This document shows, one piece after another, positions 1 to 64,000 of a stretch of 64,000 nucleotides of DNA (position 1 is its first letter; each line of letters begins with the position of its first letter). The stretch is taken from contig WFVD01000008.1 in assembly GCA_015491865.1 (NCBI GenBank), positions 138,002 through 202,001 of the forward strand. The letters run 5' to 3'. Made by a program: the position numbers and the translations under genes. The notes under the pieces were generated by a model. The model was not told where the DNA came from. It saw only the letters and a program-made list of their open reading frames with translations, and did not search any database. This DNA comes from Gammaproteobacteria bacterium (GTDB taxonomy: Bacteria > Pseudomonadota > Gammaproteobacteria > SZUA-140).

Positions 1-1596
1 CTCAGCCCAATTGACTGTCACCTTGGACTTGAGATAGCACTCTTTAGTGGCGAAGAGAAAGAGACAATTGAGAGCGCATTTGAATTTGTGAGAGAAGATT
101 GCCTGGTTCATATATTACCGCCCAGGGCGAAGATAAAGCGCTACATAGAGATGATTAATGCACTCCCTGAAGATGATAAAAAAATAGGCGAATTGTTGGT
201 CTCCTGCGGCGCTCTCACAAAATCAGAACTCGAAGGGGTGATTGATGAGCAGACCGAACATCGTTTTAGTCCCGCAGCCGGTAATTCACAGGTGCTGGGT
301 GAGATCGTTACCGAAAAAGGGATGGTTCAGAAAGAGGTGGTTGAAGCTGCAGCAGAAAAACAGCAGCGGGTTCGTTCTCTCAACAGCTCAGCGAAAACCA
401 TCCGGGTTGATTCTGAGAAACTGGATACGTTAGTCAATCTCGTGGGTGAAATGGTGATTGCGGGTGCCGGCACCGACCTTATCGCAAGACGCCTCGGTGA
501 TGATTCGCTAGTTGAATCGATGTCCGTGATGTCGCGCCTGGTTGAGGAGATCCGCGACAGCGCATTACATTTACGTATGGTTCAGATTGGGGAGACATTC
601 AACCGCTTTAACCGTGTTGTGCGTGATGTTAGCAAGGAGCTGGGTAAAGATATCAGGCTGGAAATTGCCGGTGCAGAAACTGAACTGGACAAGACAGTTG
701 TAGAGAAGATTGGTGACCCATTGATGCACCTGGTGCGTAACGCAATGGATCATGGTATCGAACCTGCTGATATACGTGTTGCGGCCGGCAAGCCTGCACA
801 GGGGCTGTTAAAGCTTAACGCCTATCACGACTCCGGCAGTATTGTCATTGAAGTGGAGGATGATGGTGCCGGCCTTAAGCGAGATGCCATTCTGGCAAAG
901 GCGATTGAAAAAGGCATTGTAGCTAATGGTCAGGTTTTAACGGACCAGGAAATTTATCGTTTGATTTTTGAACCAGGTTTTTCAACGGCAGAGCAGGTTA
1001 CAAATCTCTCTGGTCGTGGTGTTGGAATGGATGTGGTTAAAAAAAATATCGAGGCGTTAAGAGGGCTGGTGGATATCGAAAGCGAGGTAGGCATTGGTTC
1101 AAAGATCGTCATTCGCATGCCACTAACACTTGCGATCATCGACGGCTTTCTTGTCGGTGTTGGCCATTCATCCTATGTAATCCCGCTCGACATGGTACTT
1201 GAGTGCGTCGAATTGAGTGATGCAGAGCGGATAGAGGCACGTAAGCAGAGCTATATTAATCTTCGTGATGAAGTGTTGCCTCTAATGAGGCTGCGTGACA
1301 GTTTTAATATTAAAGGTGAAAACAGTGGGCGTGAAAATATCGTAGTGGTTCAGTGTGGTGGCTTAAAAGCGGGGTTGATTGTGGATGAACTACGAGGTGA
1401 ATTTCAGACAGTGATCAAACCGTTAGGCCGAATATTCCAGGGGTTAAAAGGCATTAGTGGTTCAACAATTCTGGGCAGTGGTGAAGTTGCGGTGATTCTT
1501 GATGTGCCGGGACTCATTAAACAGGTGGCTGAAGCGGGTGGGCGTATCACTTCAGTAAGTAATGGAAATCAAAATAAATCTCATGTTGTGCATTAA
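1..1596 (+). CDS. cheA: Chemotaxis histidine kinase CheA, 5'-truncated by the window edge (dimerisation, HATPase_c and CheW-like domains present)
   Basis: Frame 1 is open from nt 1 (LSPIDCHLGLEIALFSGEEK... precedes the first ATG at 88). Kinase motifs HLVRNAMDHGIE and GRGVGMD are present, as is a C-terminal CheW-like domain. Confidence 0.85.
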   Translation, partial: LSPIDCHLGLEIALFSGEEKETIESAFEFVREDCLVHILPPRAKIKRYIEMINALPEDDKKIGELLVSCGALTKSELEGVIDEQTEHRFSPAAGNSQVLGEIVTEKGMVQKEVVEAAAEKQQRVRSLNSSAKTIRVDSEKLDTLVNLVGEMVIAGAGTDLIARRLGDDSLVESMSVMSRLVEEIRDSALHLRMVQIGETFNRFNRVVRDVSKELGKDIRLEIAGAETELDKTVVEKIGDPLMHLVRNAMDHGIEPADIRVAAGKPAQGLLKLNAYHDSGSIVIEVEDDGAGLKRDAILAKAIEKGIVANGQVLTDQEIYRLIFEPGFSTAEQVTNLSGRGVGMDVVKKNIEALRGLVDIESEVGIGSKIVIRMPLTLAIIDGFLVGVGHSSYVIPLDMVLECVELSDAERIEARKQSYINLRDEVLPLMRLRDSFNIKGENSGRENIVVVQCGGLKAGLIVDELRGEFQTVIKPLGRIFQGLKGISGSTILGSGEVAVILDVPGLIKQVAEAGGRITSVSNGNQNKSHVVH

Positions 1597-1676
1597 GTTG
1601 TGATTTTTAAGGGGCCTTAAATAGGCTGTTTGAAGCATATTTTTAGTGATTCTAAAGAACAGGAATCAAGGAGCGA

Positions 1677-3365
1677 GTGATGATTAAGTTAAACAACATT
1701 AAAATTGCAAAAAGAATGGCCATGGCCGTGGGTATTCCCGTTCTTCTTCTTGCTTCTGTATTAGGCTTTTCCATTTACAAATTAAAAGGAGTTGAAACAG
1801 AGATTGTTAATATTGCGGAAACAGATATGCCATTGATGGAGTTGATTACCTCGATTACCGAACAGCAACTTGAGATATCAGTGCTATTTGAACGCAGCCT
1901 TAGATTTGGTGATGCGATAGCCACCGATGAAAAATCGCGTGATGAATTTAATGCTCTTGTGGAAGAAGTTAGCCAGAGCGAAGCTAGCGTGACTAAGGAT
2001 ATTGTGGCTGCTGAGGAAATGGCTGAAGCGGCGATTAGCAGTGCGCATGATGCCGCCGCAAAAGCAGAGTTTGAGAAGATTCTAAAAGCGCTTAAAGGTA
2101 TAGAGAAAGAGGCCGAGCTGGTTTCTGCTCATGTAGCAGAAGTGTTTGCGCTATTTGAGGCGGGTGATCTGGCTAAGGCGCATGAACGTAGTGAGGCCGT
2201 AGCGCATGAAGCAGAAACGTTATTTACACATATAGAGGGGGCGCTATCTGAAGTGGCGGCTTTTACAGATGCTGCTGCGAGGCAGGCAGAGAGTGATGTG
2301 AAGATGACCGAGACGATGGTGATGGGTATAGGCGCTGCTGCACTGGTGATAGGGCTGCTATTGGGTGTTGTCGTAGTGCGTTCAATTACGCGCCCAATGA
2401 ACGAGATCCTTGCCGCAGCAGATGATCTGCATAAAGGGGATGGCGATTTAACTTACCGCTTGCCTGATTTTGGTAGCGATGAGATTGGTGAAACGGCCAA
2501 CTCAATCAACGGTTTTATTGCCAAAATGCAAAACGTATTGCTAGATGTACGTGCCTCAGTCGAAACGGTTGCGACGGCCTCCGAAGAGGTGAGCGCCTCT
2601 GCGCAGAGTTTGAGCCAGGGTTCATCAGAGCAGGCGGCCAGTGTCGAAGAGACCAGCGCCGCGCTTGAACAGATGAGTGCTTCGATCAATCAGAATACCG
2701 AAAATGCAAAAGTGACCGATGGCATCGCCACCCGAGCCGCACAGGAGGCACTCGAAGGGGGTGAGGCCGTGACTGAAACGGTTGATGCAATGAACCAGAT
2801 TGCTGACAAGATCGGATTGATAGAAGACATCGCCTATAAAACAAACCTGCTTGCGCTGAATGCAGCGATCGAGGCCGCACGAGCAGGTGAACATGGCAAA
2901 GGTTTTGCCGTAGTGGCGGATGAGGTGCGCAAGTTAGCGGAGCGTAGCCAGGTTTCAGCACAGGAGATCAGTGAACAGGCGGGTAACAGCGTGAAGGTTG
3001 CAGAGCGTGCTGGTGGCCTGCTGGAGGCAATGGTCCCTAATATTCGTAAGACTGCTGATCTGGTGGAGGAGATTTCGGCCTCATCCGAAGAGCAGGCAAC
3101 GGCTGTCTCACAAGTGAATGGTGCGATGGGGCAGCTCGATCAGGTTTCACAGCAGTCCGCGGCCTCTTCAGAACAGCTTGCCGCAACCTCTGAAGAGCTG
3201 AGTGCAAATGCGGAGCAGCTGCAGAAGATCATCGGCTTCTTTAAATTAGACAATCATGCTCAGGCCCAGAACAGAGAATCACTACCTTTAGATGTTGAAG
3301 ATGAGGAGCCGGAAAGCCATGTTGGCGCTAACCAGGATTTTGTTCCATTTGGCAAGGCAGTATAA
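1677..3365 (+). CDS. Methyl-accepting chemotaxis protein (N-terminal TM, periplasmic region, second TM, HAMP, MCP signalling domain)
   Basis: Highly conserved MCP signalling motif [34 protein letters not shown]. There are two hydrophobic segments flanking a roughly 180-aa region. An RBS-like GGAG sits upstream. Confidence 0.85.
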
Positions 3366-3383
3366 CGGCGGGAGGGCAGGGCA

Positions 3384-3953
3384 ATGGCAAGCAATACGGT
3401 GGCAGCGCAGCAGCAGCCTGTAACAGCGCTTAACAAGTACCTCTGTTTTATGCTGGGTGATAAACGATTTGCAGCGAATATCTTGCGTATCAAAGAGATT
3501 ATGGAGCACATGGAAGTGACCACAATCCCGATGATGCCAGAATTCCTGTGCGGTGTTACCAATTTGCGAGGCAGTGTGGTTCCGGTCATTGACCTTGGTA
3601 AGCGGCTCGGTATGGGTGCCGTCTCAATCGGTCGGCGCACCTGCATTGTGATAATGGAGGTCGCCGTTCATGGGACTTCAATTGATGTTGGCATCATGGT
3701 AGATGCCGTCAACCAGGTAGCGGATATCACACCGGATGAAATTGAATCCGCCCCAAGTTTTGGCGGTAATATTTCGACTGAATTCATCGAAGGAATGGGG
3801 AAGGTGGATGGTGCGTTTGTGGTGCTACTCAACATTGATCGCCTGCTTTCGCTAGATGATCTTTCGCTGTTGAGTGATGCGGGCAGGATGGCAATGCAGA
3901 TGGATGCTCAGGCGGCACTACAGTGCGAACAGCCACAGGAGGTACGGTCATGA
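3384..3953 (+). CDS. cheW: CheW coupling protein (copy 1)
   Basis: 189-aa CheW-like domain. It lies 18 nt after the MCP stop. Confidence 0.85.
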   Translation: MASNTVAAQQQPVTALNKYLCFMLGDKRFAANILRIKEIMEHMEVTTIPMMPEFLCGVTNLRGSVVPVIDLGKRLGMGAVSIGRRTCIVIMEVAVHGTSIDVGIMVDAVNQVADITPDEIESAPSFGGNISTEFIEGMGKVDGAFVVLLNIDRLLSLDDLSLLSDAGRMAMQMDAQAALQCEQPQEVRS

Positions 3954-4513
3954 GCGAGTTTCTGGAAGAAAAAGAGCAGCCACACAATGCCGTGATCGCA
4001 GCTAACGAGAGCATGGCGGTTGATTGCCATCAAGAACTGAATAAATACCTGACCTTTCGTGTTGGTGAGTCTAACTTTGGGATTGATCTGCTGCGTATCA
4101 AGGAGATTATTGAGTATGCCAGTGTGTGTGATATTCCGATGGTGCCAGAACATATTCGAGGTGTAATTAACCTGCGCGGTAATGTGGTGCCGGTCATTGA
4201 TCTGGCCAATCGCATAGGCGTGACGGGTGATGCGACGGCGAGTAACCGTAGCTGCATCATCATTATCGATGTGAAAGCTCAGGATGAGTCGCTAGATATC
4301 GGTATTGTTGTCGATGCGGTGAATAAAGTCTACGAAATTGGCGAAGAAGATGTGGCACATGCACCGGCCTTTGGGGCCAATATTCGTACCGAGTTTATTA
4401 AAGGTATGGGGCGGATTGACCGACAGTTTGTAGTGTTATTAGAGCTTGCAAAGGTCCTCAATGCTGATGACCTGTCGATAAGCGATATCGCTAGCAATGC
4501 AGGGCATGTATAG
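3950..4513 (+). CDS. cheW: CheW coupling protein (copy 2)
   Basis: CheW-like domain. The ATG at 3950 overlaps the copy-1 stop (ATGA) and GGAGG lies 7 nt upstream, so this start is preferred over the GTG at 3923. Confidence 0.8.
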   Translation: MSEFLEEKEQPHNAVIAANESMAVDCHQELNKYLTFRVGESNFGIDLLRIKEIIEYASVCDIPMVPEHIRGVINLRGNVVPVIDLANRIGVTGDATASNRSCIIIIDVKAQDESLDIGIVVDAVNKVYEIGEEDVAHAPAFGANIRTEFIKGMGRIDRQFVVLLELAKVLNADDLSISDIASNAGHV

Positions 4514-4552
4514 CGTGGCCAACAATAAATAATATGATACTGGGGAAGTACG

Positions 4553-5392
4553 ATGTCGGCAGTAGCCAATAAGTCAGTGATGCTGGAGTCCATTAGAGAT
4601 GAAGAGTTTGCCGTATTTCAGGCGATGATTTACGAGCAGGTGGGCATCTCGATGAGTGAAAAGAAAAAATCACTGGTCGAAGGGCGGCTGGCAAAACGTC
4701 TGCGGCACCACGGTCTCAGCGATTACGCCTCTTATATAAAATTGATTAAGAGTGGTAATAGCGCAGAGCGCCAGATGGTAATCGATATGTTAACCACCAA
4801 TGAAACCAGCTTCTTTCGCGAGCAGCGTCATTTTGATTTTTTAACGAGCGAGGTGATACCAGCAAGTGGCCACGGCAGCCCTTACCGTATCTGGAGTGCA
4901 GCCTCATCATCGGGTGAAGAGGCCTACTCCATGGCGATGTTATTCGCAGATAAATATCGCTCAGACCGCTGGGAAATTATTGGTACCGATATTAGCCAGC
5001 AGATTCTGGCCAAAGCACGCAAGGCGCTCTACCCGATGCGTGCAGCAGAAAAAATCCCGCCTGATTATCTCAACCGATTCTGCCTGAAAGGGGTGCGCGA
5101 GCAGGAGGGGATGTTTCAGATCGATAAAAAGCTGGCCAGTAAAGTCACCTTTAACTCGCTTAACCTGAATGGTCAATGGCCTTCAAATATGGGGATGTTT
5201 GATCTGATTTTACTGCGTAATGTGATGATCTATTTTGACCAGAAAACCAAGCAGACCCTGGTGGAAAAGATTCTGCAACAGTTACGCCCCGGTGGCTATT
5301 TTATGATTGGCCATTCAGAAACCCTAAACGGGGTGAGTACAGCGGTAAAAATGGTCAAGCCATCAATATACTTAAAACCAGCAGTCCCATAG
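4553..5392 (+). CDS. cheR: Chemotaxis protein methyltransferase CheR
   Basis: N-terminal CheR all-alpha domain plus a SAM-dependent methyltransferase fold (FFREQRHFDFL, IWSAASSSGEEAYSMAM). Confidence 0.85.
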   Translation: MSAVANKSVMLESIRDEEFAVFQAMIYEQVGISMSEKKKSLVEGRLAKRLRHHGLSDYASYIKLIKSGNSAERQMVIDMLTTNETSFFREQRHFDFLTSEVIPASGHGSPYRIWSAASSSGEEAYSMAMLFADKYRSDRWEIIGTDISQQILAKARKALYPMRAAEKIPPDYLNRFCLKGVREQEGMFQIDKKLASKVTFNSLNLNGQWPSNMGMFDLILLRNVMIYFDQKTKQTLVEKILQQLRPGGYFMIGHSETLNGVSTAVKMVKPSIYLKPAVP

Positions 5393-5409
5393 AGCTAAGC
5401 GCGATGTTA

Positions 5410-5778
5410 TTACTCGCCTGCAAGGTTGAGAAACGGCATGGTTGAAATATAGAGCAACCCAGCAATGATGACCATATAGATTAAAAAACGCAGTGGGTTT
5501 TCCTTGAGACTGTCGAAAATGGTGCGATTCTCTCCCGCCGCCTTCTGTTGCTCATACGCGGCCTTCGCTTTTATCTGGCGCTCTTTCTGGTAGGCGGCGA
5601 TCAATGCCCTCGCGCGGGGCTCAAGTGCTTCATCACGTAGCCATAGCGCGGGCACCGACATCCCCCAGTTACCCGCTGGGGTCTCATAAAAGTCGATCTT
5701 ATCCTGCTGTAGCAGTTCGCGAACCGCTTCGGCCTCATCGTCCGGAACATTGCGTAGATTAAAGATGCGTACAGCCAT
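5410..5778 (-). CDS. Hypothetical small membrane-anchored protein (C-terminal TM helix)
   Basis: ORF convergent with cheR. The internal Met at 5778 (MAVRIFNL...) is chosen over 5946. There is a hydrophobic C-terminal helix. No family recognised. Confidence 0.4.
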   Translation of the reverse strand: MAVRIFNLRNVPDDEAEAVRELLQQDKIDFYETPAGNWGMSVPALWLRDEALEPRARALIAAYQKERQIKAKAAYEQQKAAGENRTIFDSLKENPLRFLIYMVIIAGLLYISTMPFLNLAGE

Positions 5779-5996
5779 AATGTCATTTGTCGGTGGTGTT
5801 AGATTATTCTGAGTCGAGCGATATAAAAATATGGTGGCTATTTTAGGGGAATCGCAGGCGGCTGCATAATCTTTATCATGCGGGGGCGCTCTCATGGTTT
5901 CGGTAGTGGTGGTGGGCACTGTTTTACGGTAGTTTAAGCGCTGCATCCTCGGGGGAGGATAGTGTATGCAGGGCTATTTTCCAGCGTGAGGGCGTT

Positions 5997-6746
5997 ATGG
6001 GGCGGTTGTTGCCAGAGATGAGGGGACGGGGACGTGACGCGACCATTATTGGTAGCGTGTTCTTTTTTGTTGCGCTGGCGCTCTATCTCGATGCCAGTGT
6101 CAGCCTGGCGATGCAAGTGACCATGGGTTACTGTGCCTGGTTCTTTCTGGGGTTGATGCTGCTGGGCGAAAGCACGGCAGTTCGTATGCAGGTGGTGGTC
6201 GCGATCATCTTTGCCACCATCGGTGAGTATTTCGCCTCGGTTTATCTGGGGGCCTATATCTACCGTTTTGAAAATGTTCCCGCCTATGTCCCGCCCGGCC
6301 ACGGCATGGTCTACCTAACCGCAGTCGTGATCGCACGGCAGACGCTGTTGACCACTTATCGCCAACAGATCACCTGGCTGGTGCTGGCCATCGGTGGGGT
6401 GTGGTCACTGTGGGGGCTTCTCTTGGCGGCACGCGGTGATGCCGCAGGTGCGCTGTTGTTTACGCTCTTTGTCTACTGTCTCTATAAAGGGCGCTCACCA
6501 CTCGTCTATCTCGGTGCTTTTTTTATCACCACCTGGCTGGAGGTGGTGGGTACCTGGAGCGGCACCTGGTACTGGGCGCGGCACGATCCGGTGCTAGGGC
6601 TCTCTCAGGGCAACCCACCGAGTGGTGTCGCCGTGTGGTATGTGATGGTCGATGCATTCGCGCTGGCGCTGGCACCGCGGCTAGTGGTGGCGATGAGGCG
6701 TACACGTCGTCGCCTCTTTAAACGGAACCGCCTGCCGTCCGAGTAG
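5997..6746 (+). CDS. Hypothetical polytopic membrane protein
   Basis: 249-aa ORF with about 6 hydrophobic segments and coding-like composition. No family recognised. Confidence 0.5.
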   Translation: MGRLLPEMRGRGRDATIIGSVFFFVALALYLDASVSLAMQVTMGYCAWFFLGLMLLGESTAVRMQVVVAIIFATIGEYFASVYLGAYIYRFENVPAYVPPGHGMVYLTAVVIARQTLLTTYRQQITWLVLAIGGVWSLWGLLLAARGDAAGALLFTLFVYCLYKGRSPLVYLGAFFITTWLEVVGTWSGTWYWARHDPVLGLSQGNPPSGVAVWYVMVDAFALALAPRLVVAMRRTRRRLFKRNRLPSE

Positions 6747-6821
6747 TTTTAACAGCCTGCCAAGTGGCGGCGAGTCACGTATAATGCCCCCCTTTATTGT
6801 TGCTGAGGAAGCGTACCTGAT

Positions 6822-9140
6822 ATGCCGTCGAGTAGTATTGTTACGATTGAATCCCGAATTGCCACTGAGTTAAATGTCCGAGAAGCACAGGTGACAGCCG
6901 CGATTACGCTGCTGGATGGCGGCGATACCGTACCGTTTATTTCACGTTACCGTAAAGAGGTGACCGGTGGGCTTGATGATACGCAGCTACGCCAGCTCGA
7001 AGAGCGCCTCAACTATCTGCGTGAACTCGATGAGCGCCGCGCAACAGTGCTAAAGGCGATCGACGAACAGGGAAAATTAGCGCCAGCGCTGAAACAGTCG
7101 ATTCTGGAAGCGGAGACCAAAACACGCCTTGAAGATCTCTATCGTCCCTATATGGTTAAGCGCCGAACGAAGGCGCAGATCGCGCGTGAAGCGGGGCTGG
7201 AGCCGCTGGCCGAGCAGCTCTTGTCTGATCCGACCACTGAGCCAGAAGTGTGCGCGGCCAGTTATGTTGATACCGATAACGGCGTAGCCGATGTTGCCGC
7301 TGCACTTGATGGCGCGCGCCAGATATTAATGGAACGCTTTGCCGAAGATGCCGAGCTAGTGGGTGAGCTGCGTGAACATTACTGGGAAAACGGCCTGCTG
7401 CATGCGACGGTGGTGGCGGATAAGGCGCACGAAGGGGCAAAATTCGCTGACTATTTTGATAAGCGCGAGGCGATTAAAGCGATTCCGTCGCACCGTGCGC
7501 TGGCGATGTTTCGTGGCCGTAGTGAAGGGGTTTTGCAACTGGCACTGGTGATCGCAGAAGATGAAGAGGCAGCAGCGAAACGTGAGCCAACCAGTGGCGA
7601 GCGTAAAATTGCACGGCGCTTTGGGATTAAAGATGAGGGGCGTCCGGCTGACCGCTGGTTACAGGAGACCGTGCGCTGGACATGGCGTGTGAAGCTGTCG
7701 ATGCATGTCGATCTTGAGCTGAAGAAGCGCCTGCGCGAGGCGAGCGAGCTGGATGCGATCAACATCTTTGCCAGTAACCTCAAGGATCTGCTGCTGGCCG
7801 CCCCGGCGGGGCCGCGCGCCACCATTGGCCTCGATCCCGGCCTGCGTACCGGCGTCAAGGTCGCGGTGGTCGATAACACCGGCAAGCTACTGGATCATGC
7901 GACGATCTATCCTCATGCACCAAAGAATCAGTGGGAGCAGTCGATCCATACCCTGGCGCTGCTGGCGAAGAGACACAGGGCCGATCTTGTCAGCATCGGA
8001 AACGGTACCGCATCACGCGAAACCGACAAGCTGGTGGGTGATCTGATCAAACAGCATAGTGACCTAAACCTCACCAGAATGATGGTGTCAGAGGCGGGGG
8101 CATCGGTCTATTCGGCATCGGAACTGGCCGCACGTGAGTTCCCGGATCTTGATGTGTCGATTCGCGGCGCAGTGTCGATCGCGCGGCGTCTACAGGACCC
8201 GCTGGCAGAGCTGGTCAAGATTGAGCCGAAGGCGATCGGTGTCGGCCAGTACCAGCATGACGTGAGCCAGGTGCGCCTGGCGCGCAGCCTGGAGGCGGTG
8301 ATCGAAGATTGTGTCAATGCCGTTGGCGTCGATGTGAACACCGCATCGGCCGCACTGCTGGCAAATATCGCCGGGCTTAATGCGACGCTGGCACAAAATA
8401 TCGTCAACTACCGTGACCAGCATGGCCGTTTCAAAGATCGTAAAACGTTATTGAAAGTGGCGCGACTTGGCCCGAAGGCCTACCAGCAGGCGGCCGGTTT
8501 TCTCCGGGTGATGGGAGGTAAAAACCCACTGGACGGCTCGGCGGTACATCCCGAGGCCTATCCGGTTGTGGAGCGCATCGCGGCCTTTACCAAAGGTGAT
8601 ATCCACTCCATTATTGGTGACAGCACGCTGTTAAAGAAGCTTGACCCCCGGGCATTCACCGATGAAAAGTTTGGTGAACCGACCGTGCGGGATATCCTTG
8701 CCGAGCTGGACAAGCCGGGGCGTGATCCGCGGCCTGAATTTGTCACCGCCAGTTTTAAAGAGGGTGTTGAGAAGCTGAGTGACCTGAAAGAGGGGATGAT
8801 GCTGGAAGGGGTGGTGACCAACGTCACCGCCTTTGGTGCCTTTGTTGATGTCGGTGTCCATCAGGATGGGTTGGTGCATATCTCTGCACTGGCAGACAAG
8901 TTTGTCAGTGACCCACGGGCCGTGGTGAAGGCGGGTGATGTGGTGAAGGTGCGTGTGCTCGATGTAGACCTGCCACGCAAGCGTATTGCATTAACCATGA
9001 AACGGCAGGGTGATGATAATCGCGCGGCTAAACCCGCGCGCTCGCCGCAACCATCGAACAGAAGAGCACCGTCGCAAAAACAGCAGCCGAAGCAGCAGAC
9101 CGCGATGGCAGCTGCATTTGCAGGATTAAAGAGAAAATAG
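6822..9140 (+). CDS. tex: Transcription accessory protein Tex (YqgF/HhH/S1 domains)
   Basis: The N-terminus ([18 protein letters not shown]) and the C-terminal S1 domain ([31 protein letters not shown]) are typical of Tex. Confidence 0.9.
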
Positions 9141-9141
9141 C

Positions 9142-9504
9142 ATGTCACTGGCCGCGTTTATAAGCAAACTAAGAAGTACGCCAGGTGATGTCTCATTTGG
9201 CGAGACAATGGCGCTGATTGAGCGCTATTTCGACTACACTCCCAGCCGCTTCACTAACGGTGTGGGTGACAGCCGGCTGGTTAATGAGGCGGGTAGCAAT
9301 GAAGGCTCCTGCAAGATCTTTGCGTTAGGAAAACAACTGGCGCTGGATGAATCGGAGACGCTTAACTGCTTTGGTGACTACTACCGCATCGATGTGAAAC
9401 AGCATCCTGATGGGAGTGATCATGCCAATATCAGAAACTTTATCACTTACGGCTGGCGCGGCATCGAGTTTGACCATGTTGCACTGCAACCAAAGGAGTC
9501 GTGA
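9142..9504 (+). CDS. HopJ type III effector family protein (small conserved cytoplasmic protein)
   Basis: 120 aa with the pattern FTNGxGxxRxVNEAGSNEGSCKIFA...DYYRID typical of the HopJ family. It starts 2 nt after tex and overlaps the next gene (ATGA). Confidence 0.55.
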   Translation: MSLAAFISKLRSTPGDVSFGETMALIERYFDYTPSRFTNGVGDSRLVNEAGSNEGSCKIFALGKQLALDESETLNCFGDYYRIDVKQHPDGSDHANIRNFITYGWRGIEFDHVALQPKES

Positions 9505-10310
9505 TGCCATTACCCGATTTAGATAGCGTTGTTGCGATAGTGATCGATGTCGCCAGAGCAGAGCTGAACCCTCGCTTTACACATAGCGCACGTGAGTACA
9601 AAGCTGATGGCAGTATCGTGACCGAAGCCGACCGCGCTGTGCAGCAGGCGATTGAAGGTGCGCTGAAAACGTTGTGGCCTGAGTTTCTGTTTGTCGGAGA
9701 AGAGATGGGTGAGGCGGAGCAGACCGCTCTGCTTAACAACCGTGGTCAGGGAGTGTGGTGCCTTGATCCGGTGGACGGTACCAGTAATTTTGCAGCAGGC
9801 ATCCCGTTTTGTGCGATCTCATTGTCACTGTTACAGGACGGTGATGTGTTGCTCGGGGTTGTTTATGATCCGATGCGGGATGAGTGTTTTACGGCGATCA
9901 AGGGCCAGGGTGCCTGGCTTAATGGCGAGCCGCTTGGCAAGCGGATCCCCGAGCCGCCGCTTGCCAGAGGGATCGGCCTGATCGACCTGAAAAGATTGCC
10001 GCGAGAACTGGCGATGCGCATCATCGATGAGAAGCCATTTAGCTCGCAGCGCAATATAGGGGCTGTCGCACTGGAGTGGTGCTGGGTTGCCGCGGGTCGT
10101 TGCCATGTCTATCTGCACGGCAGACAACGGATCTGGGACTACGGCGCAGCGAGCCTGGTGTTACATGAGGCCGGTGGTTATTCAATGACACTGGATGGTG
10201 AGCCGGTGCTGTCGGTTAGCCTTGAGCCACGTTCCGCACTGGCTGCCCTTAATAAGGCGCTATTTGATGAGTGGGTAAGCTGGCTGGGGATTGCCGGAGG
10301 CGAGCGCTAA
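9501..10310 (+). CDS. Inositol monophosphatase family protein (SuhB/CysQ-like)
   Basis: Metal-binding motifs FVGEEMG and WCLDPVDGTSNF. Confidence 0.8.
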   Translation: MMPLPDLDSVVAIVIDVARAELNPRFTHSAREYKADGSIVTEADRAVQQAIEGALKTLWPEFLFVGEEMGEAEQTALLNNRGQGVWCLDPVDGTSNFAAGIPFCAISLSLLQDGDVLLGVVYDPMRDECFTAIKGQGAWLNGEPLGKRIPEPPLARGIGLIDLKRLPRELAMRIIDEKPFSSQRNIGAVALEWCWVAAGRCHVYLHGRQRIWDYGAASLVLHEAGGYSMTLDGEPVLSVSLEPRSALAALNKALFDEWVSWLGIAGGER

Positions 10311-10362
10311 CGGAAGAGATCGCTAATTAATGCGCTGATTACCTTTTTCAAAGCGAGGCCGG

Positions 10363-10623
10363 TTAGCGACGACCGCGCCTGTTTTTAGGTGCCTCAAAGT
10401 TTACACGCAGCGCTTTACCGCTAAAGTCCTTGCCGTCGAGGCCAGAGATAGCAGCGCGTGCTTCGTGGCCTTCCATTTCAATAAAACCAAACCCTTTGCA
10501 CTTGCTGGTGAAGACATCCGTTGCCAGCTTAATGGAACGCACCTTACCGAATTGGGAAAAGAGTTCGGTCACTTCAATTTCATTTGCGGAAGCGGGCAGG
10601 TTGCCAACAAAGAGTTTTTTCAT
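10363..10623 (-). CDS. RRM-type RNA-binding protein (RNP1/RNP2 motifs, RG-rich tail)
   Basis: RNP2 KLFVGNL and RNP1 KGFGFIEM. The C-terminus is NRRGRR. Confidence 0.75.
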   Translation of the reverse strand: MKKLFVGNLPASANEIEVTELFSQFGKVRSIKLATDVFTSKCKGFGFIEMEGHEARAAISGLDGKDFSGKALRVNFEAPKNRRGRR

Positions 10624-10743
10624 GGTGATGTCCTTATAGAATCGAGCATTCTATCTTTAAAAGCGATGGCCTGAATGACAGGTCAGGTGGAAAAATAGCC
10701 TGCACCGCCCTGTGTAACAGGACGGTGCAGTAACTGCGGTCTC

Positions 10744-10947
10744 TTACTGAGGTTGAACCTGCGCAGCCTGCAGACCTTTTGGCCCGGTTTCAACCTGGTA
10801 GCTGACGGTTTGACCTTCGGCCAGGGTTTTAAAGCCATCGCCAACGATTGCACGGAAATGTACAAACAGATCGTCACCGCCATCTTCCGGGGTGATAAAA
10901 CCAAAACCTTTTGATTCATTAAACCACTTTACGGTACCGGTATTCAT
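10744..10947 (-). CDS. Cold-shock protein (CspA family)
   Basis: [32 protein letters not shown] long 5' leader of about 200 nt lies upstream. Confidence 0.9.
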
Positions 10948-11269
10948 TATGTTGAAATCCTCAAAACTTAAATTAATTGCTAATATCGATCACGTGCATG
11001 ATGACGCAATGAGGATTCAGAGAGGAGCCGTATGGTGTTCTAAGAAAGCCAGCTTGAGCCAGTGCAAGCAAAAGCACTATACCCTAATCCCGTATGAAAA
11101 AACTAATTATTTGTTTTGGCAGAATAAGTTGGGGTAATAGATCTGAAAAAGTGATGGATAGCGTTGGCAGATGGCCTTTGTTATTCGCGGCGCTGTTTTA
11201 TCCAGAGCGTTATGTGGCGCATCAGCTCTTCTGTCCTTAATGCTGAGAGGTCAATTGAACAGCGTAGCG

Positions 11270-11956
11270 TCACCTTGACGGAGCACTCGCGGCACGCACC
11301 CCTTGCCAGAAAATGGCCAGCTGCTGGCGATAGCTGCTGGGGATCGCATCCGGGTTATTCATCCGCAGCAGCAACGGTATGCCATAAAAGAGTGCAACAA
11401 GCCCGAGCATGGTTGTCGGCACATGGGTGTTGGCGGGTAGCTCGCCCCGATTGATCGCCTGCTGCAGTGCCGGTGCCAGCACTGCATCGAGGCCGCTCAC
11501 CTCCAGCGCCTCAATTTCGCTGGCATTTTCGTCATTGATCTCTTTTTCAAAGGCGCGGTGTCGCTCGGCGCGGCCGATGGTCTGCAGGCGCGGTTTTTCG
11601 CGCAGGCGGGCAAGGCGTGCCAGCACTTCCCCCATCAGCCCCGGGTGCTGCTGGAACTGCTGAGCGGCGGCGGCAAACAGTGTGTCGATGGCTGCGGTGC
11701 CGCTCTGGCCGCTCTGGCGAACCTTCCAGCTGATCTCAAGCGTCCAGAGCTGCATGTAGTAGTCGAGCAGATCACTCTTTTTTGCGAAGTAGTTAAAGAA
11801 GGTCGCCTCCGAGATTTCAACATCGTCACAAAGCGCATTGACAGTAATCTCCTCCATCGGTGTCGCTTCAAGGCGCTGAATGGCGGCGTTAACCAGCGCA
11901 AGCTTGGTGCGCGCATATTTTCGTTCACGCAGTGGAATTCTGGGGGTAGCGGCCAT
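11270..11956 (-). CDS. TetR/AcrR family transcriptional regulator
   Basis: N-terminal HTH (TVNALCDDVEISEATFFNYFAKKSDLL). It is divergent from metH. Confidence 0.75.
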   Translation of the reverse strand: MAATPRIPLRERKYARTKLALVNAAIQRLEATPMEEITVNALCDDVEISEATFFNYFAKKSDLLDYYMQLWTLEISWKVRQSGQSGTAAIDTLFAAAAQQFQQHPGLMGEVLARLARLREKPRLQTIGRAERHRAFEKEINDENASEIEALEVSGLDAVLAPALQQAINRGELPANTHVPTTMLGLVALFYGIPLLLRMNNPDAIPSSYRQQLAIFWQGVRAASAPSR

Positions 11957-12318
11957 CTTTATTGCTCCTTAAAACTTATTACTCTCATTATTTTTACCCT
12001 AGTCTATTAATCTAATCAACCCTAATATATCATTTTTTTATATTATTTTCATTGGGTTGTAGCTTCTGATTTGGCGTGAAAAAGGGGCGAAGGAGCCGTA
12101 TCAGTTTTTTCATCTGTTGTGAATATTGTTCTATAAAATTTTAGAGTACGCAATGTTTTATTGGTAATAATCTTATGGAACAGTAGGTTAAAGGCAAAAT
12201 TAATCTACAATACGATTTAAGCGTGGTAGACTGCACGCCTCTATTTTCAGGCTATTCTATAGATTGCCGACAGATAACATCATCATCCGCACCGCTTCAA
12301 CCAAATTTAGGTAACCAG

Positions 12319-15300
12319 ATGGACAGACTTCTACCGCTTCTCAAGGAACGTATCCTGATTCTCGATGGTGCGATGGGCACGATGATTCAGCGCTACAAGC
12401 TGGAAGAGTCCGATTATCGCGGTGAGCGCTTTGCCGATTACCCCTCAGACCTCAAGGGCAATAACGACCTGCTGGTGTTGACACAGCCGGAGATCATCCG
12501 CGACATCCACATCGAATACCTGAATGCGGGCGCGGACATTATCGAGACCAACACTTTTGGTGCCACTACTATTTCGATGGCCGATTACGATATGGAGTCG
12601 CTCGCCTATGAGATGAACGTTGCCGGTGCGCGGCTCGCACGTGAGGCGTGTGATGCGGTGGCCACCGCCGACAAACCGCGCTTTGTTGCGGGCGTGCTTG
12701 GTCCCACAAATCGCACCTGCTCGATTTCGCCCGAGGTGAATGACCCGGCGGCACGCAACGTTACCTTTGATGAGCTGGTGGTTGCCTATAGCGAAGCGAC
12801 CCGTGGCTTGATCGAGGGGGGCTCCGATACGATTCTGATCGAGACCATTTTCGACACCCTCAATGCCAAAGCGGCAATCTTTGCGGTGCAGCAGGTCTTT
12901 GATGAGATTGGGCGCGAGCTGCCGATCATGATCTCCGGTACGATCACCGACGCCTCTGGTCGAACCCTTTCAGGGCAGGTGACCGAAGCCTTTTACAACT
13001 CACTGGCCCATGCGAAGCCGATCTCGATCGGACTGAACTGCGCACTCGGTGCCGAAGAGCTGCGCCAGTATGTGGAAGAGCTGTCACGCGTGGCTAGCTG
13101 TTATGTGAGCGCACACCCCAATGCAGGGTTACCCAATCCGCTGGCAGAAACGGGCTATGATGACACGCCTGAAAACATGGCTGGCTTTATCAAAGAGTGG
13201 GCCGAGAGCGGTTTTCTGAATATTATTGGTGGATGCTGTGGTACCTCGCCCGATTTCATCGCGGCCATTGCGGAAGCTGTCAGGGATGTTGCACCGCGCA
13301 AGCTGCCGACGATCCCGGTTGAGTGCCGTCTCTCTGGACTGGAGCCATTTAACATCGCCGCCGAGTCGCTCTTTGTGAATGTGGGAGAGCGCGCCAATGT
13401 GACTGGCTCCGCCAAATTTAAACGGCTTATCCTTGAAGGGCAGTTTGATGAGGCGCTCAGCGTCTGTCGTGAACAGGTTGAGAACGGCGCCCAGATCATC
13501 GATGTGAACATGGATGAGGCGATGCTCGACGGTAAAGAGGCGATGGTCCACTACCTGAATCTGGTCGCCTCTGAACCGGATATCTCGAAAGTGCCGGTGA
13601 TGGTGGACTCCTCAAAGTGGGAGATTATTGAGGCGGGGCTAAAGTGTATTCAGGGTAAAGGGATCGTCAACTCGATCTCTCTGAAAGAAGGGAAGGGGCA
13701 GTTCATTCATCATGCCGAGTTGATTAAACGCTACGGCGCGGCGGCAGTGGTGATGGCCTTTGATGAAGAGGGTCAGGCCGACACCTTTGAACGCAAGATT
13801 GAGATCTGCAAAAACTCATACGATGTGCTGGTCAATGAGGTCGATTTTCCGCCACAGGATATCATCTTCGACCCCAATATCTTCGCCGTTGCGACCGGTA
13901 TTGAGGCGCACAACAACTATGCGGTCGATTTTATCGAGGCGACGCGCTGGATCAAACAGAACCTGCCTCATGCGATGGTGAGTGGCGGTGTCTCTAATGT
14001 CTCATTCTCTTTTCGTGGTAACAATCCGGTGCGAGAGGCGATTCATGCAGTCTTTCTCTACCACTGTTGTCAGGCGGGGATGGATATGGGGATCGTCAAT
14101 GCGGCTCAGCTTGCAGTTTACGATGACCTGCCACAAGCGCTACGTGAGCGTGTTGAAGATGTGGTGCTGAATCGGCGTGAAGACAGTACCGACCGTCTGC
14201 TGGAGATCGCGGATAGCTACCGTGGCGATGGCAAGGTCGAGAAGAAAGAGGATGAAGCGTGGCGCAGCTGGTCAGTTGACAGGCGGCTGGAACATGCGCT
14301 CGTTAAGGGAATCGATCGCTTTGTTACAGAAGATACTGAAGAGGCGCGGTTGACCTTTGAGCGCCCCATTCAGGTGATTGAAGGGCCGTTGATGGCCGGC
14401 ATGAATGTGGTGGGTGATCTGTTTGGCGCAGGTAAGATGTTTCTGCCACAGGTGGTGAAGTCCGCGCGAGTGATGAAAAAGGCGGTCGCGCATCTGATCC
14501 CGTTTATTGAGGCGGCCAAGGCAGAAGGGGCTGCTCAGAGTAATGGCAAGATTCTGATGGCTACCGTGAAAGGTGATGTACATGACATCGGTAAAAATAT
14601 CGTCGGGGTTGTGTTGCAGTGTAATAATTTTGAAGTGATCGATATCGGAGTGATGGTGCCGACGGCCACGATTCTGGAGGAGGCGAAGAAACATCATGTC
14701 GATGTGATCGGACTCTCAGGTCTGATCACCCCATCGCTGGAAGAGATGAGCCATATCGCCAAAGAGATGAAACGGCTGGAGATGAATATCCCCCTCATGC
14801 TGGGCGGTGCGACCACATCAAAGGCCCATACCGCAGTGAAGATCGATCCCCACTATGACCACCCAGTGGTGTGGGTGAAAGACGCCTCGCGTGCAGTGGG
14901 TGTCGCGCAGAGCCTGATCTCTGATGAGTTGCGGCCAAAGTTTGTTACTGACCTGAAGTCTGAATATGAGGCGGTACGGTTGCGCCATGCTGCGCGGCAA
15001 ACCGATGCGAAGTGGTTAACGCTGGCGCAGGCTCGCGCCAACAAAACAGAGATCGACTGGGAGAATTACCAGCCGACGACCCCCTCCTTTATCGGCACCA
15101 AGGTATTTGACGACTATCCACTACAGGAGCTGGTGGAGTATATCGACTGGACACCGTTCTTCCATTCGTGGGAGTTAAAGGGGAGTTACCCCAAAATTTT
15201 TGATGATGCTGAAAAAGGAGAAGAGGCGAAGAAGCTCTACGCCGATGCACAGGCGATGTTACAACAGCTTATTCAAGAGAAGTGGTTGCGGGCCAGTGCC

Positions 15301-15996
15301 GTAATAGGTCTCTATCCAGCCAGCAGTGTGGGAGATGACATTGAGGTCTATGCCGATGAGTCGCGTAGTGAGCGATTAACCACTTTTCACAATCTGCGCC
15401 AGCAGCAACAGAAGGCGGATGGCAAACCCAACCGCTGCCTGACCGACTTTATTGCACCAAAAGATAGCGGCGTTAACGATTACATCGGCTGCTTTGCGGT
15501 GACAACCGGCATCGGCATCGATGCACGTATCGCCGAATATGAAAAAAATCATGATGATTATCGTTCGATTATGTTAAAGGCGCTGGCTGATCGTCTTGCT
15601 GAGGCTTTTGCAGAGCGCATGCATCTGCGTGTGCGCCGAGAGTTCTGGGGCTATGCGAGTGACGAATCGCTTGATCAGAGCCAGTTGATCAAGGAGGCGT
15701 ACAAAGGGATCCGTCCAGCAGCCGGTTACCCGGCCTGTCCCGACCATACCGAGAAAGATCTGATCTGGGATCTGATGCAGGTGCAGGAAAATACCGGTAT
15801 CTGGCTGACAGAGTCGAAGGCGATGGTGCCCACGGCGGCTGTCAGTGGGATCTACTATGGCCACCCGGAGGCGATCTACTTTGGTGTCGGCAAGATCAAC
15901 CGAGAGCAGGTTGAAGAGTATGCGGCACGCAAAGGGATGTCGGTACAGGAAGCCGAGCAGTGGCTGGCACCCAATCTCGGTTATGACGCGGAATAA
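12319..15996 (+). CDS. metH: Cobalamin-dependent methionine synthase MetH
   Basis: The start is taken at [24 protein letters not shown] (ATG 12319; the ORF track start at 12223 is upstream extension). Hcy-binding, pterin-binding, B12-binding (DxHxxG: GDVHDIGKN) and AdoMet activation domains are all present. Confidence 0.9.
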
Positions 15997-16232
15997 ACGG
16001 TTAATACCGCTCAGATTTGCTCTTTTCGAATGAATTGATCGCCGGCACCGCTCTATTCTCCTCGCCATAGCGAGTGTCTCGGCGATGCTGGATGATGGGT
16101 TAGATTTCCTCAACAATAATAATGTGTAGCCGATAAGCAGCTTATGAGCACGGCAGGTTTTGACCTGCGTGCCAGGTTCAGAACAAAGGGCGTTAAACAA
16201 AAACAGTTTATCAATAATCTGAGGGCCCCCTA

Positions 16233-17756
16233 ATGGGTATTTATTCGCGAATTATTTCGCTGGGTCTTTTCTGTACCACCGCACTTGCTTCGGTTGCTGC
16301 GATCGTATTTTACTCTCCTGAGTCGCGGGCACCTGTCGTGGCAGCAGGGGTTGCAGCGGTGATGATCTTCATAGCGGCGCTGGTAGTGGCAAAACAGGTC
16401 AGGGCATCACTCGAAGGGCTGAGCCTGGCTATTGATCAGGTCACGGCATCCAGGGATCTCAGCCAACGTGTAGCCGTAGTGAAACAGCCAGAGTTAGTTG
16501 AGGTGGCCGGTTCGATTAATCATCTGTTAGATGGATTTTCTGATGTGCTTGCACGCGTTAATCAAAATACTGAAATGTTATTTGAAGAGGTGGCTCAGAT
16601 TGCATCGGCCTCGGCAGAGGTGATGGCCTCCTCGGATGTGCAGAACAGGAGCGTTACCGGTGTGGTCGATTCAATGGTTGGACTGAGCAGTAGCGTGGTA
16701 CAGGTAGCACGTAGCGCAGACGAAGTTCGCCAGATGGCCAGCACCGTCAAGGATCTTAGCAAGGAAGGTGAAGGGCATGTGGTGCTGGTCTCCAGTGGCA
16801 TTGCGCATGTTAATGAGTCATTCCAGTCAACGCAGGATCTCATCAAATCGCTGGCGCGCCGATCAGATGAGATTGTGACGATTATTGAGATGATCAGCGA
16901 CATTGCAGAGCAGACCAATCTATTAGCATTAAATGCAGCAATTGAGGCCGCGCGCGCCGGGGAACAGGGTCGAGGTTTTGCTGTGGTGGCTGACGAAGTG
17001 CGTAATCTTGCATCACGAACACATGATGCAACCGTTGAAGTGACGAGAATGGTTGATGGTATCCGTGCCGAGACAGGAATCGTTGTGAAGCAGATCGAGA
17101 GCGGTAGCGAAGAGGTGGGTGCCTGTGTTGAAAAGGCGAACCAGACTTCCGCCGCACTATCCAGCATGAGCTCTCATGCGATAGATGTAACGCTGCGCAC
17201 CGATGAAATTGCTTCCGCGACAGAAGAGCAGAGCTGCACCACGCAGCAGATCGAAGAGATGGTGCGTACGGTGACTGAGATGTCAGAAAAGAGTAACCAG
17301 AGCATTCATAAATCGAATGGCGCAATCAGACATTTACTGCAGCAGGCGATGGAGTTAACGGTTGCTGCACGTGAATATAGTTCAGTGGAAAGGAACGAGT
17401 TGAACAGCCTGATGCAGGCTATTACAGAGGTTAGAATGAATGCTGTTCTTGCGACTAACGCCTCATGTGCGAGTGAGACGGTTGAGCCAATTAATAAAAT
17501 CAAACAGCTAGATCAGGATATCGTCTCTTTATGGGGACGATACAGTGCTGGTCCAGCCGGTAGTGCCGAGCCGAAACAGGCTCAGGCGTTCTGGGAGGCG
17601 TGGCAGCTGTTTAAAGCGGCGCGCGCAATCACACTTGAGCGCTCGGCCAATGGAGATTTTATTGGTGCTAGAGAAAATGCAGCCAGGAATGCCGGGCCAA
17701 AATTTCAGCAGGCAAAAGCTGCATTAGCCTCATTAATTGAGGGGCAGATGGGGTAA
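16233..17756 (+). CDS. Methyl-accepting chemotaxis protein lacking a periplasmic sensor domain, with a roughly 130-aa C-terminal extension
   Basis: Two N-terminal TM helices with a minimal loop. MCP motif [34 protein letters not shown]. The gene is monocistronic. Confidence 0.8.
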
Positions 17757-17842
17757 TGCAGAGTTCTATGATGTAGCAGTGTGTGCTCTCTAATTCTTCA
17801 GGCCGATTAAGAGCGCACCTCTAATTTAGAAGACAGGGATGT

Positions 17843-18976
17843 ATGGCTTTTAAGTGGATAAAACAGGTGCTAACCGATGATACGCTGCCAGGCCATGGGG
17901 AGCGCTGGCTAGCATGTTTGGCCGCCCTGCTGAGTCTCTTGATGGTTGCGGCCGTAAGTGCCTTTTTTCTCAGTGGTAAAGATGTGCCGATTGTGGTCGC
18001 TTCGATGGGGGCCTCTGCGGTTCTGCTGTTTGCAGTGCCGCATAGTCGATTTTCCCAGCCCTGGTCCTTTGTTGGTGGACACCTGATTTCTGCCTTTGTG
18101 GGTGTCACCTGTGCTCAGTGGATACCCGATCAGGCGCTGGCGGTCGCGACCGCCGGCGCATTAGCGCTGCTCTGTATGCTCTATCTGCGCTGTTTGCATC
18201 CACCTGGTGGCGCAGCTGCAGTGACTGCTGTGATCGGGGGCAGTGAGATAGAGTCGCTCGGCTATTTATTTGTTGTGATGCCGGTCGCATTGAATGTCGT
18301 GCTGATGCTGTTAATGGCGCTACTGGTCAATAACCTGATACCCGGTCGGCGTTATCCAGCCACCCCTAAGCAGACGAGGCGATCACCGCTAGATGTACCG
18401 TCGGGAACCGACACGCTAAAATTTTCCGATAGCGACCTGGAGCAGGCATTGCGTGATATGAACACATACATCGATGTCTCCAAAGAGGACCTTAACGCAA
18501 TTTATGGACTCGCGCGGATGCATCATCAGAAAAAACAGCTGGGTGATGTGCTGTGTAAAGATGTGATGGTGCGTGAGGTGGTTGCAGTCGAGTACGGGAG
18601 TCACCTTGACGAAGTATGGGAGTTGATGCAGCGTTATAAAATCAGCGGCATTCCTGTGATTAACCGTGCGCATCGAATTGAAGGTATCGTTACGCTCTCC
18701 GATCTCCTGCGTGAAGCGGATGTAAGCTCTCATCAAACAATGGGTGAGAAATTGCGTTCATTTATTAAACAGACACAGGGGCACCACTCAGATAAGGCAG
18801 AGGTTGCAGGGCAGGTCATGACAAAGCAGGTGTTAACGGTAAAAGAAGAGCAGCATATCGCAGAGCTGATCCCGTTGTTTGTTGAGCGAGATATTCACCA
18901 TATCCCGGTCGTAAATGAACAGGATAGACTGGTGGGTATGATTACACGTACAACCGTGATGAATGTATTGCTATAA
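17843..18976 (+). CDS. HPP family membrane protein with tandem C-terminal CBS domains
   Basis: N-terminal polytopic HPP-like region. Two CBS-like modules (VMVREVVAVEY..., VMTKQVLTVKE...HHIPVVNEQDRLVGMITRTTVM). Confidence 0.7.
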   Translation: MAFKWIKQVLTDDTLPGHGERWLACLAALLSLLMVAAVSAFFLSGKDVPIVVASMGASAVLLFAVPHSRFSQPWSFVGGHLISAFVGVTCAQWIPDQALAVATAGALALLCMLYLRCLHPPGGAAAVTAVIGGSEIESLGYLFVVMPVALNVVLMLLMALLVNNLIPGRRYPATPKQTRRSPLDVPSGTDTLKFSDSDLEQALRDMNTYIDVSKEDLNAIYGLARMHHQKKQLGDVLCKDVMVREVVAVEYGSHLDEVWELMQRYKISGIPVINRAHRIEGIVTLSDLLREADVSSHQTMGEKLRSFIKQTQGHHSDKAEVAGQVMTKQVLTVKEEQHIAELIPLFVERDIHHIPVVNEQDRLVGMITRTTVMNVLL

Positions 18977-19147
18977 CACTACTATTTATCGTTAACGCTT
19001 TTTGGCAACGGCAGGTAGCACCTCTTTACAGATAAAATCGATGTAGTCATCGGCACGATCTTTAAATTCAGGTGGCACTGCATGTGCCGCCTCGTTAAGC
19101 TGGTCGGTTAACTTATATTAGCGGCTACCGTGAAAACTTTCCTTTTA

Positions 19148-19187
19148 ATAAAAAAGCCCACTCCTGCTTTAACAGGGGTAGGCCTTG
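19148..19187 (-). terminator. Probable intrinsic terminator downstream of hemF
   Basis: Minus-strand hairpin of about 10 bp with one mismatch, followed by a T6 run. Confidence 0.4.
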
Positions 19188-19211
19188 AGAGGTATTGCTT
19201 GTGAGCTGAGT

Positions 19212-20177
<966 letters not shown>

Positions 20178-20241
20178 CTATCTAAATTTTCCCGAGACTG
20201 TAACGGAGGATTATAAAGACTTTAATGGTTGCCCTGCCTGT

Positions 20242-20823
20242 TTATGAGGCGCGGATTATCTGGTTGCTCTCTGCGTCTCTGATCTCAGTTGGATTATCCT
20301 GCATGCCGACGTTACCGGGCAGGATATAGTCGAGCTGGCTGGTGAAGATGCGCCTCACCTGCCTCACGTTACGCGCTGCCTGTTGTTGATGCCGGTTGGC
20401 GCTGGTAGAGACCAGCGGCCCTGCGAGTGTCTCGCAGAGTGCGCTGGCCTGCGGATGTGCGGTGACGCGGATGGCGATCTTTTTATGGCTGCCGGTGATC
20501 CAGTGCGGCACCTCGGGGCGTGCGGGTAGCAGCCAGGTGGTTGGCCCCGGCCATCGCTTATCAATGCGTTTGCGGGTCTTTGTATCGAGCGGTGTGATAT
20601 ACGGTTCGACCTGTTCAAACGATGAGGCGATTAGAATAAGCCCTTTTTCAGGCTTGCGCTGTTTAAGCTGCAGCAGCCGCTGGACCGCGTCGCTATTGCG
20701 CGGATCACAGCCGAGGCCGTAGACCGCCTCTGTGGCGTAAGCGATTACCCCGCCGCGGCGAACCACCTCGGCGGCATGCAGGATGTGCCAGCGATTGAGC
20801 GTGCGTTGTTCGGGTGTCACCAT
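20242..20823 (-). CDS. tsaC: L-threonylcarbamoyladenylate synthase TsaC/YrdC
   Basis: YrdC fold motif AYATEAVYGLGCDPRN. The start at 20823 is chosen because it abuts the purD stop; the longer ORF to 20943 would overlap purD. Confidence 0.8.
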   Translation of the reverse strand: MVTPEQRTLNRWHILHAAEVVRRGGVIAYATEAVYGLGCDPRNSDAVQRLLQLKQRKPEKGLILIASSFEQVEPYITPLDTKTRKRIDKRWPGPTTWLLPARPEVPHWITGSHKKIAIRVTAHPQASALCETLAGPLVSTSANRHQQQAARNVRQVRRIFTSQLDYILPGNVGMQDNPTEIRDAESNQIIRAS

Positions 20824-20827
20824 CTTG

Positions 20828-22120
20828 CTAAGTCGTCTGGCGCTGCTCACGCGCGACGGCGCGGTAGCCGATGTCGTTGCGATAAAATGCGCCATCCCAG
20901 CTGATTTTTTTAACGTGGGCGTAGGCGTTTTTCTGCGCATCACTCACCGTTGCGCCGAGTGATGAGACGCAGAGCACGCGGCCACCTGCGGTTACAACAT
21001 GACCGCCTTCGATGCGCGTACCGGCATGAAACACTTTGCTGTTCTCAGTGTCGTTATCAAGGCCGCTGATTATATCACCCTTCGGATAGCTGCCGGGGTA
21101 GCCTGTGGCTGCCATCACCACGCCAAGAGCGACCCGCTCGTCCCACTCTGCAGTGACACTCTTGAGTCTTTTATCCAGAGCCGCATCGCACAGCTCTGTG
21201 ATATCGGATTTGAGGCGCATCATGATTGGCTGGGTTTCAGGGTCGCCAAAACGGCAGTTGTATTCGATCACCTTTGGTGTGCCGTCGGCGCTGATCATCA
21301 GCCCGGCATAGAGGAAACCGGTGTATGGGTTGCCTTCACTCGCCATGCCGTTAACCGTTGGTTCGATCACCTCTTTCATGATGCGGGCGTGAATCTCATC
21401 GCTCACCACCGGTGCAGGCGAGTACGCCCCCATGCCGCCAGTGTTGGGGCCGGTGTCCCCTTCGCCAACACGTTTGTGATCCTGGCTGGTTGCCATCGGC
21501 AGGATGTTTTTGCCATCAACCATGCAGATAAAGCTCGCCTCCTCACCCGTTAAAAACTCTTCGATCACCACGCGGTGGCCCGCTTCACCAAAGGTGTTAC
21601 CGGCAAGCATCTCTTTGATCGCTGTTTCGGCTTCGGCGAGTGTCATCGCTACAATCACCCCTTTGCCAGCCGCAAGGCCATCGGCCTTAACAACGATAGG
21701 CGCGCCCTGCTGGCGAACGTAGGCGAGAGCGGCTTCGGTCTCAGTAAAGTTCTGGTAGCGGCCGGTCGGAATATGGTGGCGTGCCAGAAAGTCTTTGGTG
21801 AACGCCTTGGAGCCTTCCAGTTGGGCGGCCTCCTCGGTAGGACCAAAGCAGCGCAGGCCCGCCGCTTCAAAGCGGTTAACCACACCGGCAACCAGTGGCG
21901 CCTCAGGGCCGACGATGGTGAGGCCTACCCTCTTTTCTTTGGCAAAGGCGAGCAGTGCCGGAATCTCTTCAGCGCCAATGGCGACGTTTTCCAGTTTCTC
22001 TTCGCGTGCGGTGCCCGCGTTGCCGGGTGCAACATAAACGGTTTCGACTCGCGTTGATTGCGCCGCTTTCCAGGCCAGCGCGTGTTCGCGACCACCGCCG
22101 CCGATAATCAGTACCTTCAT
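20828..22120 (-). CDS. purD: Phosphoribosylamine--glycine ligase PurD
   Basis: Full-length PurD with an ATP-grasp fold (MKVLIIGGGGREHALAWK...). Confidence 0.9.
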   Translation of the reverse strand: MKVLIIGGGGREHALAWKAAQSTRVETVYVAPGNAGTAREEKLENVAIGAEEIPALLAFAKEKRVGLTIVGPEAPLVAGVVNRFEAAGLRCFGPTEEAAQLEGSKAFTKDFLARHHIPTGRYQNFTETEAALAYVRQQGAPIVVKADGLAAGKGVIVAMTLAEAETAIKEMLAGNTFGEAGHRVVIEEFLTGEEASFICMVDGKNILPMATSQDHKRVGEGDTGPNTGGMGAYSPAPVVSDEIHARIMKEVIEPTVNGMASEGNPYTGFLYAGLMISADGTPKVIEYNCRFGDPETQPIMMRLKSDITELCDAALDKRLKSVTAEWDERVALGVVMAATGYPGSYPKGDIISGLDNDTENSKVFHAGTRIEGGHVVTAGGRVLCVSSLGATVSDAQKNAYAHVKKISWDGAFYRNDIGYRAVAREQRQTT

Positions 22121-22407
22121 GAATTAATATATCTTTATAATGTTGATGGGGTGACGTTAACTAGTTAAGTGCCGCTTTCCAGAATGCAGGCCACGCACAC
22201 TTTTTTGCAAGTGGGTAAGAATAGCGCATTCTGGGGGGGTGGGTCATCCTCATACCGGGTGATGGAAGTCATTTGTCAAAGACACGCAAGCCGTTGTTTT
22301 GCAATGTTATACAAAATGTCTAATCAATTGAAATAAATAGAGAAATATGCTACTATGGGGCTGTTTCTGGTTGGTCTGAAGCGCTCTTTCTGGCCACCAG
22401 CCATAAA

Positions 22408-25400
22408 ATGCCATTCAGGAACGCTATTTCACCATATGAGCAGGGTTTAAGTATGTTGGTCACGCAACAGTCACAGCGCTCACATCAGCAGCGAAATGCC
22501 ATCATCCGCTGGTTGTCTGTCGCTGTACTCGCTTTTGCTATTTCTGCTGAACCCTTCGCTGCCCCTGATATTGAAGCCGCTTTCCCCGCTGCAACCAATC
22601 TGGTCACAAACGGCCCTGTGCTGGCAAGTGCCTCGTTTGGCTCGAATAGCGGGGAGACGACAGGGCTTGGTGTCGGGCTGGATGCGGCGACCGCACTGAT
22701 TAACCCGCGCTTCCCAAAAGTGGCCGGCGGAGCCTCTAGCCAGATATACGCGGTTATTGAAGATGGCTTTGGTGGTTGGGTGATCGGGGGTGATTTCGAT
22801 ACGGTGGGCGGTGTGGCGCTAAGAAACCTCGCACATATCCAGGCCGACCTCAGTGTCAACAGTGCCTGGCGGCCCAATCCTGATGGTGTTGTCAGGGCGC
22901 TGCTGTTCCATACCGGCAGCAAGGGGCTGCGGCTGCTGGTCGGGGGGGATTTTACCCAGATCCATGGCGAGGCTCGTAGCTATTTTGCTGAGCTCCATAC
23001 CGGTTCGATATCCAAACCAGTGACCTCGCTGGATCTTTTTATAGATGCGCCGGTACATGCGATTGCCAAAGCAGATGAGACGCTGGTTTATATCGCCGGT
23101 GAGTTTACTGTTGTGCGCGGAACAGGTCCGCGAGATGATGATGGCGATGGGCATCTTGATGTCGATATTAATGGTTGGGTCAAGGTCGATATGGATGGCG
23201 ATGGCGTTTTTGAAACGTCGATGAATATTGTTGGTGATGGTGTCAATGATATTGATGTCGATGGCGATGGTGATATTGATATTGATGTGACGCTTGATGG
23301 TGTAGTGGATGCAGATATCAATGTCGATTATAGCCAGCCAGATCCAGCGCCATCATTAGATGTGCCGTTTGACCAGACCTATCCGCAGGTTTCTCGTCAA
23401 AGGATCGCCGCACTTGATCTGGATGCAGAAAGTAACGGCATGGTGGTGGATGAATGGAACCCGAATGCTGATGGTGTTGTGCGTACGATAGCGCTTGCAC
23501 CTGAGCGTAGTAAGCTCTATGTCGGCGGAGACTTTTTGAATATCTCCGTTGGTAGTGGTGCCAATATCAGTCGTCAACGCATCGCAGCATTGAATACAGC
23601 CAATAATATCAACATTATTACGACCTGGAATCCTGGTGGAGCATCAACAAATTCAATTTATGCAATGTACCTCGAAGAGTTCGGGATTGATAACGAAAGC
23701 GGTGAAGAGAACGGCCTGCTCTATGTGGGTGGTGATTTTACGGAGATAGGGGGCAAGTCACGTCAGAACTTTGCAGTACTTGATATCGCGCTGGCGGTGA
23801 ACAATGCGAATGCGTGGGATTTGCAGTTTGATGATGTTGTGCTTGCCATTGCGCGGGCAGACGAGACCTTCTTCATTGGCGGCGCGTTTAATTCGGTGAC
23901 GATAGAGGGTGTGGTGGAGAGTGACTTTAAACGCCTTGCTGCATTCAGGCGTGGCCCCGGAACATTGATTACTGCCTGGAACCCGGATGTTAATGGTGAT
24001 GTGAGTGCGCTAGCGGCCAGTGAGACTACAGGCATCGTCTATGCTGGAGGGAAGTTCAATTCTGTGGGTGACACATCGCGGCTTTACATTGGCGGCGATT
24101 TTACCTATATCGGGCCGAGTACCGGTAGCGGCGTGGTGGTGGATACCTCAGCCGGGATTGTGCAAAGCGGGTGGCCTGAGGTGAATGGTGATGTTTATGC
24201 AGCGATATCCGATGGTAGTGATGGTTGGTACATCGGCGGTAGTTTTAGTGAGATTACGGATAGTGTGTCGACCTATACCCGCAATAATGTGGCTCATATT
24301 AGTAGTGCGGGCACGGTGACCAGCTGGGATCCCAGTACGAACGGTGCTGTTCATGCGATGGCAGTGAACGGTACTTCGGTTTATATAGGAGGCGATTTCA
24401 CAACGATCGGTGGGCAGGCGAGAAACAATATTGCACTCACCGATAGCAGCGGCACGACGACCAGCTGGGATCCCGGTGCGAACGGTGTTGTTCGTACATT
24501 GGCAGTGAGTGGTACTTCTGTATACGCAGGAGGTGACTTCACGACAATCGGTGGGCAGGCGAGAAACTATGTTGCACTCATCGATAACAGCGGCACGACG
24601 ACCAGCTGGGATCCCGGTGCGAACGGTGTTGTTCGTACATTGGCGGTGAGTGGTACTTCTGTATACGCCGGGGGCGACTTCACGACAATCGGTGGGCAGG
24701 CGAGAAACCATGTTGCACTCATCGATAACAGCGGCGCGACGACCAGCTGGGATCCCGGTGCGAACGGTGTTGTTCGTACATTGGCAGTGAGTGGTACTTC
24801 TGTATACGCCGGGGGCGACTTCACGACAATCGGTGGGCAGGCGAGAAACCATGTTGCACTCATCGATAACAGCGGCGCAGCAGCGAGCTGGGACCCCAAT
24901 GCCGATGCGCCCGTTTCAGAACTCCTGTTCGATAGTGGCACCGTCTATGTCGGCGGTGATTTTAGCTTTATCGGTAGCCTATTACGTAATCGCGCGGCAG
25001 CATTTACAGTGGGTAGTAGTGTGGCAACGGCCTGGGCCCCTTCGGTTGGCAATAGCGTGCATGCGCTGTCGCCCGGTGCGGCGGGTATCTTTATTGGCGG
25101 TGCCTTCTCTTCCGTGGGTGGGGTTACACGAGAGCGAATCGCAGCCATCGATTTAAGTAGTGGTGGGCTTGATGCCAGTTTTAATGTTGGCACCAATGCA
25201 AGGATAACGACCATGCAGCTAAGCGGTGATGGCACGACACTCTATGTGGGCGGGGAGTTTACTTCCGTGGGTGGGCAGCCGCGTAACCATATCGCAGCAT
25301 TAAACACAGAGACCGGTGCAGCATACCCCTGGAACCCTGACATTAATGGTACTACATCAACAACCGCAGCATATGACATTGAACTGTCCGCAGCGGGCGA

Positions 25401-27183
25401 TCTGCTTTATGTAGGCGGTGCGTTTGAGACGATCGGCGGTGTAACAAGAAATAACCTTGGTGCCATATCGGTAGAGGATGGTGATGTGGCAGCGTGGGAC
25501 CCTTCTGCTGATGGTGCTGTTTATACCATCCAGCTAAGTGGTGATACATTGCTGGTTGGCGGTGATTTCCTTAATATGAACACCAATGGGCAGAACATCT
25601 CCCGTATGCGTCTTGCTGCATTAAATACAGAGGAGGATGTTGATAACGCCACTCCATGGGCACCGGCAGCTGATGCAACGGTACGCGATATGGCCCTTGC
25701 GGGGAGTACGCTCTATATTGGTGGCGACTTCACGCAGATCAATGATAGTGGTTTTACGCGTTCGCGAAACTATCTTGCCGCCCTCGATACCGCGGCCAAC
25801 GCGTTTAATCTCCTCGGCTGGAACCCCGATGCGAATGGCCGTGTGCATGCCATCGCGTTAACAGATGATGCCGTCTTCGTTGGCGGCGACTTTACCAGTA
25901 TCGGTGGCGCGACACCGCGTGAACGCCTTGCCGCCCTCGACTTTCTGGACGGTAACCCGCTGGCGTGGTGGGATCTTCGGGCCAGTTCCGCAGTGCCAGC
26001 CGGCGCTTCCGCTACAGTACGTCACCTGGGGATAAGCGAGGTGGGTGATCGCATGATTATCTCGGGTGACTTTCGTGAGATCACGACAACAGCACCGACA
26101 ACAACCTACTTAAGACAGGGGTTAACAGCGGTTGATATCGCTTTTCCCCATATGGTTACGAACCCACCTGCCGGCGCGTATCAGGTCGCACAATCTGTCA
26201 CGATGAGCTGTATTGATGTCCCAAAGAGTTGTACGCAATCGATTTACTATACAGTCAATAGCACTGCCGATCCTGTGGTCTCAGGTTCGCCGCCATCGCA
26301 GTCGATCCTTATCTCGGATAATACGACGCTGAAGATGTTGACGGAAGACGATGCGGGTAATCAATCTGGCATACAGTCATCACTCTATATTATTGATTCT
26401 TTACCGCCAGAGACAACGGCAACACCTGCTGGACGAGGGACAGATGGAAAGATTCTGAATAATAGTGATGATCGAGAAATAACACTGGACTGTGTTGATA
26501 GCGGTGGGGCAGGCTGTGCAGAGACCTACTACACCCTTGATGGCTCCAATCCGACGGATAGCTCGATAGTCTATACCGGCCCGATTGAGCTTAATGAAAA
26601 TACCACATTGAAATATATCTCATTTGATCAGGCACGCAATGATGAGACAGCGGGCTCTGGTATCAAGGAAGATCAATACTGGGTCGATTTAACACCGCCT
26701 ACGGTAGCTCCCGACCCGCCGACAGGAGTGTTCTATTCTGCGGATCTTAGCGTCACATTGTTATGTAGTGATGACCCCGACGTGACGCCGGCATCGATAG
26801 GCGATATCCCCGATGCGAGTGACCCGCCTGACCCTAATGACCCGCCCATTACCGGTACACCCGCTAGTGAGGATAACAGTAACCGTACGGCAACGGGGTG
26901 TTCCGGTGTCTATTACACCCTGGATGATACGACACCGACAATCAACTCTACCCTCTATACAGGGCCTATTACATTTTCAGAAAGCACCATTATAAAATTT
27001 ATTGCGATAGACCATGCCGGTAATGAAGGGGTGGTTGAGCGCGCGAGCTATGTTCGAAATTACAGTGATAATGCGGGAAGCGCAGGGCCGATAGGGCTCA
27101 TATTACTACTGCCATGGCTCTATTGGCGCACTCGAAGGGTTTGCCGTGCCGGTTTGCTACACCATAGCAGAGGGAGCGTCTGA
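22408..27183 (+). CDS. Giant secreted/surface repeat protein 1 (signal peptide, delta-60-type beta-propeller repeats, acidic DxDGDG calcium-binding-like array, three chitobiase/Hex C-terminal-like modules, C-terminal TM sorting signal)
   Basis: 1591-aa ORF. The likely true start is the ATG at 22453 (MLVTQQ...RWLSVAVLAFAISAEPFAAP signal peptide). The motif YxGGDFTxIGGxxRNxxAxxD recurs about 20 times every roughly 47 aa. YYTxDGSxPTxSSxxYTGPI modules occur near the C-terminus. The protein ends GPIGLILLLPWLYWRTRR. Confidence 0.75.
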   Translation: MPFRNAISPYEQGLSMLVTQQSQRSHQQRNAIIRWLSVAVLAFAISAEPFAAPDIEAAFPAATNLVTNGPVLASASFGSNSGETTGLGVGLDAATALINPRFPKVAGGASSQIYAVIEDGFGGWVIGGDFDTVGGVALRNLAHIQADLSVNSAWRPNPDGVVRALLFHTGSKGLRLLVGGDFTQIHGEARSYFAELHTGSISKPVTSLDLFIDAPVHAIAKADETLVYIAGEFTVVRGTGPRDDDGDGHLDVDINGWVKVDMDGDGVFETSMNIVGDGVNDIDVDGDGDIDIDVTLDGVVDADINVDYSQPDPAPSLDVPFDQTYPQVSRQRIAALDLDAESNGMVVDEWNPNADGVVRTIALAPERSKLYVGGDFLNISVGSGANISRQRIAALNTANNINIITTWNPGGASTNSIYAMYLEEFGIDNESGEENGLLYVGGDFTEIGGKSRQNFAVLDIALAVNNANAWDLQFDDVVLAIARADETFFIGGAFNSVTIEGVVESDFKRLAAFRRGPGTLITAWNPDVNGDVSALAASETTGIVYAGGKFNSVGDTSRLYIGGDFTYIGPSTGSGVVVDTSAGIVQSGWPEVNGDVYAAISDGSDGWYIGGSFSEITDSVSTYTRNNVAHISSAGTVTSWDPSTNGAVHAMAVNGTSVYIGGDFTTIGGQARNNIALTDSSGTTTSWDPGANGVVRTLAVSGTSVYAGGDFTTIGGQARNYVALIDNSGTTTSWDPGANGVVRTLAVSGTSVYAGGDFTTIGGQARNHVALIDNSGATTSWDPGANGVVRTLAVSGTSVYAGGDFTTIGGQARNHVALIDNSGAAASWDPNADAPVSELLFDSGTVYVGGDFSFIGSLLRNRAAAFTVGSSVATAWAPSVGNSVHALSPGAAGIFIGGAFSSVGGVTRERIAAIDLSSGGLDASFNVGTNARITTMQLSGDGTTLYVGGEFTSVGGQPRNHIAALNTETGAAYPWNPDINGTTSTTAAYDIELSAAGDLLYVGGAFETIGGVTRNNLGAISVEDGDVAAWDPSADGAVYTIQLSGDTLLVGGDFLNMNTNGQNISRMRLAALNTEEDVDNATPWAPAADATVRDMALAGSTLYIGGDFTQINDSGFTRSRNYLAALDTAANAFNLLGWNPDANGRVHAIALTDDAVFVGGDFTSIGGATPRERLAALDFLDGNPLAWWDLRASSAVPAGASATVRHLGISEVGDRMIISGDFREITTTAPTTTYLRQGLTAVDIAFPHMVTNPPAGAYQVAQSVTMSCIDVPKSCTQSIYYTVNSTADPVVSGSPPSQSILISDNTTLKMLTEDDAGNQSGIQSSLYIIDSLPPETTATPAGRGTDGKILNNSDDREITLDCVDSGGAGCAETYYTLDGSNPTDSSIVYTGPIELNENTTLKYISFDQARNDETAGSGIKEDQYWVDLTPPTVAPDPPTGVFYSADLSVTLLCSDDPDVTPASIGDIPDASDPPDPNDPPITGTPASEDNSNRTATGCSGVYYTLDDTTPTINSTLYTGPITFSESTIIKFIAIDHAGNEGVVERASYVRNYSDNAGSAGPIGLILLLPWLYWRTRRVCRAGLLHHSRGSV
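24319..25023 (+). repeat. 141-bp (47-codon) tandem repeat array inside giant gene 1: five units, the central three almost identical at nucleotide level
   Basis: ACCAGCTGGGATCCCGGTGCGAACGG recurs at 24460, 24601 and 24742 with only 1-3 substitutions per unit. Flanking units at 24319 and 24883 are more diverged. The antisense ORF 24148-24852 shows the same periodicity. Confidence 0.85.
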
Positions 27184-30100
27184 TGAGGATGGCTGGTATC
27201 GATGGAAATGGCTGCTGGATTAAACATCTTTGGCGGTGTGTCATCGCGCTGCCAGCTCTTTTGTTGATGTCGGTGGAGGCTGGCGCGGTTGCCACGCCTC
27301 GGGCCGATGTGTGGCAACCCAACGGGCCGGTGTACGCTGTCGAGATGTCAAAAGAGGATGGCGCCAATAGTGTCTATGTCGGCGGCGATTTTACCTATGT
27401 CGGCCCCGGCCCTGGCTCCAGTTCCGGCAACGCAGCGGCCGTTAGCATGGCCACCCCATATTATCCTGCTGTCACCCCTGGCTTTAACGGCCCTGTCTAT
27501 GCGGTGGTACCGGGGCCGAATGACGGCTGGTATGTTGGCGGAGCTTTTGACACCGTGGTGGATAAAGAGGGTAATTTGATACCACGCAATAATCTTGCGC
27601 AGATCGATGCCGAAGGTAATGTTCTGAACTGGGATCCTAACATTGGTTCATCGCTTGCGAGTGATCGTGTCAATGTGCTGTTTTATGATGCCCTGAATGA
27701 TCGGCTCTATGTCGGTGGCAACTTTACATCGGTCAATACCGATACGGTGAATGATGAGCCGAGAAATAATCTGGCTGCATTTGATACGACAGTGGATACC
27801 AATAATGCTATCCCATGGAATCCGAATGCTAATGCGGAAGTCCTGTCGATGGCATATGATGCAGGTAACAATCTGCTTTATGTCGGCGGCGCCTTTACTA
27901 CCATCGATGCGCAGACAAGAAATTATATTGCTGCGCTAAATGTTAACCATACCACTACACCCGCTCCTGGTGATTACGATGCAGGATGGGATGCCAATGT
28001 TAACAATGTCGTGAGGGCGCTAAGTCTAGATCTGCCCAATGGGCGTCTATATGCCGGTGGTGACTTTACCCAGGTGAACGGGGGGGCAGCACAGCGCAAC
28101 TATCTGGCTCTGTTTGATACCACCAGTGCGAGTGACCTCGGCTGGAACCCCGATGCCGATGCAAGCGTACGTGCGCTATGGTATTTCGAAAATCGACTCT
28201 ATATCGGTGGTGATTTCACGACTATCAAATCAAATCCAAGGGGCGCTTTTGTCGTGGTTGATGTGTCAGATATCGCATCACCTGTCTCCACCAGTGATCT
28301 TCTTCTGGGTGGATTAATACCACCGTTTACCGGTGCAACCAGCGTGCGTGTGAATCAGATAATTGCCGGTAGCAGTGTAATTTATGTTGCCTGGCAGGGA
28401 GTGCTTGATGGTGATTTGCTGGGGCGGATGCAGGTGCTTGATGCGAGTGATGGTGCTGTTCAGTGGTACACCGATGCCGATGGCCCAATCAATGCGTTCT
28501 GGCCGTCAGGGACAAAGCTGTTAATCGGTGGTGAATTTGCTTCAGGTGGTGGTCGCATTCGGAGCAATCTTGCAGAAATTAACATTAGCACCGGTACGGG
28601 AAACAGTGTCGGTGCAGCGACGGACTGGCGTGTGTATGTGGATGGCCCGGTGCATAGCCTTGAGTCAAAGAGCGATGGCCTTGCACTTTATATTGGCGGC
28701 AGCTTTACCAGGGTGGGTGACACATTAACGCCACGCGACAACATCGCACTGCTCAGCACCATCGGAACAGAGGTGGGGGCGAGCGCCTGGGCGCCATCGA
28801 TAACGGGCACAGTAGTGAAAACAATGGCGCTTTCACCCGATGAGACCATGCTCTACGTTGGGGGTGATTTCACGGCCATCGAAAACCAGCCGCGTGCCAA
28901 TATCGCAGCACTTGATACCTCGGTGGTGGGTGAGAATGGGGATAATGTATTAACCACCTGGAACCCGGGTTCCAGTCCTGGTGCAGATGGTGTGGTCCAT
29001 ACGCTAGTGGTCAGCAGCGATGGTAATCTGGTCTTTGCTGGTGGCGACTTTACCATTATCGGCGGGGTAAGCCGCTCGCGGGTCGCCGCGATCAGGGTCT
29101 CTAACGGCATCCCGCTTTCCGATGATTTATGGGCGATCACAGCACCCGCTGCGGTGAATGGTGTGGTGCGCTCGCTGGTGTTGAGCGGGGATGATAAGCA
29201 GCTGTTTCTTGGTGGCGACTTTACGGCAATAGATGATGGCACTATTCAGATGAGAAACCGTGTTGCTGCACTTGAGGTGGTCAGTGGCCAGTGGCGTGTA
29301 GCGGGCGCGGTTGATCCCAATGTTGATCTCAATGTGATTGCACCTGTCGCGACGAGCAGTATCTATTCTCTTGCCCTTTCGAGTGACGATCGCATGCTAT
29401 GGCTGGGTGGGGATTTTACCGAGGTCACCAATAATACCGATAGATCAAGAGATAATGTGGCACGCTATAATTTAAGTGAAGCGGCGGAAAATGATCTGAC
29501 AAGCTGGAATCCCGTGATTACCGGCAGTGGCCCCGCGGGATTCCTGCCCGGCGGGCCGCTGGTTCATGCTGTTGAGCGAAGCGCCGATGATAGTCAGGCG
29601 ATTATTGGCGGTAATTTTACGGCAGTTGGTGCCACACCTGCACCCCATCAATACCTGGCTGTGTTTGATACCACGCGCCCAACAGTCATTAACCATGTGG
29701 CGGGTGGTTTTTATAATACGAACCCATTGAGAGTGCCGATCTCCTGCTCGTACGCTCCGACAGCCGAATCATGCAGTATTTTTTATACAATTAACGGGCC
29801 TGAGCCGACCCAGGCACTTGTTCCATACGACTATATTCAGCCGCCCCCCGCACCGCCGGAACCGCCGCCGCCACCACCGATACCCGACGACCTCACTGCT
29901 GCCACATCAGTGCTTCAGTTTTTTGCGCGAGACGCGCACGGCTCGGTGAGTGAAACCATCTCGGTCACCTATGGGATCGATGCCACCTATCCAACGACGG
30001 TCGCGCAACCAAGTGAAATATTGCCGGATCTGTTATTTGATGTGGGTGTGCCAGAGGTGGCCGACACCGAGGTGAGAATCGCACTGGTGTGTGATGACCA

Positions 30101-31310
30101 GGGGGGGGCAAACTGTAACCAGACTTTTTACACCACGGATAATTCTGATCCCCATAATGGAGATGATGGCACGCCTGGTTTGACAGCTAACCTGTATAGC
30201 GAACCACTCACGCCAAAACAGCTTCTGCCACTGAAGTCATCAACGCTGGCGGATCTGACGGAGGCAGAAGAGGCAGTTTATTATGATATGACCCTGGCCG
30301 ACATTGTGACGACTGAGGAAAACGCCGCATACCGTGTTGATCTGAGCGCCTTTACCCTGGGGGATGTCCCGCGTGCGGCTGTGGCGCTAACGAGTATCAG
30401 CCTGGATCGTGTCAGAGAGCATGTCGATCTGGCTGAGATCAGACTGGACTCGCTGACATCAAACATACTCGATAATGTGGTCGATCCCAGCAATGTGCCC
30501 GACGATGCAGAGACACTGGCTGATCTGAATGAAGACGAGCTGGATCTGACCCAGGTGACATTGGGTTCCATTTCAGGCAGTGCCTATTCGCTGGATGAGA
30601 TTCCCGCTGCACTTGCGCCCCCACCGACCTATATTCTTGCTTCACAGGTGCCATTAATTCAGGTCTTTCTGGATGGAACAGAGGATGACATTGTTCTGCG
30701 TGCCGTCAGGCGTGAGCGTGTCTCGCTGGAGCAGATCCCGGCCGAGTTTATCCCGGGTTCGAGACTCTATGGGCTGGTAAACCTGCAGTTTTTTTCGACT
30801 GACCGGGCGGGTAATAGTGAGGTGCTCAACCCCGCTAACCCCGGCGCAAAAAGCCAGCTGTATTACGTTGATATCGGGCCGCCCAGAACGACAGCAGAGC
30901 CGAACACGGAGGGCAATGTATTTACTTCCGAGATTCATGTGGTGCTGACCTGCTATGACTTTGAAGATGTTGCGGCCGACGCGACAAAGCTGGGTGGTGT
31001 GACAGGTTCCGGCTGTAAAGAGAACGGGATCTACTACACGACGAATGAAAGCGAACCCAACCCTGATGACGCCGGTCCAGGCAAGTCGACCCAGATTTAT
31101 ACTGGACCGATTCCGATCTCAAAAGCGACGGTGTTGCGCTATCTGTCGGTCGATAATATGGGTAACGCAGAAAGTGCAAAGTTTGAGGTCTACGCCTTTA
31201 CCTTCAGCAGTGTTGGTAAAAGTGGCGTCGGCACAAGCGATTTAGCGATCTGGCTCTTCGCACTGCTGGGGTTGGGGCTACGCTGGCGAGTAACGCGGGC
31301 GGCAAGTTAA
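27183..31310 (+). CDS. Giant secreted/surface repeat protein 2 (signal peptide, delta-60-type repeats, Pro-rich linker, Hex C-terminal-like modules, C-terminal TM sorting signal)
   Basis: 1375-aa ORF whose ATG overlaps the stop of gene 1 (TGATG). The same YVGGDFT repeat family is present. A PPPAPPEPPPPPPIP linker lies near nt 29850. The C-terminus is DLAIWLFALLGLGLRWRVTRAAS. Confidence 0.75.
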   Translation: MRMAGIDGNGCWIKHLWRCVIALPALLLMSVEAGAVATPRADVWQPNGPVYAVEMSKEDGANSVYVGGDFTYVGPGPGSSSGNAAAVSMATPYYPAVTPGFNGPVYAVVPGPNDGWYVGGAFDTVVDKEGNLIPRNNLAQIDAEGNVLNWDPNIGSSLASDRVNVLFYDALNDRLYVGGNFTSVNTDTVNDEPRNNLAAFDTTVDTNNAIPWNPNANAEVLSMAYDAGNNLLYVGGAFTTIDAQTRNYIAALNVNHTTTPAPGDYDAGWDANVNNVVRALSLDLPNGRLYAGGDFTQVNGGAAQRNYLALFDTTSASDLGWNPDADASVRALWYFENRLYIGGDFTTIKSNPRGAFVVVDVSDIASPVSTSDLLLGGLIPPFTGATSVRVNQIIAGSSVIYVAWQGVLDGDLLGRMQVLDASDGAVQWYTDADGPINAFWPSGTKLLIGGEFASGGGRIRSNLAEINISTGTGNSVGAATDWRVYVDGPVHSLESKSDGLALYIGGSFTRVGDTLTPRDNIALLSTIGTEVGASAWAPSITGTVVKTMALSPDETMLYVGGDFTAIENQPRANIAALDTSVVGENGDNVLTTWNPGSSPGADGVVHTLVVSSDGNLVFAGGDFTIIGGVSRSRVAAIRVSNGIPLSDDLWAITAPAAVNGVVRSLVLSGDDKQLFLGGDFTAIDDGTIQMRNRVAALEVVSGQWRVAGAVDPNVDLNVIAPVATSSIYSLALSSDDRMLWLGGDFTEVTNNTDRSRDNVARYNLSEAAENDLTSWNPVITGSGPAGFLPGGPLVHAVERSADDSQAIIGGNFTAVGATPAPHQYLAVFDTTRPTVINHVAGGFYNTNPLRVPISCSYAPTAESCSIFYTINGPEPTQALVPYDYIQPPPAPPEPPPPPPIPDDLTAATSVLQFFARDAHGSVSETISVTYGIDATYPTTVAQPSEILPDLLFDVGVPEVADTEVRIALVCDDQGGANCNQTFYTTDNSDPHNGDDGTPGLTANLYSEPLTPKQLLPLKSSTLADLTEAEEAVYYDMTLADIVTTEENAAYRVDLSAFTLGDVPRAAVALTSISLDRVREHVDLAEIRLDSLTSNILDNVVDPSNVPDDAETLADLNEDELDLTQVTLGSISGSAYSLDEIPAALAPPPTYILASQVPLIQVFLDGTEDDIVLRAVRRERVSLEQIPAEFIPGSRLYGLVNLQFFSTDRAGNSEVLNPANPGAKSQLYYVDIGPPRTTAEPNTEGNVFTSEIHVVLTCYDFEDVAADATKLGGVTGSGCKENGIYYTTNESEPNPDDAGPGKSTQIYTGPIPISKATVLRYLSVDNMGNAESAKFEVYAFTFSSVGKSGVGTSDLAIWLFALLGLGLRWRVTRAAS

Positions 31311-31334
31311 ACTAGCGCCCGTTTCAGATGTTGT

Positions 31335-32909
31335 TTAATGTCTGAAGTGGCGCATACCGGTAAAGACCATCGCCATCCCGTGCTTATTGGCGGCATCGAT
31401 CACTTCCTGGTCTCGCATTGAACCGCCGGGTTGAATCACCGCTGTGATGCCCGCTTCAGCAGCGGCATCAATACCATCGCGGAATGGAAAGAAGGCATCA
31501 CTTGCCATCACAGAGCCTTTAACCTGCAGGCCGGCATCGGCTGCCTTGATGGCCGCGATGCGGGCACTATAAACACGGCTCATCTGACCCGCACCCACAC
31601 CGATCGTGGTGAGTTCCTTGCCATAGACAATGGAATTTGATTTAACAAATTTAGCCACCTTCCAGCTAAACAGCAGGTCTCTCATCATCTCATCTGACGG
31701 GGCGATCTCTGTCACAACCTTAAGATCGTCTGCGGTGACCATCGCGGTATCTGCGCTCTGTAACAGCATGCCGCCGTTTACGCGACGGTAGTCAAGAGAT
31801 GTGCTGCGCGCCTGTGGCCACTCACCACAGGCCAGCAGCCGCACATTCCCTTTTTCAGCTACGGTTGTCATCGCCCCTTTGGTCACTGATGGGGCGATGA
31901 TAACTTCAACAAACTGGCGGTCGATGATTGCACGCGCCGCTTCAGTATCAAGCGGACGATTAAAGGCGATAATCCCACCAAAAGCAGAGGTCGGATCGGT
32001 TTTATAGGCACGGTCATAGGCGTCAAACAGTGAGCCGGCAACCGCAACACCACAGGGATTGGCATGCTTCACGATCACACAGGCGGGTCGATCAAACTGT
32101 TTGACACATTCCAGTGCCGCATCAGTATCTGCGATGTTATTGAATGAGAGCGCCTTTCCTTGCAGCTGTGCTGCCGTGGCGACGCACGCTTCCTGCGCGC
32201 GCGCTTCAATATAGAACGCTGCCTTCTGATGGGGGTTCTCACCATAGCGTAGCTCCTGTGCCTTAATGAACTGCGCATTGAAGCTGTGCGGAAAGGCAGC
32301 TCGATTTTTATTGGAGAGGCCGCCATCGGTAATACTGCCGAGATAGTTAGCGATGGTACTGTCGTATGCAGCAGTGTGTTCGAAAGCCTTTACCGCCAGT
32401 GAAAAGCGCGTTGCATGACTGAGCGCAGTACCGTTTTCAGCCATCTCTTCGAGCACTTCAGCGTAGTCATTTGAGTCGACAACAATCGCTACGTCGCGAT
32501 GGTTCTTGGCGGCAGCGCGCACCATGGTCGGGCCGCCGATATCGATATTCTCAATCGCCATTGGCAGGTCGCAGTCGCCTCTGGCGACGGTCTGTTCAAA
32601 GGGGTAGAGGTTAACCACCACCAGATCGATCGCTGCGATGTTATGTTCAGCCATCGCATCGCCATCGACATCGCGCCGCCCAAGAATACCGCCGTGAATC
32701 TTTGGGTGCAGCGTTTTGAGTCGTCCATCCATCATCTCTGGAAAGCCTGTGTGGTCTGAGACCTCAATCACATCGACGCCGTTATCAGCGAGGAGTTTGG
32801 CGGTGCCGCCGGTTGAGAGAATCTCCACCTTCATCGACTGTAGCCCCTGGGCAAATGCTAGAATATTGGTCTTGTCCGAGACACTGATAAGTGCGCGTTT
32901 AATCGTCAT
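31335..32909 (-). CDS. purH: Bifunctional AICAR transformylase/IMP cyclohydrolase PurH
   Basis: Full-length PurH (MGS-like domain plus AICARFT domain). Confidence 0.9.
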
Positions 32910-33000
32910 GATGGCTGAGTCTTTAAGTTGGGTTATACGGGGTGGCTGCAGTATCGAAAGTAGCGAATAAATTAACGGGTTCGATAGCGCAGTCGTCTGG

Positions 33001-33258
33001 TTAATTATTCAGATTATAAATTTCGAGTTTTTTACGCAGCGTGCTGCGATTGATGCCGAGAATTTCAGACGCTTTGCTCTGATTGCCGCGGGTGTAGTCC
33101 AGCACCGCTTTTAACAGCGGTTGTTCAACCTCATGCAGTACCATGCGGTAGAGGTCGGCGGGCTGGTGCCCATCGAGGTCATGAAAATAGCGTTCAAGTG
33201 CGGCATCAATACATGCGCTGATCGGTTGTTTCCGACGTTCCTGTTTATCTGTTCTCAT
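33001..33258 (-). CDS. fis: DNA-binding protein Fis
   Basis: 85 aa with the C-terminal [27 protein letters not shown]. The start overlaps the dusB stop (TAATG). Confidence 0.9.
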
Positions 33259-34274
33259 TATGCGGCAGCTTCTTTTATATTGGTTTTTATTGAAGTGTTG
33301 TGTGTCGCTTCTTCGAGTTGTTCAAAAAACTCGCGGGTCAGTGTCAGCTGCTGATCGATGCTGTCAACACGATTGACCGCCTGACGGAAAGCGCCACCGC
33401 CAGTCTGTCCTTTGCTGTACCAGGAGATATGTTTGCGTGCCATGCGTACGCCGATGTATTCACCATAAAAGTCATAGAGCCGTTCGAGGTGACCGAGCAT
33501 GATGGCGCTCACTTCACTCACTGTCGGTTCGGCAAGGTAGAGGCCAGTATCAAGATAGTGATTGATGGCGTTAAAGATCCACGGCCGTCCCTGCGCGGCG
33601 CGCCCAATCATCAAGGCATCGACACCGGTCTGTTCGAGTACATAGCGGGCCTTTTCGGGGCTGTTGATATCACCATTGGCGATAACCGGAATCTTAACCG
33701 CTTTTTTAATGTTGGCGATGGTTTCATATTCCGCCTCGCCGCGGTAGGCGCAGGCGCGGGTGCGGCCGTGTACTGCCAGCGCCTGGATGCCCGCCTGTTC
33801 TGCAATTCTGGCGATGGCGACGCCGTTGCGGTTTTCAGGGTCCCAGCCGGTGCGAATCTTGAGTGTCACCGGGATATCGACGGCGTTGACCACCGCATCA
33901 AGAATCTGTGCGACGCGCGTTTCATCCTGTAATAGCGCAGATCCAGCCATCACGTTGCAGACCTTTTTGGCAGGGCAACCCATGTTGATATCGACAATCT
34001 GCGCGCCGTTGTCGGCGTTGTGCCTTGCTGCCTGCGCCATCATGGCCGGGTCTGAGCCGGCGATCTGTACAGAGCGCGGCTCGGTCTCACCATCGTGATT
34101 GGCGCGGCGCAGCGTTTTTTTGCTGCCGTAGAGGAGCGAGTTAGAGGAGATCATCTCAGAGACCGCCATACCCGCACCGAACCGCTTGCAGAGCTGTCGA
34201 AAGGGGCGATCGGTGATCCCCGCCATCGGCGCGAGCATCAGATTACTGGATAGTTTGTATGGTCCGATTTGCAT
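33258..34274 (-). CDS. dusB: tRNA-dihydrouridine synthase B (DusB)
   Basis: Start taken at MQIGPYKL (34274). The N-terminus MAGITDRPFR and the overall sequence are typical DusB. This is the classical dusB-fis operon. Confidence 0.9.
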   Translation of the reverse strand: MQIGPYKLSSNLMLAPMAGITDRPFRQLCKRFGAGMAVSEMISSNSLLYGSKKTLRRANHDGETEPRSVQIAGSDPAMMAQAARHNADNGAQIVDINMGCPAKKVCNVMAGSALLQDETRVAQILDAVVNAVDIPVTLKIRTGWDPENRNGVAIARIAEQAGIQALAVHGRTRACAYRGEAEYETIANIKKAVKIPVIANGDINSPEKARYVLEQTGVDALMIGRAAQGRPWIFNAINHYLDTGLYLAEPTVSEVSAIMLGHLERLYDFYGEYIGVRMARKHISWYSKGQTGGGAFRQAVNRVDSIDQQLTLTREFFEQLEEATHNTSIKTNIKEAAA

Positions 34275-34400
34275 GTTTTTGCGCAATATTTTTAATTTCC
34301 AGCACTTCGGCAGAGACCGAATTGGCTGAAAATGCAGAGTGCCACATGATACCTGCTCCGGGGTTGGGGATAAAGTAGAAGTTGTTGCTTTTTTAGACGA

Positions 34401-35135
34401 TTATTTGAACTCGAATTCGAAATTGACGGCCTGTTTATCGGGGGCGATCAGCTCCAGGGTGACGCTCAACGGTCTGCCTGCAGGGAATCCATCATCAATT
34501 TCAACCGCTTGCGATAGATATTCACGCGGCTGAAAGGTGCGACTGGCGAGTAGCTTGTGATTAATATCGAAAAAACTCAATTTTAACAGCGGGTAGGGCT
34601 GGGTGAAGCTGGCCCCGTTTTTCAGGGTGAGGCTGATTAATAGCGCCTCTGGAATAGTGGGGTGATCGCGCAGATCACGGTTGATGATGCTGATCTTGTC
34701 GGGGGCGTGTTGTAGTGAGAGTTTGCACTGAGTAACTGCACAAAACTGCTCCAGCCACGGGCGCAATACGGGGTAGCTCTGCGCCAGTTTGTCGCTCATA
34801 AAATAGCTCGCCTGGGCGAACAGTAGCGCGCATAGCAGCAGGCCAATTACCCCCCAGGTTATAGCAGAGCTGTTTGCCGGGGCAGTGGTGGAGTTGCCTT
34901 TATGGGGTTCGTTGAGTTGATAGCTCTCCGCAACTCCGTCATGGCCGAGGCGGTCAATCGATGAGATTTCCACAATCTCTGCCGCATCACAGCTACTTAG
35001 TGGGTGTTTAGAGAGGGTATAGAGTGCGTTGAAAATCTGATTACACTTTCCGCACTGCACCTTGCCGCCAGCGGCAGTGAGATCCTGATCGCTGATACTA
35101 AAATTGGTGCTACAGTTTGGGCATTGGGTAAACAT
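34401..35135 (-). CDS. Zinc-ribbon domain protein (MJ0042-type finger plus DUF3426-like C-terminal domain), single TM
   Basis: N-terminal CPNCxxxF...CGKCxxxF zinc ribbon, a central TM helix and a C-terminal beta-rich domain. It lies between prmA and dusB. Confidence 0.6.
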   Translation of the reverse strand: MFTQCPNCSTNFSISDQDLTAAGGKVQCGKCNQIFNALYTLSKHPLSSCDAAEIVEISSIDRLGHDGVAESYQLNEPHKGNSTTAPANSSAITWGVIGLLLCALLFAQASYFMSDKLAQSYPVLRPWLEQFCAVTQCKLSLQHAPDKISIINRDLRDHPTIPEALLISLTLKNGASFTQPYPLLKLSFFDINHKLLASRTFQPREYLSQAVEIDDGFPAGRPLSVTLELIAPDKQAVNFEFEFK

Positions 35136-35172
35136 TATCTCTGTTGCATCCCTGTGGTGGCCAGTCTATACA

Positions 35173-36072
35173 TTAATCAGTTTCGCTTGCTTTGCGTTTA
35201 GCAACAAGGCGCACCCAACCCTCTTTTTCAGTGGTGGGCTGGAACTCAAACCACGGTTCATATGTGCTGATGACCGACGCTGCCTGCTCACTTAATATTC
35301 CTGATAGCACGATGATGCCGTGATGTTTTACCCGTGTCGAGAAATAGTCGGCCAGCGTTATGATTGGGTTTGCCAGGATGTTGGCGAGTAGACAGTCTAC
35401 CGTTGATAGCCGATCAGTTGCCTCATCAGGCAGGGCGGTAGTTATCTGGTGGGCGACGCTGTTCTGAGCCGCATTGCTTCTGGTGGCGATGAGCGCCTGT
35501 GGATCAATGTCAATTGCCTCAATCGATGTGGCGCCGCTCATCGCTGCGCCAATCGCAAGAATGCCGGAGCCGCAGCCAAAATCGATCACACGCTTCCCGC
35601 TCAGATCATTCTGGTCGATCCACTCTAAACAGAGCGCGGTGGTGGGGTGAGTGCCGGTACCAAAGGCGAGGCCGGGATCGAGCATAATATTGAGCGCGTC
35701 AGGTTCCGGAGGGGTGGTTTCGGTGGGGCAGATCCAGAGGCGTTTACCGAAACGCATCGGTTTGAATTCATCCATCCAGAGGCGTTCCCACTGCTGCTCT
35801 TTTAGTTCAGTGATACGATAGGGTGGCAGCGTGGTAAACAGAGGGGCTTGCTGAATGGTGGCCAGTACATCGTCGAAATTGGTTGCTGCATTGAAGAGTC
35901 CGACTACGCAGGTGTGAGCCCACAGGTTGCTGGCGTCGGGTGCTGGCTCGTAGATTGGCGTGTCCGCACTATCCTTAAAGGTCACCGAGGCGGCACCGGC
36001 CTCGCTGAGTAGCTCGGAAAGGGGATCCACCTCAGCGGGGGAGACCTCAAATGTAAGTTCTTGCCACGACAT
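35173..36072 (-). CDS. prmA: Ribosomal protein L11 methyltransferase PrmA
   Basis: Start at MSWQELTF (36072). SAM-binding motif VIDFGCGSGILAI. Confidence 0.85.
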   Translation of the reverse strand: MSWQELTFEVSPAEVDPLSELLSEAGAASVTFKDSADTPIYEPAPDASNLWAHTCVVGLFNAATNFDDVLATIQQAPLFTTLPPYRITELKEQQWERLWMDEFKPMRFGKRLWICPTETTPPEPDALNIMLDPGLAFGTGTHPTTALCLEWIDQNDLSGKRVIDFGCGSGILAIGAAMSGATSIEAIDIDPQALIATRSNAAQNSVAHQITTALPDEATDRLSTVDCLLANILANPIITLADYFSTRVKHHGIIVLSGILSEQAASVISTYEPWFEFQPTTEKEGWVRLVAKRKASETD

Positions 36073-36119
36073 AATTTGCTTCATAATCTTGATGGTGTGA
36101 GAGCTTTTATTGTACGCGC

Positions 36120-36437
36120 ATGAGCGCGATCAAGGCGAACCCGATTTATTTTGCGAGGTATAAAATGAGTGAGCTTTTAACCCTTTTGATGGCGGTCTGT
36201 TTCCTGCTTACCGGCTGGTTTCTCTTTAAACATCCAAAGACGGTTCAGCAGTGGGTGATACAGCTGCAGCAGAAAAATCGGCTGGTAGCAGAGATGAATC
36301 CACTGCGAAATTGGATCGAAAAGCAGAGCTTTTTAGTTGTTGCGCAATTATTAGGCGCCCTCTGTCTGGTTAATACGGCGCTGCTGCTGGCGACGCTTTT
36401 TCTCCAGGCCGGGCAAAATAGAGGCGCTGGTTTTTGA
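36120..36437 (+). CDS. Hypothetical small membrane protein
   Basis: 105-aa ORF with two hydrophobic helices. No family recognised. Confidence 0.3.
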   Translation: MSAIKANPIYFARYKMSELLTLLMAVCFLLTGWFLFKHPKTVQQWVIQLQQKNRLVAEMNPLRNWIEKQSFLVVAQLLGALCLVNTALLLATLFLQAGQNRGAGF

Positions 36438-36591
36438 TTTGAGTCCTGGAGTGAAAATGAAAACGCCTTTGATATTAGTCGGTTGGAGTAATATATATAG
36501 TTAAGGCAAAAACAGTAAACGCCGATAACCATAAGTAAGAGTTGTTATCTTCGGGGTGCTCATGGCCCTGGTAGCGCAGGAGGCGTTTACG

Positions 36592-36945
36592 ATGAAAAAG
36601 AGAATCAACACATTTGCTGGATTGGCGTTGATGTTCCTGGCAGGAAATGTTCAGGCCCTCGATAGTCATGTGGTTGGTCTGGCTGAGAGCCATTGTTACG
36701 GGCAGGCGATGGTTGGAATGGATTCCGTCATTAACTCTCGCCTGGGTGTACCTGCCGAACATGCACTGGGACTCAGTCTGAACTCATCGCTTCACGTTGC
36801 GATGGGGGATGAGTACTCCACTAGTATGCTCAACACCATCCTTGCCGCTTATCTCTGGAACGACACCCCGCATAGTTACGCCATCAAGGTCTTCTATGCC
36901 TGTGCGGCCAGAAGCAGCGCGTTGCTACAGAGCGCGAGCAATTAA
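36592..36945 (+). CDS. Hypothetical small secreted protein
   Basis: Signal peptide MKKRINTFAGLALMFLAGNVQA starting at ATG 36592. No family recognised. Confidence 0.4.
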   Translation: MKKRINTFAGLALMFLAGNVQALDSHVVGLAESHCYGQAMVGMDSVINSRLGVPAEHALGLSLNSSLHVAMGDEYSTSMLNTILAAYLWNDTPHSYAIKVFYACAARSSALLQSASN

Positions 36946-37001
36946 GCGACAGGTTGGCCATTTACTGAACAAACCCAGGCAGCGCAGGCTACCTGGGTTT
37001 G

Positions 37002-37907
37002 TTAGGTTCCACCAGAGGCTTTAGACCTTTGTATTATGTTTCTGTGCAAAACTTCGCCCCATTCGTGGCTCATTAAGCCAGCTAGAATCATCCCGGTTCC
37101 AAGCCACACTTCGACCCCGACGCGCTCATTATTTAGAGCGTGACCAAGCAGGAGTGCCAGTACAGGGGTGATCAGCGTCAGCAATGTTGCGCGGCTCGCC
37201 GTCATATTTTTCAGTAGGTAGAAAAACAGCATAAAACCAGCCACAGAGCCAAATACCCCCAGGTAAACAGTTGCACTAAAGGCACGTATTGACAAGGTCA
37301 CCGGAAACTGGCCATCAAACAGCAGCCACGTCAGTGCGTAGAGCGGTATTGAACAAAGCAGTGCGCCGGTGGTGATCGCAATCGGTGATAGATTCGCATT
37401 GACTCGTTTCAGCCAGACGGTGCTGATCGCCGTTAAACCGATGGAGAGCAGCACGCCGCTTATCCCCCAGGCGGCCTTTTCACCCAATGAAAAACTGGCG
37501 CTGAAAACGACGGCAAGCCCAGCGATTGCCAGCAATAAACCGACAACTTTTGCCACCGTAAACTGACGCTCTCCGAGCCAGATCACAGACAGAACACCGG
37601 TCGCAATCGGTGTCAGACCAAATAGCACTGAGACTACGCCTGAAGGGATAAACTGCGCTCCCCAGTAGACGCAGAGCATCGCACCATAAATACTGAGTGC
37701 TGCGGCAAGGTAGGCCTGACGCGCCTTTTTATGCCACGGGAGTTCGATGTTCATCACGCTGACAATTAGCAGACACAACAGCGTTCCCAGCACCATTCTG
37801 CTGAAGACGCCAAATAGGAAGCCCTGCCCTTCACTGCTCCACTGAATGGCGAGCGGCGTGGTAGACCAGATGATAATAACGGCCGCAAAGGCGGCGGGGA
37901 GTTGCAT
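37002..37907 (-). CDS. DMT superfamily (EamA-like) transporter
   Basis: Start at MQLPAAF (37907). Ten TM helices in two EamA repeats. Confidence 0.75.
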   Translation of the reverse strand: MQLPAAFAAVIIIWSTTPLAIQWSSEGQGFLFGVFSRMVLGTLLCLLIVSVMNIELPWHKKARQAYLAAALSIYGAMLCVYWGAQFIPSGVVSVLFGLTPIATGVLSVIWLGERQFTVAKVVGLLLAIAGLAVVFSASFSLGEKAAWGISGVLLSIGLTAISTVWLKRVNANLSPIAITTGALLCSIPLYALTWLLFDGQFPVTLSIRAFSATVYLGVFGSVAGFMLFFYLLKNMTASRATLLTLITPVLALLLGHALNNERVGVEVWLGTGMILAGLMSHEWGEVLHRNIIQRSKASGGT

Positions 37908-38195
37908 GATGGTTGCTCCATAATTGCATGGTGTAAAACCAGAAAAGGCCGCGGAATTTTCATTCGGCGGCCTTTTCGGAAAACAGTTTGATGAGGTGAA
38001 TCGTGCTACATCAACTCCCCTGTTTGCAGGCTCGCGCGATGACGCATCACTCGCCATTCAGGCAGGCGGCGGGAAATAATAGAGAGCGGCTTGTTCGGGG
38101 TTCTGTTCATGGTGCGCAGTCTGCCTGTGAAATTATTTGAAGTCAACCGCTGCGGTTACTGGATGGATAAAGGTAGCGGGCGTGAACCTGGGTTG

Positions 38196-38873
38196 TTAGC
38201 GGCTGGCAGGTGAAAGCTGCGCCGCATTTTGAATGAGCGTAGCATGGCCGTCACGAAAGGCCGCCGCAAGCGCCTCTGCGGTGCGATCGGGTGCTTTTCT
38301 ACCGTCGCGGTCGATAAAGAGGTAGACCCCGGTTGTCGGGTTAACCCAGGTAAAGCGCGCCTTGAGCACGGGTTTGTCAGGATAGTGAAACTCAACCCAG
38401 CTCCCCTTTGGCAGGGTGTTGGCGAGATGGCTGTGCGGGTCTTTACTGCTTTGGGCGGTTGTAGTTGGCATCACTTCCTCCGTTGGGCTGGATTGATGGG
38501 GTGTGGTGGTTAGCTGTTCAATACTGGCGATGGTGGCTCGCGCAAAAAGAGCGGCTCGCTGTCGGTCGGGTTGTTGCTGAATCTCACTCTTGATCGCAGC
38601 CAGAAACTGCTTCTTGAAATCTCCTCTGATCTGGCTGCGACTGTTATAGACCGCCTGTAGCGCGGTGAAATAGAGGCGACGCAGCTCGTGGTCATCCGCC
38701 TGGTCAGCCATCTGATAGAGCGTCTCGCTGAGGCCGTCAATGGTGGTTAACAGATGTTCCGAAAAGCGCTCAGCGGCATCCAGGCACTGCTGTTGAAATG
38801 CTCGGCCAGATGTTGCTTGCTGAGCCGTCTGAGCGTTGTCTAAAGCGGTGGCGCTGGATCTTTCTGTGGTCAT
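38196..38873 (-). CDS. Hypothetical protein
   Basis: ORF with coding-like composition. The start is uncertain (38873 or 38918). No confident family. Confidence 0.4.
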   Translation of the reverse strand: MTTERSSATALDNAQTAQQATSGRAFQQQCLDAAERFSEHLLTTIDGLSETLYQMADQADDHELRRLYFTALQAVYNSRSQIRGDFKKQFLAAIKSEIQQQPDRQRAALFARATIASIEQLTTTPHQSSPTEEVMPTTTAQSSKDPHSHLANTLPKGSWVEFHYPDKPVLKARFTWVNPTTGVYLFIDRDGRKAPDRTAEALAAAFRDGHATLIQNAAQLSPASR

Positions 38874-39044
38874 AATGTGAGTCCTGTAAAATGCAAAATT
38901 CCCTACTGATATAGCCATTTATAGCAGGATTTTTTCTCTTTTTTTGTGACTCCACACTCAATAATTCTGATTGATGAGCGATACCTTCAATATGTGCTGG
39001 TGAGGTGACAGGCAGTGACGCTACTATGAACCCTGGAGAAGAGT

Positions 39045-39941
39045 GTGAATGAATTGAATATGGTTGAAAATCAAGAAGATGAGATTCCGATAGAGATATC
39101 GGCACGCTGGCTTGGCGAAGTGTCAGGGCTGGTCTCCCCGCCGGATGTTTATGTGAAAGTGTTTGATCTGATGGAGTCCCCGACTGCGACAGCAGATGAT
39201 ATGGGGCTTGTTATCAGCCAGGATCCAAGTCTGACAGCGCGTCTGCTGAAGATTGTGAATAGCCCTTTTTATAACTTCAGTTCGCGGATCGATACGGTTT
39301 CACGCGCGATTGCGGTGATAGGGTTGCGTGAGCTTTATAGTCTGGTGGTAGCGGTATCGGCAGTGAAATCGTTTTCGGCCATCCCCAATGATGTGGTTAA
39401 TATGGACACCTTCTGGCGGCACAGTATCTACTGCGGGATTATCTCCCGTCTGCTGGCGAAGCGCTGTCATGTGCTCCACACCGAGCGTCTGTTTATTGCC
39501 GGTCTGTTGCATGATATTGGTAGCCTGGTGATCTACAATCGAGTACCCGATATTGCGAAGAAAATGCTGGAAAGTGCCAATGGGGATGAAGAGAGACTGT
39601 TCGCAGTTGAGCGGGAAGAGCTGGGGTTTACCCACGCCGATCTTGGTGGTGAGTTACTAAAACAGTGGTCGCTACCCGACAGCCTGCAGGAGGCGGTCGC
39701 CTTCCATCATCAGCCCGGGGCTGCCAAAGTAGCAGCAATGGAGGCGGCGATCGTACACATCGCCAACATACTGGCCAATCAATCTGAGCTGGGGGCGTTC
39801 TGTGAAGTGAAGGTACCAGAGACGGAGATCGATAGCGCTGCCTGGGCGGCGGCTGGCCTGAAAGAGGCGAGCTTTGATCGTGATGAAATAATCGGTGAAG
39901 CCGGTATTCAATTTGTTGAGACAGCCAGTCTCTTCTGGTAG
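39045..39941 (+). CDS. HDOD domain signalling protein
   Basis: HD-related output domain pattern (LLKIVNSPFYNF...GLLHDIGSLVI...FTHADLGGELLKQW). Confidence 0.75.
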   Translation: MNELNMVENQEDEIPIEISARWLGEVSGLVSPPDVYVKVFDLMESPTATADDMGLVISQDPSLTARLLKIVNSPFYNFSSRIDTVSRAIAVIGLRELYSLVVAVSAVKSFSAIPNDVVNMDTFWRHSIYCGIISRLLAKRCHVLHTERLFIAGLLHDIGSLVIYNRVPDIAKKMLESANGDEERLFAVEREELGFTHADLGGELLKQWSLPDSLQEAVAFHHQPGAAKVAAMEAAIVHIANILANQSELGAFCEVKVPETEIDSAAWAAAGLKEASFDRDEIIGEAGIQFVETASLFW

Positions 39942-40132
39942 TTCTCCCTTTTTCGGGAGCCTGTCGGGTCCTGGGTGAATATTCGATGCTCTGCATCAGG
40001 ATAGTCTTCCAATGCAACACTTTTCCCATGCTAGACTAAGCGGCGCACAGTGGTGCGCTTTCTGTTTTTATCGTTGAACTGGATGTAAGCAGTGGCACGC
40101 CATCTGTTTTAGATAGATAAAATTTATGAGTA

Positions 40133-41026
40133 GTGAGGATAGTTGTGAGAGTATCAAGAGCGGTTGGAATACCTTTGACAGCAGTAACGATGGTCGCGGT
40201 CACCTCGCCAGTGGTTGCCGCTGGTGTGATGGTCGAAAGCGTTAATAAACACCAGATGCACAGCAAGGTGAGCATAGAAGCGACGCGTGCGCGGATCGAT
40301 AGCGGCTCGGATGACAACTATCTATTGATGGACCTTGCAAGCGGTAAGACCTACACCGTCAACCACCTTGAAGGGGTGGTGATTGATCATGAATCTGCCG
40401 TTGCCACCAGCGAACATATCACCAGCGCGATTAAAGATCGCATGATGCCAAAGGTTGAGTTGCTAAAGCAGGGCGATGGCCCTGAGATCAACGGTTTTGC
40501 GACCGTGCATTACCGTGTGATGATTAATGACTCCATTCACTGTTCTGACGAATACCTCGCACCCGAGGCAGTTGAAGATGCGATGGTTAAAAATTTTGTG
40601 GCCGCCATGGCGCGTGGCTCCGACGGGGTTGATAACATCATCATGGCTTCACTGTTTGGGGATGAGCAGATGTGTGAAGCAGCGGCCGATATCGTTGATG
40701 ATGAGTATGCCGACAAAGGTTTGCCAATGCGTTCGGTTGATCCGCAAGGGATGGTGACTCATGAAATCACCTCAATTACCGCTCCAGTGAATTTTGCTGT
40801 TGAAGATATGACACTGCCAGCCAGTTATGAGCTGCTTAGTCGCGCGCAGATGCGTGAACGTCTCAGTGAGCGCGCCAAGGAGTTGCAGAAGCAGATCGAT
40901 GCGCTGCCCGAGATCGACATGGACGAGGTAATGCAGCAGGTGATGAAACAGCAGCGTGAGATGCAGCAGCAGATGAAGGACGCTGCCGCTGATCTAAAGC
41001 AGAAGTTAAAGACAGGCTTCGAGTAA
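40133..41026 (+). CDS. Hypothetical secreted protein with a C-terminal coiled coil
   Basis: GTG start and an N-terminal hydrophobic signal-like segment. The C-terminus is charged and Q/K-rich. Confidence 0.45.
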   Translation: MRIVVRVSRAVGIPLTAVTMVAVTSPVVAAGVMVESVNKHQMHSKVSIEATRARIDSGSDDNYLLMDLASGKTYTVNHLEGVVIDHESAVATSEHITSAIKDRMMPKVELLKQGDGPEINGFATVHYRVMINDSIHCSDEYLAPEAVEDAMVKNFVAAMARGSDGVDNIIMASLFGDEQMCEAAADIVDDEYADKGLPMRSVDPQGMVTHEITSITAPVNFAVEDMTLPASYELLSRAQMRERLSERAKELQKQIDALPEIDMDEVMQQVMKQQREMQQQMKDAAADLKQKLKTGFE

Positions 41027-41041
41027 TCTCACTCTGTGCTG

Positions 41042-42244
41042 TCACCCCTTTACTGGAGTGACCTGCTTCGCCGCACGGTTTGCACGATATCGCGCATCGC
41101 TGGCGCTATCACCATAGGCCAGTGCGACCCCCATGCGGCGTTGCGTAAACGCTTCCGGTTTGCCAAATAGCCGCAACTCACACTGTGGATCCTGTAGCGC
41201 CGCATCGACCCCTTCAAAAGCGATAGCGCCCTCATTCATTGCGCCATAGATCACCGCACTGGCGGCAGCGGTCACGCTCATCCCAACTGAGACAGGTAAG
41301 CCAAGAATCGCACGTGCATGCAGCTCAAACTCATTTTGATGCTGGCTGCTCATCGTCACCATGCCGGTGTCGTGCGGGCGCGGACTCACTTCGCTAAACC
41401 ACACCTGGTCGCCTTTAATAAAGAGCTCAACCCCAAAGAGACCGCGCCCACCAAGATTACCCGTCACCGCAGCGGCAATCTCCTGCGCACGCTGTAGTGC
41501 CGCAGGGCTCATCGCCTGAGGTTGCCAGCTTTCAACATAGTCCCCGTTGATCTGGCGATGACCAATTGGCGCGCAAAAATGTGTTTCGATCTCGCCACTA
41601 CGGCTGCGTGCGCGTAGTGTCAGCAGTGTGATCTCAAAATCGAACTCAATCATCTCCTCAACAATCACACGCCCGCCCTTAATGCGCCCGCCACTCATCG
41701 CATCGTCCCACGCTTTTTCTATCTCTTCCGGCTCATTGATGGTCGATTGCCCTTTGCCCGACGATGAGATCACCGGTTTTACAATACAGGGGTAGCCCAC
41801 GCCGCCATCGATTGCCATGCGCAGTTCATTAAGCGTCTCTGCAAAGGCGTAACGGGATGTGGGCAGATTGAGCGCTTCTGCTGCCAGTTTGCGAATGCCT
41901 TCACGGTTCATAGTGAGTTGCGTCGCGCGTGCAGTGGGGATCACTTCTGCGATGCCGTCCGCTTCGACCTGCGCCAGCGCATCGGTCGCAATCGCCTCGA
42001 TTTCCGGTACGATGATGTGTGGCTTTTCCTGTTCGATCAATCTCCGCAACGCCAGTGGATCTGCCATGTTGATGACATGGGCGTGGTGCGCGACCTGCTG
42101 CCCCGGTGCATTCTGGTAGCGATCCACCGCAATCGTTTCCACCCCCAGGCGCTGCAGCGCAATGATCACCTCTTTACCAAGTTCGCCGCTACCAAGTAGC
42201 ATGATGCGCGTTGCAGAGGGAGATAGTGGCGTGCCAATTTTCAT
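41042..42244 (-). CDS. purT: Formate-dependent phosphoribosylglycinamide formyltransferase PurT
   Basis: N-terminus [16 protein letters not shown] and an ATP-grasp fold. Confidence 0.9.
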
Positions 42245-42404
42245 GTTTACTCTTCCCAGTGTGGATGGTTCGCTAAGCTGTGAATGATGTCATTGTGAGC
42301 AGGGTGGTGCAATCCCCCGTTTTCCACTGTCAATGGAACTCTTCAGCCGTTACAATGCGCGCAACTTAATTTATTAGCATCAGCAAGATCGCGTGGAGGT
42401 CGAA

Positions 42405-42923
42405 ATGGTTATTTTTTCAACATCGCATGGTGACATCACCATTGAAATGTTCCCTGATGAAGCACCAGTTACGGTTGAGAATTTTCTGCAATATGTTGAC
42501 GATGGCTATTTCGATGGCACTATCTTCCATCGTGTGATTCCCGGTTTCATGTTACAGGGCGGTGGTTTTACTGCGGAGATGGAGCAGAAGGAGACTCGCG
42601 GAGAGATTAAAAACGAGGCCGATAACGGACTGAAAAACGAACGTGGCACCCTCTCGATGGCGCGTACCGCAGTCGTTGATAGCGCGACCTCTCAGTTTTT
42701 TCTTAACCTTGTTGATAACGACTTCCTTGATCACGGCAGTCGTGATTTTGGTTATGCAGTTTTTGCCAAAGTGGTGGATGGCATGGATGTCGCGGATGAG
42801 ATTGCAAAGGTAGAAACCGGAAATAAAAACGGACATCAGAATGTACCGCTTGAGCCGGTGGTGATTAACCGGGCGTATCGTGTGGATGTGGTCTCCGATG
42901 AATGCAGTGATGACGGCTGTTAA
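42405..42923 (+). CDS. ppiB: Peptidyl-prolyl cis-trans isomerase B (cyclophilin), with a short Cys-containing C-terminal extension
   Basis: Start at [11 protein letters not shown] (42405). Collinear with E. coli PpiB ([15 protein letters not shown]...). An extra ...[12 protein letters not shown] tail follows. Confidence 0.9.
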
Positions 42924-42966
42924 TTTGACAACGAGTTAGAGCAGTCGAGTGTTAGAAAGGCGCCTT

Positions 42967-42991
42967 AATGGCGCTTTTTTTATGGGTGATA
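42967..42991 (+). terminator. Rho-independent terminator of ppiB
   Basis: AAGGCGCC-TTAAT-GGCGCTTT stem followed by T7. Confidence 0.6.
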
Positions 42992-43085
42992 TTCGGGAGG
43001 CTGTCGCTGAGCTGATGCGCCTCTTAAGTTAACCCTGCTTTAGACGATAGATGATTATCGGATAACCCATAGTAGTGCTGCTCAT

Positions 43086-43610
43086 ATGAAACTCGAAGCG
43101 ATATCAACAGATAACATTCGTAACTCTGTGTTACTACCGTTTGTGGCTGAAACTATTAATACCTTAAAAACCATGGCGGACTTAAAGGGTACAAGCGACC
43201 TGCTAACCTATCATGAGCCGCTTGATTTGTTTAGCTTTAAAGGTTTTGCGGTCTCTATAGATGCTACCTTTACCAATGGCGTAACAAATAATGTCGTGAT
43301 GAACTTTGATGCACAGACAGCCACTATGATTGGAAACAAGGTGCGCTCAGTAATGTTTGGTACCAATGTAGAGGATCTCCTGTTGACGGATGAAAATAGA
43401 GAGGCGCTGGCTGAATTCCTGAATACAGTCGTTGGGTTGGCGACTCGTGAGATTAATGAGACCAGCCACAGGATATCCTTTTCTGCACCGCTCTATATAT
43501 ACAATAAAGAGGATAGTGAGTTTTTAGTGAAAGGGGTTAAAAATATTATGACCGTGCCGGTGGATCTGCAAGCTGCTGGCCGATTCTATTTAAGCTTTCT
43601 TGTACGATAA
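43086..43610 (+). CDS. CheX/CheC-like chemotaxis phosphatase family protein
   Basis: Contains the E-x2-N-x22-P signature (EFLN...22 residues...P) of the CheC/CheX/FliY family. It is followed by a CheY-like receiver gene. Confidence 0.6.
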   Translation: MKLEAISTDNIRNSVLLPFVAETINTLKTMADLKGTSDLLTYHEPLDLFSFKGFAVSIDATFTNGVTNNVVMNFDAQTATMIGNKVRSVMFGTNVEDLLLTDENREALAEFLNTVVGLATREINETSHRISFSAPLYIYNKEDSEFLVKGVKNIMTVPVDLQAAGRFYLSFLVR

Positions 43611-43628
43611 CGGATTGAAAGGAGTCGT

Positions 43629-44012
43629 ATGCTGGATAAAGAAAAAGCTATTTTAGTCGTCGATGATACGATGCTGATGCGTGAAGGGTTGCGCCGCGTG
43701 CTGGCCACCATGGGGTATGAAAATATAGTGCAGGCAGAGCATGGCAGGCAGGCACTTAAAATGATAGCAAGTGGCGAGCACGATATTGGCGTTGTGTTTC
43801 TAGATATCGTGATGCCGGTGATGGATGGTCAAGAGGCGTTGAAAACGATTCGTGAAACTGACAAGGAGCTACCAGTAGTGATGGTGACCTCCAGAGCGGA
43901 TAAGGAATCGATTGTTGCGTGCAGTAAACTTGGGATGAGTGGTTATATTTTAAAACCGATCAATGTGGCTGAAGGTGGTGCTGTACTTAAGGAGATTTTT
44001 GCCCGGCTTTAG
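43629..44012 (+). CDS. Single-domain response regulator (CheY-like receiver)
   Basis: The acidic pocket DD, the phospho-acceptor D in FLDIVMP, and T and K in VMVTS...KP are all present. Confidence 0.8.
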   Translation: MLDKEKAILVVDDTMLMREGLRRVLATMGYENIVQAEHGRQALKMIASGEHDIGVVFLDIVMPVMDGQEALKTIRETDKELPVVMVTSRADKESIVACSKLGMSGYILKPINVAEGGAVLKEIFARL

Positions 44013-44050
44013 CCGGCCTGTTAGGCCAGCCCCGGGCTGGAGTCTGTTAT

Positions 44051-45046
44051 CTAATCCCATACCAGCGGCGGCTCATCCATCAAGGCCGCCTGTTCGCGCA
44101 GAGCGAGTATATGTTCATCCCAGTAGCGCCCACCATTGAACCACGGGAACGCCTGTGGAAAGGCGGGGTCATTCCAGCGACGTGCAATCCATGCGGCGTA
44201 GTGCATCATCCTGAGTGTGCGCAGCGCCTCTAGCAGGCGCAGCTCTTTTGGGTCGAACTCGCGGAATTCAATATAGCCGTTTAAAAAGTCGGCGAGGCGA
44301 GCAGTCATATAGGGGCGGTCGCCAGAGAGAAACATCCAGATATCCTGTAGTGCAGGCCCCATACGTGCGTCATCAAAGTCAACGATATGTGGTCCGTTAT
44401 CACGCCATAAAACATTGCCGGGATGCATGTCACCATGCAGACGGATGATCTCGACATCACCGGCATTGGCGTAACAGATTCGCACACGTTTAATCAGCTC
44501 TTCGGCGAGCGAGCGGTAGGCATCGGTTAGTCCTTCGGGAACAAAGCCTTGCTCCAGAAGATACTGGTATGAATCGACGCCGAAGTTTTCGATGTTCAGG
44601 GTGGGGCGATATTTGAATGGATACGCCGCGCCCATGTTATGAATGCGCGCCATAAAGCGCCCCATCTGTTCCAGATGGTCGGGGTCATCCAGTTCCGGTG
44701 AGCGGCCGCCGCGGCGTAACGAGAGCGAAAATCGATAGCCGTTATGGCAGTGCAGGGTGGTGCCGTTGCTGTCTGCGATCGGCGCAACCACGGGTATCTC
44801 CAGATCGCTGAGCGCCTGGGTGAAGTGATGTTCTTCGATGATCGCTTCATCAGACCAGCGTGCCGGGCGGTAGAACTTGGCGATTAGCGGTTCATCATCT
44901 TCGATTCCGACCTGATAGACGCGGTTCTCATAACTGTTGAGCGCAAGAAACTGACCATTGCACAGATAGCCCAGACTCTCGACGGCATCAAGGATGGTGT
45001 CGGGGTCGAGCGCTGCGTACGATTCGTTTTCCTTGCTATCTGTCAT
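44051..45046 (-). CDS. srkA: Stress response Ser/Thr kinase SrkA (YihE)
   Basis: Collinear with YihE/SrkA (LNSYENRVYQV..., HGDMHPGNVLW, VDFDDARMGP). Confidence 0.85.
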   Translation of the reverse strand: MTDSKENESYAALDPDTILDAVESLGYLCNGQFLALNSYENRVYQVGIEDDEPLIAKFYRPARWSDEAIIEEHHFTQALSDLEIPVVAPIADSNGTTLHCHNGYRFSLSLRRGGRSPELDDPDHLEQMGRFMARIHNMGAAYPFKYRPTLNIENFGVDSYQYLLEQGFVPEGLTDAYRSLAEELIKRVRICYANAGDVEIIRLHGDMHPGNVLWRDNGPHIVDFDDARMGPALQDIWMFLSGDRPYMTARLADFLNGYIEFREFDPKELRLLEALRTLRMMHYAAWIARRWNDPAFPQAFPWFNGGRYWDEHILALREQAALMDEPPLVWD

Positions 45047-45058
45047 GAGAGAGCTGGT

Positions 45059-46942
45059 TTACGCCTCCAGTGCTTCCCAGCGTTGATAACAGCTGGTGAG
45101 CTCTGTCTCGATCTTGGCCAGCTGCTCGTTAGCTTTGGTAACGGCATCGCCCGCTTGCTGATAAAAGTCAGGGTCGCCCAGTTTTGCGATCCACTCCGAC
45201 TGCTCATGCTCTAACTGCTCAATCTTTTTTGGTAGCGCTTCAAGCTCGCGCTGATCTTTATAACTGAGTTTTTTTGCCTGTTCTTTCCTGGGTTTTGCAC
45301 TGCCTGCTGGTGGTTCTGTTTTTTTCGCTGTGGTGGCAGGTTTGGCATCTGCCTTCTGGCGCAGCCAGTCATCATAGCCACCGACATATTCATTGATCAC
45401 ACCATCGCCTTCAAATACCAGCGTGCTGGTGATGACATTGTTGATAAAGGCGCGGTCATGGCTGACGAGCAGCAGAGTCCCTTTGTAGTTAAGCAGTAAC
45501 TCCTCAAGTAGTTCGAGGGTCTCAACATCCAGGTCATTGGTCGGCTCATCCATCACCAGAAGGTTGGCCGGTTTCGTAAACAGCCGCGCCAGTAATAAGC
45601 GATTACGCTCACCACCGGAGAGCGCCTTTACCGGGGTGCGGGCGCGCTCAGGTGAAAAGAGAAAATCCTGCAGGTAGCTGATGATGTGGCGTTCAACACC
45701 GTTGATGGTGACCTTGTCGCTCCCCTGTGCGAGGTTGTCGATCACGCTCTTTGATTCATCGAGTACCGAGCGGTGCTGGTCAAAATAGGCAACTTCAATT
45801 TTAGTGCCGAGTTTAATGGTGCCCGACTTCGGTTGCTCTTCGCCCAGCAGCGCTTTTAACAGCGTGGTCTTACCTGCGCCATTGGGGCCGAGAATGCCGA
45901 TCTTGTCGCCGCGCAGAATCACCGTTGAAAAATCGCGGATGATGGTTCTGTCACCATAGCGTTGTGTGATGTGGTCTGCTTCAACCACCAGCTTGCCGGA
46001 GCGTTCGCCCCCCTGCAGCGCCATACGCACGCTGCCCATCTTTCTGCGTCGCTCGTTATGTTGGCGGCGCATCTCCTCAAGCGCACGTACACGCCCTTCG
46101 TTACGGGTGCGGCGTGCTTTGATCCCCTGTCGAATCCACACCTCTTCCTGCGCCAGCTTTTTATCGAACAGTGCATGCTCGGTCGCTTCGGCGTCGAGCG
46201 CCTCCTGTTTACGCTGCAGGTAGGTCTCATAGTTGCCGGGCCAGCTGGTGAGGCGGCCACGGTCCAGTTCGATGATGCGGGTGGCAAGCTTCCTGAGCAG
46301 TGCGCGATCATGTGTCACAAAGAGCAGTGTGCCGTCAAAGTCGAGCAGAAACTCTTCCAGCCAGCGGATCGCTTCGATGTCGAGGTGGTTGGTCGGCTCA
46401 TCCAGCATCAACAGGTCAGGCTTGTTGACCAGCGCTCGTGCCAGCAGGACGCGCCGCTTAAGTCCGCCGGAGAGCTCACTAAACTCCATTTCCGGGTCTA
46501 GCTGCATACGGGTCAGCGTGCTAGTCACTTTCTGGTCCACCTCCCAGCCGCCACTCTCTTCCAGTTTATGCTGTGCCTGTTCGAAGCGTTTCATTATTTT
46601 GTCACTGGTGTCATGAGCAAGCTCATGGCTGATGCGGTGGAACTCGGCAAGCAGCTTGCCGACTTCGCCAAGGCCATCGGCGACCACATCAAAGATGGTG
46701 CCAGTGAGATCACGTGGCACCTCCTGCGTCAGGCGGGTGATGTTGATACCCTGCCTGTAGACCACCTCACCTTCATCTGCCTTGATCTCAGCGGCGATCA
46801 GTTTCATCAGTGTAGACTTGCCAGTACCGTTGCGGCCGACGAGGCAGAGGCGTTCACCGCGCTCAATCTTGAGGTCGATATGTTCGAGTAGTGCCGGGCC
46901 GCCAAAGCCGAGGTTAACGGCGCGTAGGGTAATGAGTGCCAT
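45059..46942 (-). CDS. ABC-F family ATPase (Uup-like, two ABC domains plus a C-terminal coiled-coil domain)
   Basis: Two Walker A motifs (GRNGTGKST, GPNGAGKTT), two LSGG signatures and a C-terminal coiled coil. Confidence 0.85.
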   Translation of the reverse strand: MALITLRAVNLGFGGPALLEHIDLKIERGERLCLVGRNGTGKSTLMKLIAAEIKADEGEVVYRQGINITRLTQEVPRDLTGTIFDVVADGLGEVGKLLAEFHRISHELAHDTSDKIMKRFEQAQHKLEESGGWEVDQKVTSTLTRMQLDPEMEFSELSGGLKRRVLLARALVNKPDLLMLDEPTNHLDIEAIRWLEEFLLDFDGTLLFVTHDRALLRKLATRIIELDRGRLTSWPGNYETYLQRKQEALDAEATEHALFDKKLAQEEVWIRQGIKARRTRNEGRVRALEEMRRQHNERRRKMGSVRMALQGGERSGKLVVEADHITQRYGDRTIIRDFSTVILRGDKIGILGPNGAGKTTLLKALLGEEQPKSGTIKLGTKIEVAYFDQHRSVLDESKSVIDNLAQGSDKVTINGVERHIISYLQDFLFSPERARTPVKALSGGERNRLLLARLFTKPANLLVMDEPTNDLDVETLELLEELLLNYKGTLLLVSHDRAFINNVITSTLVFEGDGVINEYVGGYDDWLRQKADAKPATTAKKTEPPAGSAKPRKEQAKKLSYKDQRELEALPKKIEQLEHEQSEWIAKLGDPDFYQQAGDAVTKANEQLAKIETELTSCYQRWEALEA

Positions 46943-47084
46943 GGTTCAGGGTGATTCCATATTCGGTGTTGCGAAATTTGATGCCATTATTAATGACGAC
47001 GGGATTATCGCACATTGGGTGAGGTAAGCTGTGAGAAAGATCACCCCGGCCTGCAGAGCGAGGCCGAGGTGAGCGGTTGCGGGA

Positions 47085-48434
47085 TTAGCTGTTGGCTTCC
47101 GCCAGTTTTTTCTCCAGATAATGAATGTTAGTGCTGCCGCTCTGGAAGTGAGTGTCGTTCATAATATCGCGGTGCAGCGGGGTGTTGGTGGTGATCCCTT
47201 CGATCACCAGCTCGCCCAGTGCGGTACGCATGCGGTTGATCGCGGAAGTGCGTGAGTTGCCGTGGGTAATCAGTTTGCCGATCATTGAGTCGTAATAGGG
47301 CGGTACGGTGTAGCCGTTATAGAGATGGGTATCGACCCGCACACCGGGGCCGCCGGGCTGGTGGAACTGGGTGATTCTGCCGGGAGAGGGGGTGAACTTT
47401 TTTGGGTCTTCCGCATTGATGCGACATTCGATTGCGTGGCCTCGGAGTTTGATGTCGCTCTGCTGATAGGTCAGCTCTTCGCCGGAAGCGATGCGTAGCT
47501 GCTCTTTGACCAGGTCGACGCCGGTGACCATCTCCGTGACAGGGTGCTCTACCTGCAGGCGCGTATTCATCTCAATGAAATAGAACTTGCCATCTTCATA
47601 GAGGAACTCAAAGGTGCCGGCGCCGAGGTAGCCGATCTCACGGCAGGCGTTGGCGCACACTTCACCGATCTGGTTGCGCAGCTCTTCAGAGATGCCAGGA
47701 GCGGGTGCCTCTTCCACGACTTTTTGGTGGCGACGCTGCATGGAGCAGTCTCGCTCGCCGAGATGAATGGCGTTGCCATGAGAATCAGACAGCACCTGAA
47801 TCTCAATATGGCGCGGGTTCTCCAGAAATTTTTCCATGTAGAGGGTGTCGTTACCAAAGGCGCTACCCGCTTCGGCACGTGTTAGAGAGATGGCGTTATT
47901 GAGCGCAGCATCACTGTGTACCACGCGCATACCGCGGCCACCACCGCCACCGGCAGCCTTGATGATCACGGGGTAACCGATCTCGTTCGCAAGCTTGAGA
48001 TTTGTTTCGGCGTCATCGCCCAGTGGGCCGTCGGAGCCAGGTACACAGGGGACGCCGCTCTTTTTCATCGCCGTGATAGCGGAAATTTTATCGCCCATGG
48101 TGCGGATGGTGTCGGGGCGTGGGCCGATAAAGACAAAACCACTCTGCTCAACACGTTCTGCAAAATCTGCATTTTCCGATAAAAAGCCGTAGCCGGGGTG
48201 GATCGCAACGGCATCGGTAACTTCGGCCGCACTGATGATAGCCGGCACATTAAGGTAGCTTTCCATCGATGAGGGTGGCCCGATGCAGACAGACTCATCT
48301 GCCAGCCGGACATGTTTCAGGTCGCGGTCAGCCGACGAATGGGCGGCAACTGTTTTAATGCCCAGTTCACGGCAGGCACGCAGAATACGCAGTCCGATTT
48401 CGCCTCGATTGGCGATGACGATCTTTTCAAACAT
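47085..48434 (-). CDS. accC: Acetyl-CoA carboxylase biotin carboxylase subunit AccC
   Basis: [27 protein letters not shown]... Full-length and highly conserved. Confidence 0.95.
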
Positions 48435-48449
48435 GGCAGTTATTCCAAA

Positions 48450-48902
48450 TTATTCGACGGTGAAAAGGGTTTCGCCATATTCTACTGGCTGCCCGTTTTC
48501 AACCAGCACATCGACGATAACACCCGCTTTGTCAGCCTCTATCTGGTTCAGCATCTTCATCGCTTCGATGATGCAGAGGGTGTCGCCGATATTAACGCGC
48601 TGGCCCACCTCAACAAAAGGTTTTGCCCCGGGTGCCGCAGCGCGGTAGAAGGTGCCAACCATTGGCGCTGTAATTGGGTTTCCGTGGATAATGGCAGCTT
48701 CAGCTGTCTTGGTGGCAGGCTCAGCGACGACGACTGGGGGAGGCGCTGCCGCAGGAGGTGGCGCAACCATGGCGGGTTGTGAGGCAACCACCTGGCTGGT
48801 GCGGCTAATGCGGACCGATTCCTTGTCTTCATGAATCTCGATCTCGGCGAGATCAGACTCTTCCAGCAGTTCGATCAGTTTCTTTATTTTTCGTATATCC
48901 AT
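48450..48902 (-). CDS. accB: Biotin carboxyl carrier protein AccB
   Basis: C-terminal biotinyl domain with EAMKMLN. Pro/Ala-rich linker. Confidence 0.9.
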
Positions 48903-48939
48903 TTGGGCGCTCTATAAAATGTTTGTTTAATAATGATAT

Positions 48940-49383
48940 TTAGTCTGTTTCAAGCTGTTTGATAGCAGCCTGTAGTGCAAGTTCGTAGCCAATTGGTCCC
49001 AGCCCGCAGATCACGCCCTCGGCAATATCAGAGAAAAAGGAGTGATGCCTGAACGCTTCGCGCGCGTGGACGTTGGAGAGATGAATCTCAATAAACGGGA
49101 TGCGGGTGGCGCAAAGCGCATCCCGAATCGCAACACTGGTGTGGGTAAAGGCCGCAGGGTTGATGATGATAAAGGCGACATCCTCTTTTTTAGCAGCATG
49201 TAGCCGATCGACCAGCTCATGTTCTGCATTGCTCTGAAAGCTGGAGAGTTGGTGTCCGGCTCCCTGAGCGGCTTTTTCGAGGCGCTGGTTAATTGTGGCC
49301 AGCGTGTCGCTGCCGTAGTGGCCAGGTTCCCGTTCACCCAGCAGATTCAGGTTAGGGCCATTTAAAATGAGTAATTTAGCCAT
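48940..49383 (-). CDS. aroQ: Type II 3-dehydroquinate dehydratase AroQ
   Basis: [24 protein letters not shown].... Confidence 0.9.
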
Positions 49384-49565
49384 CAGCGTGGTTATTATCC
49401 GGTTAAATCCTGCTAAATCCCGTTAAGTTGCTTTCAACTGACGGTTATTAAACCTGTCAGCCGCCATGGCTTCTAATTTAGCACCATTTTATAGAATTTG
49501 TCTAGATTCGTGGAGATTACAACAAAATCGCAGAAGATCATGGGGGTTTAGCTGAGGGATGGTGT

Positions 49566-51014
49566 TTATGGCATGAGTGGGCGCAGCGTCAGTACTGCGG
49601 CTAGAATCAGTAGCGGAAAGACGAGGTTAAGGCGAAAACCGGCTTTAATCATCTCGCTCATTGAGACCCGTTCAGTACCAAAAACGATCGCATTGGGCGG
49701 CGTGGCTACCGGCATCATAAAGGCGCAGGAGGCCGCGAGCGTTGCGGTGAGCAGCAGCTGGGTGACATCGTGATCGCTGGCGATGGCAACCGCGGCCAGG
49801 ACCGGCAGCATCACCTGGGTGGTGGCGGTGTTGCTCGTCACCTCGGTGAGGAAGACGATCACCAGTGCAATACCGAGCAACATCAGTGGCAGCGGCACAG
49901 CGCTAAGAAACTGGAGTTGCTGCCCCACCCAGAATGAGAGGCCCGAGCTTTTCATCCCCATCGCGAGGGCAAAGCCGCCGCCGAGCAGCAGGATGATGTC
50001 CCACGGTAGACGGCCGATGGTCGATTTATCCATGATCGGTTTGCCGTTGCGGATCGGCACAAGAAACAGAATGAGTGCCGCGATGATCGCCACGGTGCCG
50101 TCATCGACCCCCTGGTAGGGTAGCAGCGAGGCCCAGCCGGGGATGTCGATCCCTTCACCCTGTATCCCCTTGCGTGTCATCCAGGCGACGGCGGTTATCC
50201 CTAGCACCCAGGCGACAAAGCGTTCATCACGGCGCATGGTGCCGAGGCTCTGCAGCTCGGCTGAGATCCCCTCAATCGCCGCGTTAGACCAGTTCAGGTT
50301 GCGCACGCGTCGCCCCAGATAGAGCACTACGACCGTGATACCTGCGATTACCACCGGAACGCCAACCATCATCCACTGAAGAAAGCTGGGCACATCATCA
50401 GGCGCTGCTGCCCGCATGTTTTCGAGGAAGACCAGGTTGGGCACCGTGCCGACTGGTGTCCCCATGCCGCCAATGTTGGCGCTATAGGCGATGGTTAGTA
50501 GCAGGGTGCTGGCCATCACCACCATCGTTTTACCATCGAATACCCTGTCGAGGCGGGTCAGTACGGCGATGGCGATGGTGGCCATCAGCATGGTGGTTGC
50601 GGTGTTGGAGATCCACATCGACAGAAAAGCGGTTGAGAGGGCAAAGCCCAGGAGTATCTGAAGCGGGCTGCCGTGCAGATGTGACAGAATGACGAGCGCA
50701 ATGCGTTGATGTAGCCCGGTGCGCTCCATTGCCTGCGCAATCAGAAAGCCGCCGATAAAGAGAAACATGATGCTGCCCATGTAGCGCGGCGCGGTCTCTT
50801 TGGCGGTGGCGATGCCCATGATGGGAAAGGCGATCAGTGGGATTAGCGCAGTAACGGCGAGCGGCACGCATTCACTGAGCCACCAGATCGCCATCCAGAT
50901 AACCACACCCAGCATCGATGCGGCGAGAGGGTGGCCGGGGATCTCGACAAAGACAGCGACCGACAGCCCCAGCAGTGGCCCAAGCAGGAGAGCGATCTGT
51001 TTAACGCGTATCAT
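49566..51014 (-). CDS. DASS/SLC13 family anion:sodium symporter
   Basis: 482-aa polytopic protein with the duplicated hairpin motifs typical of DASS (...SNTATT... occurs twice). Confidence 0.8.
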   Translation of the reverse strand: MIRVKQIALLLGPLLGLSVAVFVEIPGHPLAASMLGVVIWMAIWWLSECVPLAVTALIPLIAFPIMGIATAKETAPRYMGSIMFLFIGGFLIAQAMERTGLHQRIALVILSHLHGSPLQILLGFALSTAFLSMWISNTATTMLMATIAIAVLTRLDRVFDGKTMVVMASTLLLTIAYSANIGGMGTPVGTVPNLVFLENMRAAAPDDVPSFLQWMMVGVPVVIAGITVVVLYLGRRVRNLNWSNAAIEGISAELQSLGTMRRDERFVAWVLGITAVAWMTRKGIQGEGIDIPGWASLLPYQGVDDGTVAIIAALILFLVPIRNGKPIMDKSTIGRLPWDIILLLGGGFALAMGMKSSGLSFWVGQQLQFLSAVPLPLMLLGIALVIVFLTEVTSNTATTQVMLPVLAAVAIASDHDVTQLLLTATLAASCAFMMPVATPPNAIVFGTERVSMSEMIKAGFRLNLVFPLLILAAVLTLRPLMP

Positions 51015-51042
51015 ATTGCGCGGAGTCTGAAATTAAGCGGGA

Positions 51043-51483
51043 TTAATCGGTGCCCGCAATGCCTTCGGGAGCCTTCCAGCTATTAACCTTTTTAAATAAA
51101 AACTTAAGGTGTGGCCCATCGAATTTCTTATCGGTGTAGTACCAGAACTCGGAGGCACCGCTGCGGATCTTGAGCGGTTCACCAAGCAGATCACGCACAT
51201 CCTCATAATTCATGCCGACACGGAGGTGAATCCAGTTGGTTGGGTCGCTCCACTCACCGGGATTCGTCGGTGGCGGTAGTGAGCTTTTGGTTTTGATGAT
51301 GGTGGTGCGGGTCACCGTAGCCGGTTTTTTCTCAATGCTGTTGAGGCGCTGTTCCAGCTCATTGAGGCGCTGGGTGAGTTTATCGATCTGCATCTGCAGT
51401 GAACGGTCAGATGATGCCAGAGTGGGAGTGGTGAGCAACACGCTCGCCAGCAAGGCTGTGCCAAAATATGGGAATATTTTCAT
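51043..51483 (-). CDS. Secreted protein with an N-terminal coiled coil and a BamE/SmpA_OmlA-like C-terminal domain
   Basis: Signal peptide MKIFPYFGTALLASVLLTTPTLA from ATG 51483. C-terminal GMNYEDVRDLLGEPL...FWYY resembles the BamE fold motif. Confidence 0.5.
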   Translation of the reverse strand: MKIFPYFGTALLASVLLTTPTLASSDRSLQMQIDKLTQRLNELEQRLNSIEKKPATVTRTTIIKTKSSLPPPTNPGEWSDPTNWIHLRVGMNYEDVRDLLGEPLKIRSGASEFWYYTDKKFDGPHLKFLFKKVNSWKAPEGIAGTD

Positions 51484-51534
51484 CTGTCCAGCATAGTGAA
51501 ATCGTGTTGGGTGGTCAATCGGCATGCGGTGGTT

Positions 51535-51572
51535 TACAGTGTTCCGATACCCCACCATCGGAATGCTTGATA
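51535..51572 (+). CRISPR. Solitary CRISPR-repeat-like sequence; downstream arm of a 23-bp perfect inverted repeat (CCCCACCATCGGAATGCTTGATA) with imperfect extension
   Basis: Positions 51550-51572 are exactly reverse-complementary to 55168-55190. Similarity extends with indels to about 38 nt. It lies 3 nt from the stop of the cas1 stub. Only a single copy is present, so there is no array. Confidence 0.4.
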
Positions 51573-51575
51573 AAC

Positions 51576-51812
51576 TCACTTCGCTTGCAGCATCACTGAG
51601 CTAGGAGTAATCAGTACCGCTGCTCCGGCCTCAGCCAATATGCGTAATACGTTGACTGTCAGGCTGATGGTGTGGTGATGCAAACACAGTACGGCGATGT
51701 CAGCAGGTAGTACATGCGCGTCCTCATGATCCTGTCGTGCAATCCTGATGCGGCCCAAATCCACCGACAGGTGGGCGGGGTTTTCGATGAGAAGGATGCG
51801 GTTATCAGGCAT
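51576..51812 (-). pseudogene. cas1: cas1 5' fragment (first roughly 75 codons only)
   Basis: MPDNRILLIENPAHLSVDLGRIRIARQDHEDAHVLPADIAVLCLHHHTISLTVNVLRILAEAGAAVLI matches the conserved N-terminal beta-sandwich of Cas1. The start overlaps the cas9 stop (TAATG), as in type II-C operons. The ORF terminates after 78 codons, where Cas1 is normally about 300 aa. Confidence 0.6.
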
Positions 51813-54800
51813 TAGTCCACCAGTTTGAGGCGGGCAATACTTGTGCCGCCAACCACGCGCCGTCCCTGTTGTTTTTGCGACAGTTTGTGTTGTCTCATGG
51901 TTGCATCCATATCCGCGATTTCTCTCGCTTCCGTTATTGGAATGAGAAATATCTGCAGCCCCTGTTCTCTGAAGGATTTCACAATAAAGTGATCCCCGTC
52001 TTTTGTATCTTCCATCGTGTCACCCTTAAAAAATCGTCGGGTATTGGGTGGATTCGGTTGATCTTTCTTTTGCAGCGCCTCGGGTTGTGTAACCAGGCGG
52101 GGTTTCGGTTTCTCTCCAGGTGTTTCCGTTAATTCAAGATAAGCGTAACCATCGTATTGCAGGTATTTGTAGTGAGGCTTGTCAGGTGTGCTGTGGCGAC
52201 TATTGAATTCAATTTTCCAGGCGGTGTTTGCTGAGTCGCGCAACATTTTTACCTGCCGAATAACATTGCGATATCGGGGGTGCTGGATATTCGTTAATGC
52301 CTCTTTTGCAGTTTTTCCTGCTGCAATGCGTTTATCAAAAACACTTAGCACTAATCGGCGTGTGTCAGGACTGGCGATTTTCTCTAACTTTTTGCGCACA
52401 GCATCGGGTTTGCTTTTGTCGTCAGCCAGTGTTTCAAGATTCTGGCGCAGTGTAAGTTGCTGTTTGGGATCAGCATTGGGGTCTTTGTCATTTTCCACCC
52501 AGGTGACGCCATAAGCAGTGCCTTTGAACAATGACCCACCTATATGCCGCTCTGGTTTGTGGACGATGTGATGTTCACGTGTCATCTCAAGCGCCTGAGT
52601 ACGAATATCTTTTAATGGGGGATTGATGGAGAGTTTCAGTTTGATGTGTTGATCCGTTTGCGCACGTTCGCTTAAGGTCTTGTAATTGTGCGCCATCTTT
52701 TGATACAGGCCGCGGGAAGTGAGGGCGATGACTAATGCGTCAATGACGTGATGCCGATGGTCGATACGTTTTTCGATCATTTTGTCGGTGCGTTGAACGC
52801 CGCTGTGATTATTGTTGTGACCTTCCCAGTAGGGTTTGTATTTTTTAAATTCTTCTTCATTAATCAGGTTTTTTTCGGTATCAAAAACGGGCAGGCCAGA
52901 CTCGTAACGAATTTCCGGGATAACGGTATTTAGCCCCCATATTTTTCTCAGGTGCGCGGTCATTGCACCGCGGCTGACCGCAACATCGGAACAGACCGTA
53001 CGCATCCACTGTGCCGCCAGTTTGGAAATCCACGAGGTTTCGTGATACTGACGATTGGTGAAATCGTCGATGATGTCACTGTTGATTTTCTCTGCTTTCC
53101 AGTCTTGCAGGGTGAGAAAACGTGCTTTGGCAAAGCGTCGTTTCTTTTCCAGCGCTTTGGCTCGTTCGGTGATAATTTTCCATTTGTTAATGTCATCACC
53201 CCCGGCTTGCCAGGGGGTGCGGTTTCCCTTTTCATCATTACAGGAACGGTGTGATAGCATGAGGTGGTCTTGTTGGCGGCCAACGCGGGTGAGGGTACGC
53301 GGAATGATATGTTCCAGATTGGTTTCGTTGCCATCCACTGCTGCGCCGAGACTGATCCTTCGTTCACAGTAGGGGCAATTGGTATCCTGTTCCTGCCACA
53401 GCCGCCAGCGGAAGATATTAGTGGAGGTTGCGGGATGGCTGTTTTTCTCCAGGTCTTCCCTGGCCTTTTTGCGTTCGCGTTGATTTTTATCTATGCCTTT
53501 TTCAATTTCACCGCGGCGTTTTAATCCCAACCCCATGTCACGACTAAGCTCGATGACCACTTCCGCAGGTGGCTCGCCACCCATGGCATCAATAGCATTG
53601 TTGACGGCGTAGCGCATTTGGCGCAGGGCAACATCAACCACGATGTTGCCGGTAGGTCAATGGGAATCAAGATGTGTGGATAGTTCAGCTTTTTCTTCAG
53701 GTTTTGGATGACAGGCTAAGATGGCGTCGTATTCATCCATGCCTCCGCGCATTTTTTCCGTGAGTTTTTTAATGCCTTGATGGAATAGGCGCTACGTCCA
53801 CTATCGAATCCCATTTTACTGAGGCGGTCAAATTTGCCGCTGGTAACCATGGCGTTAATGAAGTTCACCATGTCAGGAGAAAATTTACGTAATTCCCCAG
53901 GTTTTCCATCTTTGCCTTTACCGCGATACTGGAGATGCCAGTCTTTACGATCCACTTCCTGTGGTGACCCCAGGTCAGCAAGAAAGTTGATGATGCTGAT
54001 TTGTGTGCCTTCGTTGAGTGCCAGCCATTGTTCGGCAAGCCCTAATTTTCCCACCGCTTTCAGAGTGCTGTTGCCTTTGAGTTCAGGTCGGCTGGGCCGG
54101 TCAAAATTAAGTCCGCGTTTGTCTGGATTTGGGCAGCCTGCTTTATTTAGTGCCGTGTTAATTTGCAAGAAAGTTGCTTTCTCTTTTGTCGAGAGCAACT
54201 TGCGGATAACGGTTTTTTGCTCTGGTGTAAGTTGTTGGGAACGACGCCCCATGCCCCAACGCAAATCGGCAATCTGTTTTTCAATGCGAAACGCTTGTGC
54301 GGCGGGTTGACTCATGGGGGCCCGCGGCAGATTGGGTTCCAATGGACATTGCCCCACCATCGCAGTAACGGATTTCAGTGGCCGCTGGTAAAAGATAACG
54401 TCGCGGAAAACCTCTTTGAGTGGATTGTCTTTGTATCGCTCATTCAGGCCTTCGTATAGCCCATTCAGAATTGAATGAGTCACTGACTGCACTTTCCAGA
54501 TTTGTTCAAACTCGGCTTCCACCATTTCCCGGCTGACGTACAGGCCATGGGGTTTTGCTTCTTTCAGCTTGAGGGTTTCGCCGTTGTTGAAACGGTGCAG
54601 CAGGTATTGCCCAAGCCACTCACCATTCGCATCCTGCATTAGTTGTTTGAGCTGAGTGATGCCGCCTTCAACCTGGCCTTCATCGCCTTCTTTACTTAAC
54701 CTGAAAGCCTCCCGCATAACCACGCCGTTTGGACATTCGAAAAAATACCCTGGCCAGATCATCCAGCGCAATGGGTTTTGTGGTTGCTTGGCTGCGGGCC

Positions 54801-55105
54801 TCATGAAGACGTCGGCCGTTATCAGGGGTGATAGTCTGAGGGTCAATGTCGAGTAGTTCACAGATGGCCGCAAGATCATGTAAACGGCTGGCGCGGCGGT
54901 CGATCAGTCGTCGGGTACGTCGGGCCATGCCCCGGCCAGATGCCTTGGTGCTACCAATACCACCTCCGGTAGCAGCTTCTACCGGCTCCTGAAAGATATG
55001 CGCGCTGTGATAGGCGATATTTTCGGGCGTGGATTCGTTGTCCAGTGTGATACAGGCAAGACCAACCGATGCGGTGCCAAAATCAATCCCCAGTCGATAA
55101 GGCAT
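51812..55105 (-). pseudogene. cas9: Type II-C cas9, full-length footprint (about 1098 codons) but disrupted by two frameshifts and one in-frame TGA
   Basis: Three collinear ORF fragments. Fragment 55105-54692 carries RuvC-I (YRLGIDFGTASVGLA), the Arg-rich bridge helix (ARRTRRLIDRRASRL) and the RGY motif. Fragment 54879-53716 is the REC lobe. Fragment 53641-51812 carries RuvC-II (VVIELSRD), HNH (CPYCERR...LEHIIP...SCNDEKGNRTP), RuvC-III (HRHHVIDALVIA) and the PI domain. See findings for the exact lesions. Confidence 0.8.
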
Positions 55106-55167
55106 TTTTTCTCTCCATGATTTATTGTGCTTGCCATTACACCACATGGTTGCTAGGGTTTTCCTGT

Positions 55168-55251
55168 ATCAAGCATTCCGATGGTGGGGACTATCGGTAA
55201 CAAGTGTTTATCACACCGATACAGAACGGCTGCTTCGGCAGTCGTTTTTTT
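55168..55251 (+). ncRNA. Candidate tracrRNA: anti-repeat (upstream arm of the inverted repeat), then a linker and a strong intrinsic terminator
   Basis: 55168-55190 is the reverse complement of 51550-51572 (extended pairing to about 55208). The terminator at 55226-55251 has an 8-bp stem ACGGCTGC/GCAGTCGT with a UUCG tetraloop followed by T7. It lies 63 nt upstream of cas9 and is divergent from it. Confidence 0.45.
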
Positions 55252-56234
55252 ATGATTGAATATTGTGTACACCGCTTGCCGAATCAAGTTCTTTCATTGA
55301 TTTTAGGGAGTCTGATTCTGCGTGCAAATGTGTTTTTCAGCGTTGTGCTGGGTGGAATCTTTAGCTAGAATCCGGTCTGTTTGTTAATAAGTGGATTCAA
55401 TGCTTTTTACAACATACAAGGCGGCAGATGCTCTCCTGGTGGCAATCAAGCCGACCTGATGACCTTCCCATTCCATGCGGATATATTTTCCTACGAAACA
55501 CCAGTTGAATTTTGTTGTCTGAGATACCGCTAGGCGGTGAGGGGCATCGATGAGATTATCGACCCTTCTTTGAATAAATACCGGTAAACAGTCGCTAAAA
55601 AATGATGGCGTGCCAGGATGGCAGAAGGCAATTTGATGCGGTTATTTTAGGGCTGCCTTATACTGCAATTCATTGGTAGCAGATCTGGTGGTGAAATATG
55701 GGCGAGCTATATTGATCTCACCGATTGCTCTGAACCGATTTTGAAATACGAGTATGAACGGCAGTTAAATACCCATCTAAGTTAGTCAATAATAACCATA
55801 TAAAAAGTAGTTGATTTATAGTGGGTGATCCTCTAGACTCTTTATCGCACGACAGACATTCCATGCATCTCCTCCTCTCTCGGGGTCGAGTGATTCGGCC
55901 CCGGGCGGTGCAAGGGATGGTGATTGACCGGCACTCCCGGCTGTGATGAGCATCAGGTTATTGGTTATGGATTATCGATGCCTGGGCTTTACCCCCCCTG
56001 CGCAGCCGGGATGTGTCAAATTTCTACGGTTAACTATAAAACACTAATCCCCGCCTGTATTTTTGTTGCCTTCCCTCTTTGTGAGCAATGCGCGATGGAC
56101 TGGAGCGCCAGGTTCTTCAGGGCGGCAACCTCGACGTGAGATGAATCAATGAGTTAAGTGATGATGTCGCTGCTTCACGCCTCGTCATGAGAATAAATCA
56201 GAGGTTGCTTAGTAACGTAGCTGACGCTCAGATG

Positions 56235-56268
56235 AAAAAAAACGCCACTCTGAAATCAGAGTGGCGTT
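56235..56268 (-). terminator. Rho-independent terminator of prk
   Basis: On the minus strand a 10-12-bp perfect stem (ACGCCACTCTGA / TCAGAGTGGCGT) is followed by U8. Confidence 0.65.
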
Positions 56269-56311
56269 TGAGCAGATCACATTAAAACACTCGCCTGAAA
56301 AGCGGTGGCTA

Positions 56312-57181
56312 TTATGCGCTGCGTTTATTTTCCATCAGTTCATGCACCACTGGATTGAGGATGACCTCCATTGCCAGTCCCATTTTGCCGCCAGGCAGTA
56401 CGATGGTGTTGGGGCGAGACATCCACGAATCTTTTAGCATCGAGAGGTAGTAGGGGAGGTCGTGTTTCTCTGGGTGTCTGAAGCGGATCACGATCAGGCT
56501 CTCATCAGGTGTTGGAATATCACGTGAAATAAAAGGGTTAGAGGTATCCACCACGGGCACGCGCTGGAAGTTAATATCGGTGCGCGAGAACTGAGGGGTG
56601 ATGGTTTTAACATAGTCAGGCATGCGACGCAGGATTGTATCGGTGACCGCTTCTGCCGAGTAGCCGCGCTGTGCGGTATCACGGTGAATCTTCTGAATCC
56701 ACTCCAGATTAACAATAGGCACCACGCCGACGAGCAGGTCAACCCACCTGGCGACATCCACCTCTTCGGTGACGACGCCGCCGTGCAGCCCTTCATAAAA
56801 AAGGATATCACTACCTTCAGGGACCGGTTCCCACGGGGTGAAGGTGCCTGGCTCCTGTTTGTAAGGGGCGGCTTCGACTTCATCATGCAGGTATTTACGC
56901 ATCTGACCGGTGCCGGTTTCGCCATAGCTCCTGAAGAGCTCTTCAAGCTTGTCGAGAATATTGGCTTCAGGGCCAAAATGGCTCAGGTCTTTACCCTCTT
57001 TCGCCGCTTCAGCAACTTTTGCCTTCATTTCCATGCGATCATAGCGATGGAACGCATCGCCTTCGATTACGGCGGCGTTGATCCCTTCGCGATGGAACAT
57101 ATGCTGGAAGGCGTTTTTTACGGTAGTGGTGCCAGCACCTGATGAGCCGGTCACGACAACGACTGGATGTTTAGCAGACAT
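56312..57181 (-). CDS. prk: Phosphoribulokinase
   Basis: P-loop VVVTGSSGAGTTT and a PRK family body (...EGDAFHRYDR...). Confidence 0.9.
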   Translation of the reverse strand: MSAKHPVVVVTGSSGAGTTTVKNAFQHMFHREGINAAVIEGDAFHRYDRMEMKAKVAEAAKEGKDLSHFGPEANILDKLEELFRSYGETGTGQMRKYLHDEVEAAPYKQEPGTFTPWEPVPEGSDILFYEGLHGGVVTEEVDVARWVDLLVGVVPIVNLEWIQKIHRDTAQRGYSAEAVTDTILRRMPDYVKTITPQFSRTDINFQRVPVVDTSNPFISRDIPTPDESLIVIRFRHPEKHDLPYYLSMLKDSWMSRPNTIVLPGGKMGLAMEVILNPVVHELMENKRSA

Positions 57182-57529
57182 GTAGGTTCTCCCTTAAAGG
57201 TTATAAAGACTTTATAAATCTGTGGCTTAAAGTCACGGGTGCATGTTTGTTTCTAGTTTTTTGCAGGGCACCCGCAAGCGAAATTCTTATCGTTGTACCC
57301 GCGTAGCGCTCCTTTAAAGAGCAGATGCTACTGGATGCGTTTTTGTTATCACCGTGCGCGGGTAGCCGTGTATTGAAGCAAACGTGAGTGGATGTGGCAA
57401 GTTTTGGGGAGAAACGGGGTGAGATTGACCCCTTGCGCAGTCTCTTCAGGGAGGCTTCAAGCGCTTGTTTTGATACAAAATGAATGAGATGATCTGGCCA
57501 GGTGGTGATGTTTTAAATTTGTCGAAGGG

Positions 57530-58078
57530 GTGTTCCTGAAAATGATGATAAGGATGGGTGTTGCGGCTCTGATGCTGTTGCAGGTTCTGGCGCTTGCTGG
57601 ATGCACTTCGATCGACTCGAGGCACTCATTGATTCAAAAAGGCTCTGGTAACTACGCCGCTGTCTATTTTATTCGCCCCGATACTGAGCGCTATATGGGG
57701 GCTACCGACAACCGCATCACGATAGAACTGAACCGGGAAGAGCTACTGAAGCTGGTCAAATCAGAGTACACACTGGTACATCTGAAGCCAGGAGAGGTGG
57801 ATTTAACCATTAAATCATTGACGATTGCCGGCCCATTTCGCCAGTTCAAGGATATGGAGCGGACCAAACGTTTCGACTTCAGGGCTGGTGCTACCTATTA
57901 TATTTCGATTGAGCCGGTGGATGGCGAATTTCGTGGCACCTATTTTCAGCCGCATCTGGTTGGGCTGGCAGCGGCAAAAGAGATGAGTCGTTTTCTGCGT
58001 GCAACAGGCCCCGCACGGCAGGCACCACTTCACCCATCGGGCGAGAACCCGCGCGTCCCTTTTCTGCCTTTTATCTAA
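57530..58078 (+). CDS. Hypothetical lipoprotein
   Basis: Lipobox LALAGC after a hydrophobic signal segment. No family recognised. Confidence 0.5.
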   Translation: MFLKMMIRMGVAALMLLQVLALAGCTSIDSRHSLIQKGSGNYAAVYFIRPDTERYMGATDNRITIELNREELLKLVKSEYTLVHLKPGEVDLTIKSLTIAGPFRQFKDMERTKRFDFRAGATYYISIEPVDGEFRGTYFQPHLVGLAAAKEMSRFLRATGPARQAPLHPSGENPRVPFLPFI

Positions 58079-58120
58079 TTCTGTCGTGAAGCAGGCGGTG
58101 ACGTTATCGGGTGCAGCTGG

Positions 58121-58804
58121 ATGCATCTAGTCATTCTTCTATTGCTCCTTCTCGCGCTGCTGTTTGGTCCGCAGCTCTGGGCGCGATCGGTGCTCTCTCG
58201 TCACAGCAAGCCGCAGGATCACTTCCCCGGTAATGGCGAAGCGTTTGCGCGACACCTGCTCAATAGGGCGGGGCTGGAAAAGGTAGCGGTTGAGCAGACG
58301 GCGCTCGGTGATCACTACGATCCGGCCGATCGCTGCGTGCGCCTTAGTGAGGCTAACTTCACTGGCAAGTCACTCACCGCCGTTGCGGTTGCGGCCCATG
58401 AAGTGGGCCATGCGATTCAGCACCGCGACGACGACCCCAGGCTGGCGCTGCGTGCCAGGCTGGTGAAGGTCGCTCAGGTGACGGAGAAGATGGGGTCAAT
58501 GGCGATGTTTGCAGTGCCGGTGCTGGTCGGTTTTACGCGTGCACCGTCGGTGGGGGTGTTGATGTTTGTGGTTGGTCTGATTAGCCTTGGTGTTTCTGCG
58601 CTGGTGCATCTGGTGACGCTGCCGGTGGAGTGGGATGCCAGCTTCGGCAAGGCGATGCCGATGATTAAGGCAGGGCAGTACCTGACACAGGCCGAAGAGC
58701 TGGTAGCGAAAAAGATCCTGCGTGCCTGCGCACTCACCTATCTGGCTGCGTCGTTATCGAGCCTGCTCAATATCTGGCGCTGGATACGTTTCATCCGTCG
58801 CTGA
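58121..58804 (+). CDS. Membrane zinc metallopeptidase (HExxH, Zn_peptidase_2/PF04298-like)
   Basis: AAHEVGHAIQH motif. There is an N-terminal TM helix, and C-terminal TM helices and an amphipathic tail. About 227 aa, as in the family. Confidence 0.7.
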   Translation: MHLVILLLLLLALLFGPQLWARSVLSRHSKPQDHFPGNGEAFARHLLNRAGLEKVAVEQTALGDHYDPADRCVRLSEANFTGKSLTAVAVAAHEVGHAIQHRDDDPRLALRARLVKVAQVTEKMGSMAMFAVPVLVGFTRAPSVGVLMFVVGLISLGVSALVHLVTLPVEWDASFGKAMPMIKAGQYLTQAEELVAKKILRACALTYLAASLSSLLNIWRWIRFIRR

Positions 58805-58973
58805 ACCAGTTGCTGAACAAGGCAGTGTTGATAACTCTTAGAAGACAAAAGGCCCTTTCTGATTTATATTTCCATTTATACGAATAATAATATCGGTTGA
58901 CGATGAGGCTGGGGGAGATGGGGGAGAATCTTGCTAAGGAGCGGCGCGTGAAAGCGCGACAGACGGTGCTGGT

Positions 58974-59987
58974 ATGAAACATCATCCCTATCGCACGTTA
59001 CTGCTGTGGGCCATCTGGGCAGCGACAGCGACGGGTGTCTACTTCGGTTTCTACCAGGAGGCTGGCATCTGGGATTTTCTTGCCCAGGATAAAACACGCA
59101 TTACCTGGATCATCCTGGCTTTTTTTGTTTTTGGTCTCGTTGCCAGCTTTGAACTGAGTGTGGTGCTCACCAAAGAGTCGCTGGCGGCTCGCCGTATTGA
59201 GAGTGAAGTCAAAGATAAAGGGCTGATCGGCCTGCAGAGCCGCTCCGAGAAGCGCGCCGTGAACCGTTTTTTTCTATCACTAAAGATGGCGATGGAAGGA
59301 AACAGCAAGCCCGATACCGAAGCGCTGTTGCATGTCGAACTCGCCGGATACCAGCGCATGGGGCGCTCAATTGAGGTGGCGGGCAATCTGCTGATCACCC
59401 TGGGTCTGATCGGAACCGTGATGGGCTTAACGCTGACACTGACTGGCCTGACCAGTTCGCTTGATGCGCTTGGTCACGACCAGGAACAGCTGTTACAGGG
59501 GTTGCGTAAGGCGATGGGTGGGATGGGCACCGCTTTTTACACCACATTGCTGGGTGCCATTCTTGGCGGTGTCCTGTTGCGAGTGTTTGCCCAGATCGCC
59601 GAGCAGGGGGTGGAGGCGTTATATGACCGCATCATGCGCATCTGCCTGATTTACTGCTCGGCCGACTTTAAGCCGTCACTGGAGCGCGACATCCGTTTTC
59701 TCGATGCTGAAATGGCTTCGCTGGGTGAGCGGGTCAAGTTTCTGCAATCGGCCTTTACTGCATCACGTGGTGCGATGGAAGAGTTTCGTCAGGAAGTTGG
59801 TAATTTGCGTAGCCTGTCGCAGGAAGAACGCACCGCGCTGCTAGAGACAATCGAGATGAACCGGCAGGCCTACATGTTGATGCGACAGGAGACGCGCTTG
59901 ATGAAAAATCTTAATCGCACCTTCTGGCAGCGGTGCAAAGATGTGCTGCGCTTTAAGCCGCGCCGCACTCGCCCCCCTGAAGAGTAA
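58974..59987 (+). CDS. MotA/TolQ/ExbB family proton-channel protein with a roughly 130-aa cytoplasmic coiled-coil tail
   Basis: Family core LITLGLIGTVMGLTLTL...GMGTAFYTTLLGAILGGVLLRVFAQI. There are two N-terminal TM helices, a cytoplasmic loop, then a TM3-TM4 hairpin. Confidence 0.7.
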   Translation: MKHHPYRTLLLWAIWAATATGVYFGFYQEAGIWDFLAQDKTRITWIILAFFVFGLVASFELSVVLTKESLAARRIESEVKDKGLIGLQSRSEKRAVNRFFLSLKMAMEGNSKPDTEALLHVELAGYQRMGRSIEVAGNLLITLGLIGTVMGLTLTLTGLTSSLDALGHDQEQLLQGLRKAMGGMGTAFYTTLLGAILGGVLLRVFAQIAEQGVEALYDRIMRICLIYCSADFKPSLERDIRFLDAEMASLGERVKFLQSAFTASRGAMEEFRQEVGNLRSLSQEERTALLETIEMNRQAYMLMRQETRLMKNLNRTFWQRCKDVLRFKPRRTRPPEE

Positions 59988-60005
59988 CTACGCACTTTTG
60001 CTACC

Positions 60006-60788
60006 GTGAAAGATAGACGTAAGTTTACCTATACCAACGTCCATGAGAGTTTCTCGGATGTTGCGTTGCTGATGCTCGCCACCTTTATTTTTCTGCTGGT
60101 CACCATTCTGATCACCTCAAAAGTGGCTGAGGAAGATCAGCTACCCCGGCTAAAAGAGCAGGTGGCAAAGCTTGAAAAGCAGCTTGAATTGTCGGGTGCC
60201 GATAAAGCGCGCCTGATAGGCGAGCTTGATGAGATGGCGATTATGGATTCCGAAAGCCAGATGGATAAAATCCTCGAGCCGGCCGGGTTGGCTGAAGGGG
60301 AAGGGCGAAAAGATTTTGAGATCTTTATCGAAGGGTTAAAGAAAATTCCCGGCAAAGAGATCCACCTCGTTATCGATGCCACTGGCTCGATGCACGGCGC
60401 CTCCCACTTTCTGATTCCAGTGCTGCGTGTGATTGTCACCCGCTCGGGAAAAAACCTGGATGCGGTTACCTGGTTTTCAGATGGCATTGCAAAAACCTAT
60501 ACCGGCTCAATGGGTGAAATGTTCGACATGCTGATGCAGGGGGCACCATTCGTCGGCAACAATGAGACCATTGGTGACGCCTTCCGTCGCGCGGCAAAGA
60601 ACACCCGCGCACCGGGGGCCTATCTGTTGATTGGTGATGAGCCTTCGGATGACCAGATCTTCTATTCTCGCATTAAAAGCCCTGTCTTTACTCTGCCGCT
60701 GGGGCGTTCAAACCCACCGACACTGGCGGAGTATAAGACCTTGTCTGAGAAAACGGGTGGATTGATGTTGCAGATGCGCTTTGAGTAG
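60006..60788 (+). CDS. ExbD/TolR/MotB-like single-pass membrane protein fused to a coiled coil and a vWA (MIDAS) domain
   Basis: GTG start 19 nt after the MotA-like gene. The N-terminal 20 residues are followed by a TM helix with an Asp at its cytoplasmic edge (SDVALLMLATFIFLL, compare the TolR/ExbD LLDVLLVLL). Then comes a coiled coil, and HLVIDATGSM, which is MIDAS-like DxSxS. Confidence 0.55.
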   Translation: MKDRRKFTYTNVHESFSDVALLMLATFIFLLVTILITSKVAEEDQLPRLKEQVAKLEKQLELSGADKARLIGELDEMAIMDSESQMDKILEPAGLAEGEGRKDFEIFIEGLKKIPGKEIHLVIDATGSMHGASHFLIPVLRVIVTRSGKNLDAVTWFSDGIAKTYTGSMGEMFDMLMQGAPFVGNNETIGDAFRRAAKNTRAPGAYLLIGDEPSDDQIFYSRIKSPVFTLPLGRSNPPTLAEYKTLSEKTGGLMLQMRFE

Positions 60789-60847
60789 CGCGCAACGAAA
60801 CAACTTTGAGCGCCTGCTCGATATTTATCGTAAACGGTGATCGTTAC

Positions 60848-61729
60848 TCACGCTGCCAGCTCACTCAATAACTGCCGTATCATCTGCTGCGCCTGCGATA
60901 GATAACCGTTGCCAAACAGGTTGAGGTGGTTGAGTATGTGGTAGAGGTTGTAGAGCGTCCTGCGAGTTTGATAGCCGCTGTCGAGCGGGAGCGCACTTTG
61001 ATAGGCGCGATAGAACTGTTCATTGAAACCACCAAAGAGTTCTGTCATGGCGATATCGGCTTCACGATCGCCATAGTAACAGGCGGGGTCAAAGATTAGC
61101 GGTGTACCGCTCTTATCGAAGCAGTAGTTGCCTGACCATAGATCCCCATGGAGCAGTGATGGCAGCGGAGTGTAGCCATCAAACAGCGCACCGAAACAGT
61201 CGAGCAGCCGCTCCCCCTCAGTTTGCAGTGGGCCGTCAAAGCCGTTCTGTCGCGCGAGTTTGAGCTGAAAGCCGAGGCGATGTTCGCGCCAGAAGTCGAT
61301 CCAGTTTTGAGCGGGTGGATTGGGCTGCGGGGTGGAGCCGATGGTGTTGTCCTGCTGCCAGCCAAAATAGTCACAGCGTTGGTTATGCATCGCGGCCAGC
61401 TGCTCACCCAGCTGCGCATGGCTACCGCTGTCGCCAGCAGCGCGATCGATATAACTCATCACCAGAAAGGCGCTCTCACCCGCCGTACCACAGCAGAGTG
61501 GCCGGGGTGTCGCGATCGTAGCGCTATCCAGTATTGCCTGTAGCCCGGCAAGCTCAGCAGTAAACATCGCCAGAGCGTCGCGATTATTGAGTTTAATGAA
61601 GTAACGTTGGCCACTCCCCTCTAATAAAAAGGCCTGATTGATCGAGCCGCCGCCAATCGAGCTGCGCTGCTGGATTTTGAAGGGGTGATGGCAGTTTTCA
61701 GCGATGTGATTTTCGATACGGTTCCACAT
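60848..61729 (-). CDS. Fructosamine kinase family protein (YniA-like)
   Basis: Kinase-fold motifs LHGDLWSGN and DPACYYGDRE. Confidence 0.75.
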   Translation of the reverse strand: MWNRIENHIAENCHHPFKIQQRSSIGGGSINQAFLLEGSGQRYFIKLNNRDALAMFTAELAGLQAILDSATIATPRPLCCGTAGESAFLVMSYIDRAAGDSGSHAQLGEQLAAMHNQRCDYFGWQQDNTIGSTPQPNPPAQNWIDFWREHRLGFQLKLARQNGFDGPLQTEGERLLDCFGALFDGYTPLPSLLHGDLWSGNYCFDKSGTPLIFDPACYYGDREADIAMTELFGGFNEQFYRAYQSALPLDSGYQTRRTLYNLYHILNHLNLFGNGYLSQAQQMIRQLLSELAA

Positions 61730-61909
61730 TAGATCAATATACGCGGAGTCACGCTCGAGTGGTATAGTGGTGTCGTTGTAGTGGCTTGTATCATTACTCT
61801 TTCAGGGGGTTTGGCAGGGGTGTTGACGGGTGTTTAGTTTCGCAGGTGGCCGCGTTATGATGCGGCTCTCGAAAAAAATTTTCAGGTGGCATGACAAGCG
61901 GAGAGTGAC

Positions 61910-62464
61910 GTGGACAGGATCCTTCTACGGTTTATTGAGATTTGTCGCCTAAAGGCAGGTCCTCAGGACTTACCGGCTTCAACGTTGCTGATGGCGATAG
62001 CGCTGCTGGCCTATGGTGCGATCGCGCTGATGCTCACGGTCGGTGAAAAAGGGCCAGGCACTGCCATTCAGGTGGCCCTTGTTGATACCCTGCTACTGGC
62101 GGGGCTAACTTATATTGTACTGTGGGTGCTCGATTTAACCATACGTTATGTACAGATGGTGACGGCAATGGCCGGTGCCTGTGCGTTGATGGAGTTGCTG
62201 CTGTGGCCACTGTTGATGCTACAGCAGTATGGTGTCGATGGTGGCGGTACTTTTTTTATTGTTATCGCAACGGTGCTGTTGTGGTTGTGGTTGATCTGGG
62301 AGGTAGCGATCATCGCCAACATCTTCAAACATGGGCTTGACACCTCTATCTGGATGGCGCTGCTGATCTCATTTTTCTATATCTTTCTCTCATACCGTGT
62401 GATGCGTACACTCTTTTTTAGCCCGGAGGTGGCGGAAGTCGCGGCGGCGGTACCTGTTACCTGA
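61910..62464 (+). CDS. Hypothetical polytopic membrane protein
   Basis: 184 aa with 4-5 hydrophobic helices. No family recognised. Confidence 0.45.
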   Translation: MDRILLRFIEICRLKAGPQDLPASTLLMAIALLAYGAIALMLTVGEKGPGTAIQVALVDTLLLAGLTYIVLWVLDLTIRYVQMVTAMAGACALMELLLWPLLMLQQYGVDGGGTFFIVIATVLLWLWLIWEVAIIANIFKHGLDTSIWMALLISFFYIFLSYRVMRTLFFSPEVAEVAAAVPVT

Positions 62465-62505
62465 CGGGAAGTTCCTTGGTGTTGATTTTGTAAATGGGAG
62501 TCAGG

Positions 62506-63876
62506 ATGCATATCCATATTCTAGGAATCTGTGGCACCTTTATGGGTGGCATTGCGCTACTGGCTCGTCAGCTTGGTTATGAAGTGAGCGGCTCGGATGC
62601 CAATGTCTATCCGCCGATGAGTACGCAGCTGGCGTCGGAGGGGATTGCGCTGTCAGACGGTTACGACCCCGCGCTGCTTGATCCTGCACCGGATCTGGTC
62701 GTCATCGGTAATGCAATGTCACGCGGCAACCCGATGGTTGAGTATCTGCTCGACCGCAATCTTCCCTATATTTCCGGTCCCGCCTTTCTGGCGCAATATA
62801 TCCTGCGTGATCGCTGGGTGCTGGGTGTCGCGGGTACTCATGGCAAAACAACCACTTCAAGTATGCTGGCATGGATGCTTGAATATGCCAAACTAAAGCC
62901 CGGCTTTCTGATTGGCGGCATCCCTGAGAATTTTGGCATCTCGGCGCGGCTGGGTGATGCACCATTTTTTGTCGTCGAAGCAGATGAATATGACGCTGCT
63001 TTTTTTGATAAACGTTCCAAGTTCATTCACTACTGCTCACGCACATTGATTCTGAACAACCTCGAATTTGATCATGCCGATATCTTTGATGATCTCGATG
63101 CGATCAAGCGGCAATTTCATCACCTGGTACGCACCGTGCCGCAGAACGGCTTGATCGTAGCGCCCGGTGATGATGACAATATTAGTGATGTGCTGGAGCA
63201 GGGCTGCTGGACACCCGTCGAGAGTTTTTCTGTGCCGTCAGGTTGGCAGGCACAAAATCTCTCTGAGGATGGTAGTAGCTTTGATGTCTATTTAAAGGGT
63301 GAAAAACAGGGGCGTGTTGAATGGGCGTTGATGGGACAGCACAATATCAATAACGCCCTCGCCGCGATTGCGGCAGCGCGCCATGCCGGGGTGATGGTTC
63401 ACCATGCGATCGATGCGCTGGCTGAATTTCAGAGTGTAAAGCGGCGTATGGAGAGGCGTGGTGAGGTGAACGGCGTACAGGTCTATGATGATTTTGCCCA
63501 CCATCCAACGGCGATTACTATGACGCTGGAGGGGCTTCGTCGGCAGGTCGGCAGTGAGCATATCGTTGCGATACTGGAGCCGAGATCTAATACGATGCAG
63601 ATGGGGGTGCATCAGGAGACGCTTGCAGCGGCCTTTGCCGAGGCTGATGAGGTGATGTTTTTTCAGCCCGCCAGTAGTGACTGTTCAATGCAGAAAATTG
63701 CTGCAGATATCGGGAGTCATGCCCAGGTGTTTGACGCTGTTGATGCCATCGTTGCGCAGGCAGTGAAGGGGGCAAACCCCGGAACCCACCTGCTGGTGAT
63801 GAGTAACGGCGCCTTCGATGGTATTCATCAGAAATTGATTGATGCACTTGAGCTAAAGAGCGGTGGGGTGAAATGA
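62506..63876 (+). CDS. mpl: UDP-N-acetylmuramate:L-alanyl-gamma-D-glutamyl-meso-diaminopimelate ligase Mpl
   Basis: Start [15 protein letters not shown] (62506). Collinear with E. coli Mpl throughout. Confidence 0.9.
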
Positions 63877-64000
63877 GCCGCGACTCAATCACTCTGGCGA
63901 TGACCGGCGCCTCTGGCGCACAATATGGCTTGCGCCTGCTGCAGTGCTTGCTGGAGTCGGGTGAGCAGGTCTACCTGATGGTGTCATCCCCTGCTCAGGT
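63873..64000 (+). CDS. ubiX: Flavin prenyltransferase UbiX (N-terminal part, truncated by the window edge)
   Basis: The ATG overlaps the mpl stop (ATGA). [21 protein letters not shown] matches the UbiX/Pad1 N-terminus. Confidence 0.75.

Follow-up and report, generated by a model that had tools for sequence, protein, structure and literature searches.

Proteins of the DUF5122 family (Pfam PF17164) number in the thousands and are large, exported multi-domain proteins, among them the T9SS-sorted giants of the Bacteroidota, and they are built from a blade of about 45–50 aa with the pattern GGxFTxIGGxxRNxxAxxD ... W.P.a.G.V. The family is uncharacterised; in the literature searched here a single paper mentions it, and there it serves only as a modelling target. 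Propeller heads are also present in integrin alpha chains and in yeast Rax2, type I membrane proteins that consist of a signal peptide, a propeller head with DxDxDG-type loops, Ig-like legs, a C-terminal helix and a short basic tail. The sensor domain of BT4663 from Bacteroides thetaiotaomicron (PDB 4a2l/4a2m) is a precedent for glycan binding by tandem propellers in the bacterial envelope. A different group of large exported Gram-negative proteins, the GlyGly-CTERM/rhombosortase substrates (e.g. VesB of Vibrio cholerae) together with MYXO-CTERM and PEP-CTERM proteins, ends in a tripartite tail, which in the GlyGly-CTERM type is a Gly/Ser-rich motif followed by a hydrophobic helix and basic residues; the definition of this tail and the rhombosortase/T2SS route to the surface have been described (PMC6219818).

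Here we describe two adjacent genes, A and B, in a 64-kb stretch of DNA, referred to as the window, whose products share the DUF5122 blade with the first group and a tripartite tail with the last. While the C-terminus of these DUF5122 relatives is a T9SS sorting domain (PF18962) or another module, the propellers of A and B lead into three CHB_HEX_C modules followed by a helix/Arg tail and, unlike in these relatives, the two coupled genes are conserved as a pair that occupies one fixed position in the core genome. New are the A-B pair at the purD/purH locus, its retained coupling, the purifying selection acting on it, a near-invariant 44-nt block and the C-terminal tails. A previous sequence-only reading recognized no characterised system in the pair, in agreement with our PDB sequence search of A and B, which gave 0 matches.

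Organization and conservation of the locus

Two long ORFs are present on the plus strand, 22408..27183 (1591 aa) and 27183..31310 (1375 aa), and the features of the locus are as follows.

20828..22120, minus strand: purD, divergent from gene A (Pfam GARS_N/A/C, E=7e-86)
22294..22356, plus strand: conserved 44-nt block (22294-22337) and sigma-70-like promoter (promoter scan)
22453..27183, plus strand: gene A, 1576 aa from M16
27170..27185, plus strand: coupling junction, with SD-like GAGGGAG (27170-27176) inside gene A, then TGATG
27183..31310, plus strand: gene B, 1375 aa
31315..31353, no strand assigned: hairpin over the 24-nt gap that separates the stop codon of gene B from that of the convergent purH (RNA fold -31.7 kcal/mol, z=-2.5)
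31335..32909, minus strand: purH, convergent with gene B (Pfam AICARFT_IMPCHas, E=9e-124)

The gene pair is antisense to, and adjoins, purH, and it splits the purH-purD operon throughout a clade of uncultured Gammaproteobacteria. The order purD|A B|purH, or A B|purH, recurs in about 20 loci from gammaproteobacterial MAGs, and the pair lies between purD and purH in almost every locus with both flanks readable. The pair is syntenic and both genes are under purifying selection, with a dN/dS of 0.10 for gene A as well as for gene B (0.03–0.09 for neighbouring housekeeping genes). The two proteins are only 31–32% identical to each other, and purD identity across the loci goes down to 66%; A and B are old paralogues, whose split is older than the divergence of the genomes with 66% identical purD, and the tandem duplication that had been read from the sequence is thus not a recent event. 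A single A-B 'fusion' was found, at locus L087; since A's tail and B's signal peptide are kept internally, it was rejected as a Rosetta-stone fusion and is a read-through or an assembly error.

The putative promoter has a -35 element TTGAAA at 22328, a 17-nt spacer and a TG-extended -10 element TACTAT ending at 22356, a 9/12 consensus match in the promoter scan. The 44-nt block occurs once in the window, has no match in Rfam and is conserved across 11 close-group loci with at least 41/44 identity. Region 22294..22356 is likely the promoter and operator of the A-B operon, and the two genes would be transcribed as one unit from this conserved promoter in the purD-A spacer. The start of gene A had been placed at 22408, where the ORF opens; however, NCBI and most orthologues use 22453 (M16), which is almost certainly the true start. 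Although positions 22408-22452 are conserved at the nucleotide level, they carry 1-nt indels in loci L002, L009 and L013, and hence represent a non-coding 5'UTR. At the other end of gene A, the A of TGATG is shared by its TGA (27181-27183) and the ATG of gene B (27183-27185), with GAGGGAG located 6 nt upstream. This arrangement, which the sequence-only reading had already pointed out, together with a purine-rich SD is kept at 12/13 orthologous junctions; A and B are translationally coupled, so that the two proteins are probably produced jointly and in near-constant proportions. Coupling and co-inheritance are the two observations that suggest an association between the two proteins. The hairpin behind gene B may act as a bidirectional terminator, for which the evidence is weak as a U-tract is missing.

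Domain composition and predicted fold

Protein A consists of a signal peptide, three 7-bladed propellers, three CHB_HEX_C modules and a C-terminal tail, and protein B of a signal peptide, two 7-bladed propellers, three CHB_HEX_C-like modules, two of them with inserts, and a C-terminal tail. All features below are on the plus strand.

22453..22563, plus strand: predicted Sec-type signal peptide of A (aa 16-52, ORF numbering; read from the sequence, layout kept in orthologues)
22603..24075, plus strand: A propeller 1, blades 1-7 (about aa 66-556; repeat HMM; AF2 pLDDT mostly >85)
23131..23388, plus strand: Asp/Gly-rich insert splitting blade 3 of A, with DxDxDG-type motifs (DVDGDGDIDIDV) and a 30-nt DNA periodicity
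24076..25029, plus strand: A propeller 2, blades 8-14 (about aa 557-874; repeat HMM, AF2)
24310..24876, plus strand: 141-nt x 4.0 tandem DNA array (TRF: 92% matches, score 917)
25030..26142, plus strand: A propeller 3, blades 15-21 (about aa 875-1245; repeat HMM, AF2)
26143..27078, plus strand: three CHB_HEX_C_1/Fn3_assoc Ig-like modules of A (Pfam, 3 stretches, E=2.5e-40)
27079..27180, plus strand: tripartite tail of A (NAGSAGP, hydrophobic IGLILLLPWLYW, RTRR, short tail)
27309..29675, plus strand: B propellers 1 and 2 (13 HMM repeats and one degenerate unit)
29676..29987, plus strand: B CHB_HEX_C-like module 1 (Pfam E=6.6e-4, isolated segment)
29988..30875, plus strand: B CHB_HEX_C-like module 2, split by an insert
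30876..31214, plus strand: B CHB_HEX_C module 3 (Pfam E=1e-8)
31215..31307, plus strand: tripartite tail of B (GKSGVGTS, hydrophobic LAIWLFALLGLGL, RWR)

The HMM searches that had been suggested as a check gave Pfam matches to DUF5122, the Rax2 propeller and CHB_HEX_C_1/Fn3_assoc in both proteins. DUF5122 was matched with E=9e-20 in A and 2e-10 in B (71 and 41 bits against a gathering cutoff of 27), and CHB_HEX_C_1/Fn3_assoc, over the whole proteins, with E=6e-38 in 3 stretches of A and 6e-14 in 2 stretches of B, which gives the three C-terminal modules noticed earlier their family. The unit of about 47 aa is real, with per-repeat i-Evalues of 1e-12 to 1e-23 in an iterated HMM, far beyond chance; the estimate of about 20 copies was correct for A, with 21 blade units, and too high for B, with 13 and one degenerate unit. 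Similarly, the assignment to delta-60-type propellers holds as far as the propeller is concerned (DUF5122, AF2 and Foldseek), while the label TIGR02608 finds no support, provided that this model is part of the NCBIfam set searched: no NCBIfam model of any kind matches the repeat regions.

In the AF2 model of A aa 45-1240 (mean pLDDT 88.5, pTM 0.77) the repeats fold confidently into all-beta propellers and are not disordered, and the repeat region is predicted to form stacked seven-bladed propellers. The best Foldseek matches in the PDB are tandem or triple 7-bladed propellers, such as 2ymu and the DDB1/SF3b130 triple propellers, and the periplasmic ligand sensor BT4663 (E=1.6e-18 to 1e-13); with an identity of 9–13% and global TM-scores of 0.1–0.3 against the query, the likeness is one of fold class and 7-bladed stacking only, and A and B, in contrast to BT4663, are without a signalling domain. 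Such propeller matches are generic and silent on the ligand. Most orthologues have a number of blades divisible by seven: the close group has 21 in A and 13+1 in B, the distant group has 7 in B, and A at locus L072 has 14. Three distant A proteins gave 17–20 matches. B propeller 1 spans about aa 43-426, its 7th blade being degenerate, and B propeller 2 about aa 427-831; both are 31–32% identical to the propellers of A, and the motif LYIGGDFTYIGPSTGSGV is found at the start of both A propeller 2 and protein B.

The Ig-like modules of A (about aa 1246-1332, 1333-1428 and 1429-1557) each contain a Cys pair, and the third has an acidic Pro-rich loop (DIPDASDPPDPNDPPITG). Cysteines occur only as pairs within Ig-like modules, except for one unpaired Cys in the A tail after the helix. 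The polyproline run of B (PPPAPPEPPPPPPIP, aa 887-901, 29841-29885) was seen correctly in the sequence-only reading; it is an insertion within CHB_HEX_C-like module 1 rather than a linker. The C-terminal modules of A resemble the Leptospira OmpL47-type domain (NCBIfam NF047446) at 38 bits, below the 40-bit cutoff, and OmpL47-type proteins do not share the remaining architecture. CHB_HEX_C also appears, in the part of the source considered here, in a survey of Ig-like folds and fibrillar adhesins (PMC8877628). The domain combination is not unusual and is found in about 40 of the best 120 database matches, of which those with a named organism are Gammaproteobacteria MAGs; this architecture is common in MAGs and generically annotated, the NCBI name being 'chitobiase/beta-hexosaminidase C-terminal domain-containing protein'.

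It is most improbable that A and B are carbohydrate-active or other enzymes, with catalytic propellers and with CHB_HEX_C as accessory modules as in GH20 chitobiases. Hydrolases do exist among beta-propellers. According to its Pfam description, CHB_HEX_C_1 was first recognised as the C-terminal part of chitobiases and hexosaminidases. However, Pfam and NCBIfam find no glycoside hydrolase or other catalytic family in either protein, the residues that are invariant among the repeats (G, F, W, D, R and N) have a structural place in every blade and do not make up a single-site constellation, and no sugar-utilisation genes neighbour A-B. CHB_HEX_C occurs in glycosidases too.

Export, C-terminal tails and proposed function

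Both N-termini look like Sec signal peptides, as had been proposed, with a basic n-region, 12–15 hydrophobic residues and small residues last. Sec would export A and B, which would then fold outside the cytoplasm. The mature proteins are very acidic (D+E/K+R of 181/74 in A and 160/68 in B). In each tail, a motif of small residues precedes a hydrophobic helix, which is followed by an Arg cluster; the tail would either hold the protein or be a processing site. The A orthologues share the pre-helix motif NAGAxGP and the B orthologues SGVGxS, a conservation that a plain anchor would not need. By their composition the tails resemble GlyGly-, MYXO- and PEP-CTERM sorting tails. They differ from these in passing no curated model: the tails of the window match none of the NCBIfam sorting models even at E<=10, and those of distant orthologues stay just below threshold, spread over several models (MYXO-CTERM, 16.9 against 20 bits; GC_trans_RRR, 15.3 against 15.85; PEP-CTERM, 12.7 against 16). 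Moreover, in contrast to GlyGly-CTERM systems, a cognate protease is not seen within the 64-kb window, where neither a sortase-like protease nor a secretion system is encoded.

We propose, with about even confidence, that A and B are co-expressed, acidic, disulfide-containing envelope binding proteins, anchored or sorted through their C-termini and displayed on the surface after cleavage of the tail. The pair would most likely be a cell-envelope structure without enzymatic activity, for binding or as a scaffold. In each protein a head of seven-bladed DUF5122 propellers (three for A, two for B) would be carried by a stalk of three CHB_HEX_C Ig-like modules with disulfides. An intramembrane sorting protease would most likely cleave the tail, as for GlyGly-CTERM or MYXO-CTERM proteins. 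The propellers would be the ligand-binding faces, and the acidic DxDxDG insert in blade 3 of A, which looks like a Ca2+-binding loop, could bind Ca2+; it is kept in close orthologues, is modelled with a pLDDT of 46–81 and has no match in Pfam. An adhesin role, as raised in the sequence-only reading, would be plausible.

If the tail is not cleaved, A and B would have a type I inner-membrane topology facing the periplasm and would not be surface proteins. A permanent helix anchor, with a cytoplasmic Arg cluster and periplasmic ectodomains serving as a scaffold or binding platform, e.g. for peptidoglycan, periplasmic glycans or envelope spacing, is possible, and we hold this view tentatively. This topology is what a signal peptide and one C-terminal helix followed by Arg residues directly predict, the failure of the tails to pass any curated sorting-domain model and the lack of a sorting enzyme in the window are consistent with it, and BT4663, among the best fold matches, is a periplasmic tandem-propeller sensor. 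The order of parts would be that of integrin alpha chains and yeast Rax2, and the summed score for the Pfam Rax2 propeller (PF12768) is 72 and 47 bits in A and B against a 28.8-bit cutoff, with no individual stretch significant. As in integrins, two chains would be made together, but both are of the alpha type, and neither has an FG-GAP or integrin family match; the resemblance is one of analogy, with homology not shown. Permanent anchoring is, on the other hand, less easily reconciled with a pre-helix motif that is conserved and different in A and B, as is typical of cleaved sorting signals, with distant-orthologue tails close to the MYXO-CTERM and PEP-CTERM thresholds, with ectodomains (150 kDa, three propellers on a stalk of three modules) that are large in relation to the periplasm, and with the T9SS surface-sorting domains (PF18962) on relatives of the propeller part in other phyla.

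That A and B build up an S-layer, or some other regular lattice on the surface, as its structural subunits is considered very unlikely. In favour of it are the size, acidity and many repeats of these exported proteins, possible Ca2+ binding, and their encoding in the core genome as a co-expressed pair. Against this, Pfam and NCBIfam searches gave neither an SLH domain nor any other domain that anchors S-layers, the promoter is only a 9/12 match, helix/Arg tails or multi-propeller heads are rare in S-layer proteins and the PDB holds no sequence match; the 'S-layer-like' character suggested earlier has no specific support.

Lineage-specific insert and tandem array

Two features had been overlooked in the sequence-only reading: the C-terminal helix with its Arg cluster in both proteins, and the insert in module 2 of B. 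This insert (about aa 1010-1195, 30210-30767; about 185–215 aa) is acidic, Leu-rich and lineage-specific, and is modelled by AF2 with a pLDDT of 75–92 as a repeating strand/3-10-helix pattern. It has no Pfam match and no PDB fold match; among 1.84 billion representative proteins only 6 matches with E<=0.001 were found, and three of the five strong ones are B orthologues. In A, the 141-nt array encodes four near-identical 47-aa blades, neighbours being 74–100% identical, and a 95%-identical relative (L089) has exactly one array unit fewer.

Gene pair and its relatives

The sequence-only reading had proposed two genes for giant proteins whose stop and start codons overlap as TGATG, and both long plus-strand reading frames and their junction were confirmed in the sequence:

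22408-27183, plus strand: ORF 1, 1591 aa (containing gene A)
27183-31310, plus strand: ORF 2 (gene B), 1375 aa

The last base of the gene A stop codon (TGA, 27181-27183) is also the first of the gene B ATG, and an SD-like GAGGGAG lies within gene A, 6 nt before this ATG. Of 13 orthologous junctions, 12 retain the overlap, either as TGATG or ATGA or over 13 nt, with a purine-rich SD in front of it; the two genes are coupled and make up an operon. The true start of gene A is almost certainly at 22453 (M16 of ORF 1), which gives the 1576-aa form called by NCBI and corresponds to the start methionine of most orthologues. The DNA at 22408-22452 is conserved but carries 1-nt indels in three relatives, and it is therefore taken to be 5'UTR. 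An exact database look-up with the 1591-aa product gave no match, since the databases start the gene at M16; the 1576-aa form is present in the NCBI MAG GCA_026997475.1, a contig of which is identical to the window over the region compared. Residues of protein A are numbered here from the 1591-aa ORF.

An alignment-based scan of genome contigs for relatives, where a single-protein scan had given none, showed the arrangement purD, A-B, purH at about 20 loci in MAGs of Gammaproteobacteria; for several of these loci the contig is cut at one end. The MAGs carry the labels Thiotrichaceae NORP103, Chromatiaceae SZUA-76, Chromatiales HyVt-459 or just Gammaproteobacteria. In a close group, purD is 84-97% identical, A mostly 55-63% (42% in locus L083) and B about 47-60%; in a distant group, purD is 66-69% and purH 61-71% identical, with A proteins of 947-1361 aa and B proteins of 704-1054 aa. 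The exception is locus L088, where the pair adjoins purH and purD is located elsewhere, and every DUF5122 plus CHB_HEX_C homologue examined for context adjoins purH. In one distant locus, L087 (GCA_027046025.1, 8001-14060), A and B are read as a single 2019-aa ORF. A true A-B fusion was rejected here, since the C-terminal helix/Arg tail of A and the signal peptide of B are retained internally; for the same reason we regard this ORF as a read-through or an assembly frameshift at the overlapping stop/start.

In the comparison with L089, a relative with 95% protein identity, A and B each have a dN/dS of 0.10, with no 150-codon window above 0.21, and the neighbours purD, purH, hemF and prmA have values of 0.03-0.09. 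As judged from sequence comparison, A and B are functional genes under purifying selection and vertically inherited. The two proteins share 31-32% identity and carry separate tail signatures across the clade, so that the tandem duplication suggested in the sequence-only reading is unsupported and the distinction between A and B is old.

Propeller repeats

In whole-protein Pfam searches, DUF5122 (PF17164) was matched by A with 71.0 bits (E=9.4e-20) and by B with 41.3 bits (E=1.8e-10), both beyond the gathering cutoff of 27 bits, which bears out the family that the sequence-only reading had put forward for HMM searching. In both proteins these scores are sums over many weak repeats, single stretches being each below significance. 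For the Rax2 C-terminal propeller family (PF12768), the E-values of 2.2e-12 and 5.5e-20 come from summed scores of 47 and 72 bits against a cutoff of 28.8, with no stretch significant alone and the best stretches spanning about 30-45 of the 254 model positions. The delta-60 label given earlier to the repeats found no support, as NCBIfam returned no TIGR02608 match for the full proteins at E<=0.01 or for two 330-aa repeat segments at E<=10 (if the model is in the release). An iterated repeat HMM delineated 21 units in A (aa 108-1244) and 13 in B (aa 46-831), where a further, degenerate unit occupies aa 363-426, mostly with i-Evalues of 1e-12 to 1e-23; the earlier estimate of about 20 copies in each protein is thus right for A but not for B.

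An AlphaFold2 model of A aa 45-1240, built with 48 homologues, is practically all beta, with a mean pLDDT of 88.5 and a pTM of 0.77, and the repeats are modelled as propeller blades, the outcome that had been expected of a structure prediction. The best PDB match of this model by Foldseek is the two-propeller protein 2ymu (E=1.6e-18), and other top matches are the triple seven-bladed propellers of SF3b130 and DDB1 and the periplasmic tandem-propeller sensor BT4663; a PDB sequence search with the proteins gave no matches. The repeats of A and B are, on the predicted structure, DUF5122 beta-propeller blades. Blade counts across orthologues are mostly multiples of 7: A has 21 in every close orthologue, 14 in the distant locus L072 and 17-20 matches in three other distant proteins, while for B the count is 13 plus 1 throughout the close group and precisely 7 in each of six distant orthologues. 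This arithmetic fits seven-bladed propellers, and A would therefore consist of three propellers and B of two.

The second propeller of A holds a tandem DNA array of four 141-nt units (24310-24876, 92% matches), which encodes four near-identical blades. L089 (5409-10001) has exactly one 47-aa unit fewer in this array, and the difference between four and three units is either real variation in blade number or assembly collapse. The A part of the L087 ORF has three near-identical blades of its own, early in the second propeller (about aa 480-620). Blade homogenisation is independent in this locus. Taken together, the two cases reflect either repeated gene conversion or changes in copy number inside a closed propeller, or again assembly collapse.

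Ig-like modules and inserts

In each protein, three Ig-like modules of the CHB_HEX_C/Fn3_assoc type come after the propellers, and every module has a Cys pair. CHB_HEX_C_1 (PF13290) and Fn3_assoc (PF13287) scored 129 and 115 bits in A over three stretches (CHB_HEX_C_1 E=6.1e-38), and 52 and 44 bits in B over two stretches and one, respectively (CHB_HEX_C_1 E=6e-14); the gathering cutoffs of 22 and 23 bits are passed by both proteins, and module 1 of B taken alone gives 20 bits. These matches agree with the three C-terminal chitobiase/FN3-like modules per protein described from sequence. NCBIfam added a sub-threshold match to an OmpL47-type domain only. The N-terminal signal peptides proposed earlier were also recognized, as a Sec-type signal-peptide-like segment at the start of both proteins, and the mature proteins are strongly acidic (D+E/K+R of 181/74 in A and 160/68 in B).

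Several inserts interrupt this architecture. Blade 3 of the first propeller of A is split by an Asp/Gly-rich insert with DxDxDG-type motifs (aa 242-327), which is kept among close orthologues, is without a Pfam match and, from its motifs, looks like a Ca2+-binding loop. The polyproline run of B (aa 887-901) is an insertion inside CHB_HEX_C module 1. A further insert, acidic, rich in Leu and about 185-215 aa long (aa ~1010-1195; window 30210-30767), splits module 2 of the same protein; it is one for which AlphaFold2 predicted a repetitive strand/3-10-helix structure with pLDDT 75-92 and which has neither a Pfam match nor a PDB fold match. Among 1.84 billion representative proteins this insert gave six matches at E<=0.001, five strong and one weak, and three of the five strong ones are B orthologues already found by the homologue search; it looks like a lineage-specific domain. 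A Foldseek search of the PDB with the model of the C-terminal half of B, which outside the insert is of low confidence (mean pLDDT 59.5), gave no match at E<=0.001.

Overall, what the sequence-only reading observed is for the most part correct, and its domain-level interpretation, propeller repeats with chitobiase-C modules, was right as judged by Pfam membership. New here are the seven-blade arithmetic (3 + 2 propellers), the C-terminal tails, two lineage-specific inserts and the blade-array polymorphism, as well as the finding that the coupled genes and their promoter are deeply conserved where they lie between purH and purD. The sequence-only reading had also recognized no characterized counterpart of the combination. 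This stands for the literature on DUF5122, delta-60 and CHB_HEX_C, in which no study of such proteins was found, and the DUF5122 and CHB_HEX_C families are functionally uncharacterized in this context; the architecture itself is not rare, however, as about 40 of the 120 best matches share it, under generic NCBI names.

C-terminal tails and possible function

A feature overlooked in the sequence-only reading is the tripartite tail of both proteins, consisting of a motif, a hydrophobic helix and an Arg cluster: NAGSAGP, IGLILLLPWLYW and RTRR in A, and GKSGVGTS, LAIWLFALLGLGL and RWR in B. This layout is kept in every A and B orthologue, and each chain has a signature of its own across the whole clade. 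In GlyGly-CTERM and related sorting domains, a Gly/Ser-rich motif is joined by a hydrophobic stretch and positively charged residues; in Vibrio cholerae, rhombosortase cuts such tails, and the T2SS takes the proteins to the surface (PMC6219818). The A and B tails share this tripartite layout at the extreme C-terminus; however, those of the window have no NCBIfam model match at E<=10, and only a single-gene relative (L023) touches a GlyGly-CTERM family model, with E=0.27. The signature motifs are an invariant Cys for MYXO-CTERM and Pro-Glu-Pro for PEP-CTERM; in the tails of the window, the PEP motif is absent and no Cys precedes the helix. The matches of the distant-orthologue tails are scattered over several sorting-domain models, with best scores of 16.9 bits for MYXO-CTERM (cutoff 20), 15.3 for GC_trans_RRR (15.85) and 12.7 for PEP-CTERM (16), and with sub-threshold matches to IPTL-CTERM. 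A and B are not demonstrable members of the delta-60 (TIGR02608), GlyGly-CTERM, MYXO-CTERM or PEP-CTERM families.

That the motif in front of the helix is conserved and specific to each chain speaks for a signal that is processed, and we consider the chances about even that A-B is a surface-sorted paired binding structure. A and B would fold outside the cytoplasm, would probably act together and would bind something through their propeller faces. Alternatively, the helix could be a plain inner-membrane anchor and A-B a periplasmic type I anchored pair with its ectodomains in the periplasm. This stays in play because the curated sorting models are unmatched by the window's tails and no sorting enzyme was found in the 64-kb window, with no rhomboid-like gene among its annotated ORFs; the motif before the helix speaks against it, and we regard it as possible but rather doubtful. 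The S-layer-like system suggested earlier is very improbable, as no SLH or other S-layer anchoring or lattice domain appeared in the Pfam or NCBIfam output for A and B, and we give equally little credence to A-B being an enzyme.

In layout, A and B resemble integrin alpha chains and Rax2, with propellers as the head, Ig-like modules as the legs, a single helix and a short basic tail; the likeness is an analogy rather than a demonstrated homology. As a speculative extension that we think unlikely, A-B might be an integrin-like heterodimer of two type I chains, forming a core organelle of the envelope that is inherited vertically within a clade of chemolithoautotrophic Gammaproteobacteria, and either sorted by an undescribed class of C-terminal signal with its own protease or serving as a transmembrane adhesion or spacing device.

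A-B is a variant of large envelope or surface repeat proteins already known as a kind. Environmental bacteria very commonly encode large propeller proteins of the DUF5122 family, with thousands of matches and none characterized, and this locus offers an unusually clean handle on them: two paralogues that are translationally coupled and stay together at a single fixed position in the core genome, both of them under purifying selection and with a promoter region that is strongly conserved. Together, these properties argue that the pair has a conserved, housekeeping-like role in the envelope and is not an adhesin specific to single strains. It is found across a broad clade of Gammaproteobacteria that are uncultured and likely autotrophic and come from hydrothermal and subseafloor sites, and possibly from other habitats as well. 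The tails are possibly a new variant of C-terminal sorting tail, and knowledge of where the proteins are located and which protease is their partner would widen the catalogue of Gram-negative surface sorting and supply a first functional context for DUF5122.

Flanking and probable regulatory DNA

The pair is flanked upstream by metH, an MCP gene, HPP-CBS, hemF, a Sua5/YrdC-family gene and purD, and downstream by purH, fis, dusB, DUF3426 and prmA. A mobile-element origin was rejected on the basis of these housekeeping flanks, the conserved synteny, the lack of an integrase or transposase nearby and an unremarkable GC content. Both purD and purH are on the minus strand with purH upstream, which is the purHD order of E. 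coli, where 11 nt lie between the two; by this order, A-B sits antisense inside an elsewhere-contiguous purH-purD unit.

Three non-coding blocks of the purD-A spacer (22129-22356) are kept in the close group, at 22129-22145, 22207-22231 and the following:

22294-22337, purD-A spacer: 44-nt block, at least 41 of 44 nt identical in 11 close-group loci

This block, far more conserved than gene A, contains an imperfect inverted repeat (TTTTGCA-N6-TACAAAA) immediately upstream of the -35 and leads into a promoter-like site (TTGAAA, 17 nt, TG-extended TACTAT). It is probably a regulator site common to the divergent purD and A promoters; Rfam had no match in the window, including this spacer. The convergent stops of B and purH are 24 nt apart, and a stable hairpin at 31315-31353 (-31.7 kcal/mol, z=-2.5) bridges this gap, overlaps the purH 3' end and, although it lacks a U-tract, may be a bidirectional terminator.

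Elsewhere in the window, a chemotaxis cluster (cheA, an MCP gene, two cheW and cheR) occupies the left end (88-5392, plus strand). A phosphoribulokinase gene, prk (56315-57181, minus strand), suggests that the host is a Calvin-cycle autotroph. A Cas9-like gene (51815-55147, minus strand), in a region of lower GC (0.48), appears broken into at least two ORFs, one with RuvC_III and HNH (51815-53641) and one with the Cas9 alpha-helical lobe (53719-54879), and may be a pseudogene or reflect frameshifts in the MAG.

What the first reader, a model, noticed from the sequence alone, without database searches (positions are those of the whole stretch)
51535..55251. Relic type II-C CRISPR-Cas locus: cas9 pseudogene, cas1 stub, no cas2 and no array, bracketed by a repeat/anti-repeat-like inverted repeat
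Seen in sequence: a full-length cas9 footprint (RuvC-I, bridge helix, REC, RuvC-II, HNH, RuvC-III, PI in order) is immediately followed, with a TAATG overlap, by only the first roughly 75 codons of cas1. The next gene is an unrelated BamE-like secreted protein, so cas2 and the array are gone. The whole remnant is flanked by a perfect 23-bp inverted repeat (51550-51572 against 55168-55190; extended imperfect similarity of about 38 nt, which is CRISPR-repeat length). The region looks AT-richer than its neighbours, though this is an impression and was not computed. Inference: this is a horizontally acquired II-C system caught in the process of decay, with its RNA components partly preserved.
Basis: partly seen in the sequence, partly recalled or inferred. 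Interest (0 to 1): 0.75.

Follow-up and report, generated by a model that had tools for sequence, protein, structure and literature searches.

The report
Decayed type II-C CRISPR-Cas9 locus
This is the dead remnant of a Cas9-type bacterial immune system: a broken cas9 gene, a stub of cas1, one leftover CRISPR repeat with one spacer, and an apparently intact guide-helper RNA gene. It is an ordinary case of gene decay, but unusually well documented.

Summary

- **cas9:** On the minus strand, cas9 (55105-51812) carries three single-nucleotide lesions. Repairing them in silico gives a 1097-aa Cas9 that is 81-83% identical to intact relatives.
- **cas1:** cas1 keeps 69 homologous codons, and cas2 and the array are absent.
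- **The inverted repeat:** The 23-nt inverted repeat is not a REP or MITE element. Its left arm lies in a 36-nt sequence (51541-51576) identical to the consensus repeat of real arrays next to related cas9 genes. Its right arm is the anti-repeat of a tracrRNA gene (55166-55250, + strand) with a promoter-like site, two covarying hairpins and a terminator.
- **The spacer:** The 30 nt between the repeat and the cas1 stub have exactly one spacer length. The remnant is therefore the cas-distal (by the II-C literature, oldest) spacer plus the terminal "extra" repeat.
- **Population:** The same relic occurs in 12 other assemblies. Substitutions in cas9 and cas1 are 8 nonsynonymous to 1 synonymous, against 3 to 10 in flanking genes. 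This fits neutral decay.
- **Relatives:** One relative carries an intact locus upstream of the same BamE-like gene. Two other relatives have different DNA there.

This is a known kind of thing and of low interest.

The parts
55131..55159 (+). Promoter-like site for the tracrRNA: TTGCCA (55131-55136), 17-nt spacer, TAGGGT (55154-55159). It is divergent from cas9.
   Evidence: Read from the sequence. The same TTGCCA/TTGCTA-17-TAGGGT/TAGTGT arrangement is conserved upstream of the anti-repeat in L095, L097, L098, L099 and L104. It falls below the threshold of the generic promoter scan. Expression was not tested.
55166..55250 (+). tracrRNA gene. The anti-repeat is 55166-55201, including the perfect 23-nt arm at 55167-55189. 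Hairpin 1 is 55204-55216. The terminator hairpin is 55223-55248, followed by a U-run.
   Evidence: It is 76-98% identical to the sequence upstream of cas9 in 12 related loci. In the 13-sequence alignment A1, 10 of 27 predicted pairs show compensatory changes, and the window copy keeps all pairs. A terminator is found at 55223-55248. The fold z-score is -5.4. No Rfam family matches.
51812..55105 (-). cas9 pseudogene, type II-C. Lesions are a +1 T at 54694 (TAA plus frameshift), a -1 in the A-run at 53765-53770, and a TGA nonsense codon at 53659-53657.
   Evidence: The repaired protein scores 398 bits on TIGR01865. It is 83% identical end to end to the intact Cas9 of L098 and 81% to that of L104. 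Catalytic motifs are still present: GIDFGTAS, VVIELSRD, NLEHIIPR..CND and HRHHVIDALV.
51607..51812 (-). cas1 stub of 69 homologous codons. The ORF runs on through the spacer to a TGA at 51578-51576.
   Evidence: It is 77% identical to residues 1-69 of the L003 Cas1. It matches TIGR03639 (cas1_NMENI) at profile positions 2-68 of 278. DNA homology to six related loci stops at exactly 51607.
51577..51606 (+). Single retained spacer, 30 nt: CACTTCGCTTGCAGCATCACTGAGCTAGGA in crRNA sense.
   Evidence: It lies exactly between the end of cas1 homology and the repeat. In the related arrays, 227 of 237 spacers are 30 nt. It is unlike the conserved cas2-proximal leader. It is unique in the window. No protospacer was found in viral contigs.
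51541..51576 (+). Solo CRISPR repeat GTTCCGATACCCCACCATCGGAATGCTTGATAAACT. It is the cas-distal terminal ('extra') repeat. Its 3' end carries an extended -10-like motif, TGATAAACT.
   Evidence: It is 36/36 identical to the consensus repeat of the arrays in L003 (18 of 19 copies), L099 (32 of 32), L100 and L102. The TGnTAnACT motif is kept in all repeat variants. The promoter function is inferred from the II-C literature (PMC12080349).
51521..51540 (.). Short trailer or junction between the solo repeat and the native chromosome.
   Evidence: Homology to relatives L004, L006 and L104 begins at 51519-51520, at the -35 box of the BamE-like gene's promoter-like site (51518-51490, minus strand).

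Best explanation
This is the non-functional remnant of a type II-C CRISPR-Cas9 system.

**Ancestral state (inferred from intact relatives).** The locus was tracrRNA (divergent), cas9, cas1, cas2, a leader, and then an array of 36-nt repeats and 30-nt spacers. The array was transcribed towards the cas genes, probably from a promoter inside each repeat.

**What happened in this lineage.**
- One deletion removed cas1 from codon 70 onwards, cas2, the leader and every repeat-spacer unit except the last. This fused the cas-distal spacer and the terminal repeat to cas1 codon 69.
- cas9 then, or earlier, acquired a +1 insertion, a homopolymer -1 deletion and, in part of the population, a nonsense codon.

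**Present state.**
- No full-length Cas9 can be made.
- No new spacers can be acquired.
- The one remaining spacer has no downstream repeat, so it cannot become a crRNA.
- The tracrRNA gene is structurally intact and may still be transcribed, but it has no partner.

Shown here: the anatomy, the identity of each part, the lesions, their presence across assemblies, and the neutral substitution pattern. Inferred: the order of events, the deletion mechanism (illegitimate recombination at a 2-nt AC microhomology), and any residual transcription.
For: - **Repeat identity:** The solo repeat is 36/36 identical to the consensus repeats of real arrays. The 23-mer occurs in 25 metagenome contigs, as arrays or as cas9-proximal single copies.
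- **tracrRNA:** It is conserved in 13 loci with 10 covarying pairs and has a terminator. Repeat and anti-repeat covary, GAUA:UAUC in most loci against GACA:UGUC in L094 and L096.
- **cas9:** Three point lesions were mapped against intact homologues, and repairing them gives a 1097-aa ORF.
- **cas1:** Homology ends at 51607 in all comparisons, followed by 30 nt (the modal spacer length) and then the repeat.
- **Intact relative:** L104 has tracr-cas9-cas1-cas2 and 13 repeats upstream of the same BamE-like gene.
- **Presence across assemblies:** Twelve other assemblies come from several runs and samples. The +1 T is present in 9 of 9 that cover it. The deletion junction is identical in 12 of 12. 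The A6 run is present in 10 of 11. The nonsense codon is polymorphic.
- **Neutral evolution:** Substitutions in cas9 and cas1 are 8 nonsynonymous to 1 synonymous, against 3 to 10 in flanking genes (one-sided Fisher p = 0.004). There is also a 12-nt deletion in L116.
- **Literature:** II-C arrays have a promoter in each repeat and acquire spacers at the last repeat. Their first repeat is an 'extra' repeat next to the oldest spacer (PMC12080349). In several type II systems, including Neisseria meningitidis and Campylobacter jejuni, the array is transcribed opposite to the cas operon, and the anti-repeat can lie upstream of cas9 (PMC3737331).
Against: - No reads were examined. Many of the assemblies appear to come from one sampling series (SRR103124xx-5xx, SAMN122393xx), so they are not fully independent.
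- The rest of the genome could not be searched. A second intact type II locus that uses this tracrRNA or repeat is therefore not excluded.
- There are no expression data.
- The tracrRNA, repeat and spacer (151 nt in total) have no polymorphism. At the pseudogene's SNP density only about 0.4 SNPs are expected there, so this says nothing about selection either way.
- One assembly (L115) has A7 in the homopolymer run, so that frameshift is either recurrent, reverted or an assembly error.
Confidence: 0.9

Rival explanations
1. The lesions are sequencing or assembly artefacts, and the cas9 gene, or even the whole locus, is intact in the organism.
For: The lesion at 53765-53770 is in a homopolymer run, and one assembly (L115) has the frame-restoring A7. 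All sources are metagenome assemblies.
Against: - The +1 T at 54694 is not in a homopolymer and is present in all 9 other assemblies that cover it.
- The loss of cas1, cas2 and the array is structural, and the junction is identical in 12 of 12 assemblies.
- Substitutions in the remnant are 8 nonsynonymous to 1 synonymous, and one assembly has a 12-nt deletion.
Confidence: 0.02
2. The inverted repeat marks the ends of a mobile element, or is a genome-wide REP or MITE element, and is unrelated to CRISPR RNA.
For: It brackets the cas genes, and the interval is variable among relatives.
Against: - There are only two copies in 64 kb.
- In 25 metagenome contigs the 23-mer occurs in period-66 arrays or once upstream of cas9.
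- One arm is a full 36-nt consensus repeat, and the other is followed by conserved tracrRNA hairpins and a terminator.
- Homology to other loci ends at the tracrRNA terminator, not at the inverted repeat.
Confidence: 0.01
3. The remnant has been put to a new use. The tracrRNA and the solo repeat would still be made. They could act as a regulatory pair, as Francisella scaRNA:tracrRNA does in repressing a lipoprotein gene. They could also be used in trans by another Cas9, possibly affecting the adjacent BamE-like gene.
For: - The tracrRNA gene and the repeat are undamaged, and the repeat pairs perfectly with the anti-repeat.
- The repeat sits about 22 nt upstream of the -35 box of the BamE-like gene's promoter-like site.
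- The Francisella analogy comes from my own knowledge and was not tested here.
Against: - The local cas9 is dead and evolves neutrally.
- The divergence among assemblies is too small to show any constraint on the RNA parts.
- No second Cas9 is known for this genome, and there are no expression data.
Confidence: 0.04
4. This rival concerns origin only. The locus is not a recent horizontal arrival. It is an old resident of this chromosomal site, inherited from the common ancestor shared with the L104 lineage and lost in sister lineages.
For: - L104 carries an intact locus of the same family directly upstream of the orthologous BamE-like gene.
- Its cas9 DNA is 76% identical and its BamE-like gene DNA 74% identical, which is similar divergence.
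Against: - Two equally related genomes have other DNA there. L006 has three metabolic genes and L004 has IS fragments.
- The window keeps a remnant of one of the L006 genes at 55599-55702.
- GC content is lower than the surroundings.
- The same family also sits next to an integrase and a transposase in L003.
- The prk-side flank of L104 is not available.
Confidence: 0.35

Closest known systems
Type II-C CRISPR-Cas9 systems of the Neisseria meningitidis / Campylobacter jejuni kind (Nme1Cas9, e.g. PDB 6JDQ)
   Same: - The gene order in intact relatives is cas9-cas1-cas2 without csn2 or cas4.
- Repeats are 36 nt and spacers 30 nt.
- The array is oriented opposite to the cas operon.
- An extended -10-like motif lies at the 3' end of each repeat.
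- The tracrRNA has a bulged repeat:anti-repeat duplex, then hairpins and a terminator.
- The best solved-structure matches are II-C Cas9 proteins.
   Different: - Here the system is dead: cas9 has 3 lesions, cas1 is cut to 69 codons, cas2 and the array are gone and a single repeat and spacer remain.
- The Cas9 is only distantly related to solved ones (phmmer E about 1e-29).
- The repeat contains an internal 7-bp palindrome, which is unusual for type II repeats.
The 'extra repeat' and extraneous crRNA (ecrRNA) of II-C arrays (PMC12080349)
   Same: The retained repeat is the first repeat in the direction of array transcription. It lies next to the oldest spacer, as that paper defines the extra repeat.
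   Different: In a working array the extra repeat is a by-product. Here it is all that is left, so the only repeat-containing RNA possible would carry flanking chromosomal sequence instead of a spacer.
Degenerate type II loci in other bacteria, such as disrupted cas9 in Francisella tularensis subspecies and truncated II-C loci in some Campylobacter strains. This comparison comes from my own knowledge and was not checked in the paper library.
   Same: These are CRISPR-Cas9 loci inactivated by frameshifts and deletions, with parts of the RNA genes still recognisable.
   Different: This is a different organism (an uncultured gammaproteobacterium) and a different Cas9 family. Here the decay can be followed across a sampled population, with an intact orthologous locus available for comparison.

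Membership tests
Type II-C CRISPR-Cas | Cas9 signature gene with RuvC-I/II/III and HNH domains | tested here: met
   Pfam finds Cas9_a, HNH_4 and RuvC_III. The repaired ORF scores 398 bits on TIGR01865 against a cut-off of 100. It aligns colinearly to intact Cas9 proteins. It is present only as a pseudogene.
Type II-C CRISPR-Cas | Intact, translatable cas9 | tested here: not met
   There are two frameshifts and one nonsense codon. They are shared with other assemblies.
Type II-C CRISPR-Cas | Adaptation genes cas1 and cas2 | tested here: not met
   cas1 keeps 69 of about 301 codons, and cas2 is absent from the window. Both are present in the intact relative L104.
Type II-C CRISPR-Cas | No csn2 (II-A) or cas4 (II-B) in the operon | tested here: met
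   The intact relatives L104 and L098 have only cas9, cas1 and cas2 between the tracrRNA and the array.
Type II-C CRISPR-Cas | CRISPR array of repeats and spacers | tested here: not met
   There is no array in the window. One repeat and one spacer remain. That repeat is 36/36 identical to the consensus of real arrays.
Type II-C CRISPR-Cas | tracrRNA with an anti-repeat complementary to the repeat, followed by hairpins and a terminator | tested here: met
   The duplex has 32 bp and dG -55.4 kcal/mol. The hairpins covary across 13 loci. A terminator is present. Transcription was not tested.
Type II-C CRISPR-Cas | Repeat-embedded promoters and an array transcribed towards the cas genes | tested here: inconclusive
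   The orientation follows from the tracrRNA strand. The TGnTAnACT motif is conserved at the repeat 3' end in all variants. The generic scan called no promoter there, and there are no expression data.
Pseudogene / decaying locus | Disabling lesions that are real (seen in independent assemblies) and relaxed selection | tested here: met
   The lesions and the junction are shared in 9-12 assemblies. Substitutions are 8 nonsynonymous to 1 synonymous in the remnant, against 3 to 10 in the flanks (p = 0.004). Further indels are present.
REP / MITE or transposon terminal inverted repeat | Many dispersed copies, or ends that coincide with the limits of the mobile unit | tested here: not met
   There are two copies in 64 kb. 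Elsewhere the sequence occurs only in arrays or upstream of cas9. The limits of the conserved unit are the tracrRNA terminator and the array end.

The most novel reading that the evidence does not exclude
The intact tracrRNA gene and the promoter-bearing solo repeat are still transcribed and have been kept for a new use. They could act as a regulatory RNA pair near the promoter of the BamE-like gene, or as guide-RNA parts used in trans by another Cas9 encoded elsewhere in the genome. A smaller oddity is that the deletion ends exactly at a repeat/spacer boundary. This might reflect a repeat-directed or Cas1-Cas2-linked reaction rather than random illegitimate recombination.
Probability: 0.05. 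Interest if true: 0.55.

Novelty: new member of a known kind. Interest (0 to 1): 0.2.

Why it matters
Loss of CRISPR-Cas is common, but it is rarely caught with every step legible. This locus offers several things together:
- an intact orthologous locus in a relative;
- a population in which the dead cas9 is accumulating further, different lesions;
- a clean deletion junction.

It is therefore a tidy worked example of how a Cas9 system decays. The adaptation module and array were lost in one deletion, the effector gene was inactivated by point lesions, and the small tracrRNA gene is the last undamaged part. It does not reveal a new mechanism. For annotation, it shows that a cas9-flanking inverted repeat should be read as a repeat and anti-repeat pair before it is called a mobile-element end.

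Tried and rejected
- **Rfam:** There were no hits at gathering threshold on the whole window. Only chance-level hits appeared at permissive E-values around the repeat and the tracrRNA. This tracrRNA family is not in Rfam.
- **Protospacer search:** The full 30-mer spacer and two 20-mers were searched in IMG/VR contigs with no exact match. There was also no match to other spacers or to the fetched loci.
- **Self-targeting as a cause of loss:** None of 237 spacers from related arrays matches the window beyond chance 12-16-mers.
- **Is the 30 nt next to cas1 a leader remnant rather than a spacer?** This was rejected, because intact loci share a conserved leader motif that the 30 nt lack.
- **Literature search for cas9 pseudogene precedents:** It returned only genome-editing papers, so the Francisella and Campylobacter precedents rest on my own knowledge.
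- **Constraint on the RNA parts from polymorphism:** This is uninformative, because 151 nt is too short at about 0.1% divergence.
- **Rest of the genome:** The source genome could not be searched for another array or cas locus. The metagenome scan did not contain this organism's own contig.
Full report
**1. Observation**

The window carries a perfect 23-nt inverted repeat at 51550-51572 and 55167-55189. The 23-mer has only these two copies in 64 kb, even with 3 mismatches allowed, and none are expected by chance.

Between the arms, on the minus strand, three consecutive ORFs carry Cas9 domains: Pfam Cas9_a, HNH_4 and RuvC_III. tblastn with intact 1065-aa Cas9 homologues gives one colinear alignment from ATG 55105 to the stop at 51812-51814, and it changes frame twice. 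There are three lesions:
- an inserted T at 54694 (AAG-T-AAA), which creates a TAA and a +1 frameshift;
- the loss of one A from a run at 53765-53770 (A7 to A6);
- a CGA>TGA nonsense codon at 53659-53657.

Repairing these three nucleotides gives an uninterrupted 1097-aa protein with all catalytic motifs. It scores 398 bits on TIGR01865. It is 83% identical end to end to the intact Cas9 of L098 and 81% to that of L104.

The cas9 stop overlaps the cas1 start (TAATG). cas1 is homologous for 69 codons only, and the 78-codon ORF then reads through unrelated sequence. The next gene is BamE-like. No cas2 and no array are present. GC content is 49.7% against 53.0 +/- 1.6% for windows of equal size, the 3.9th percentile, so the AT-richness is real but modest.

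**2. What the inverted repeat is**

The closest cas9 relative in the protein database lies on contig L003. Next to it is a 19-repeat array of period 66. Its 36-nt repeat is 100% identical to window 51541-51576, GTTCCGATACCCCACCATCGGAATGCTTGATAAACT.

A scan of public metagenomes for the 23-mer found 25 contigs. Nearly all are period-66 arrays, and several show the pattern of one copy followed about 4.6 kb later by many copies. That pattern is an anti-repeat, then cas9-cas1-cas2, then the array. The window repeat equals the consensus repeat of L003, L099, L100 and L102.

The other arm belongs to a tracrRNA gene on the + strand (55166-55250). It consists of:
- an anti-repeat;
- a short hairpin at 55204-55216;
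- a strong terminator at 55223-55248 followed by a U-run.

Thirteen versions of this RNA from related loci align well. Ten of the 27 predicted pairs show compensatory changes, and the window copy keeps every pair.

The repeat and the tracrRNA form a 32-bp duplex with the usual bulges (dG -55.4 kcal/mol, against -13.9 +/- 3.5 for shuffles). The lower stem covaries between loci, with repeat GAUA paired to tracr UAUC in most and GACA paired to UGUC in L094 and L096. A conserved TTGCCA-17-TAGGGT site lies just upstream. No Rfam family matches.

**3. What exactly is left of the array**

DNA homology of cas1 to six independent loci stops at exactly 51607. From there to the repeat is 30 nt (51577-51606). 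Of 237 spacers in the related arrays, 227 are exactly 30 nt. The 30 nt do not resemble the conserved cas2-proximal leader of intact loci.

The strand of the tracrRNA fixes the crRNA sense as the + strand, so the array was read towards the cas genes. That orientation is documented for several type II systems, including Neisseria meningitidis and Campylobacter jejuni (PMC3737331). In II-C arrays each repeat carries its own promoter, and new spacers enter at the last repeat. The first repeat is an 'extra' repeat next to the oldest spacer (PMC12080349).

The remnant is therefore that extra repeat plus the spacer next to it, the oldest on that reading. Its 3' end carries the extended -10-like motif TGATAAACT, and all repeat variants keep TGnTAnACT. 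Because the downstream repeat is gone, the spacer cannot become a crRNA. One deletion from cas1 codon 70 to the end of the penultimate repeat explains the structure. The junction shows a 2-nt AC microhomology and falls within 1 nt of a repeat/spacer boundary. I record this as unexplained, and it may be chance (about 3 in 66).

**4. Context and origin**

The window matches MAG contig JALSYR010000021.1 of GCA_027059735.1 at 99.9% identity. The closest relatives in the genome collection are uncultured Gammaproteobacteria and Chromatiaceae MAGs.
- In L006 the interval between prk and the BamE-like gene holds an aldehyde dehydrogenase, a saccharopine-dehydrogenase-like gene and a DUF gene.
- In L004 the same interval holds IS fragments.
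- The window keeps a frameshifted remnant of about 35 aa of the saccharopine-dehydrogenase-like gene at 55599-55702.
- Homology on the BamE side starts at 51519-51520, at the -35 box of that gene's promoter-like site.
- Contig L104 carries an intact tracr-cas9-cas1-cas2 locus with 13 repeats upstream of the orthologous BamE-like gene. About 1 kb with two unknown ORFs lies between the array and that gene. Its BamE segment is as similar to the window's (74%) as those of L004 and L006.

The site is thus a variable hotspot. The locus was either present in a common ancestor and lost in some lineages, or it arrived more than once. Horizontal origin is plausible, given the lower GC and the integrase and transposase next to the locus in L003, but it is not proven.

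**5. Is the decay real?**

The exact cas1-stub protein and the cas9 C-terminal ORF occur in many other assemblies from NCBI, ENA and Logan. No member of the 90% cluster is a full-length Cas9. I compared 12 of these loci with the window:

| Feature | Assemblies that cover it | Same state as the window |
|---|---|---|
| +1 T at 54694 | 9 | 9 |
| cas1/spacer junction | 12 | 12 |
| Solo repeat | 11 | 11 |
| A6 run at 53765-53770 | 11 | 10 (L115 has A7) |
| TGA at 53659-53657 | 12 | 4 (polymorphic) |

In addition, L116 has a 12-nt deletion at 54967-54978.

Substitutions in the cas9 and cas1 remnant are 8 nonsynonymous to 1 synonymous, against 3 to 10 in flanking genes (one-sided Fisher p = 0.004). 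This is the signature of a pseudogene drifting neutrally inside an otherwise constrained neighbourhood. The tracrRNA, repeat and spacer show no polymorphism, but only about 0.4 SNPs would be expected there, so nothing follows about selection on them.

**6. Verdict**

This is a relic type II-C CRISPR-Cas locus, and the inverted repeat is the repeat and anti-repeat pair. I add five refinements:
- the exact lesions;
- the identity of the remnant as the terminal repeat plus one whole spacer;
- an apparently intact tracrRNA gene;
- population evidence for neutral decay;
- an intact orthologous locus in a relative.

Nothing here departs from known biology. The only open, more interesting possibilities are residual use of the RNA parts and a non-random deletion mechanism. 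Neither has positive evidence.

Noticed in passing
window 55599-55702 (+): A frameshifted remnant of about 35 aa of a saccharopine-dehydrogenase-like gene (tblastn E 6e-7). The gene is intact between prk and the BamE-like gene in relative L006. The remnant suggests the ancestral content of this interval was deleted or replaced.
   Followed up: partly
window 55734-55770; L001 7945-8018: This 37-nt segment is tandemly duplicated in the near-identical assembly L001, and apparently in several of the others, but occurs once in the window. A 1-nt indel at 55466 is also polymorphic.
   Followed up: partly
window 51543-51564 and 55176-55197: The CRISPR repeat has an internal palindrome (TTCCGAT-N8-ATCGGAA), mirrored imperfectly in the anti-repeat. 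Each RNA could therefore fold on itself instead of pairing with the other. This is unusual for type II repeats, and its significance is unknown.
   Followed up: partly
L115 (GCA_015492695.1) at window position 53764; L116 at window 54967-54978: Within the relic-carrying population, one assembly has A7 instead of A6, which restores that reading frame while keeping the other two lesions. Another assembly has a 12-nt in-frame deletion in the RuvC-I/bridge region.
   Followed up: partly
L104 5851-6697: Two ORFs (108 and 178 aa) with no NCBIfam match lie between the array and the BamE-like gene in the relative with the intact locus. They are absent from the window.
   Followed up: partly
L003, L098, L099, L100, L104: 12-25 nt before the cas2-proximal repeat: A conserved leader motif (AATCAAnnnCTTGC) lies just before the first cas2-proximal repeat in intact loci of this family. 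It could be a leader-anchoring site for spacer integration.
   Followed up: no
L003 10001-13245: The closest cas9 relative (75% identical) is itself split into ORFs of 888 and 188 aa on a 1.87-Mb contig, next to an integrase and a transposase. It is unclear whether this is a real lesion or an assembly error.
   Followed up: no
window 24310-24876: Four tandem copies of a 141-nt unit (92% matches), probably a repeat-domain coding sequence.
   Followed up: no
window 56240-56269: A perfect 14-nt palindrome (AAACGCCACTCTGA / TCAGAGTGGCGTTT) lies just downstream of the prk stop codon. It is probably the prk terminator.
   Followed up: no

Follow-up and report, generated by a model that had tools for sequence, protein, structure and literature searches.

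The window, i.e. the whole 64,000-nt stretch of gammaproteobacterial DNA analysed here, contains a cas9 gene that is read in three reading-frame segments, the first codons of a cas1 gene, one spacer-length sequence, one CRISPR repeat and a candidate tracrRNA gene (Table 1). Together they form an island, the variable interval between a phosphoribulokinase gene and a BamE-like gene.

Table 1. Features of the CRISPR-Cas island and of the interrupted cas9 gene (window coordinates)
Feature	Position	Strand	Remarks
CRISPR-Cas island	51521..55755		Homology to the CRISPR-free sister lineage L022 breaks off at 55755 and takes up again at 51520
tracrRNA gene candidate	55163..55255	+	Upstream of and antisense to cas9; apparently intact
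cas9 pseudogene, type II-C	51812..55105	-	Reads 55105 to 51812 in three reading-frame segments
ORF fragment 1 (137 aa)	54695..55105	-	RuvC-I, arginine-rich bridge helix, start of REC
Lesion 1	54692..54697	-	1-nt insertion (T54694) between AAG and AAA; from codon-level comparison with intact relatives
ORF fragment 2 (333 aa in the calls of related assemblies)	53716..54717	-	REC lobe; Pfam Cas9_a
Tandem duplication, 21 nt, in frame	54429..54468	-	REC lobe; 7-aa insertion (..LNGLYEGLN..) that no relative has
Lesion 2	53765..53770	-	A6 run (gene sense) where A7 is expected (TTA AAA AAA CTC = LKKL)
Lesion 3	53657..53659	-	In-frame TGA derived from CGA (Arg); polymorphic among assemblies
ORF fragment 3	51812..53641	-	RuvC-II, HNH, RuvC-III, C-terminal domains
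cas1 stub (first ~69 codons)	51607..51812	-	Homologue in intact relatives: Cas1, 301 aa
Spacer-length sequence (30 nt)	51577..51606	-	Between cas1 breakpoint and repeat
Solitary CRISPR repeat AGTTTATCAAGCATTCCGATGGTGGGGTATCGGAAC (36 nt)	51541..51576	-	Sequence shared exactly with L016, an intact relative

Intact relatives and limits of the island

In the intact relatives, the locus consists of cas9 (1073 aa), cas1 (301 aa), cas2 (110 aa) and an array with 36-nt repeats and 30-nt spacers. These orthologues come from uncultured Chromatiaceae or metagenomes; L017, the one relative found in a scan of GTDB representatives, is 81% identical, and P0002-P0004 are 68-69% identical. They resemble the window in being colinear throughout and in having the same repeat (identical in L016) and the same tracrRNA block upstream of cas9, but differ from it in their uninterrupted cas9 and full cas1 and cas2. 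Arrays of 8-11 or more repeats are present in L013 and L016, and the L017 contig ends at cas2. Intact loci also stand in other contexts, such as an integrase/TraI element in L013 and a phage-tail-like cluster in L016.

A 37-nt sequence at an assembly break point (55740-55776) was considered as a collapsed CRISPR array and rejected, as it is unlike the repeat of this family. It occurs in one or two tandem copies, and identical sequence (55 nt in L004) borders the N-gaps on both sides. This pattern is consistent with either polymorphism for a tandem duplication or a strain branch point at the edge of the island.

The interrupted cas9 gene

Each of the three frame segments is homologous to Cas9 (E-values 0 to 1e-270), and Pfam matches to Cas9_a, HNH_4 and RuvC_III were found in them. 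When the frame is repaired, the coding sequence comprises 3294 nt and specifies a 1097-aa protein that is colinear with the 1073-aa Cas9s; thus, the cas9 features are not due to chance. The repaired protein aligns over its full length with the 1073-aa Cas9s and with GeoCas9 and NmeCas9 structures, and has the order RuvC-I, bridge helix, REC, RuvC-II, HNH and RuvC-III. The invariant catalytic columns are kept, including D8 of RuvC-I (in GIDFGTAS), E519 of RuvC-II (VIELSRD), H599 of HNH (NLEHIIP), and D782, H783-H786 and D789 of RuvC-III (DHRHHVIDAL). On the other hand, no single uninterrupted ORF runs through the gene, which is broken by two frameshifts and one TGA, and we have therefore filed it as a Cas9 pseudogene and not as a functional member of the family.

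The lesions were placed codon by codon against intact relatives that are 68-81% identical. At the first site, frame-0 homology extends through AAG (54697-54695) and frame-1 homology starts from AAA at 54693 (GTT AAG [T] AAA GAA), which identifies the lesion as a 1-nt insertion, T54694. This inserted T itself creates a TAA stop (54694-54692) after ...RRGYAGGFQVK and shifts the REC lobe to another frame, whereas intact relatives read ...RRGYAGGFKVKKEGDEGQ here. The original prediction of a stop soon after RRGY is thus borne out, but the indel that it placed inside GGGAGGCTTTCAGG at 54700-54735 is in fact the insertion at 54694. The second frameshift maps to ALK/KLTEKM, where a 1-nt deletion restores the original reading frame. 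A change from seven to six nucleotides in a homopolymer, as originally proposed, agrees with the A7 run of assembly L008 and with CTC AAA AAA CTC in L017, the closest intact relative. However, no T6 run exists at the proposed position (53755-53760); such runs stand at 53752-53757 and 53765-53770 in the window, and the frameshift belongs to the latter. The position predicted for the TGA proved exact, and seven related assemblies have CGA (Arg) instead.

ORF fragment 2 starts at an out-of-frame ATG within the RRGYAGG codons. Fragment 3 is 609 aa long from a GTG or 601 aa from an ATG, and 646 aa long in the CGA alleles. In these alleles there are overlaps of 26-37 nt between the three ORFs, each of which has an ATG near the preceding stop, so that they could in principle give separate polypeptides. 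The idea that the split points coincide with the boundaries of the REC lobe was rejected, since the alignment with solved Cas9s puts both of them ~45 residues inside the lobe.

Remnants of cas1 and of the array

Homology to Cas1 stops at ...CTGATTAC, and the called stub ORF (78 aa) ends at a TGA (51576-51578) that shares its final base with the start of the repeat. A spacer plus repeat unit (51541-51606) directly adjoins the cas1 breakpoint and is fused to the stub. Because 30 nt is the spacer length of related arrays, the sequence between breakpoint and repeat is probably the last surviving spacer, as judged by its length and position; an exact search of viral contigs with its 29-nt core gave zero matches. 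The repeat was recognised via that of the intact relatives and has one copy within the 64-kb window, in which no CRISPR array was found by repeat and tandem-repeat searches. As this search covered the 64-kb window, an array with AGTTTATCAAGCATTCCGATGGTGGGGTATCGGAAC may exist elsewhere in the genome. cas2 is absent from the locus. For an intact gene, the original prediction had offered the label of an orphan cas9, which is a misnomer given that cas9 is still accompanied by a tracrRNA gene, the cas1 stub and one spacer-repeat unit.

Candidate tracrRNA gene

The candidate begins with a 39-nt anti-repeat with two small bulges (55163-55201, plus strand), after which come an intrinsic terminator (55223-55248) and a T-run. 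Its predicted cofold with the repeat reaches -72.6 kcal/mol, as compared with -32.4 for the same repeat strand and a minus-strand (cas9-sense) candidate. Reverse-strand pairing gives -63.5, but no terminator follows. The block of anti-repeat and terminator is conserved upstream of cas9 in three intact loci. Rfam searches had no matches, either in the whole window at gathering thresholds or in 51400-55800 at E<=1; thus, the assignment has no curated family behind it and is based on anti-repeat, terminator and conservation. A complementary anti-repeat and a terminator, the two expected elements of a tracrRNA, are both predicted here, and the gene is probably transcribed. So far, tracrRNA gene and repeat have both stayed perfect, as would equally be expected if the decay were recent.

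Alleles in related assemblies

We compared the locus with 12 other assemblies that are 99.8-99.95% identical over it, comprising NCBI MAGs, ENA metagenome scaffolds and Logan contigs from different vent samples and different pipelines. This comparison of alleles across strains, which had been suggested along with the original prediction, revealed the same broken gene in them, and none of the 12 has a continuous cas9 ORF. Lesion 1 is present in all 11 of the assemblies covering the site, and the cas1 truncation in 9/9. At lesion 2, nine of 10 covering assemblies have A6; the exception, L008 with A7, nevertheless carries both lesion 1 and the TGA. The same 10 assemblies are divided at lesion 3 into three with TGA, like the window (L003, L008 and L009), and seven with CGA. 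As a substitution, the TGA belongs to a consistent haplotype together with two linked SNPs. All relatives are metagenome assemblies, and consensus MAGs can mix strains (e.g. SNP 52469 occurs in both haplogroups). Derived changes at conserved residues are found in both haplogroups (W to G in WQAWG, G to S in TGNIVV, and R to stop). Further decay was seen in single assemblies, namely a 187-nt deletion in ORF piece 2 (L006) and a 12-nt deletion in ORF piece 1 (P0127).

The flanking genes are full length and free of frameshifts, which means that the assembly is not generally error-prone. SNPs in cas9 and the cas1 stub are nonsynonymous in nine cases and synonymous in one, versus 2 and 8 in the flanking genes (Fisher p=0.0055), a pattern that indicates relaxed constraint on the cas remnants. 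The window has 5 specific changes at otherwise invariant Cas9 columns, as compared with 2-3 in close intact relatives. As its catalytic residues are intact and so few invariant columns have changed, cas9 has decayed recently.

Comparison with known systems

The repaired Cas9 has the size (~1,070-1,100 aa) and the domain order of the type II-C enzymes of Neisseria meningitidis, Campylobacter jejuni and Geobacillus. Its best matches among solved structures are GeoCas9 and Nme1/Nme2 Cas9 (E ~1e-29 across the N-terminal two thirds), to which protein identity is low. The relatives of the window are also type II-C-like, with only cas9-cas1-cas2 (no csn2 and no cas4), 36-nt repeats and 30-nt spacers. 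The window itself keeps a cas1 stub and no cas2, so its subtype is assigned by orthology. An anti-repeat upstream of cas9 is one typical type II-C position of the tracrRNA. In N. meningitidis and C. jejuni, array and tracrRNA have been reported to be transcribed opposite to the cas operon (PMC3737331), and this apparently also holds for the window. Unlike in type II-C systems, cas9 is split, 69 codons of cas1 are left, cas2 has been lost, and a single spacer and a single repeat survive of the array, versus 8-11 or more repeats in the relatives.

Surveys routinely leave out Cas9 sequences that are truncated (e.g. PMC3737331). Degenerate CRISPR-Cas loci in general show the same losses by frameshift, nonsense mutation and deletion, together with residual repeats and cas fragments, and the present locus does not differ from them in kind. 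What is unusual is that ~12 near-identical environmental assemblies display both fixed and segregating lesions. Phase-variable contingency genes likewise have a homopolymeric A tract within an ORF and an A6/A7 length polymorphism. In contrast to such genes, the tract is short here, no intact allele is present and every covering assembly has lesion 1, so tract switching could not restore function.

Origin of the broken locus

Very probably, the locus is a genuine, recently dead type II-C CRISPR-Cas locus of an uncultured hydrothermal-vent gammaproteobacterium (Thiotrichaceae/Chromatiales-like). This affiliation is drawn from the cluster names of neighbouring genes (Thiotrichaceae, Chromatiales and hydrothermal vent metagenome). 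Genuine pseudogenisation had been part of the original prediction, and it is upheld by the presence of lesion 1 wherever its site is covered, by the lack of a continuous ORF in the 12 assemblies and by the contrast in SNPs (9:1 versus 2:8). The ancestral cassette would have been cas9-cas1-cas2-array with an upstream, divergently transcribed tracrRNA, probably acquired horizontally, between the phosphoribulokinase and BamE-like genes. Insertion of one T at cas9 codon 138 created the TAA, and the A7 run at codon ~447 lost 1 nt. The sequence between cas1 codon ~70 and the end of the penultimate repeat was deleted, possibly via 'AC' microhomology, which took most of cas1, all of cas2 and every spacer-repeat unit except the last. 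The one haplogroup to which the window belongs also has a CGA to TGA nonsense mutation at codon 483. The order of these events is our inference. In the absence of full-length Cas9, spacer acquisition and a crRNA array, the locus is without immune function and drifts neutrally.

That the lesions are sequencing or assembly errors in an intact, functional cas9 is scarcely conceivable. Lesion 2 does lie in a homopolymer, with A7 rather than A6 in L008, and the data are metagenome assemblies throughout. However, lesion 1 is outside any homopolymer and recurs unchanged whichever sample or pipeline an assembly stems from; the TGA is a base substitution within a consistent haplotype; and the related assemblies share the truncation of cas1 and the loss of the array, which are structural changes. 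With flanking genes free of frameshifts and no assembly that has an intact ORF, the recurrence of the same broken gene effectively refutes this explanation. There is also a very small chance that cas9 is still expressed, at a low or switchable level of full-length protein, by recoding or phase variation. This would require -1 slippage or tract switching at A_AAA_AAC, +1 slippage at AAG-UAA and readthrough of the UGA (frameshift-site sequences GTTAAGTAAAGAA and TTAAAAAACTC). In the frame of fragment 2, tt-A-AAA-AAC is formally an X_XXY_YYZ slippery heptamer, and a -1 slip on it would yield exactly the ALKKLTEKM protein. On the other hand, no stimulatory structure is predicted downstream of the heptamer (z=+0.48), and lesion 1 has no shift-prone codon, since AAG-UAA-A would offer tRNA-Lys no +1 re-pairing (AGU), as deduced from the codons. 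Intact relatives have ordinary ORFs that read straight through both sites; the interruptions are therefore not conserved. The A6/A7 polymorphism exists, so the slipped-strand switch that had been envisaged is true in a formal sense only; an ON state does not exist, since the single A7 allele keeps lesion 1 and the TGA. Furthermore, a Cas9 would have nothing to work with in a locus that lacks array, cas1 and cas2, and the excess of nonsynonymous SNPs also speaks against expression.

Co-option of the fragments or RNAs, either as a split Cas9 assembled on the tracrRNA from 137-aa RuvC-I/bridge-helix, 333-aa REC and 646-aa nuclease/PI pieces or as regulatory RNAs consisting of tracrRNA and solo repeat, is highly unlikely as well. 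Engineered split Cas9 enzymes reassemble on guide RNA, which may be taken as a precedent; moreover, the overlapping CGA-allele ORFs each have an ATG start, the catalytic residues have been kept, and neither tracrRNA nor repeat shows damage. However, at both ends the breaks fall within the REC lobe in the GeoCas9/NmeCas9 alignment instead of at its boundaries, and the stop in the haplogroup of the window removes the N-terminus of piece 3. Pieces 2 and 1 have suffered the 187-nt and 12-nt deletions, the 9:1 ratio indicates no purifying selection, and no partner repeat lies downstream of the solo repeat in the presumed direction of transcription. It is very doubtful, in particular, that the CGA-allele ORFs and the tracrRNA form a split Cas9 with a non-immune role, or that recoding at A_AAA_AAC keeps up a trickle of Cas9. 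If true, a split Cas9 could serve tracrRNA-guided binding or regulation.

Implications for annotation

Gene decay of this kind is ordinary biology, and current understanding is unchallenged. For a dead type II-C locus, the three ORFs annotated as 'HNH endonuclease / hypothetical' in ~12 public MAGs all derive from a single dead cas9, and the lineage should not be counted among those with CRISPR-Cas9 immunity. The locus offers a small and clean natural record of stepwise type II-C decay: one frameshift and the cas1-to-array deletion occur in every covering assembly, and, superimposed on these, the nonsense codon, the A6/A7 length difference and further deletions still segregate, with the tracrRNA and one spacer-repeat unit left. 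Together with the repeat and the tracrRNA, the repaired 1097-aa sequence could serve as a reconstructable Cas9 orthologue.

Reading frames and lesions of cas9

Here, we found Cas9 coded on the minus strand (55105 to 51812) as three reading-frame segments. The gene is very probably a type II-C Cas9 pseudogene, in a locus that keeps a predicted tracrRNA gene, the stub of cas1 and a single spacer-repeat unit. GGAGAG precedes the cas9 ATG, Cas9_a, HNH_4 and RuvC_III (Pfam) were matched in the pieces, and protein search returned full-length 1073-aa Cas9 homologues at 68% identity (E ~1e-275). In silico repair of the three lesion sites gave a 3294-nt CDS and a 1097-aa protein, which in alignment was colinear with its relatives and kept all catalytic residues. 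The solved structures matching it best were GeoCas9 and NmeCas9, and thus this Cas9 is of type II-C.

Lesions were mapped by codon-level comparison with intact relatives. The three lesions of the original prediction were all confirmed, with the positions of two of them corrected. At lesion 1, the window reads GTT AAG T AAA GAA GGC and relatives read GTC AAA AAG GAx GGx (V K K D/E G), and thus the lesion is a single inserted T, which itself makes the TAA. This indel had been placed in GGGAGGCTTTCAGG, wrongly, because homology in the old frame extends through AGGFQVK. For lesion 2, the T6 run expected at 53755-53760 is absent; the actual runs are 53752-53757 and 53765-53770, and since the frame of homology changes between ALK and KLTEKM, the lesion lies in the latter. 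L017, at 81% identity the closest of the intact relatives, reads CTC AAA AAA CTC ACG here; given the TTA Leu codon of the window, the ancestral tract would be A7, a length really present in one related assembly (L008). The TGA of lesion 3 is exactly where it had been claimed; its codon is CGA (Arg) in near-identical alleles and AAA (Lys) in more distant relatives.

Features of the cas9 locus (window positions) and occurrence of lesions in other near-identical assemblies
Feature	Position	Strand	Detail
cas9 frame 0, first stretch (piece 1)	ATG 55105 to TAA 54694-54692	minus	MPYRLGIDFG...RRGYAGGFQVK*
cas9 frame 1, REC lobe (piece 2)	stop 53716	minus	...KEGDEGQVEGG...SAYSIKALK, then runs into NSRKKCAEAW...*
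cas9 frame 0 resumed (piece 3)	TGA 53659-53657; stop 51812	minus	KLTEKMRGGMDEYDAI...STHLDSH, TGA, PTGNIVVDVALRQ..., HNH and RuvC-III
Lesion 1, T	54694		11/11 assemblies covering the site (alignment)
Lesion 2, A-run	53765-53770		A6 in 9/10 assemblies covering it; A7 in L008 only
Lesion 3, codon 483	53657-53659		TGA in L003, L008, L009 and the window; CGA in L001, L002, L004-L007, L010
cas1 truncation	homology ends 51607		9/9 assemblies covering it (alignment)
CRISPR repeat, single copy	51576..51541		perfect copy
Anti-repeat, 39 nt	55163-55201	plus	antisense to and upstream of cas9; pairs with the repeat but for two small bulges
Intrinsic terminator	55223-55248	plus	strong, with T-run; 3' of anti-repeat

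In-frame insertions of ~21, 15 and 30 nt relative to homologues were also observed. One is a 21-nt tandem duplication in the REC lobe (54429-54468), a 7-aa insertion without counterpart in any homologue; the others, of ~5 and ~10 aa, are near repaired residues 396-400 and 1065-1074. These insertions are probably older than the inactivation.

Lesions in near-identical assemblies

Exact-sequence look-ups of fragments identified 12 other assemblies sharing 99.8-99.95% identity with the window across the locus, namely five NCBI MAGs (GCA_027059735.1, GCA_015494135.1, GCA_027078115.1, GCA_015492695.1 and GCA_027056645.1), four ENA metagenome scaffolds (REYS20-1, SAMN122393xx) and three Logan contigs (SRR10312498, SRR10312500 and SRR10312503). 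An ORF intact at all three lesion sites, named beforehand as the refuting observation, was present in 0 of the 12; together with the presence of lesion 1 in every covering assembly, this supports the claim of genuine pseudogenisation.

The TGA is in linkage with G at both 53650 and 53203. Judged against the homologue alignment, both haplogroups show derived changes at conserved residues: R to stop and W to G in the conserved WQAWG in the TGA haplogroup, and G to S in TGNIVV in the CGA haplogroup. In addition, one assembly (L006) has a 187-nt deletion in the REC segment, and variant P0127 has a 12-nt deletion in the N-terminal piece. We classified all SNPs among the assemblies, leaving out a mismatch burst at one contig end. 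The cas9 and cas1-stub region had 9 nonsynonymous/nonsense versus 1 synonymous SNPs, whereas flanking genes had 2 versus 8 (Fisher two-sided p = 0.0055).

Since every related assembly covering them has lesion 1 and the cas1 deletion, inactivation must predate the coalescence of the population sampled. Relative to the split from intact orthologues it is recent, because catalytic residues are intact, the 333-codon REC frame remains open, and only 5 window-specific changes occur at otherwise invariant columns versus 2-3 in close intact relatives.

The burst left out lies in the last 90 nt of L010 (JALUKF010000028.1; window 58585-58665), where 11 clustered mismatches to all others, including a stop, suggest that this contig end is chimeric or of low quality. 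A synonymous T/C SNP at 52469 is common to L007 (CGA haplogroup) and L008 (TGA haplogroup), which could reflect recombination between haplogroups, homoplasy or a mixed-strain MAG consensus.

ALTERNATIVES

Sequencing error as the origin of the lesions is excluded by the population evidence (lesion 1 in 11/11 assemblies, cas1 truncation in 9/9) and by the full-length flanking genes; these are also syntenic with sister lineages, and therefore the assembly is not error-prone in general. A slipped-strand switch, i.e., phase variation through A-tract length, had been offered as an alternative. Tract length does differ between assemblies (A6/A7), but L008, with its A7, is broken anyway by lesion 1 and the TGA, so that there is no ON state and the question is moot.

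We also argue against programmed recoding that would yield Cas9. Although tt-A-AAA-AAC is formally a slippery heptamer at which a -1 slip would restore ALKKLTEKM, no stimulatory structure was found downstream (z=+0.48), no +1 re-pairing is possible at AAG-UAA-A, both sites are uninterrupted in orthologues and the polymorphism pattern is neutral. A split Cas9 or co-option of the fragments is, like recoding, very improbable: the CGA alleles do have three overlapping ORFs with ATG starts, but the breaks fall ~45 residues within the REC lobe, piece 3 is truncated in the window's haplogroup, parts of pieces 1 and 2 are deleted in other strains, and nothing indicates purifying selection. The locus, read as a pseudogene, has no immune-system function, because it lacks full-length Cas9, adaptation genes and an array. 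Degenerate loci of CRISPR-Cas are frequent, and this one represents no new kind; its value is that about a dozen public MAGs can be annotated correctly and that it shows decay neatly in steps, with some lesions fixed and others segregating.

Candidate tracrRNA and remnant of the array

The anti-repeat and terminator block is predicted to be a tracrRNA gene of the usual layout. The anti-repeat cofolds with the repeat at -72.6 kcal/mol, versus -32.4 kcal/mol for the same repeat strand with the minus-strand (cas9-sense) candidate; reverse-strand pairing reached -63.5, yet no terminator follows the anti-repeat in that direction. The block is nearly invariant and at the same position in three intact loci, with compensatory changes in the terminator stem among loci. 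No Rfam family matched the candidate. Given its orientation, transcription of the array and the tracrRNA would run opposite to that of the cas operon, an arrangement shown experimentally for N. meningitidis and C. jejuni (PMC3737331).

In intact relatives, cas9 (1073 aa), cas1 (301 aa) and cas2 (110 aa) are followed by an array in which 36-nt repeats (AGTTTATCAA[A/G]CATTCCGATGGTGGGGTATCGGAAC) alternate with 30-nt spacers. In the window, cas1 is cut to its first ~69 codons (last homologous stretch ...CTGATTAC), and the repeat lies exactly 30 nt past the end of cas1 homology, with no second copy within the 64 kb. Chromosomal homology to a sister lineage picks up at 51520, only 21 nt past the repeat. 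Most simply, one deletion would have removed everything between cas1 codon ~70 and the end of the penultimate repeat, leaving the last spacer and terminal repeat. AC terminates both deletion edges. The 30-nt putative spacer matched nothing else in the window, and an exact search of viral contigs returned nothing.

A mechanical ORF list places the start of a BamE-like lipoprotein (51043-51579, minus) at a GTG within the CRISPR repeat; the true start is almost certainly ATG 51483 (MKIFPYFGTALLAS..., the 146-aa call of related MAGs). Just within the conserved flank, 51518-51490 matches a sigma-70-like promoter.

Genomic context

The neighbouring genes have cluster names that indicate an uncultured Thiotrichaceae/Chromatiales-like gammaproteobacterium of hydrothermal vents as host. 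In a sister lineage (L022) the interval has the same flanks, with DUF2846 and phosphoribulokinase to one side and BamE-like, SLC13 and DHquinase genes to the other, but the interval itself (L022:5299-9501) contains aldehyde dehydrogenase, saccharopine dehydrogenase and a 391-aa gene in place of CRISPR; other relatives (L018 and L019) have yet other genes between phosphoribulokinase and the BamE-like gene. Homology to L022 stops at 55755 and restarts at 51520, and thus the CRISPR remnant (51521-55755) is a ~4.2-kb island in a variable hotspot. Intact orthologous cassettes (L013:1450-4701 and L016:1-5747) neighbour an integrase and a TraI relaxase (L013/L014) or a phage-tail-like, contractile-injection gene cluster (L016), which is consistent with horizontal mobility and suggests that the type II-C cassette travels on mobile elements.

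Related assemblies break or differ at a 37-nt sequence (55740-55776; minus strand ATGGGTATTTAACTGCCGTTCATACTCGTATTTCAAA) at the left edge of the island, which is unlike the CRISPR repeat. The sequence is single in the window, L006, L007 and L010, and L001, L004 and L011 have it twice in tandem; N-gaps between identical sequence occur in L003, L004 and L005, and contigs L008, L009 and L012 begin there. The site probably reflects a tandem-duplication polymorphism or else a strain branch point. Elsewhere in the window, four tandem copies of a 141-nt unit (24310-24876, 92% identity), with 24-30-nt repeats nearby (23217-23302), probably belong to a repeat-containing surface protein gene unrelated to cas9.

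Follow-up and report, generated by a model that had tools for sequence, protein, structure and literature searches.

Does the short element that lies beside a broken cas9, complementary to a solitary CRISPR repeat on the far side of the gene, belong to a tracrRNA gene, and if it does, is that RNA still at work or is it what remains of a lost immune system? We addressed this question in a 64,000-nt stretch of DNA (hereafter the window), using comparison with related loci (designated by L numbers), RNA folding and covariation. Our results support the reading that positions 55166–55251 of the plus strand are the tracrRNA gene of a type II-C locus whose ancestral order was a tracrRNA divergent from cas9-cas1-cas2-array, and which is now a relic; we put the probability of this reading at about 0.88.

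An element with the anatomy of a tracrRNA diverges from cas9

As criteria for a tracrRNA we adopted those of Chylinski et al. 2013 (PMC3737331): an anti-repeat, an intergenic site adjacent to cas genes, and a promoter and Rho-independent terminator of its own. In the window, the anti-repeat pairs with the repeat, the element occupies an intergenic position next to a type II cas operon, and it is flanked by a terminator and a predicted promoter (Table 1). It lies upstream of cas9 on the opposite strand, with 61 nt between it and the start of that gene at 55105. The first transcribed base is predicted to be G55166, and the anti-repeat begins one base later. An earlier note on this DNA had placed the start at 55168; all the elements that it had listed are present, but its start is 1–2 bases late.

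The predicted fold of the 86-nt RNA has a free energy of -32.9 kcal/mol (z = -5.5). Compared with its counterpart in L056, the tracrRNA of the window differs by one substitution, at 55242, and by one additional T in the terminal run. The closest relatives differ from it by 1 substitution in 86 nt, against 76–78% identity for the cas9 DNA. The substitution (C55242U) turns a G-C pair of the terminator into a G-U pair, so that the pair is kept.

Table 1. Features of the locus, with positions in the window
Feature	Position	Strand	Parts	Basis
Predicted tracrRNA gene, primary transcript ~85 nt	55166..55251	+		covariance model R1 match
Predicted tracrRNA promoter	55131..55159	+	-35 TTGCCA 55131-55136; 17-nt spacer to -10 hexamer; extended -10 TGCTAGGGT 55151-55159	read from sequence and conserved -10 offset
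Anti-repeat	55167..55201	+	upper stem 55167-55189; AC bulge 55190-55191; lower stem UAUCGG 55192-55197; U bulge 55198; AAC 55199-55201	duplex folding and co-change with repeat across loci
Stem-loop 1 (nexus-like), GUG-UUUAU-CAC	55204..55214	+		compensatory changes
Conserved linker ACCGAUA	55215..55221	+		kept in 41/44 family members
Rho-independent terminator, 11-pair stem, UUCG loop, U7	55223..55251	+	core stem ACGGCUGC 55226-55233; UUCG loop 55234-55237; 3' arm GCAGUCGU 55238-55245 with one G-U	terminator scan and covariation
Solitary CRISPR repeat GTTCCGATACCCCACCATCGGAATGCTTGATAAACT	51541..51576	+		identity to related arrays
Orphan 30-nt stretch, probably last spacer without its 3' repeat	51577..51606	+		related arrays' period 66 = 36 + 30
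cas9 pseudogene (type II-C)	51812..55105	-		Pfam, tblastn, alignment to 5 intact relatives
cas1 remnant, first ~69 codons; ORF to stop at 51576	51607..51812	-		DNA homology to cas1 of 7 relatives

The anti-repeat pairs with the whole of the surviving repeat

The two arms of the inverted repeat, 51550–51572 and 55167–55189, are 100% complementary over 23 nt, the plus-strand sequence of the latter being TATCAAGCATTCCGATGGTGGGG. This confirms as a perfect inverted copy what the earlier note had called a 23–38-nt element complementary to a solitary downstream repeat. That note had also held that a widespread 23-mer would speak against a tracrRNA; within the 64-kb window, and with up to 3 mismatches allowed, the only copies are the two arms themselves, and none of 100 shuffles gave a match. 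When bulges are admitted, complementarity extends over the entire 36-nt repeat. Co-folding of the element with the lone repeat, the check that had been proposed, gave a duplex of 32 bp (RNAcofold and duplexfold) with two bulges on the tracrRNA side, a 2-nt AC and a 1-nt U. At -55.4 kcal/mol it is far stronger than the duplexes obtained from 500 dinucleotide shuffles of the repeat (-19.7 ± 3.3 kcal/mol; z = -10.9). No other 36-mer of the window pairs equally well, with the exception of the antisense of the tracrRNA element itself.

Furthermore, in about 20 related loci changes in the repeat are matched by changes in the anti-repeat. The same A/G change is found on both sides in L003 and L086 and a triple change in L010; across loci, AAGCA becomes AGGCA, AGGCG or AGGUG in repeat and anti-repeat alike. 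C-to-U changes leave G-U wobbles in the repeat:anti-repeat pairing of L013, L020 and L073, and L106 carries an identical 1-nt deletion in both partners.

The same element precedes cas9 in 46 related loci

The closest loci were reached through the Cas9 fragment, although a scan of genome contigs with this fragment yielded a single short contig that had neither an array nor a tracrRNA region. More distant ones came from a metagenome scan whose pattern spanned the bulge, which kept the repeats of arrays from matching. The scan returned 120 stretches, mostly chance matches; a clear homologue of the element is present in 44 of them, as well as in L002, L003 and the window's own record. In 46 related loci this element is found divergently, just upstream of a type II-C cas9 of ~1085 aa. 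Most of these relatives have an uninterrupted Cas9 of ~1080–1100 aa followed by cas1 and cas2. Loci with cas9, cas1 and cas2 only, with neither csn2 nor cas4 and with an adjacent array, as expected of type II-C, include L001, L002, L003, L056, L076, L096 and L108 among others; the window holds the remnants of such a locus.

An array of at least 3 repeats of 36 nt lies beyond cas9-cas1-cas2 in 20 of the 46 loci (19 distinct), with its crRNA sense on the tracrRNA strand. These arrays have a period of 65–68 and contain up to 49 repeat copies, and the distance from tracrRNA to array is mostly 4.5–4.7 kb (range 4.1–5.4). In the window, the distance from tracrRNA to repeat is 3.6 kb, which means that ~1 kb is missing. 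L002, at 75% protein identity, has the same 23-mer immediately ahead of cas9, and its array contains the exact 36-nt repeat at least 18 times with a period of 66. L003 (59%) has the same layout with three repeats; an A-to-G change in its repeat recurs in its upstream element. That element and repeat are both antisense to the cas operon, as in characterised II-C loci, had been suggested earlier; indeed, the tracrRNA and the crRNA-sense repeat share the plus strand here, and the arrays of the relatives are oriented likewise.

Each family element begins with the anti-repeat and the AC bulge, continues with UAUCGG-Y-AAC-AAG and a variable stem-loop, and, after ACCGAUAC, closes with a hairpin, whose loop is usually UUCG, and a U run. 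Its stems covary. Paired cells make up 92.9% of the tracrRNA stems in the family versus 73.5% in shuffles, and cells changed on both sides number 157 versus 52.5; 12 of the 19 stem pairs have changed on both sides somewhere in the family. Among 500 shuffles, none reached the observed percentage of paired cells, either of two double-change counts or the covariation score, and 1 reached the number of extra pair types. When the 3' partners were slid by 1–3 columns as a control, pairing fell to 32–53%.

As an independent approach we built a covariance model (R1) from 34 distant family members, leaving out the window and its 6 nearest relatives. R1 matches 55166–55249 on the plus strand over its full length (model 1–95 of 95) with 91 bits and E = 1.4e-17; its one other match in the window is to the lone repeat, at 22 bits. 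Rfam gave no relevant match at E <= 5 in 50500–56500, its tracrRNA family included, and none at gathering thresholds in the whole window; family membership therefore rests on our own alignments (A1 and A2) and on R1. A full-text literature search for the repeat sequence retrieved no relevant paper. The layout proposed in the earlier note, an anti-repeat, a linker and a terminator divergent from cas9, is upheld by the 46 related loci, by covariation, by the position of the promoter and by the independent model. The anatomy, homology and covariation shown here support its identity as a tracrRNA gene.

Promoter, stem-loop, linker and terminator

The predicted promoter has TAGGGT as its -10 hexamer, preceded by TG. 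A TANNNT motif is found 13–15 nt upstream of the anti-repeat start TATCA in 38 of the 44 distinct loci, with flanking sequence that is otherwise unconserved, and a purine occupies position -1 in 41 of the 44. The consensus promoter scan did not list this promoter, whose -10 matches the consensus at 3 of 6 bases only, and we regard it as a predicted promoter that is weak by consensus.

The only consensus match upstream of cas9 on the cas9 strand, at 55300–55328 (minus strand), lies beyond the tracrRNA terminator. A transcript started at this consensus match would carry the full tracrRNA antisense in the cas9 leader. Further out, between the tracrRNA and phosphoribulokinase genes, L128 and L129 differ from the window by duplicated or inserted ~50-nt copies at 55722–55776.

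Stem-loop 1 can also adopt an alternative register in the window, GUGU/ACAC, reaching to 55216. Compensatory changes affect each of its three base pairs, with 3, 17 and 16 double-change cells in the family. The linker that follows occupies columns 71–77 of alignment A1. ACCGAUA corresponds to nt 4–9 of the crRNA repeat and is complementary to UAUCGG (55192–55197), the anti-repeat strand of the lower stem; free tracrRNA could, by this complementarity, fold back on itself through the linker. In L002 the linker reads AUUGAUA, which is G-U compatible with the lower stem, and the motif is absent from L036, L098 and L132. The lower stem itself was fixed by the search pattern; among distant loci, L127 keeps it with one G-U change. 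One paper on the structure of the NmeCas9-sgRNA complex yielded no relevant description of a feature like ACCGAUA.

The intrinsic terminator lies 20–30 nt past the anti-repeat and is just as the earlier note had described it, with 8 bp, one G-U pair, a UUCG loop and U7. Its stem can be extended to 11 pairs from 55223, and the T run covers 55245–55251. Terminator-like sites are not enriched in the surrounding 5 kb (5 found versus 6.3 expected). We count the terminator as evidence because it is conserved, and not because a scan found a hairpin: in the family, both partners have changed in 8 of the 9 pairs that could be aligned.

A lone repeat without a guide

The lone repeat agrees at 36 of 36 positions with the consensus of the array repeats in L002, L096, L099 and L100, and the 64-kb window holds no other copy of it and no array. 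On its 5' side is chromosomal flank, onto which the promoter end of a BamE-like gene faces from the opposite strand, and the consensus scan predicted no plus-strand promoter there. At its 3' end (51568–51576) it contains TGATAAACT, an extended -10-like motif. TGnTAnnnT ends the repeat in 20 of the 22 related loci with repeats, while other positions vary, and this ending looks like a promoter inside every repeat, of the Neisseria type. The candidate promoter of the window's own repeat would direct transcription into the orphan spacer and onward, in antisense, through what is left of cas1 and cas9.

The 30-nt stretch that follows the repeat had no blastn match in any of our loci, and an exact search of viral contigs was likewise negative. 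We also considered that it might be a remnant of the leader-like flank proximal to cas2; by eye it shows no clear similarity to the conserved flank of the relatives, and this origin was rejected. A crRNA consists of a spacer followed by a repeat. Since the stretch lies 3' of the lone repeat, the repeat gives no guide. The earlier proposal that, with an intact cas9, tracrRNA and the single repeat would form a minimal Cas9 ribonucleoprotein therefore fails: cas9 is broken, the spacer-length stretch 3' of the repeat has no repeat of its own, and no promoter is predicted upstream.

cas9 is frameshifted, and cas1, cas2 and the array are cut away

Nucleotide alignment to 5 intact relatives locates two lesions in cas9. 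At ~54694, a +1 insertion accompanied by a substitution gives rise to a TAA stop; at ~53771 there is a -1 deletion. A 21-nt insertion at 54449–54469 is in frame and harmless. The gene is divided into minus-strand ORF fragments of 151, 387 and 609 aa. Pfam recognises Cas9_a on the 387-aa fragment and HNH_4 and RuvC_III on the 609-aa fragment. The 151-aa fragment has no Pfam match; it starts with a RuvC-I-like YRLGIDFGTASVG and aligns to residues 1–137 of an intact relative's Cas9. In a tblastn search, the intact 1087-aa Cas9 of L076 aligned in three collinear pieces, in frames -1, -2 and -1. The fragments are otherwise clean and their catalytic motifs are present.

The -1 lesion lies on A_AAA_AAC (53765–53771), and the +1 lesion (54690–54697) makes AAG-TAA-A, with GGAGG 10 nt upstream. 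A_AAA_AAC is a classic -1 slippery heptamer, and we judged its occurrence at the lesion to be a coincidence rather than a sign of programmed frameshifting. Rescue of cas9 by programmed frameshifting was rejected: re-pairing is not possible at the +1 site AAG-UAA-A, the locus has in any case lost cas1, cas2 and the array, and one assembly has lost a further internal part of the gene (see below).

Downstream of cas9, a 78-aa ORF on the minus strand corresponds to the N-terminus of Cas1, which in intact L001 has 301 aa. Homology to cas1 ends at 51607 in 7 of 7 relatives, and cas2 and the array are absent between the cas1 remnant and the BamE-like gene. A single deletion took away cas1 from about codon 70 onward, cas2 and, apart from a lone repeat and a stretch of spacer length, the entire array. 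The end of the deletion, at 51606/51607, is within 1–2 nt of a spacer/repeat boundary, and cas1 homology to the 7 relatives starts exactly 30 nt, the length of one spacer, from the lone repeat. This placement may be due to chance or to a repeat-directed event. With cas9 frameshifted, cas1 cut, cas2 and the array gone and the spacer-length stretch left without a 3' repeat, the window holds no functional CRISPR-Cas9 system.

The lesions are shared by independent assemblies and decay looks recent

Three full-length assemblies (ENA ERZ23495365 and ERZ23495238 and NCBI GCA_015494135.1; L128–L130, the last being the NCBI record) carry the same frameshifts, the same junction of cas1, spacer and repeat, and an identical tracrRNA. 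They are 99.8–99.9% identical to the window and have SNPs of their own. L130 has in addition a deletion of ~175 bp inside the cas9 pseudogene, at positions 53990–54164 of the window. The sharing of the lesions and the extra deletion indicate that the lesions are real and that the gene is drifting, and the dead cas9 of the earlier note is thus borne out by two frameshifts that recur in other assemblies. L005, a Logan contig of SRR10312503, corresponds to 51604–54653 with 3 SNPs, and confirms only the second frameshift and the stretch of cas1 that it covers. One of its ends falls 3 nt from the deletion junction and the other ~40 nt before the +1 frameshift would be reached; such ends could reflect a branched assembly graph, as would arise if the sample contained intact as well as deleted alleles.

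Decay of the locus looks recent. Given that the cas9 fragments are clean and the decay apparently recent, the intactness of an 86-nt gene does not argue for selection that still continues. Sister assemblies at 99.8–99.9% identity serve to confirm the lesions and represent no evolutionary time over which selection on the tracrRNA could be tested. For this genome, what is documented is a recent loss of CRISPR immunity, and only that, mapped base by base.

Relic, working RNA, mobile cassette or artefact

With neither a protein partner nor a crRNA to guide, the tracrRNA of this genome is a relic. To judge from its sequence it is probably still transcribed; we infer that it would have been bound by Cas9 and that it has lost its function here. 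An RNA that had kept its function could serve a second intact type II system elsewhere, or act as a Cas9-independent sRNA, for instance by pairing with antisense transcripts that contain the lone repeat or the cas9 leader. The state of the gene agrees with this: promoter, anti-repeat, stem-loop 1 and terminator are intact and the same in the three full-length assemblies, the sole change with respect to the closest relatives preserves its pair as G-U, and the lone repeat matches the consensus throughout. Our view of the genome consists of the 64-kb window and an overlapping 22-kb excerpt of the same record (L004), so a second cas9 or array could lie elsewhere. However, the lesions of cas9 are few and look recent, and an element of 86 nt is expected to remain unmutated over such a time by chance; moreover, the window contains no second repeat or array, and neither a target nor a partner was found. 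Continued function is thus unlikely. A more specific version, in which the tracrRNA was kept as a working RNA after the loss of the cas genes, with ACCGAUA as a switch on the lower stem and a self-gated sRNA acting on repeat-like host transcripts without Cas9, we hold to be very improbable.

Two further readings concern the locus as a whole. A perfect 23-nt inverted repeat flanking a 3.6-kb segment is also what a mobile cassette carrying cas9 would show, the arms being its terminal inverted repeats and the hairpin an unrelated terminator. In the relatives, however, the downstream arm is a unit of a 36-nt, period-66 CRISPR array, which led us to reject the arms as termini of a mobile element; the spacing of the arms differs from that of the relatives by ~1 kb owing to the deletion, there is no transposase between them, and the upstream element runs well past the repeat into conserved, co-varying RNA stems. 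The chance of such a cassette is close to nil. An intact locus with a working tracrRNA, in which frameshifts and deletion are errors of assembly or sequencing, could be suspected in a metagenome-assembled genome such as this one, where one of the frameshifts abuts an A6 run and L005 ends within 3 nt of the junction and ~40 nt from the +1 frameshift (ends that could reflect population variants). Against this, the same ORF pieces and an identical junction recur in three full-length assemblies that differ by SNPs, and L005 agrees where it covers them; the +1 lesion combines an insertion with a substitution and is not an error in homopolymer length; and cas2 and the array are simply absent between truncated cas1 and the BamE-like gene. 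An artefact is highly improbable. We conclude that a structurally intact tracrRNA gene beside a broken cas9 and one surviving repeat is an ordinary piece of a decaying immune locus.

Other loci and repeats

Two more distant loci differ from this family. In L131 (6047–11200; Cas9 38% identical, 3.5-Mb contig), a shortened cas9 of 961 aa is accompanied by cas1, cas2, one solitary repeat and two small unannotated ORFs of 109 and 104 aa. A phosphoribulokinase gene lies 72 nt upstream of this cas9, and phosphoribulokinase is also the neighbour on the tracrRNA side in the window. Model R1 found no tracrRNA at L131, which looks like an independently degraded locus. In L132 (6724–10195; Cas9 34% identical, 303-kb contig) there is no cas1, cas2 or array nearby, and topoisomerase, methyltransferase and ankyrin-repeat genes surround cas9; a weak tracrRNA-like match (28 bits) lies divergently upstream of it. 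This may be a stand-alone Cas9 with its own tracrRNA on a large extrachromosomal element.

Elsewhere in the window, at 24310–24876, four tandem 141-nt units with 92% identity, unrelated to the CRISPR locus, are probably a coding region for repeat domains.

Proposed working in intact relatives and comparison with known systems

By analogy with characterised type II systems (PMC3737331, PMC5965381), the tracrRNA of the intact relatives would work as follows. A sigma-70-type promoter would start transcription at the G that immediately precedes UAUCA. With its 5'-terminal ~36 nt the RNA would pair with each 36-nt repeat through a 23-bp upper stem, the AC bulge and a 6+3-bp lower stem, and the nexus-like AAG-stem-loop, the conserved ACCGAUAC linker and the one terminator hairpin would form the scaffold bound by Cas9. 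The crRNAs would be transcribed on this strand as well, opposite to the cas genes, and would probably start at candidate extended -10 promoters within each repeat, as in N. meningitidis. The 40-odd sequences and their covariation define the guide-RNA scaffold of a type II-C Cas9 clade, of which we found no published description, characterised by a Cas9 of ~1085 aa, the 36-nt repeat GTTCCGATACCCCACCATCGGAATGCTTGATAAACT and a short tracrRNA of 85 nt. This scaffold could serve to build single-guide RNAs for the intact relatives.

In the type II-C systems of Neisseria meningitidis and Campylobacter jejuni, the array has been shown experimentally to lie on the strand opposite the cas operon (PMC3737331), and promoters are embedded in the repeats (PMC5965381); their crRNAs arise independently of processing. 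The relatives of the window resemble them in their minimal cas9-cas1-cas2 set, their 36-nt repeats, the array opposite the cas operon and the extended -10-like motif, TGnTAnnnT, at the 3' end of the repeat. The best match of the HNH/RuvC-III part among solved structures is Nme1Cas9 (E = 1e-15), a match limited to the ~240 aa of the HNH/RuvC region. Unlike in Neisseria, the tracrRNA lies here upstream of cas9 and divergent from it, and its 3' scaffold is short, with just one terminator hairpin following the small stem-loop and the conserved linker; the Cas9 proteins are distantly related, and the repeat and tracrRNA sequences are, by inspection, unrelated.

The position recalls the type II-A tracrRNA of Streptococcus pyogenes, which also precedes the cas operon and is encoded on the opposite strand (PMC5965381), and so does the logic of the molecule, with an anti-repeat of ~25 nt or more, scaffold hairpins and a terminator. 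In contrast to that system, csn2 is missing here and the array is on the other strand relative to the cas genes. Finally, the window belongs with the defective type II loci of Chylinski et al. 2013, and L131 is another of this kind. It differs from them in that the tracrRNA is the best preserved part while cas9, cas1, cas2 and the array are damaged, and in that each lesion can be mapped base by base against intact relatives.
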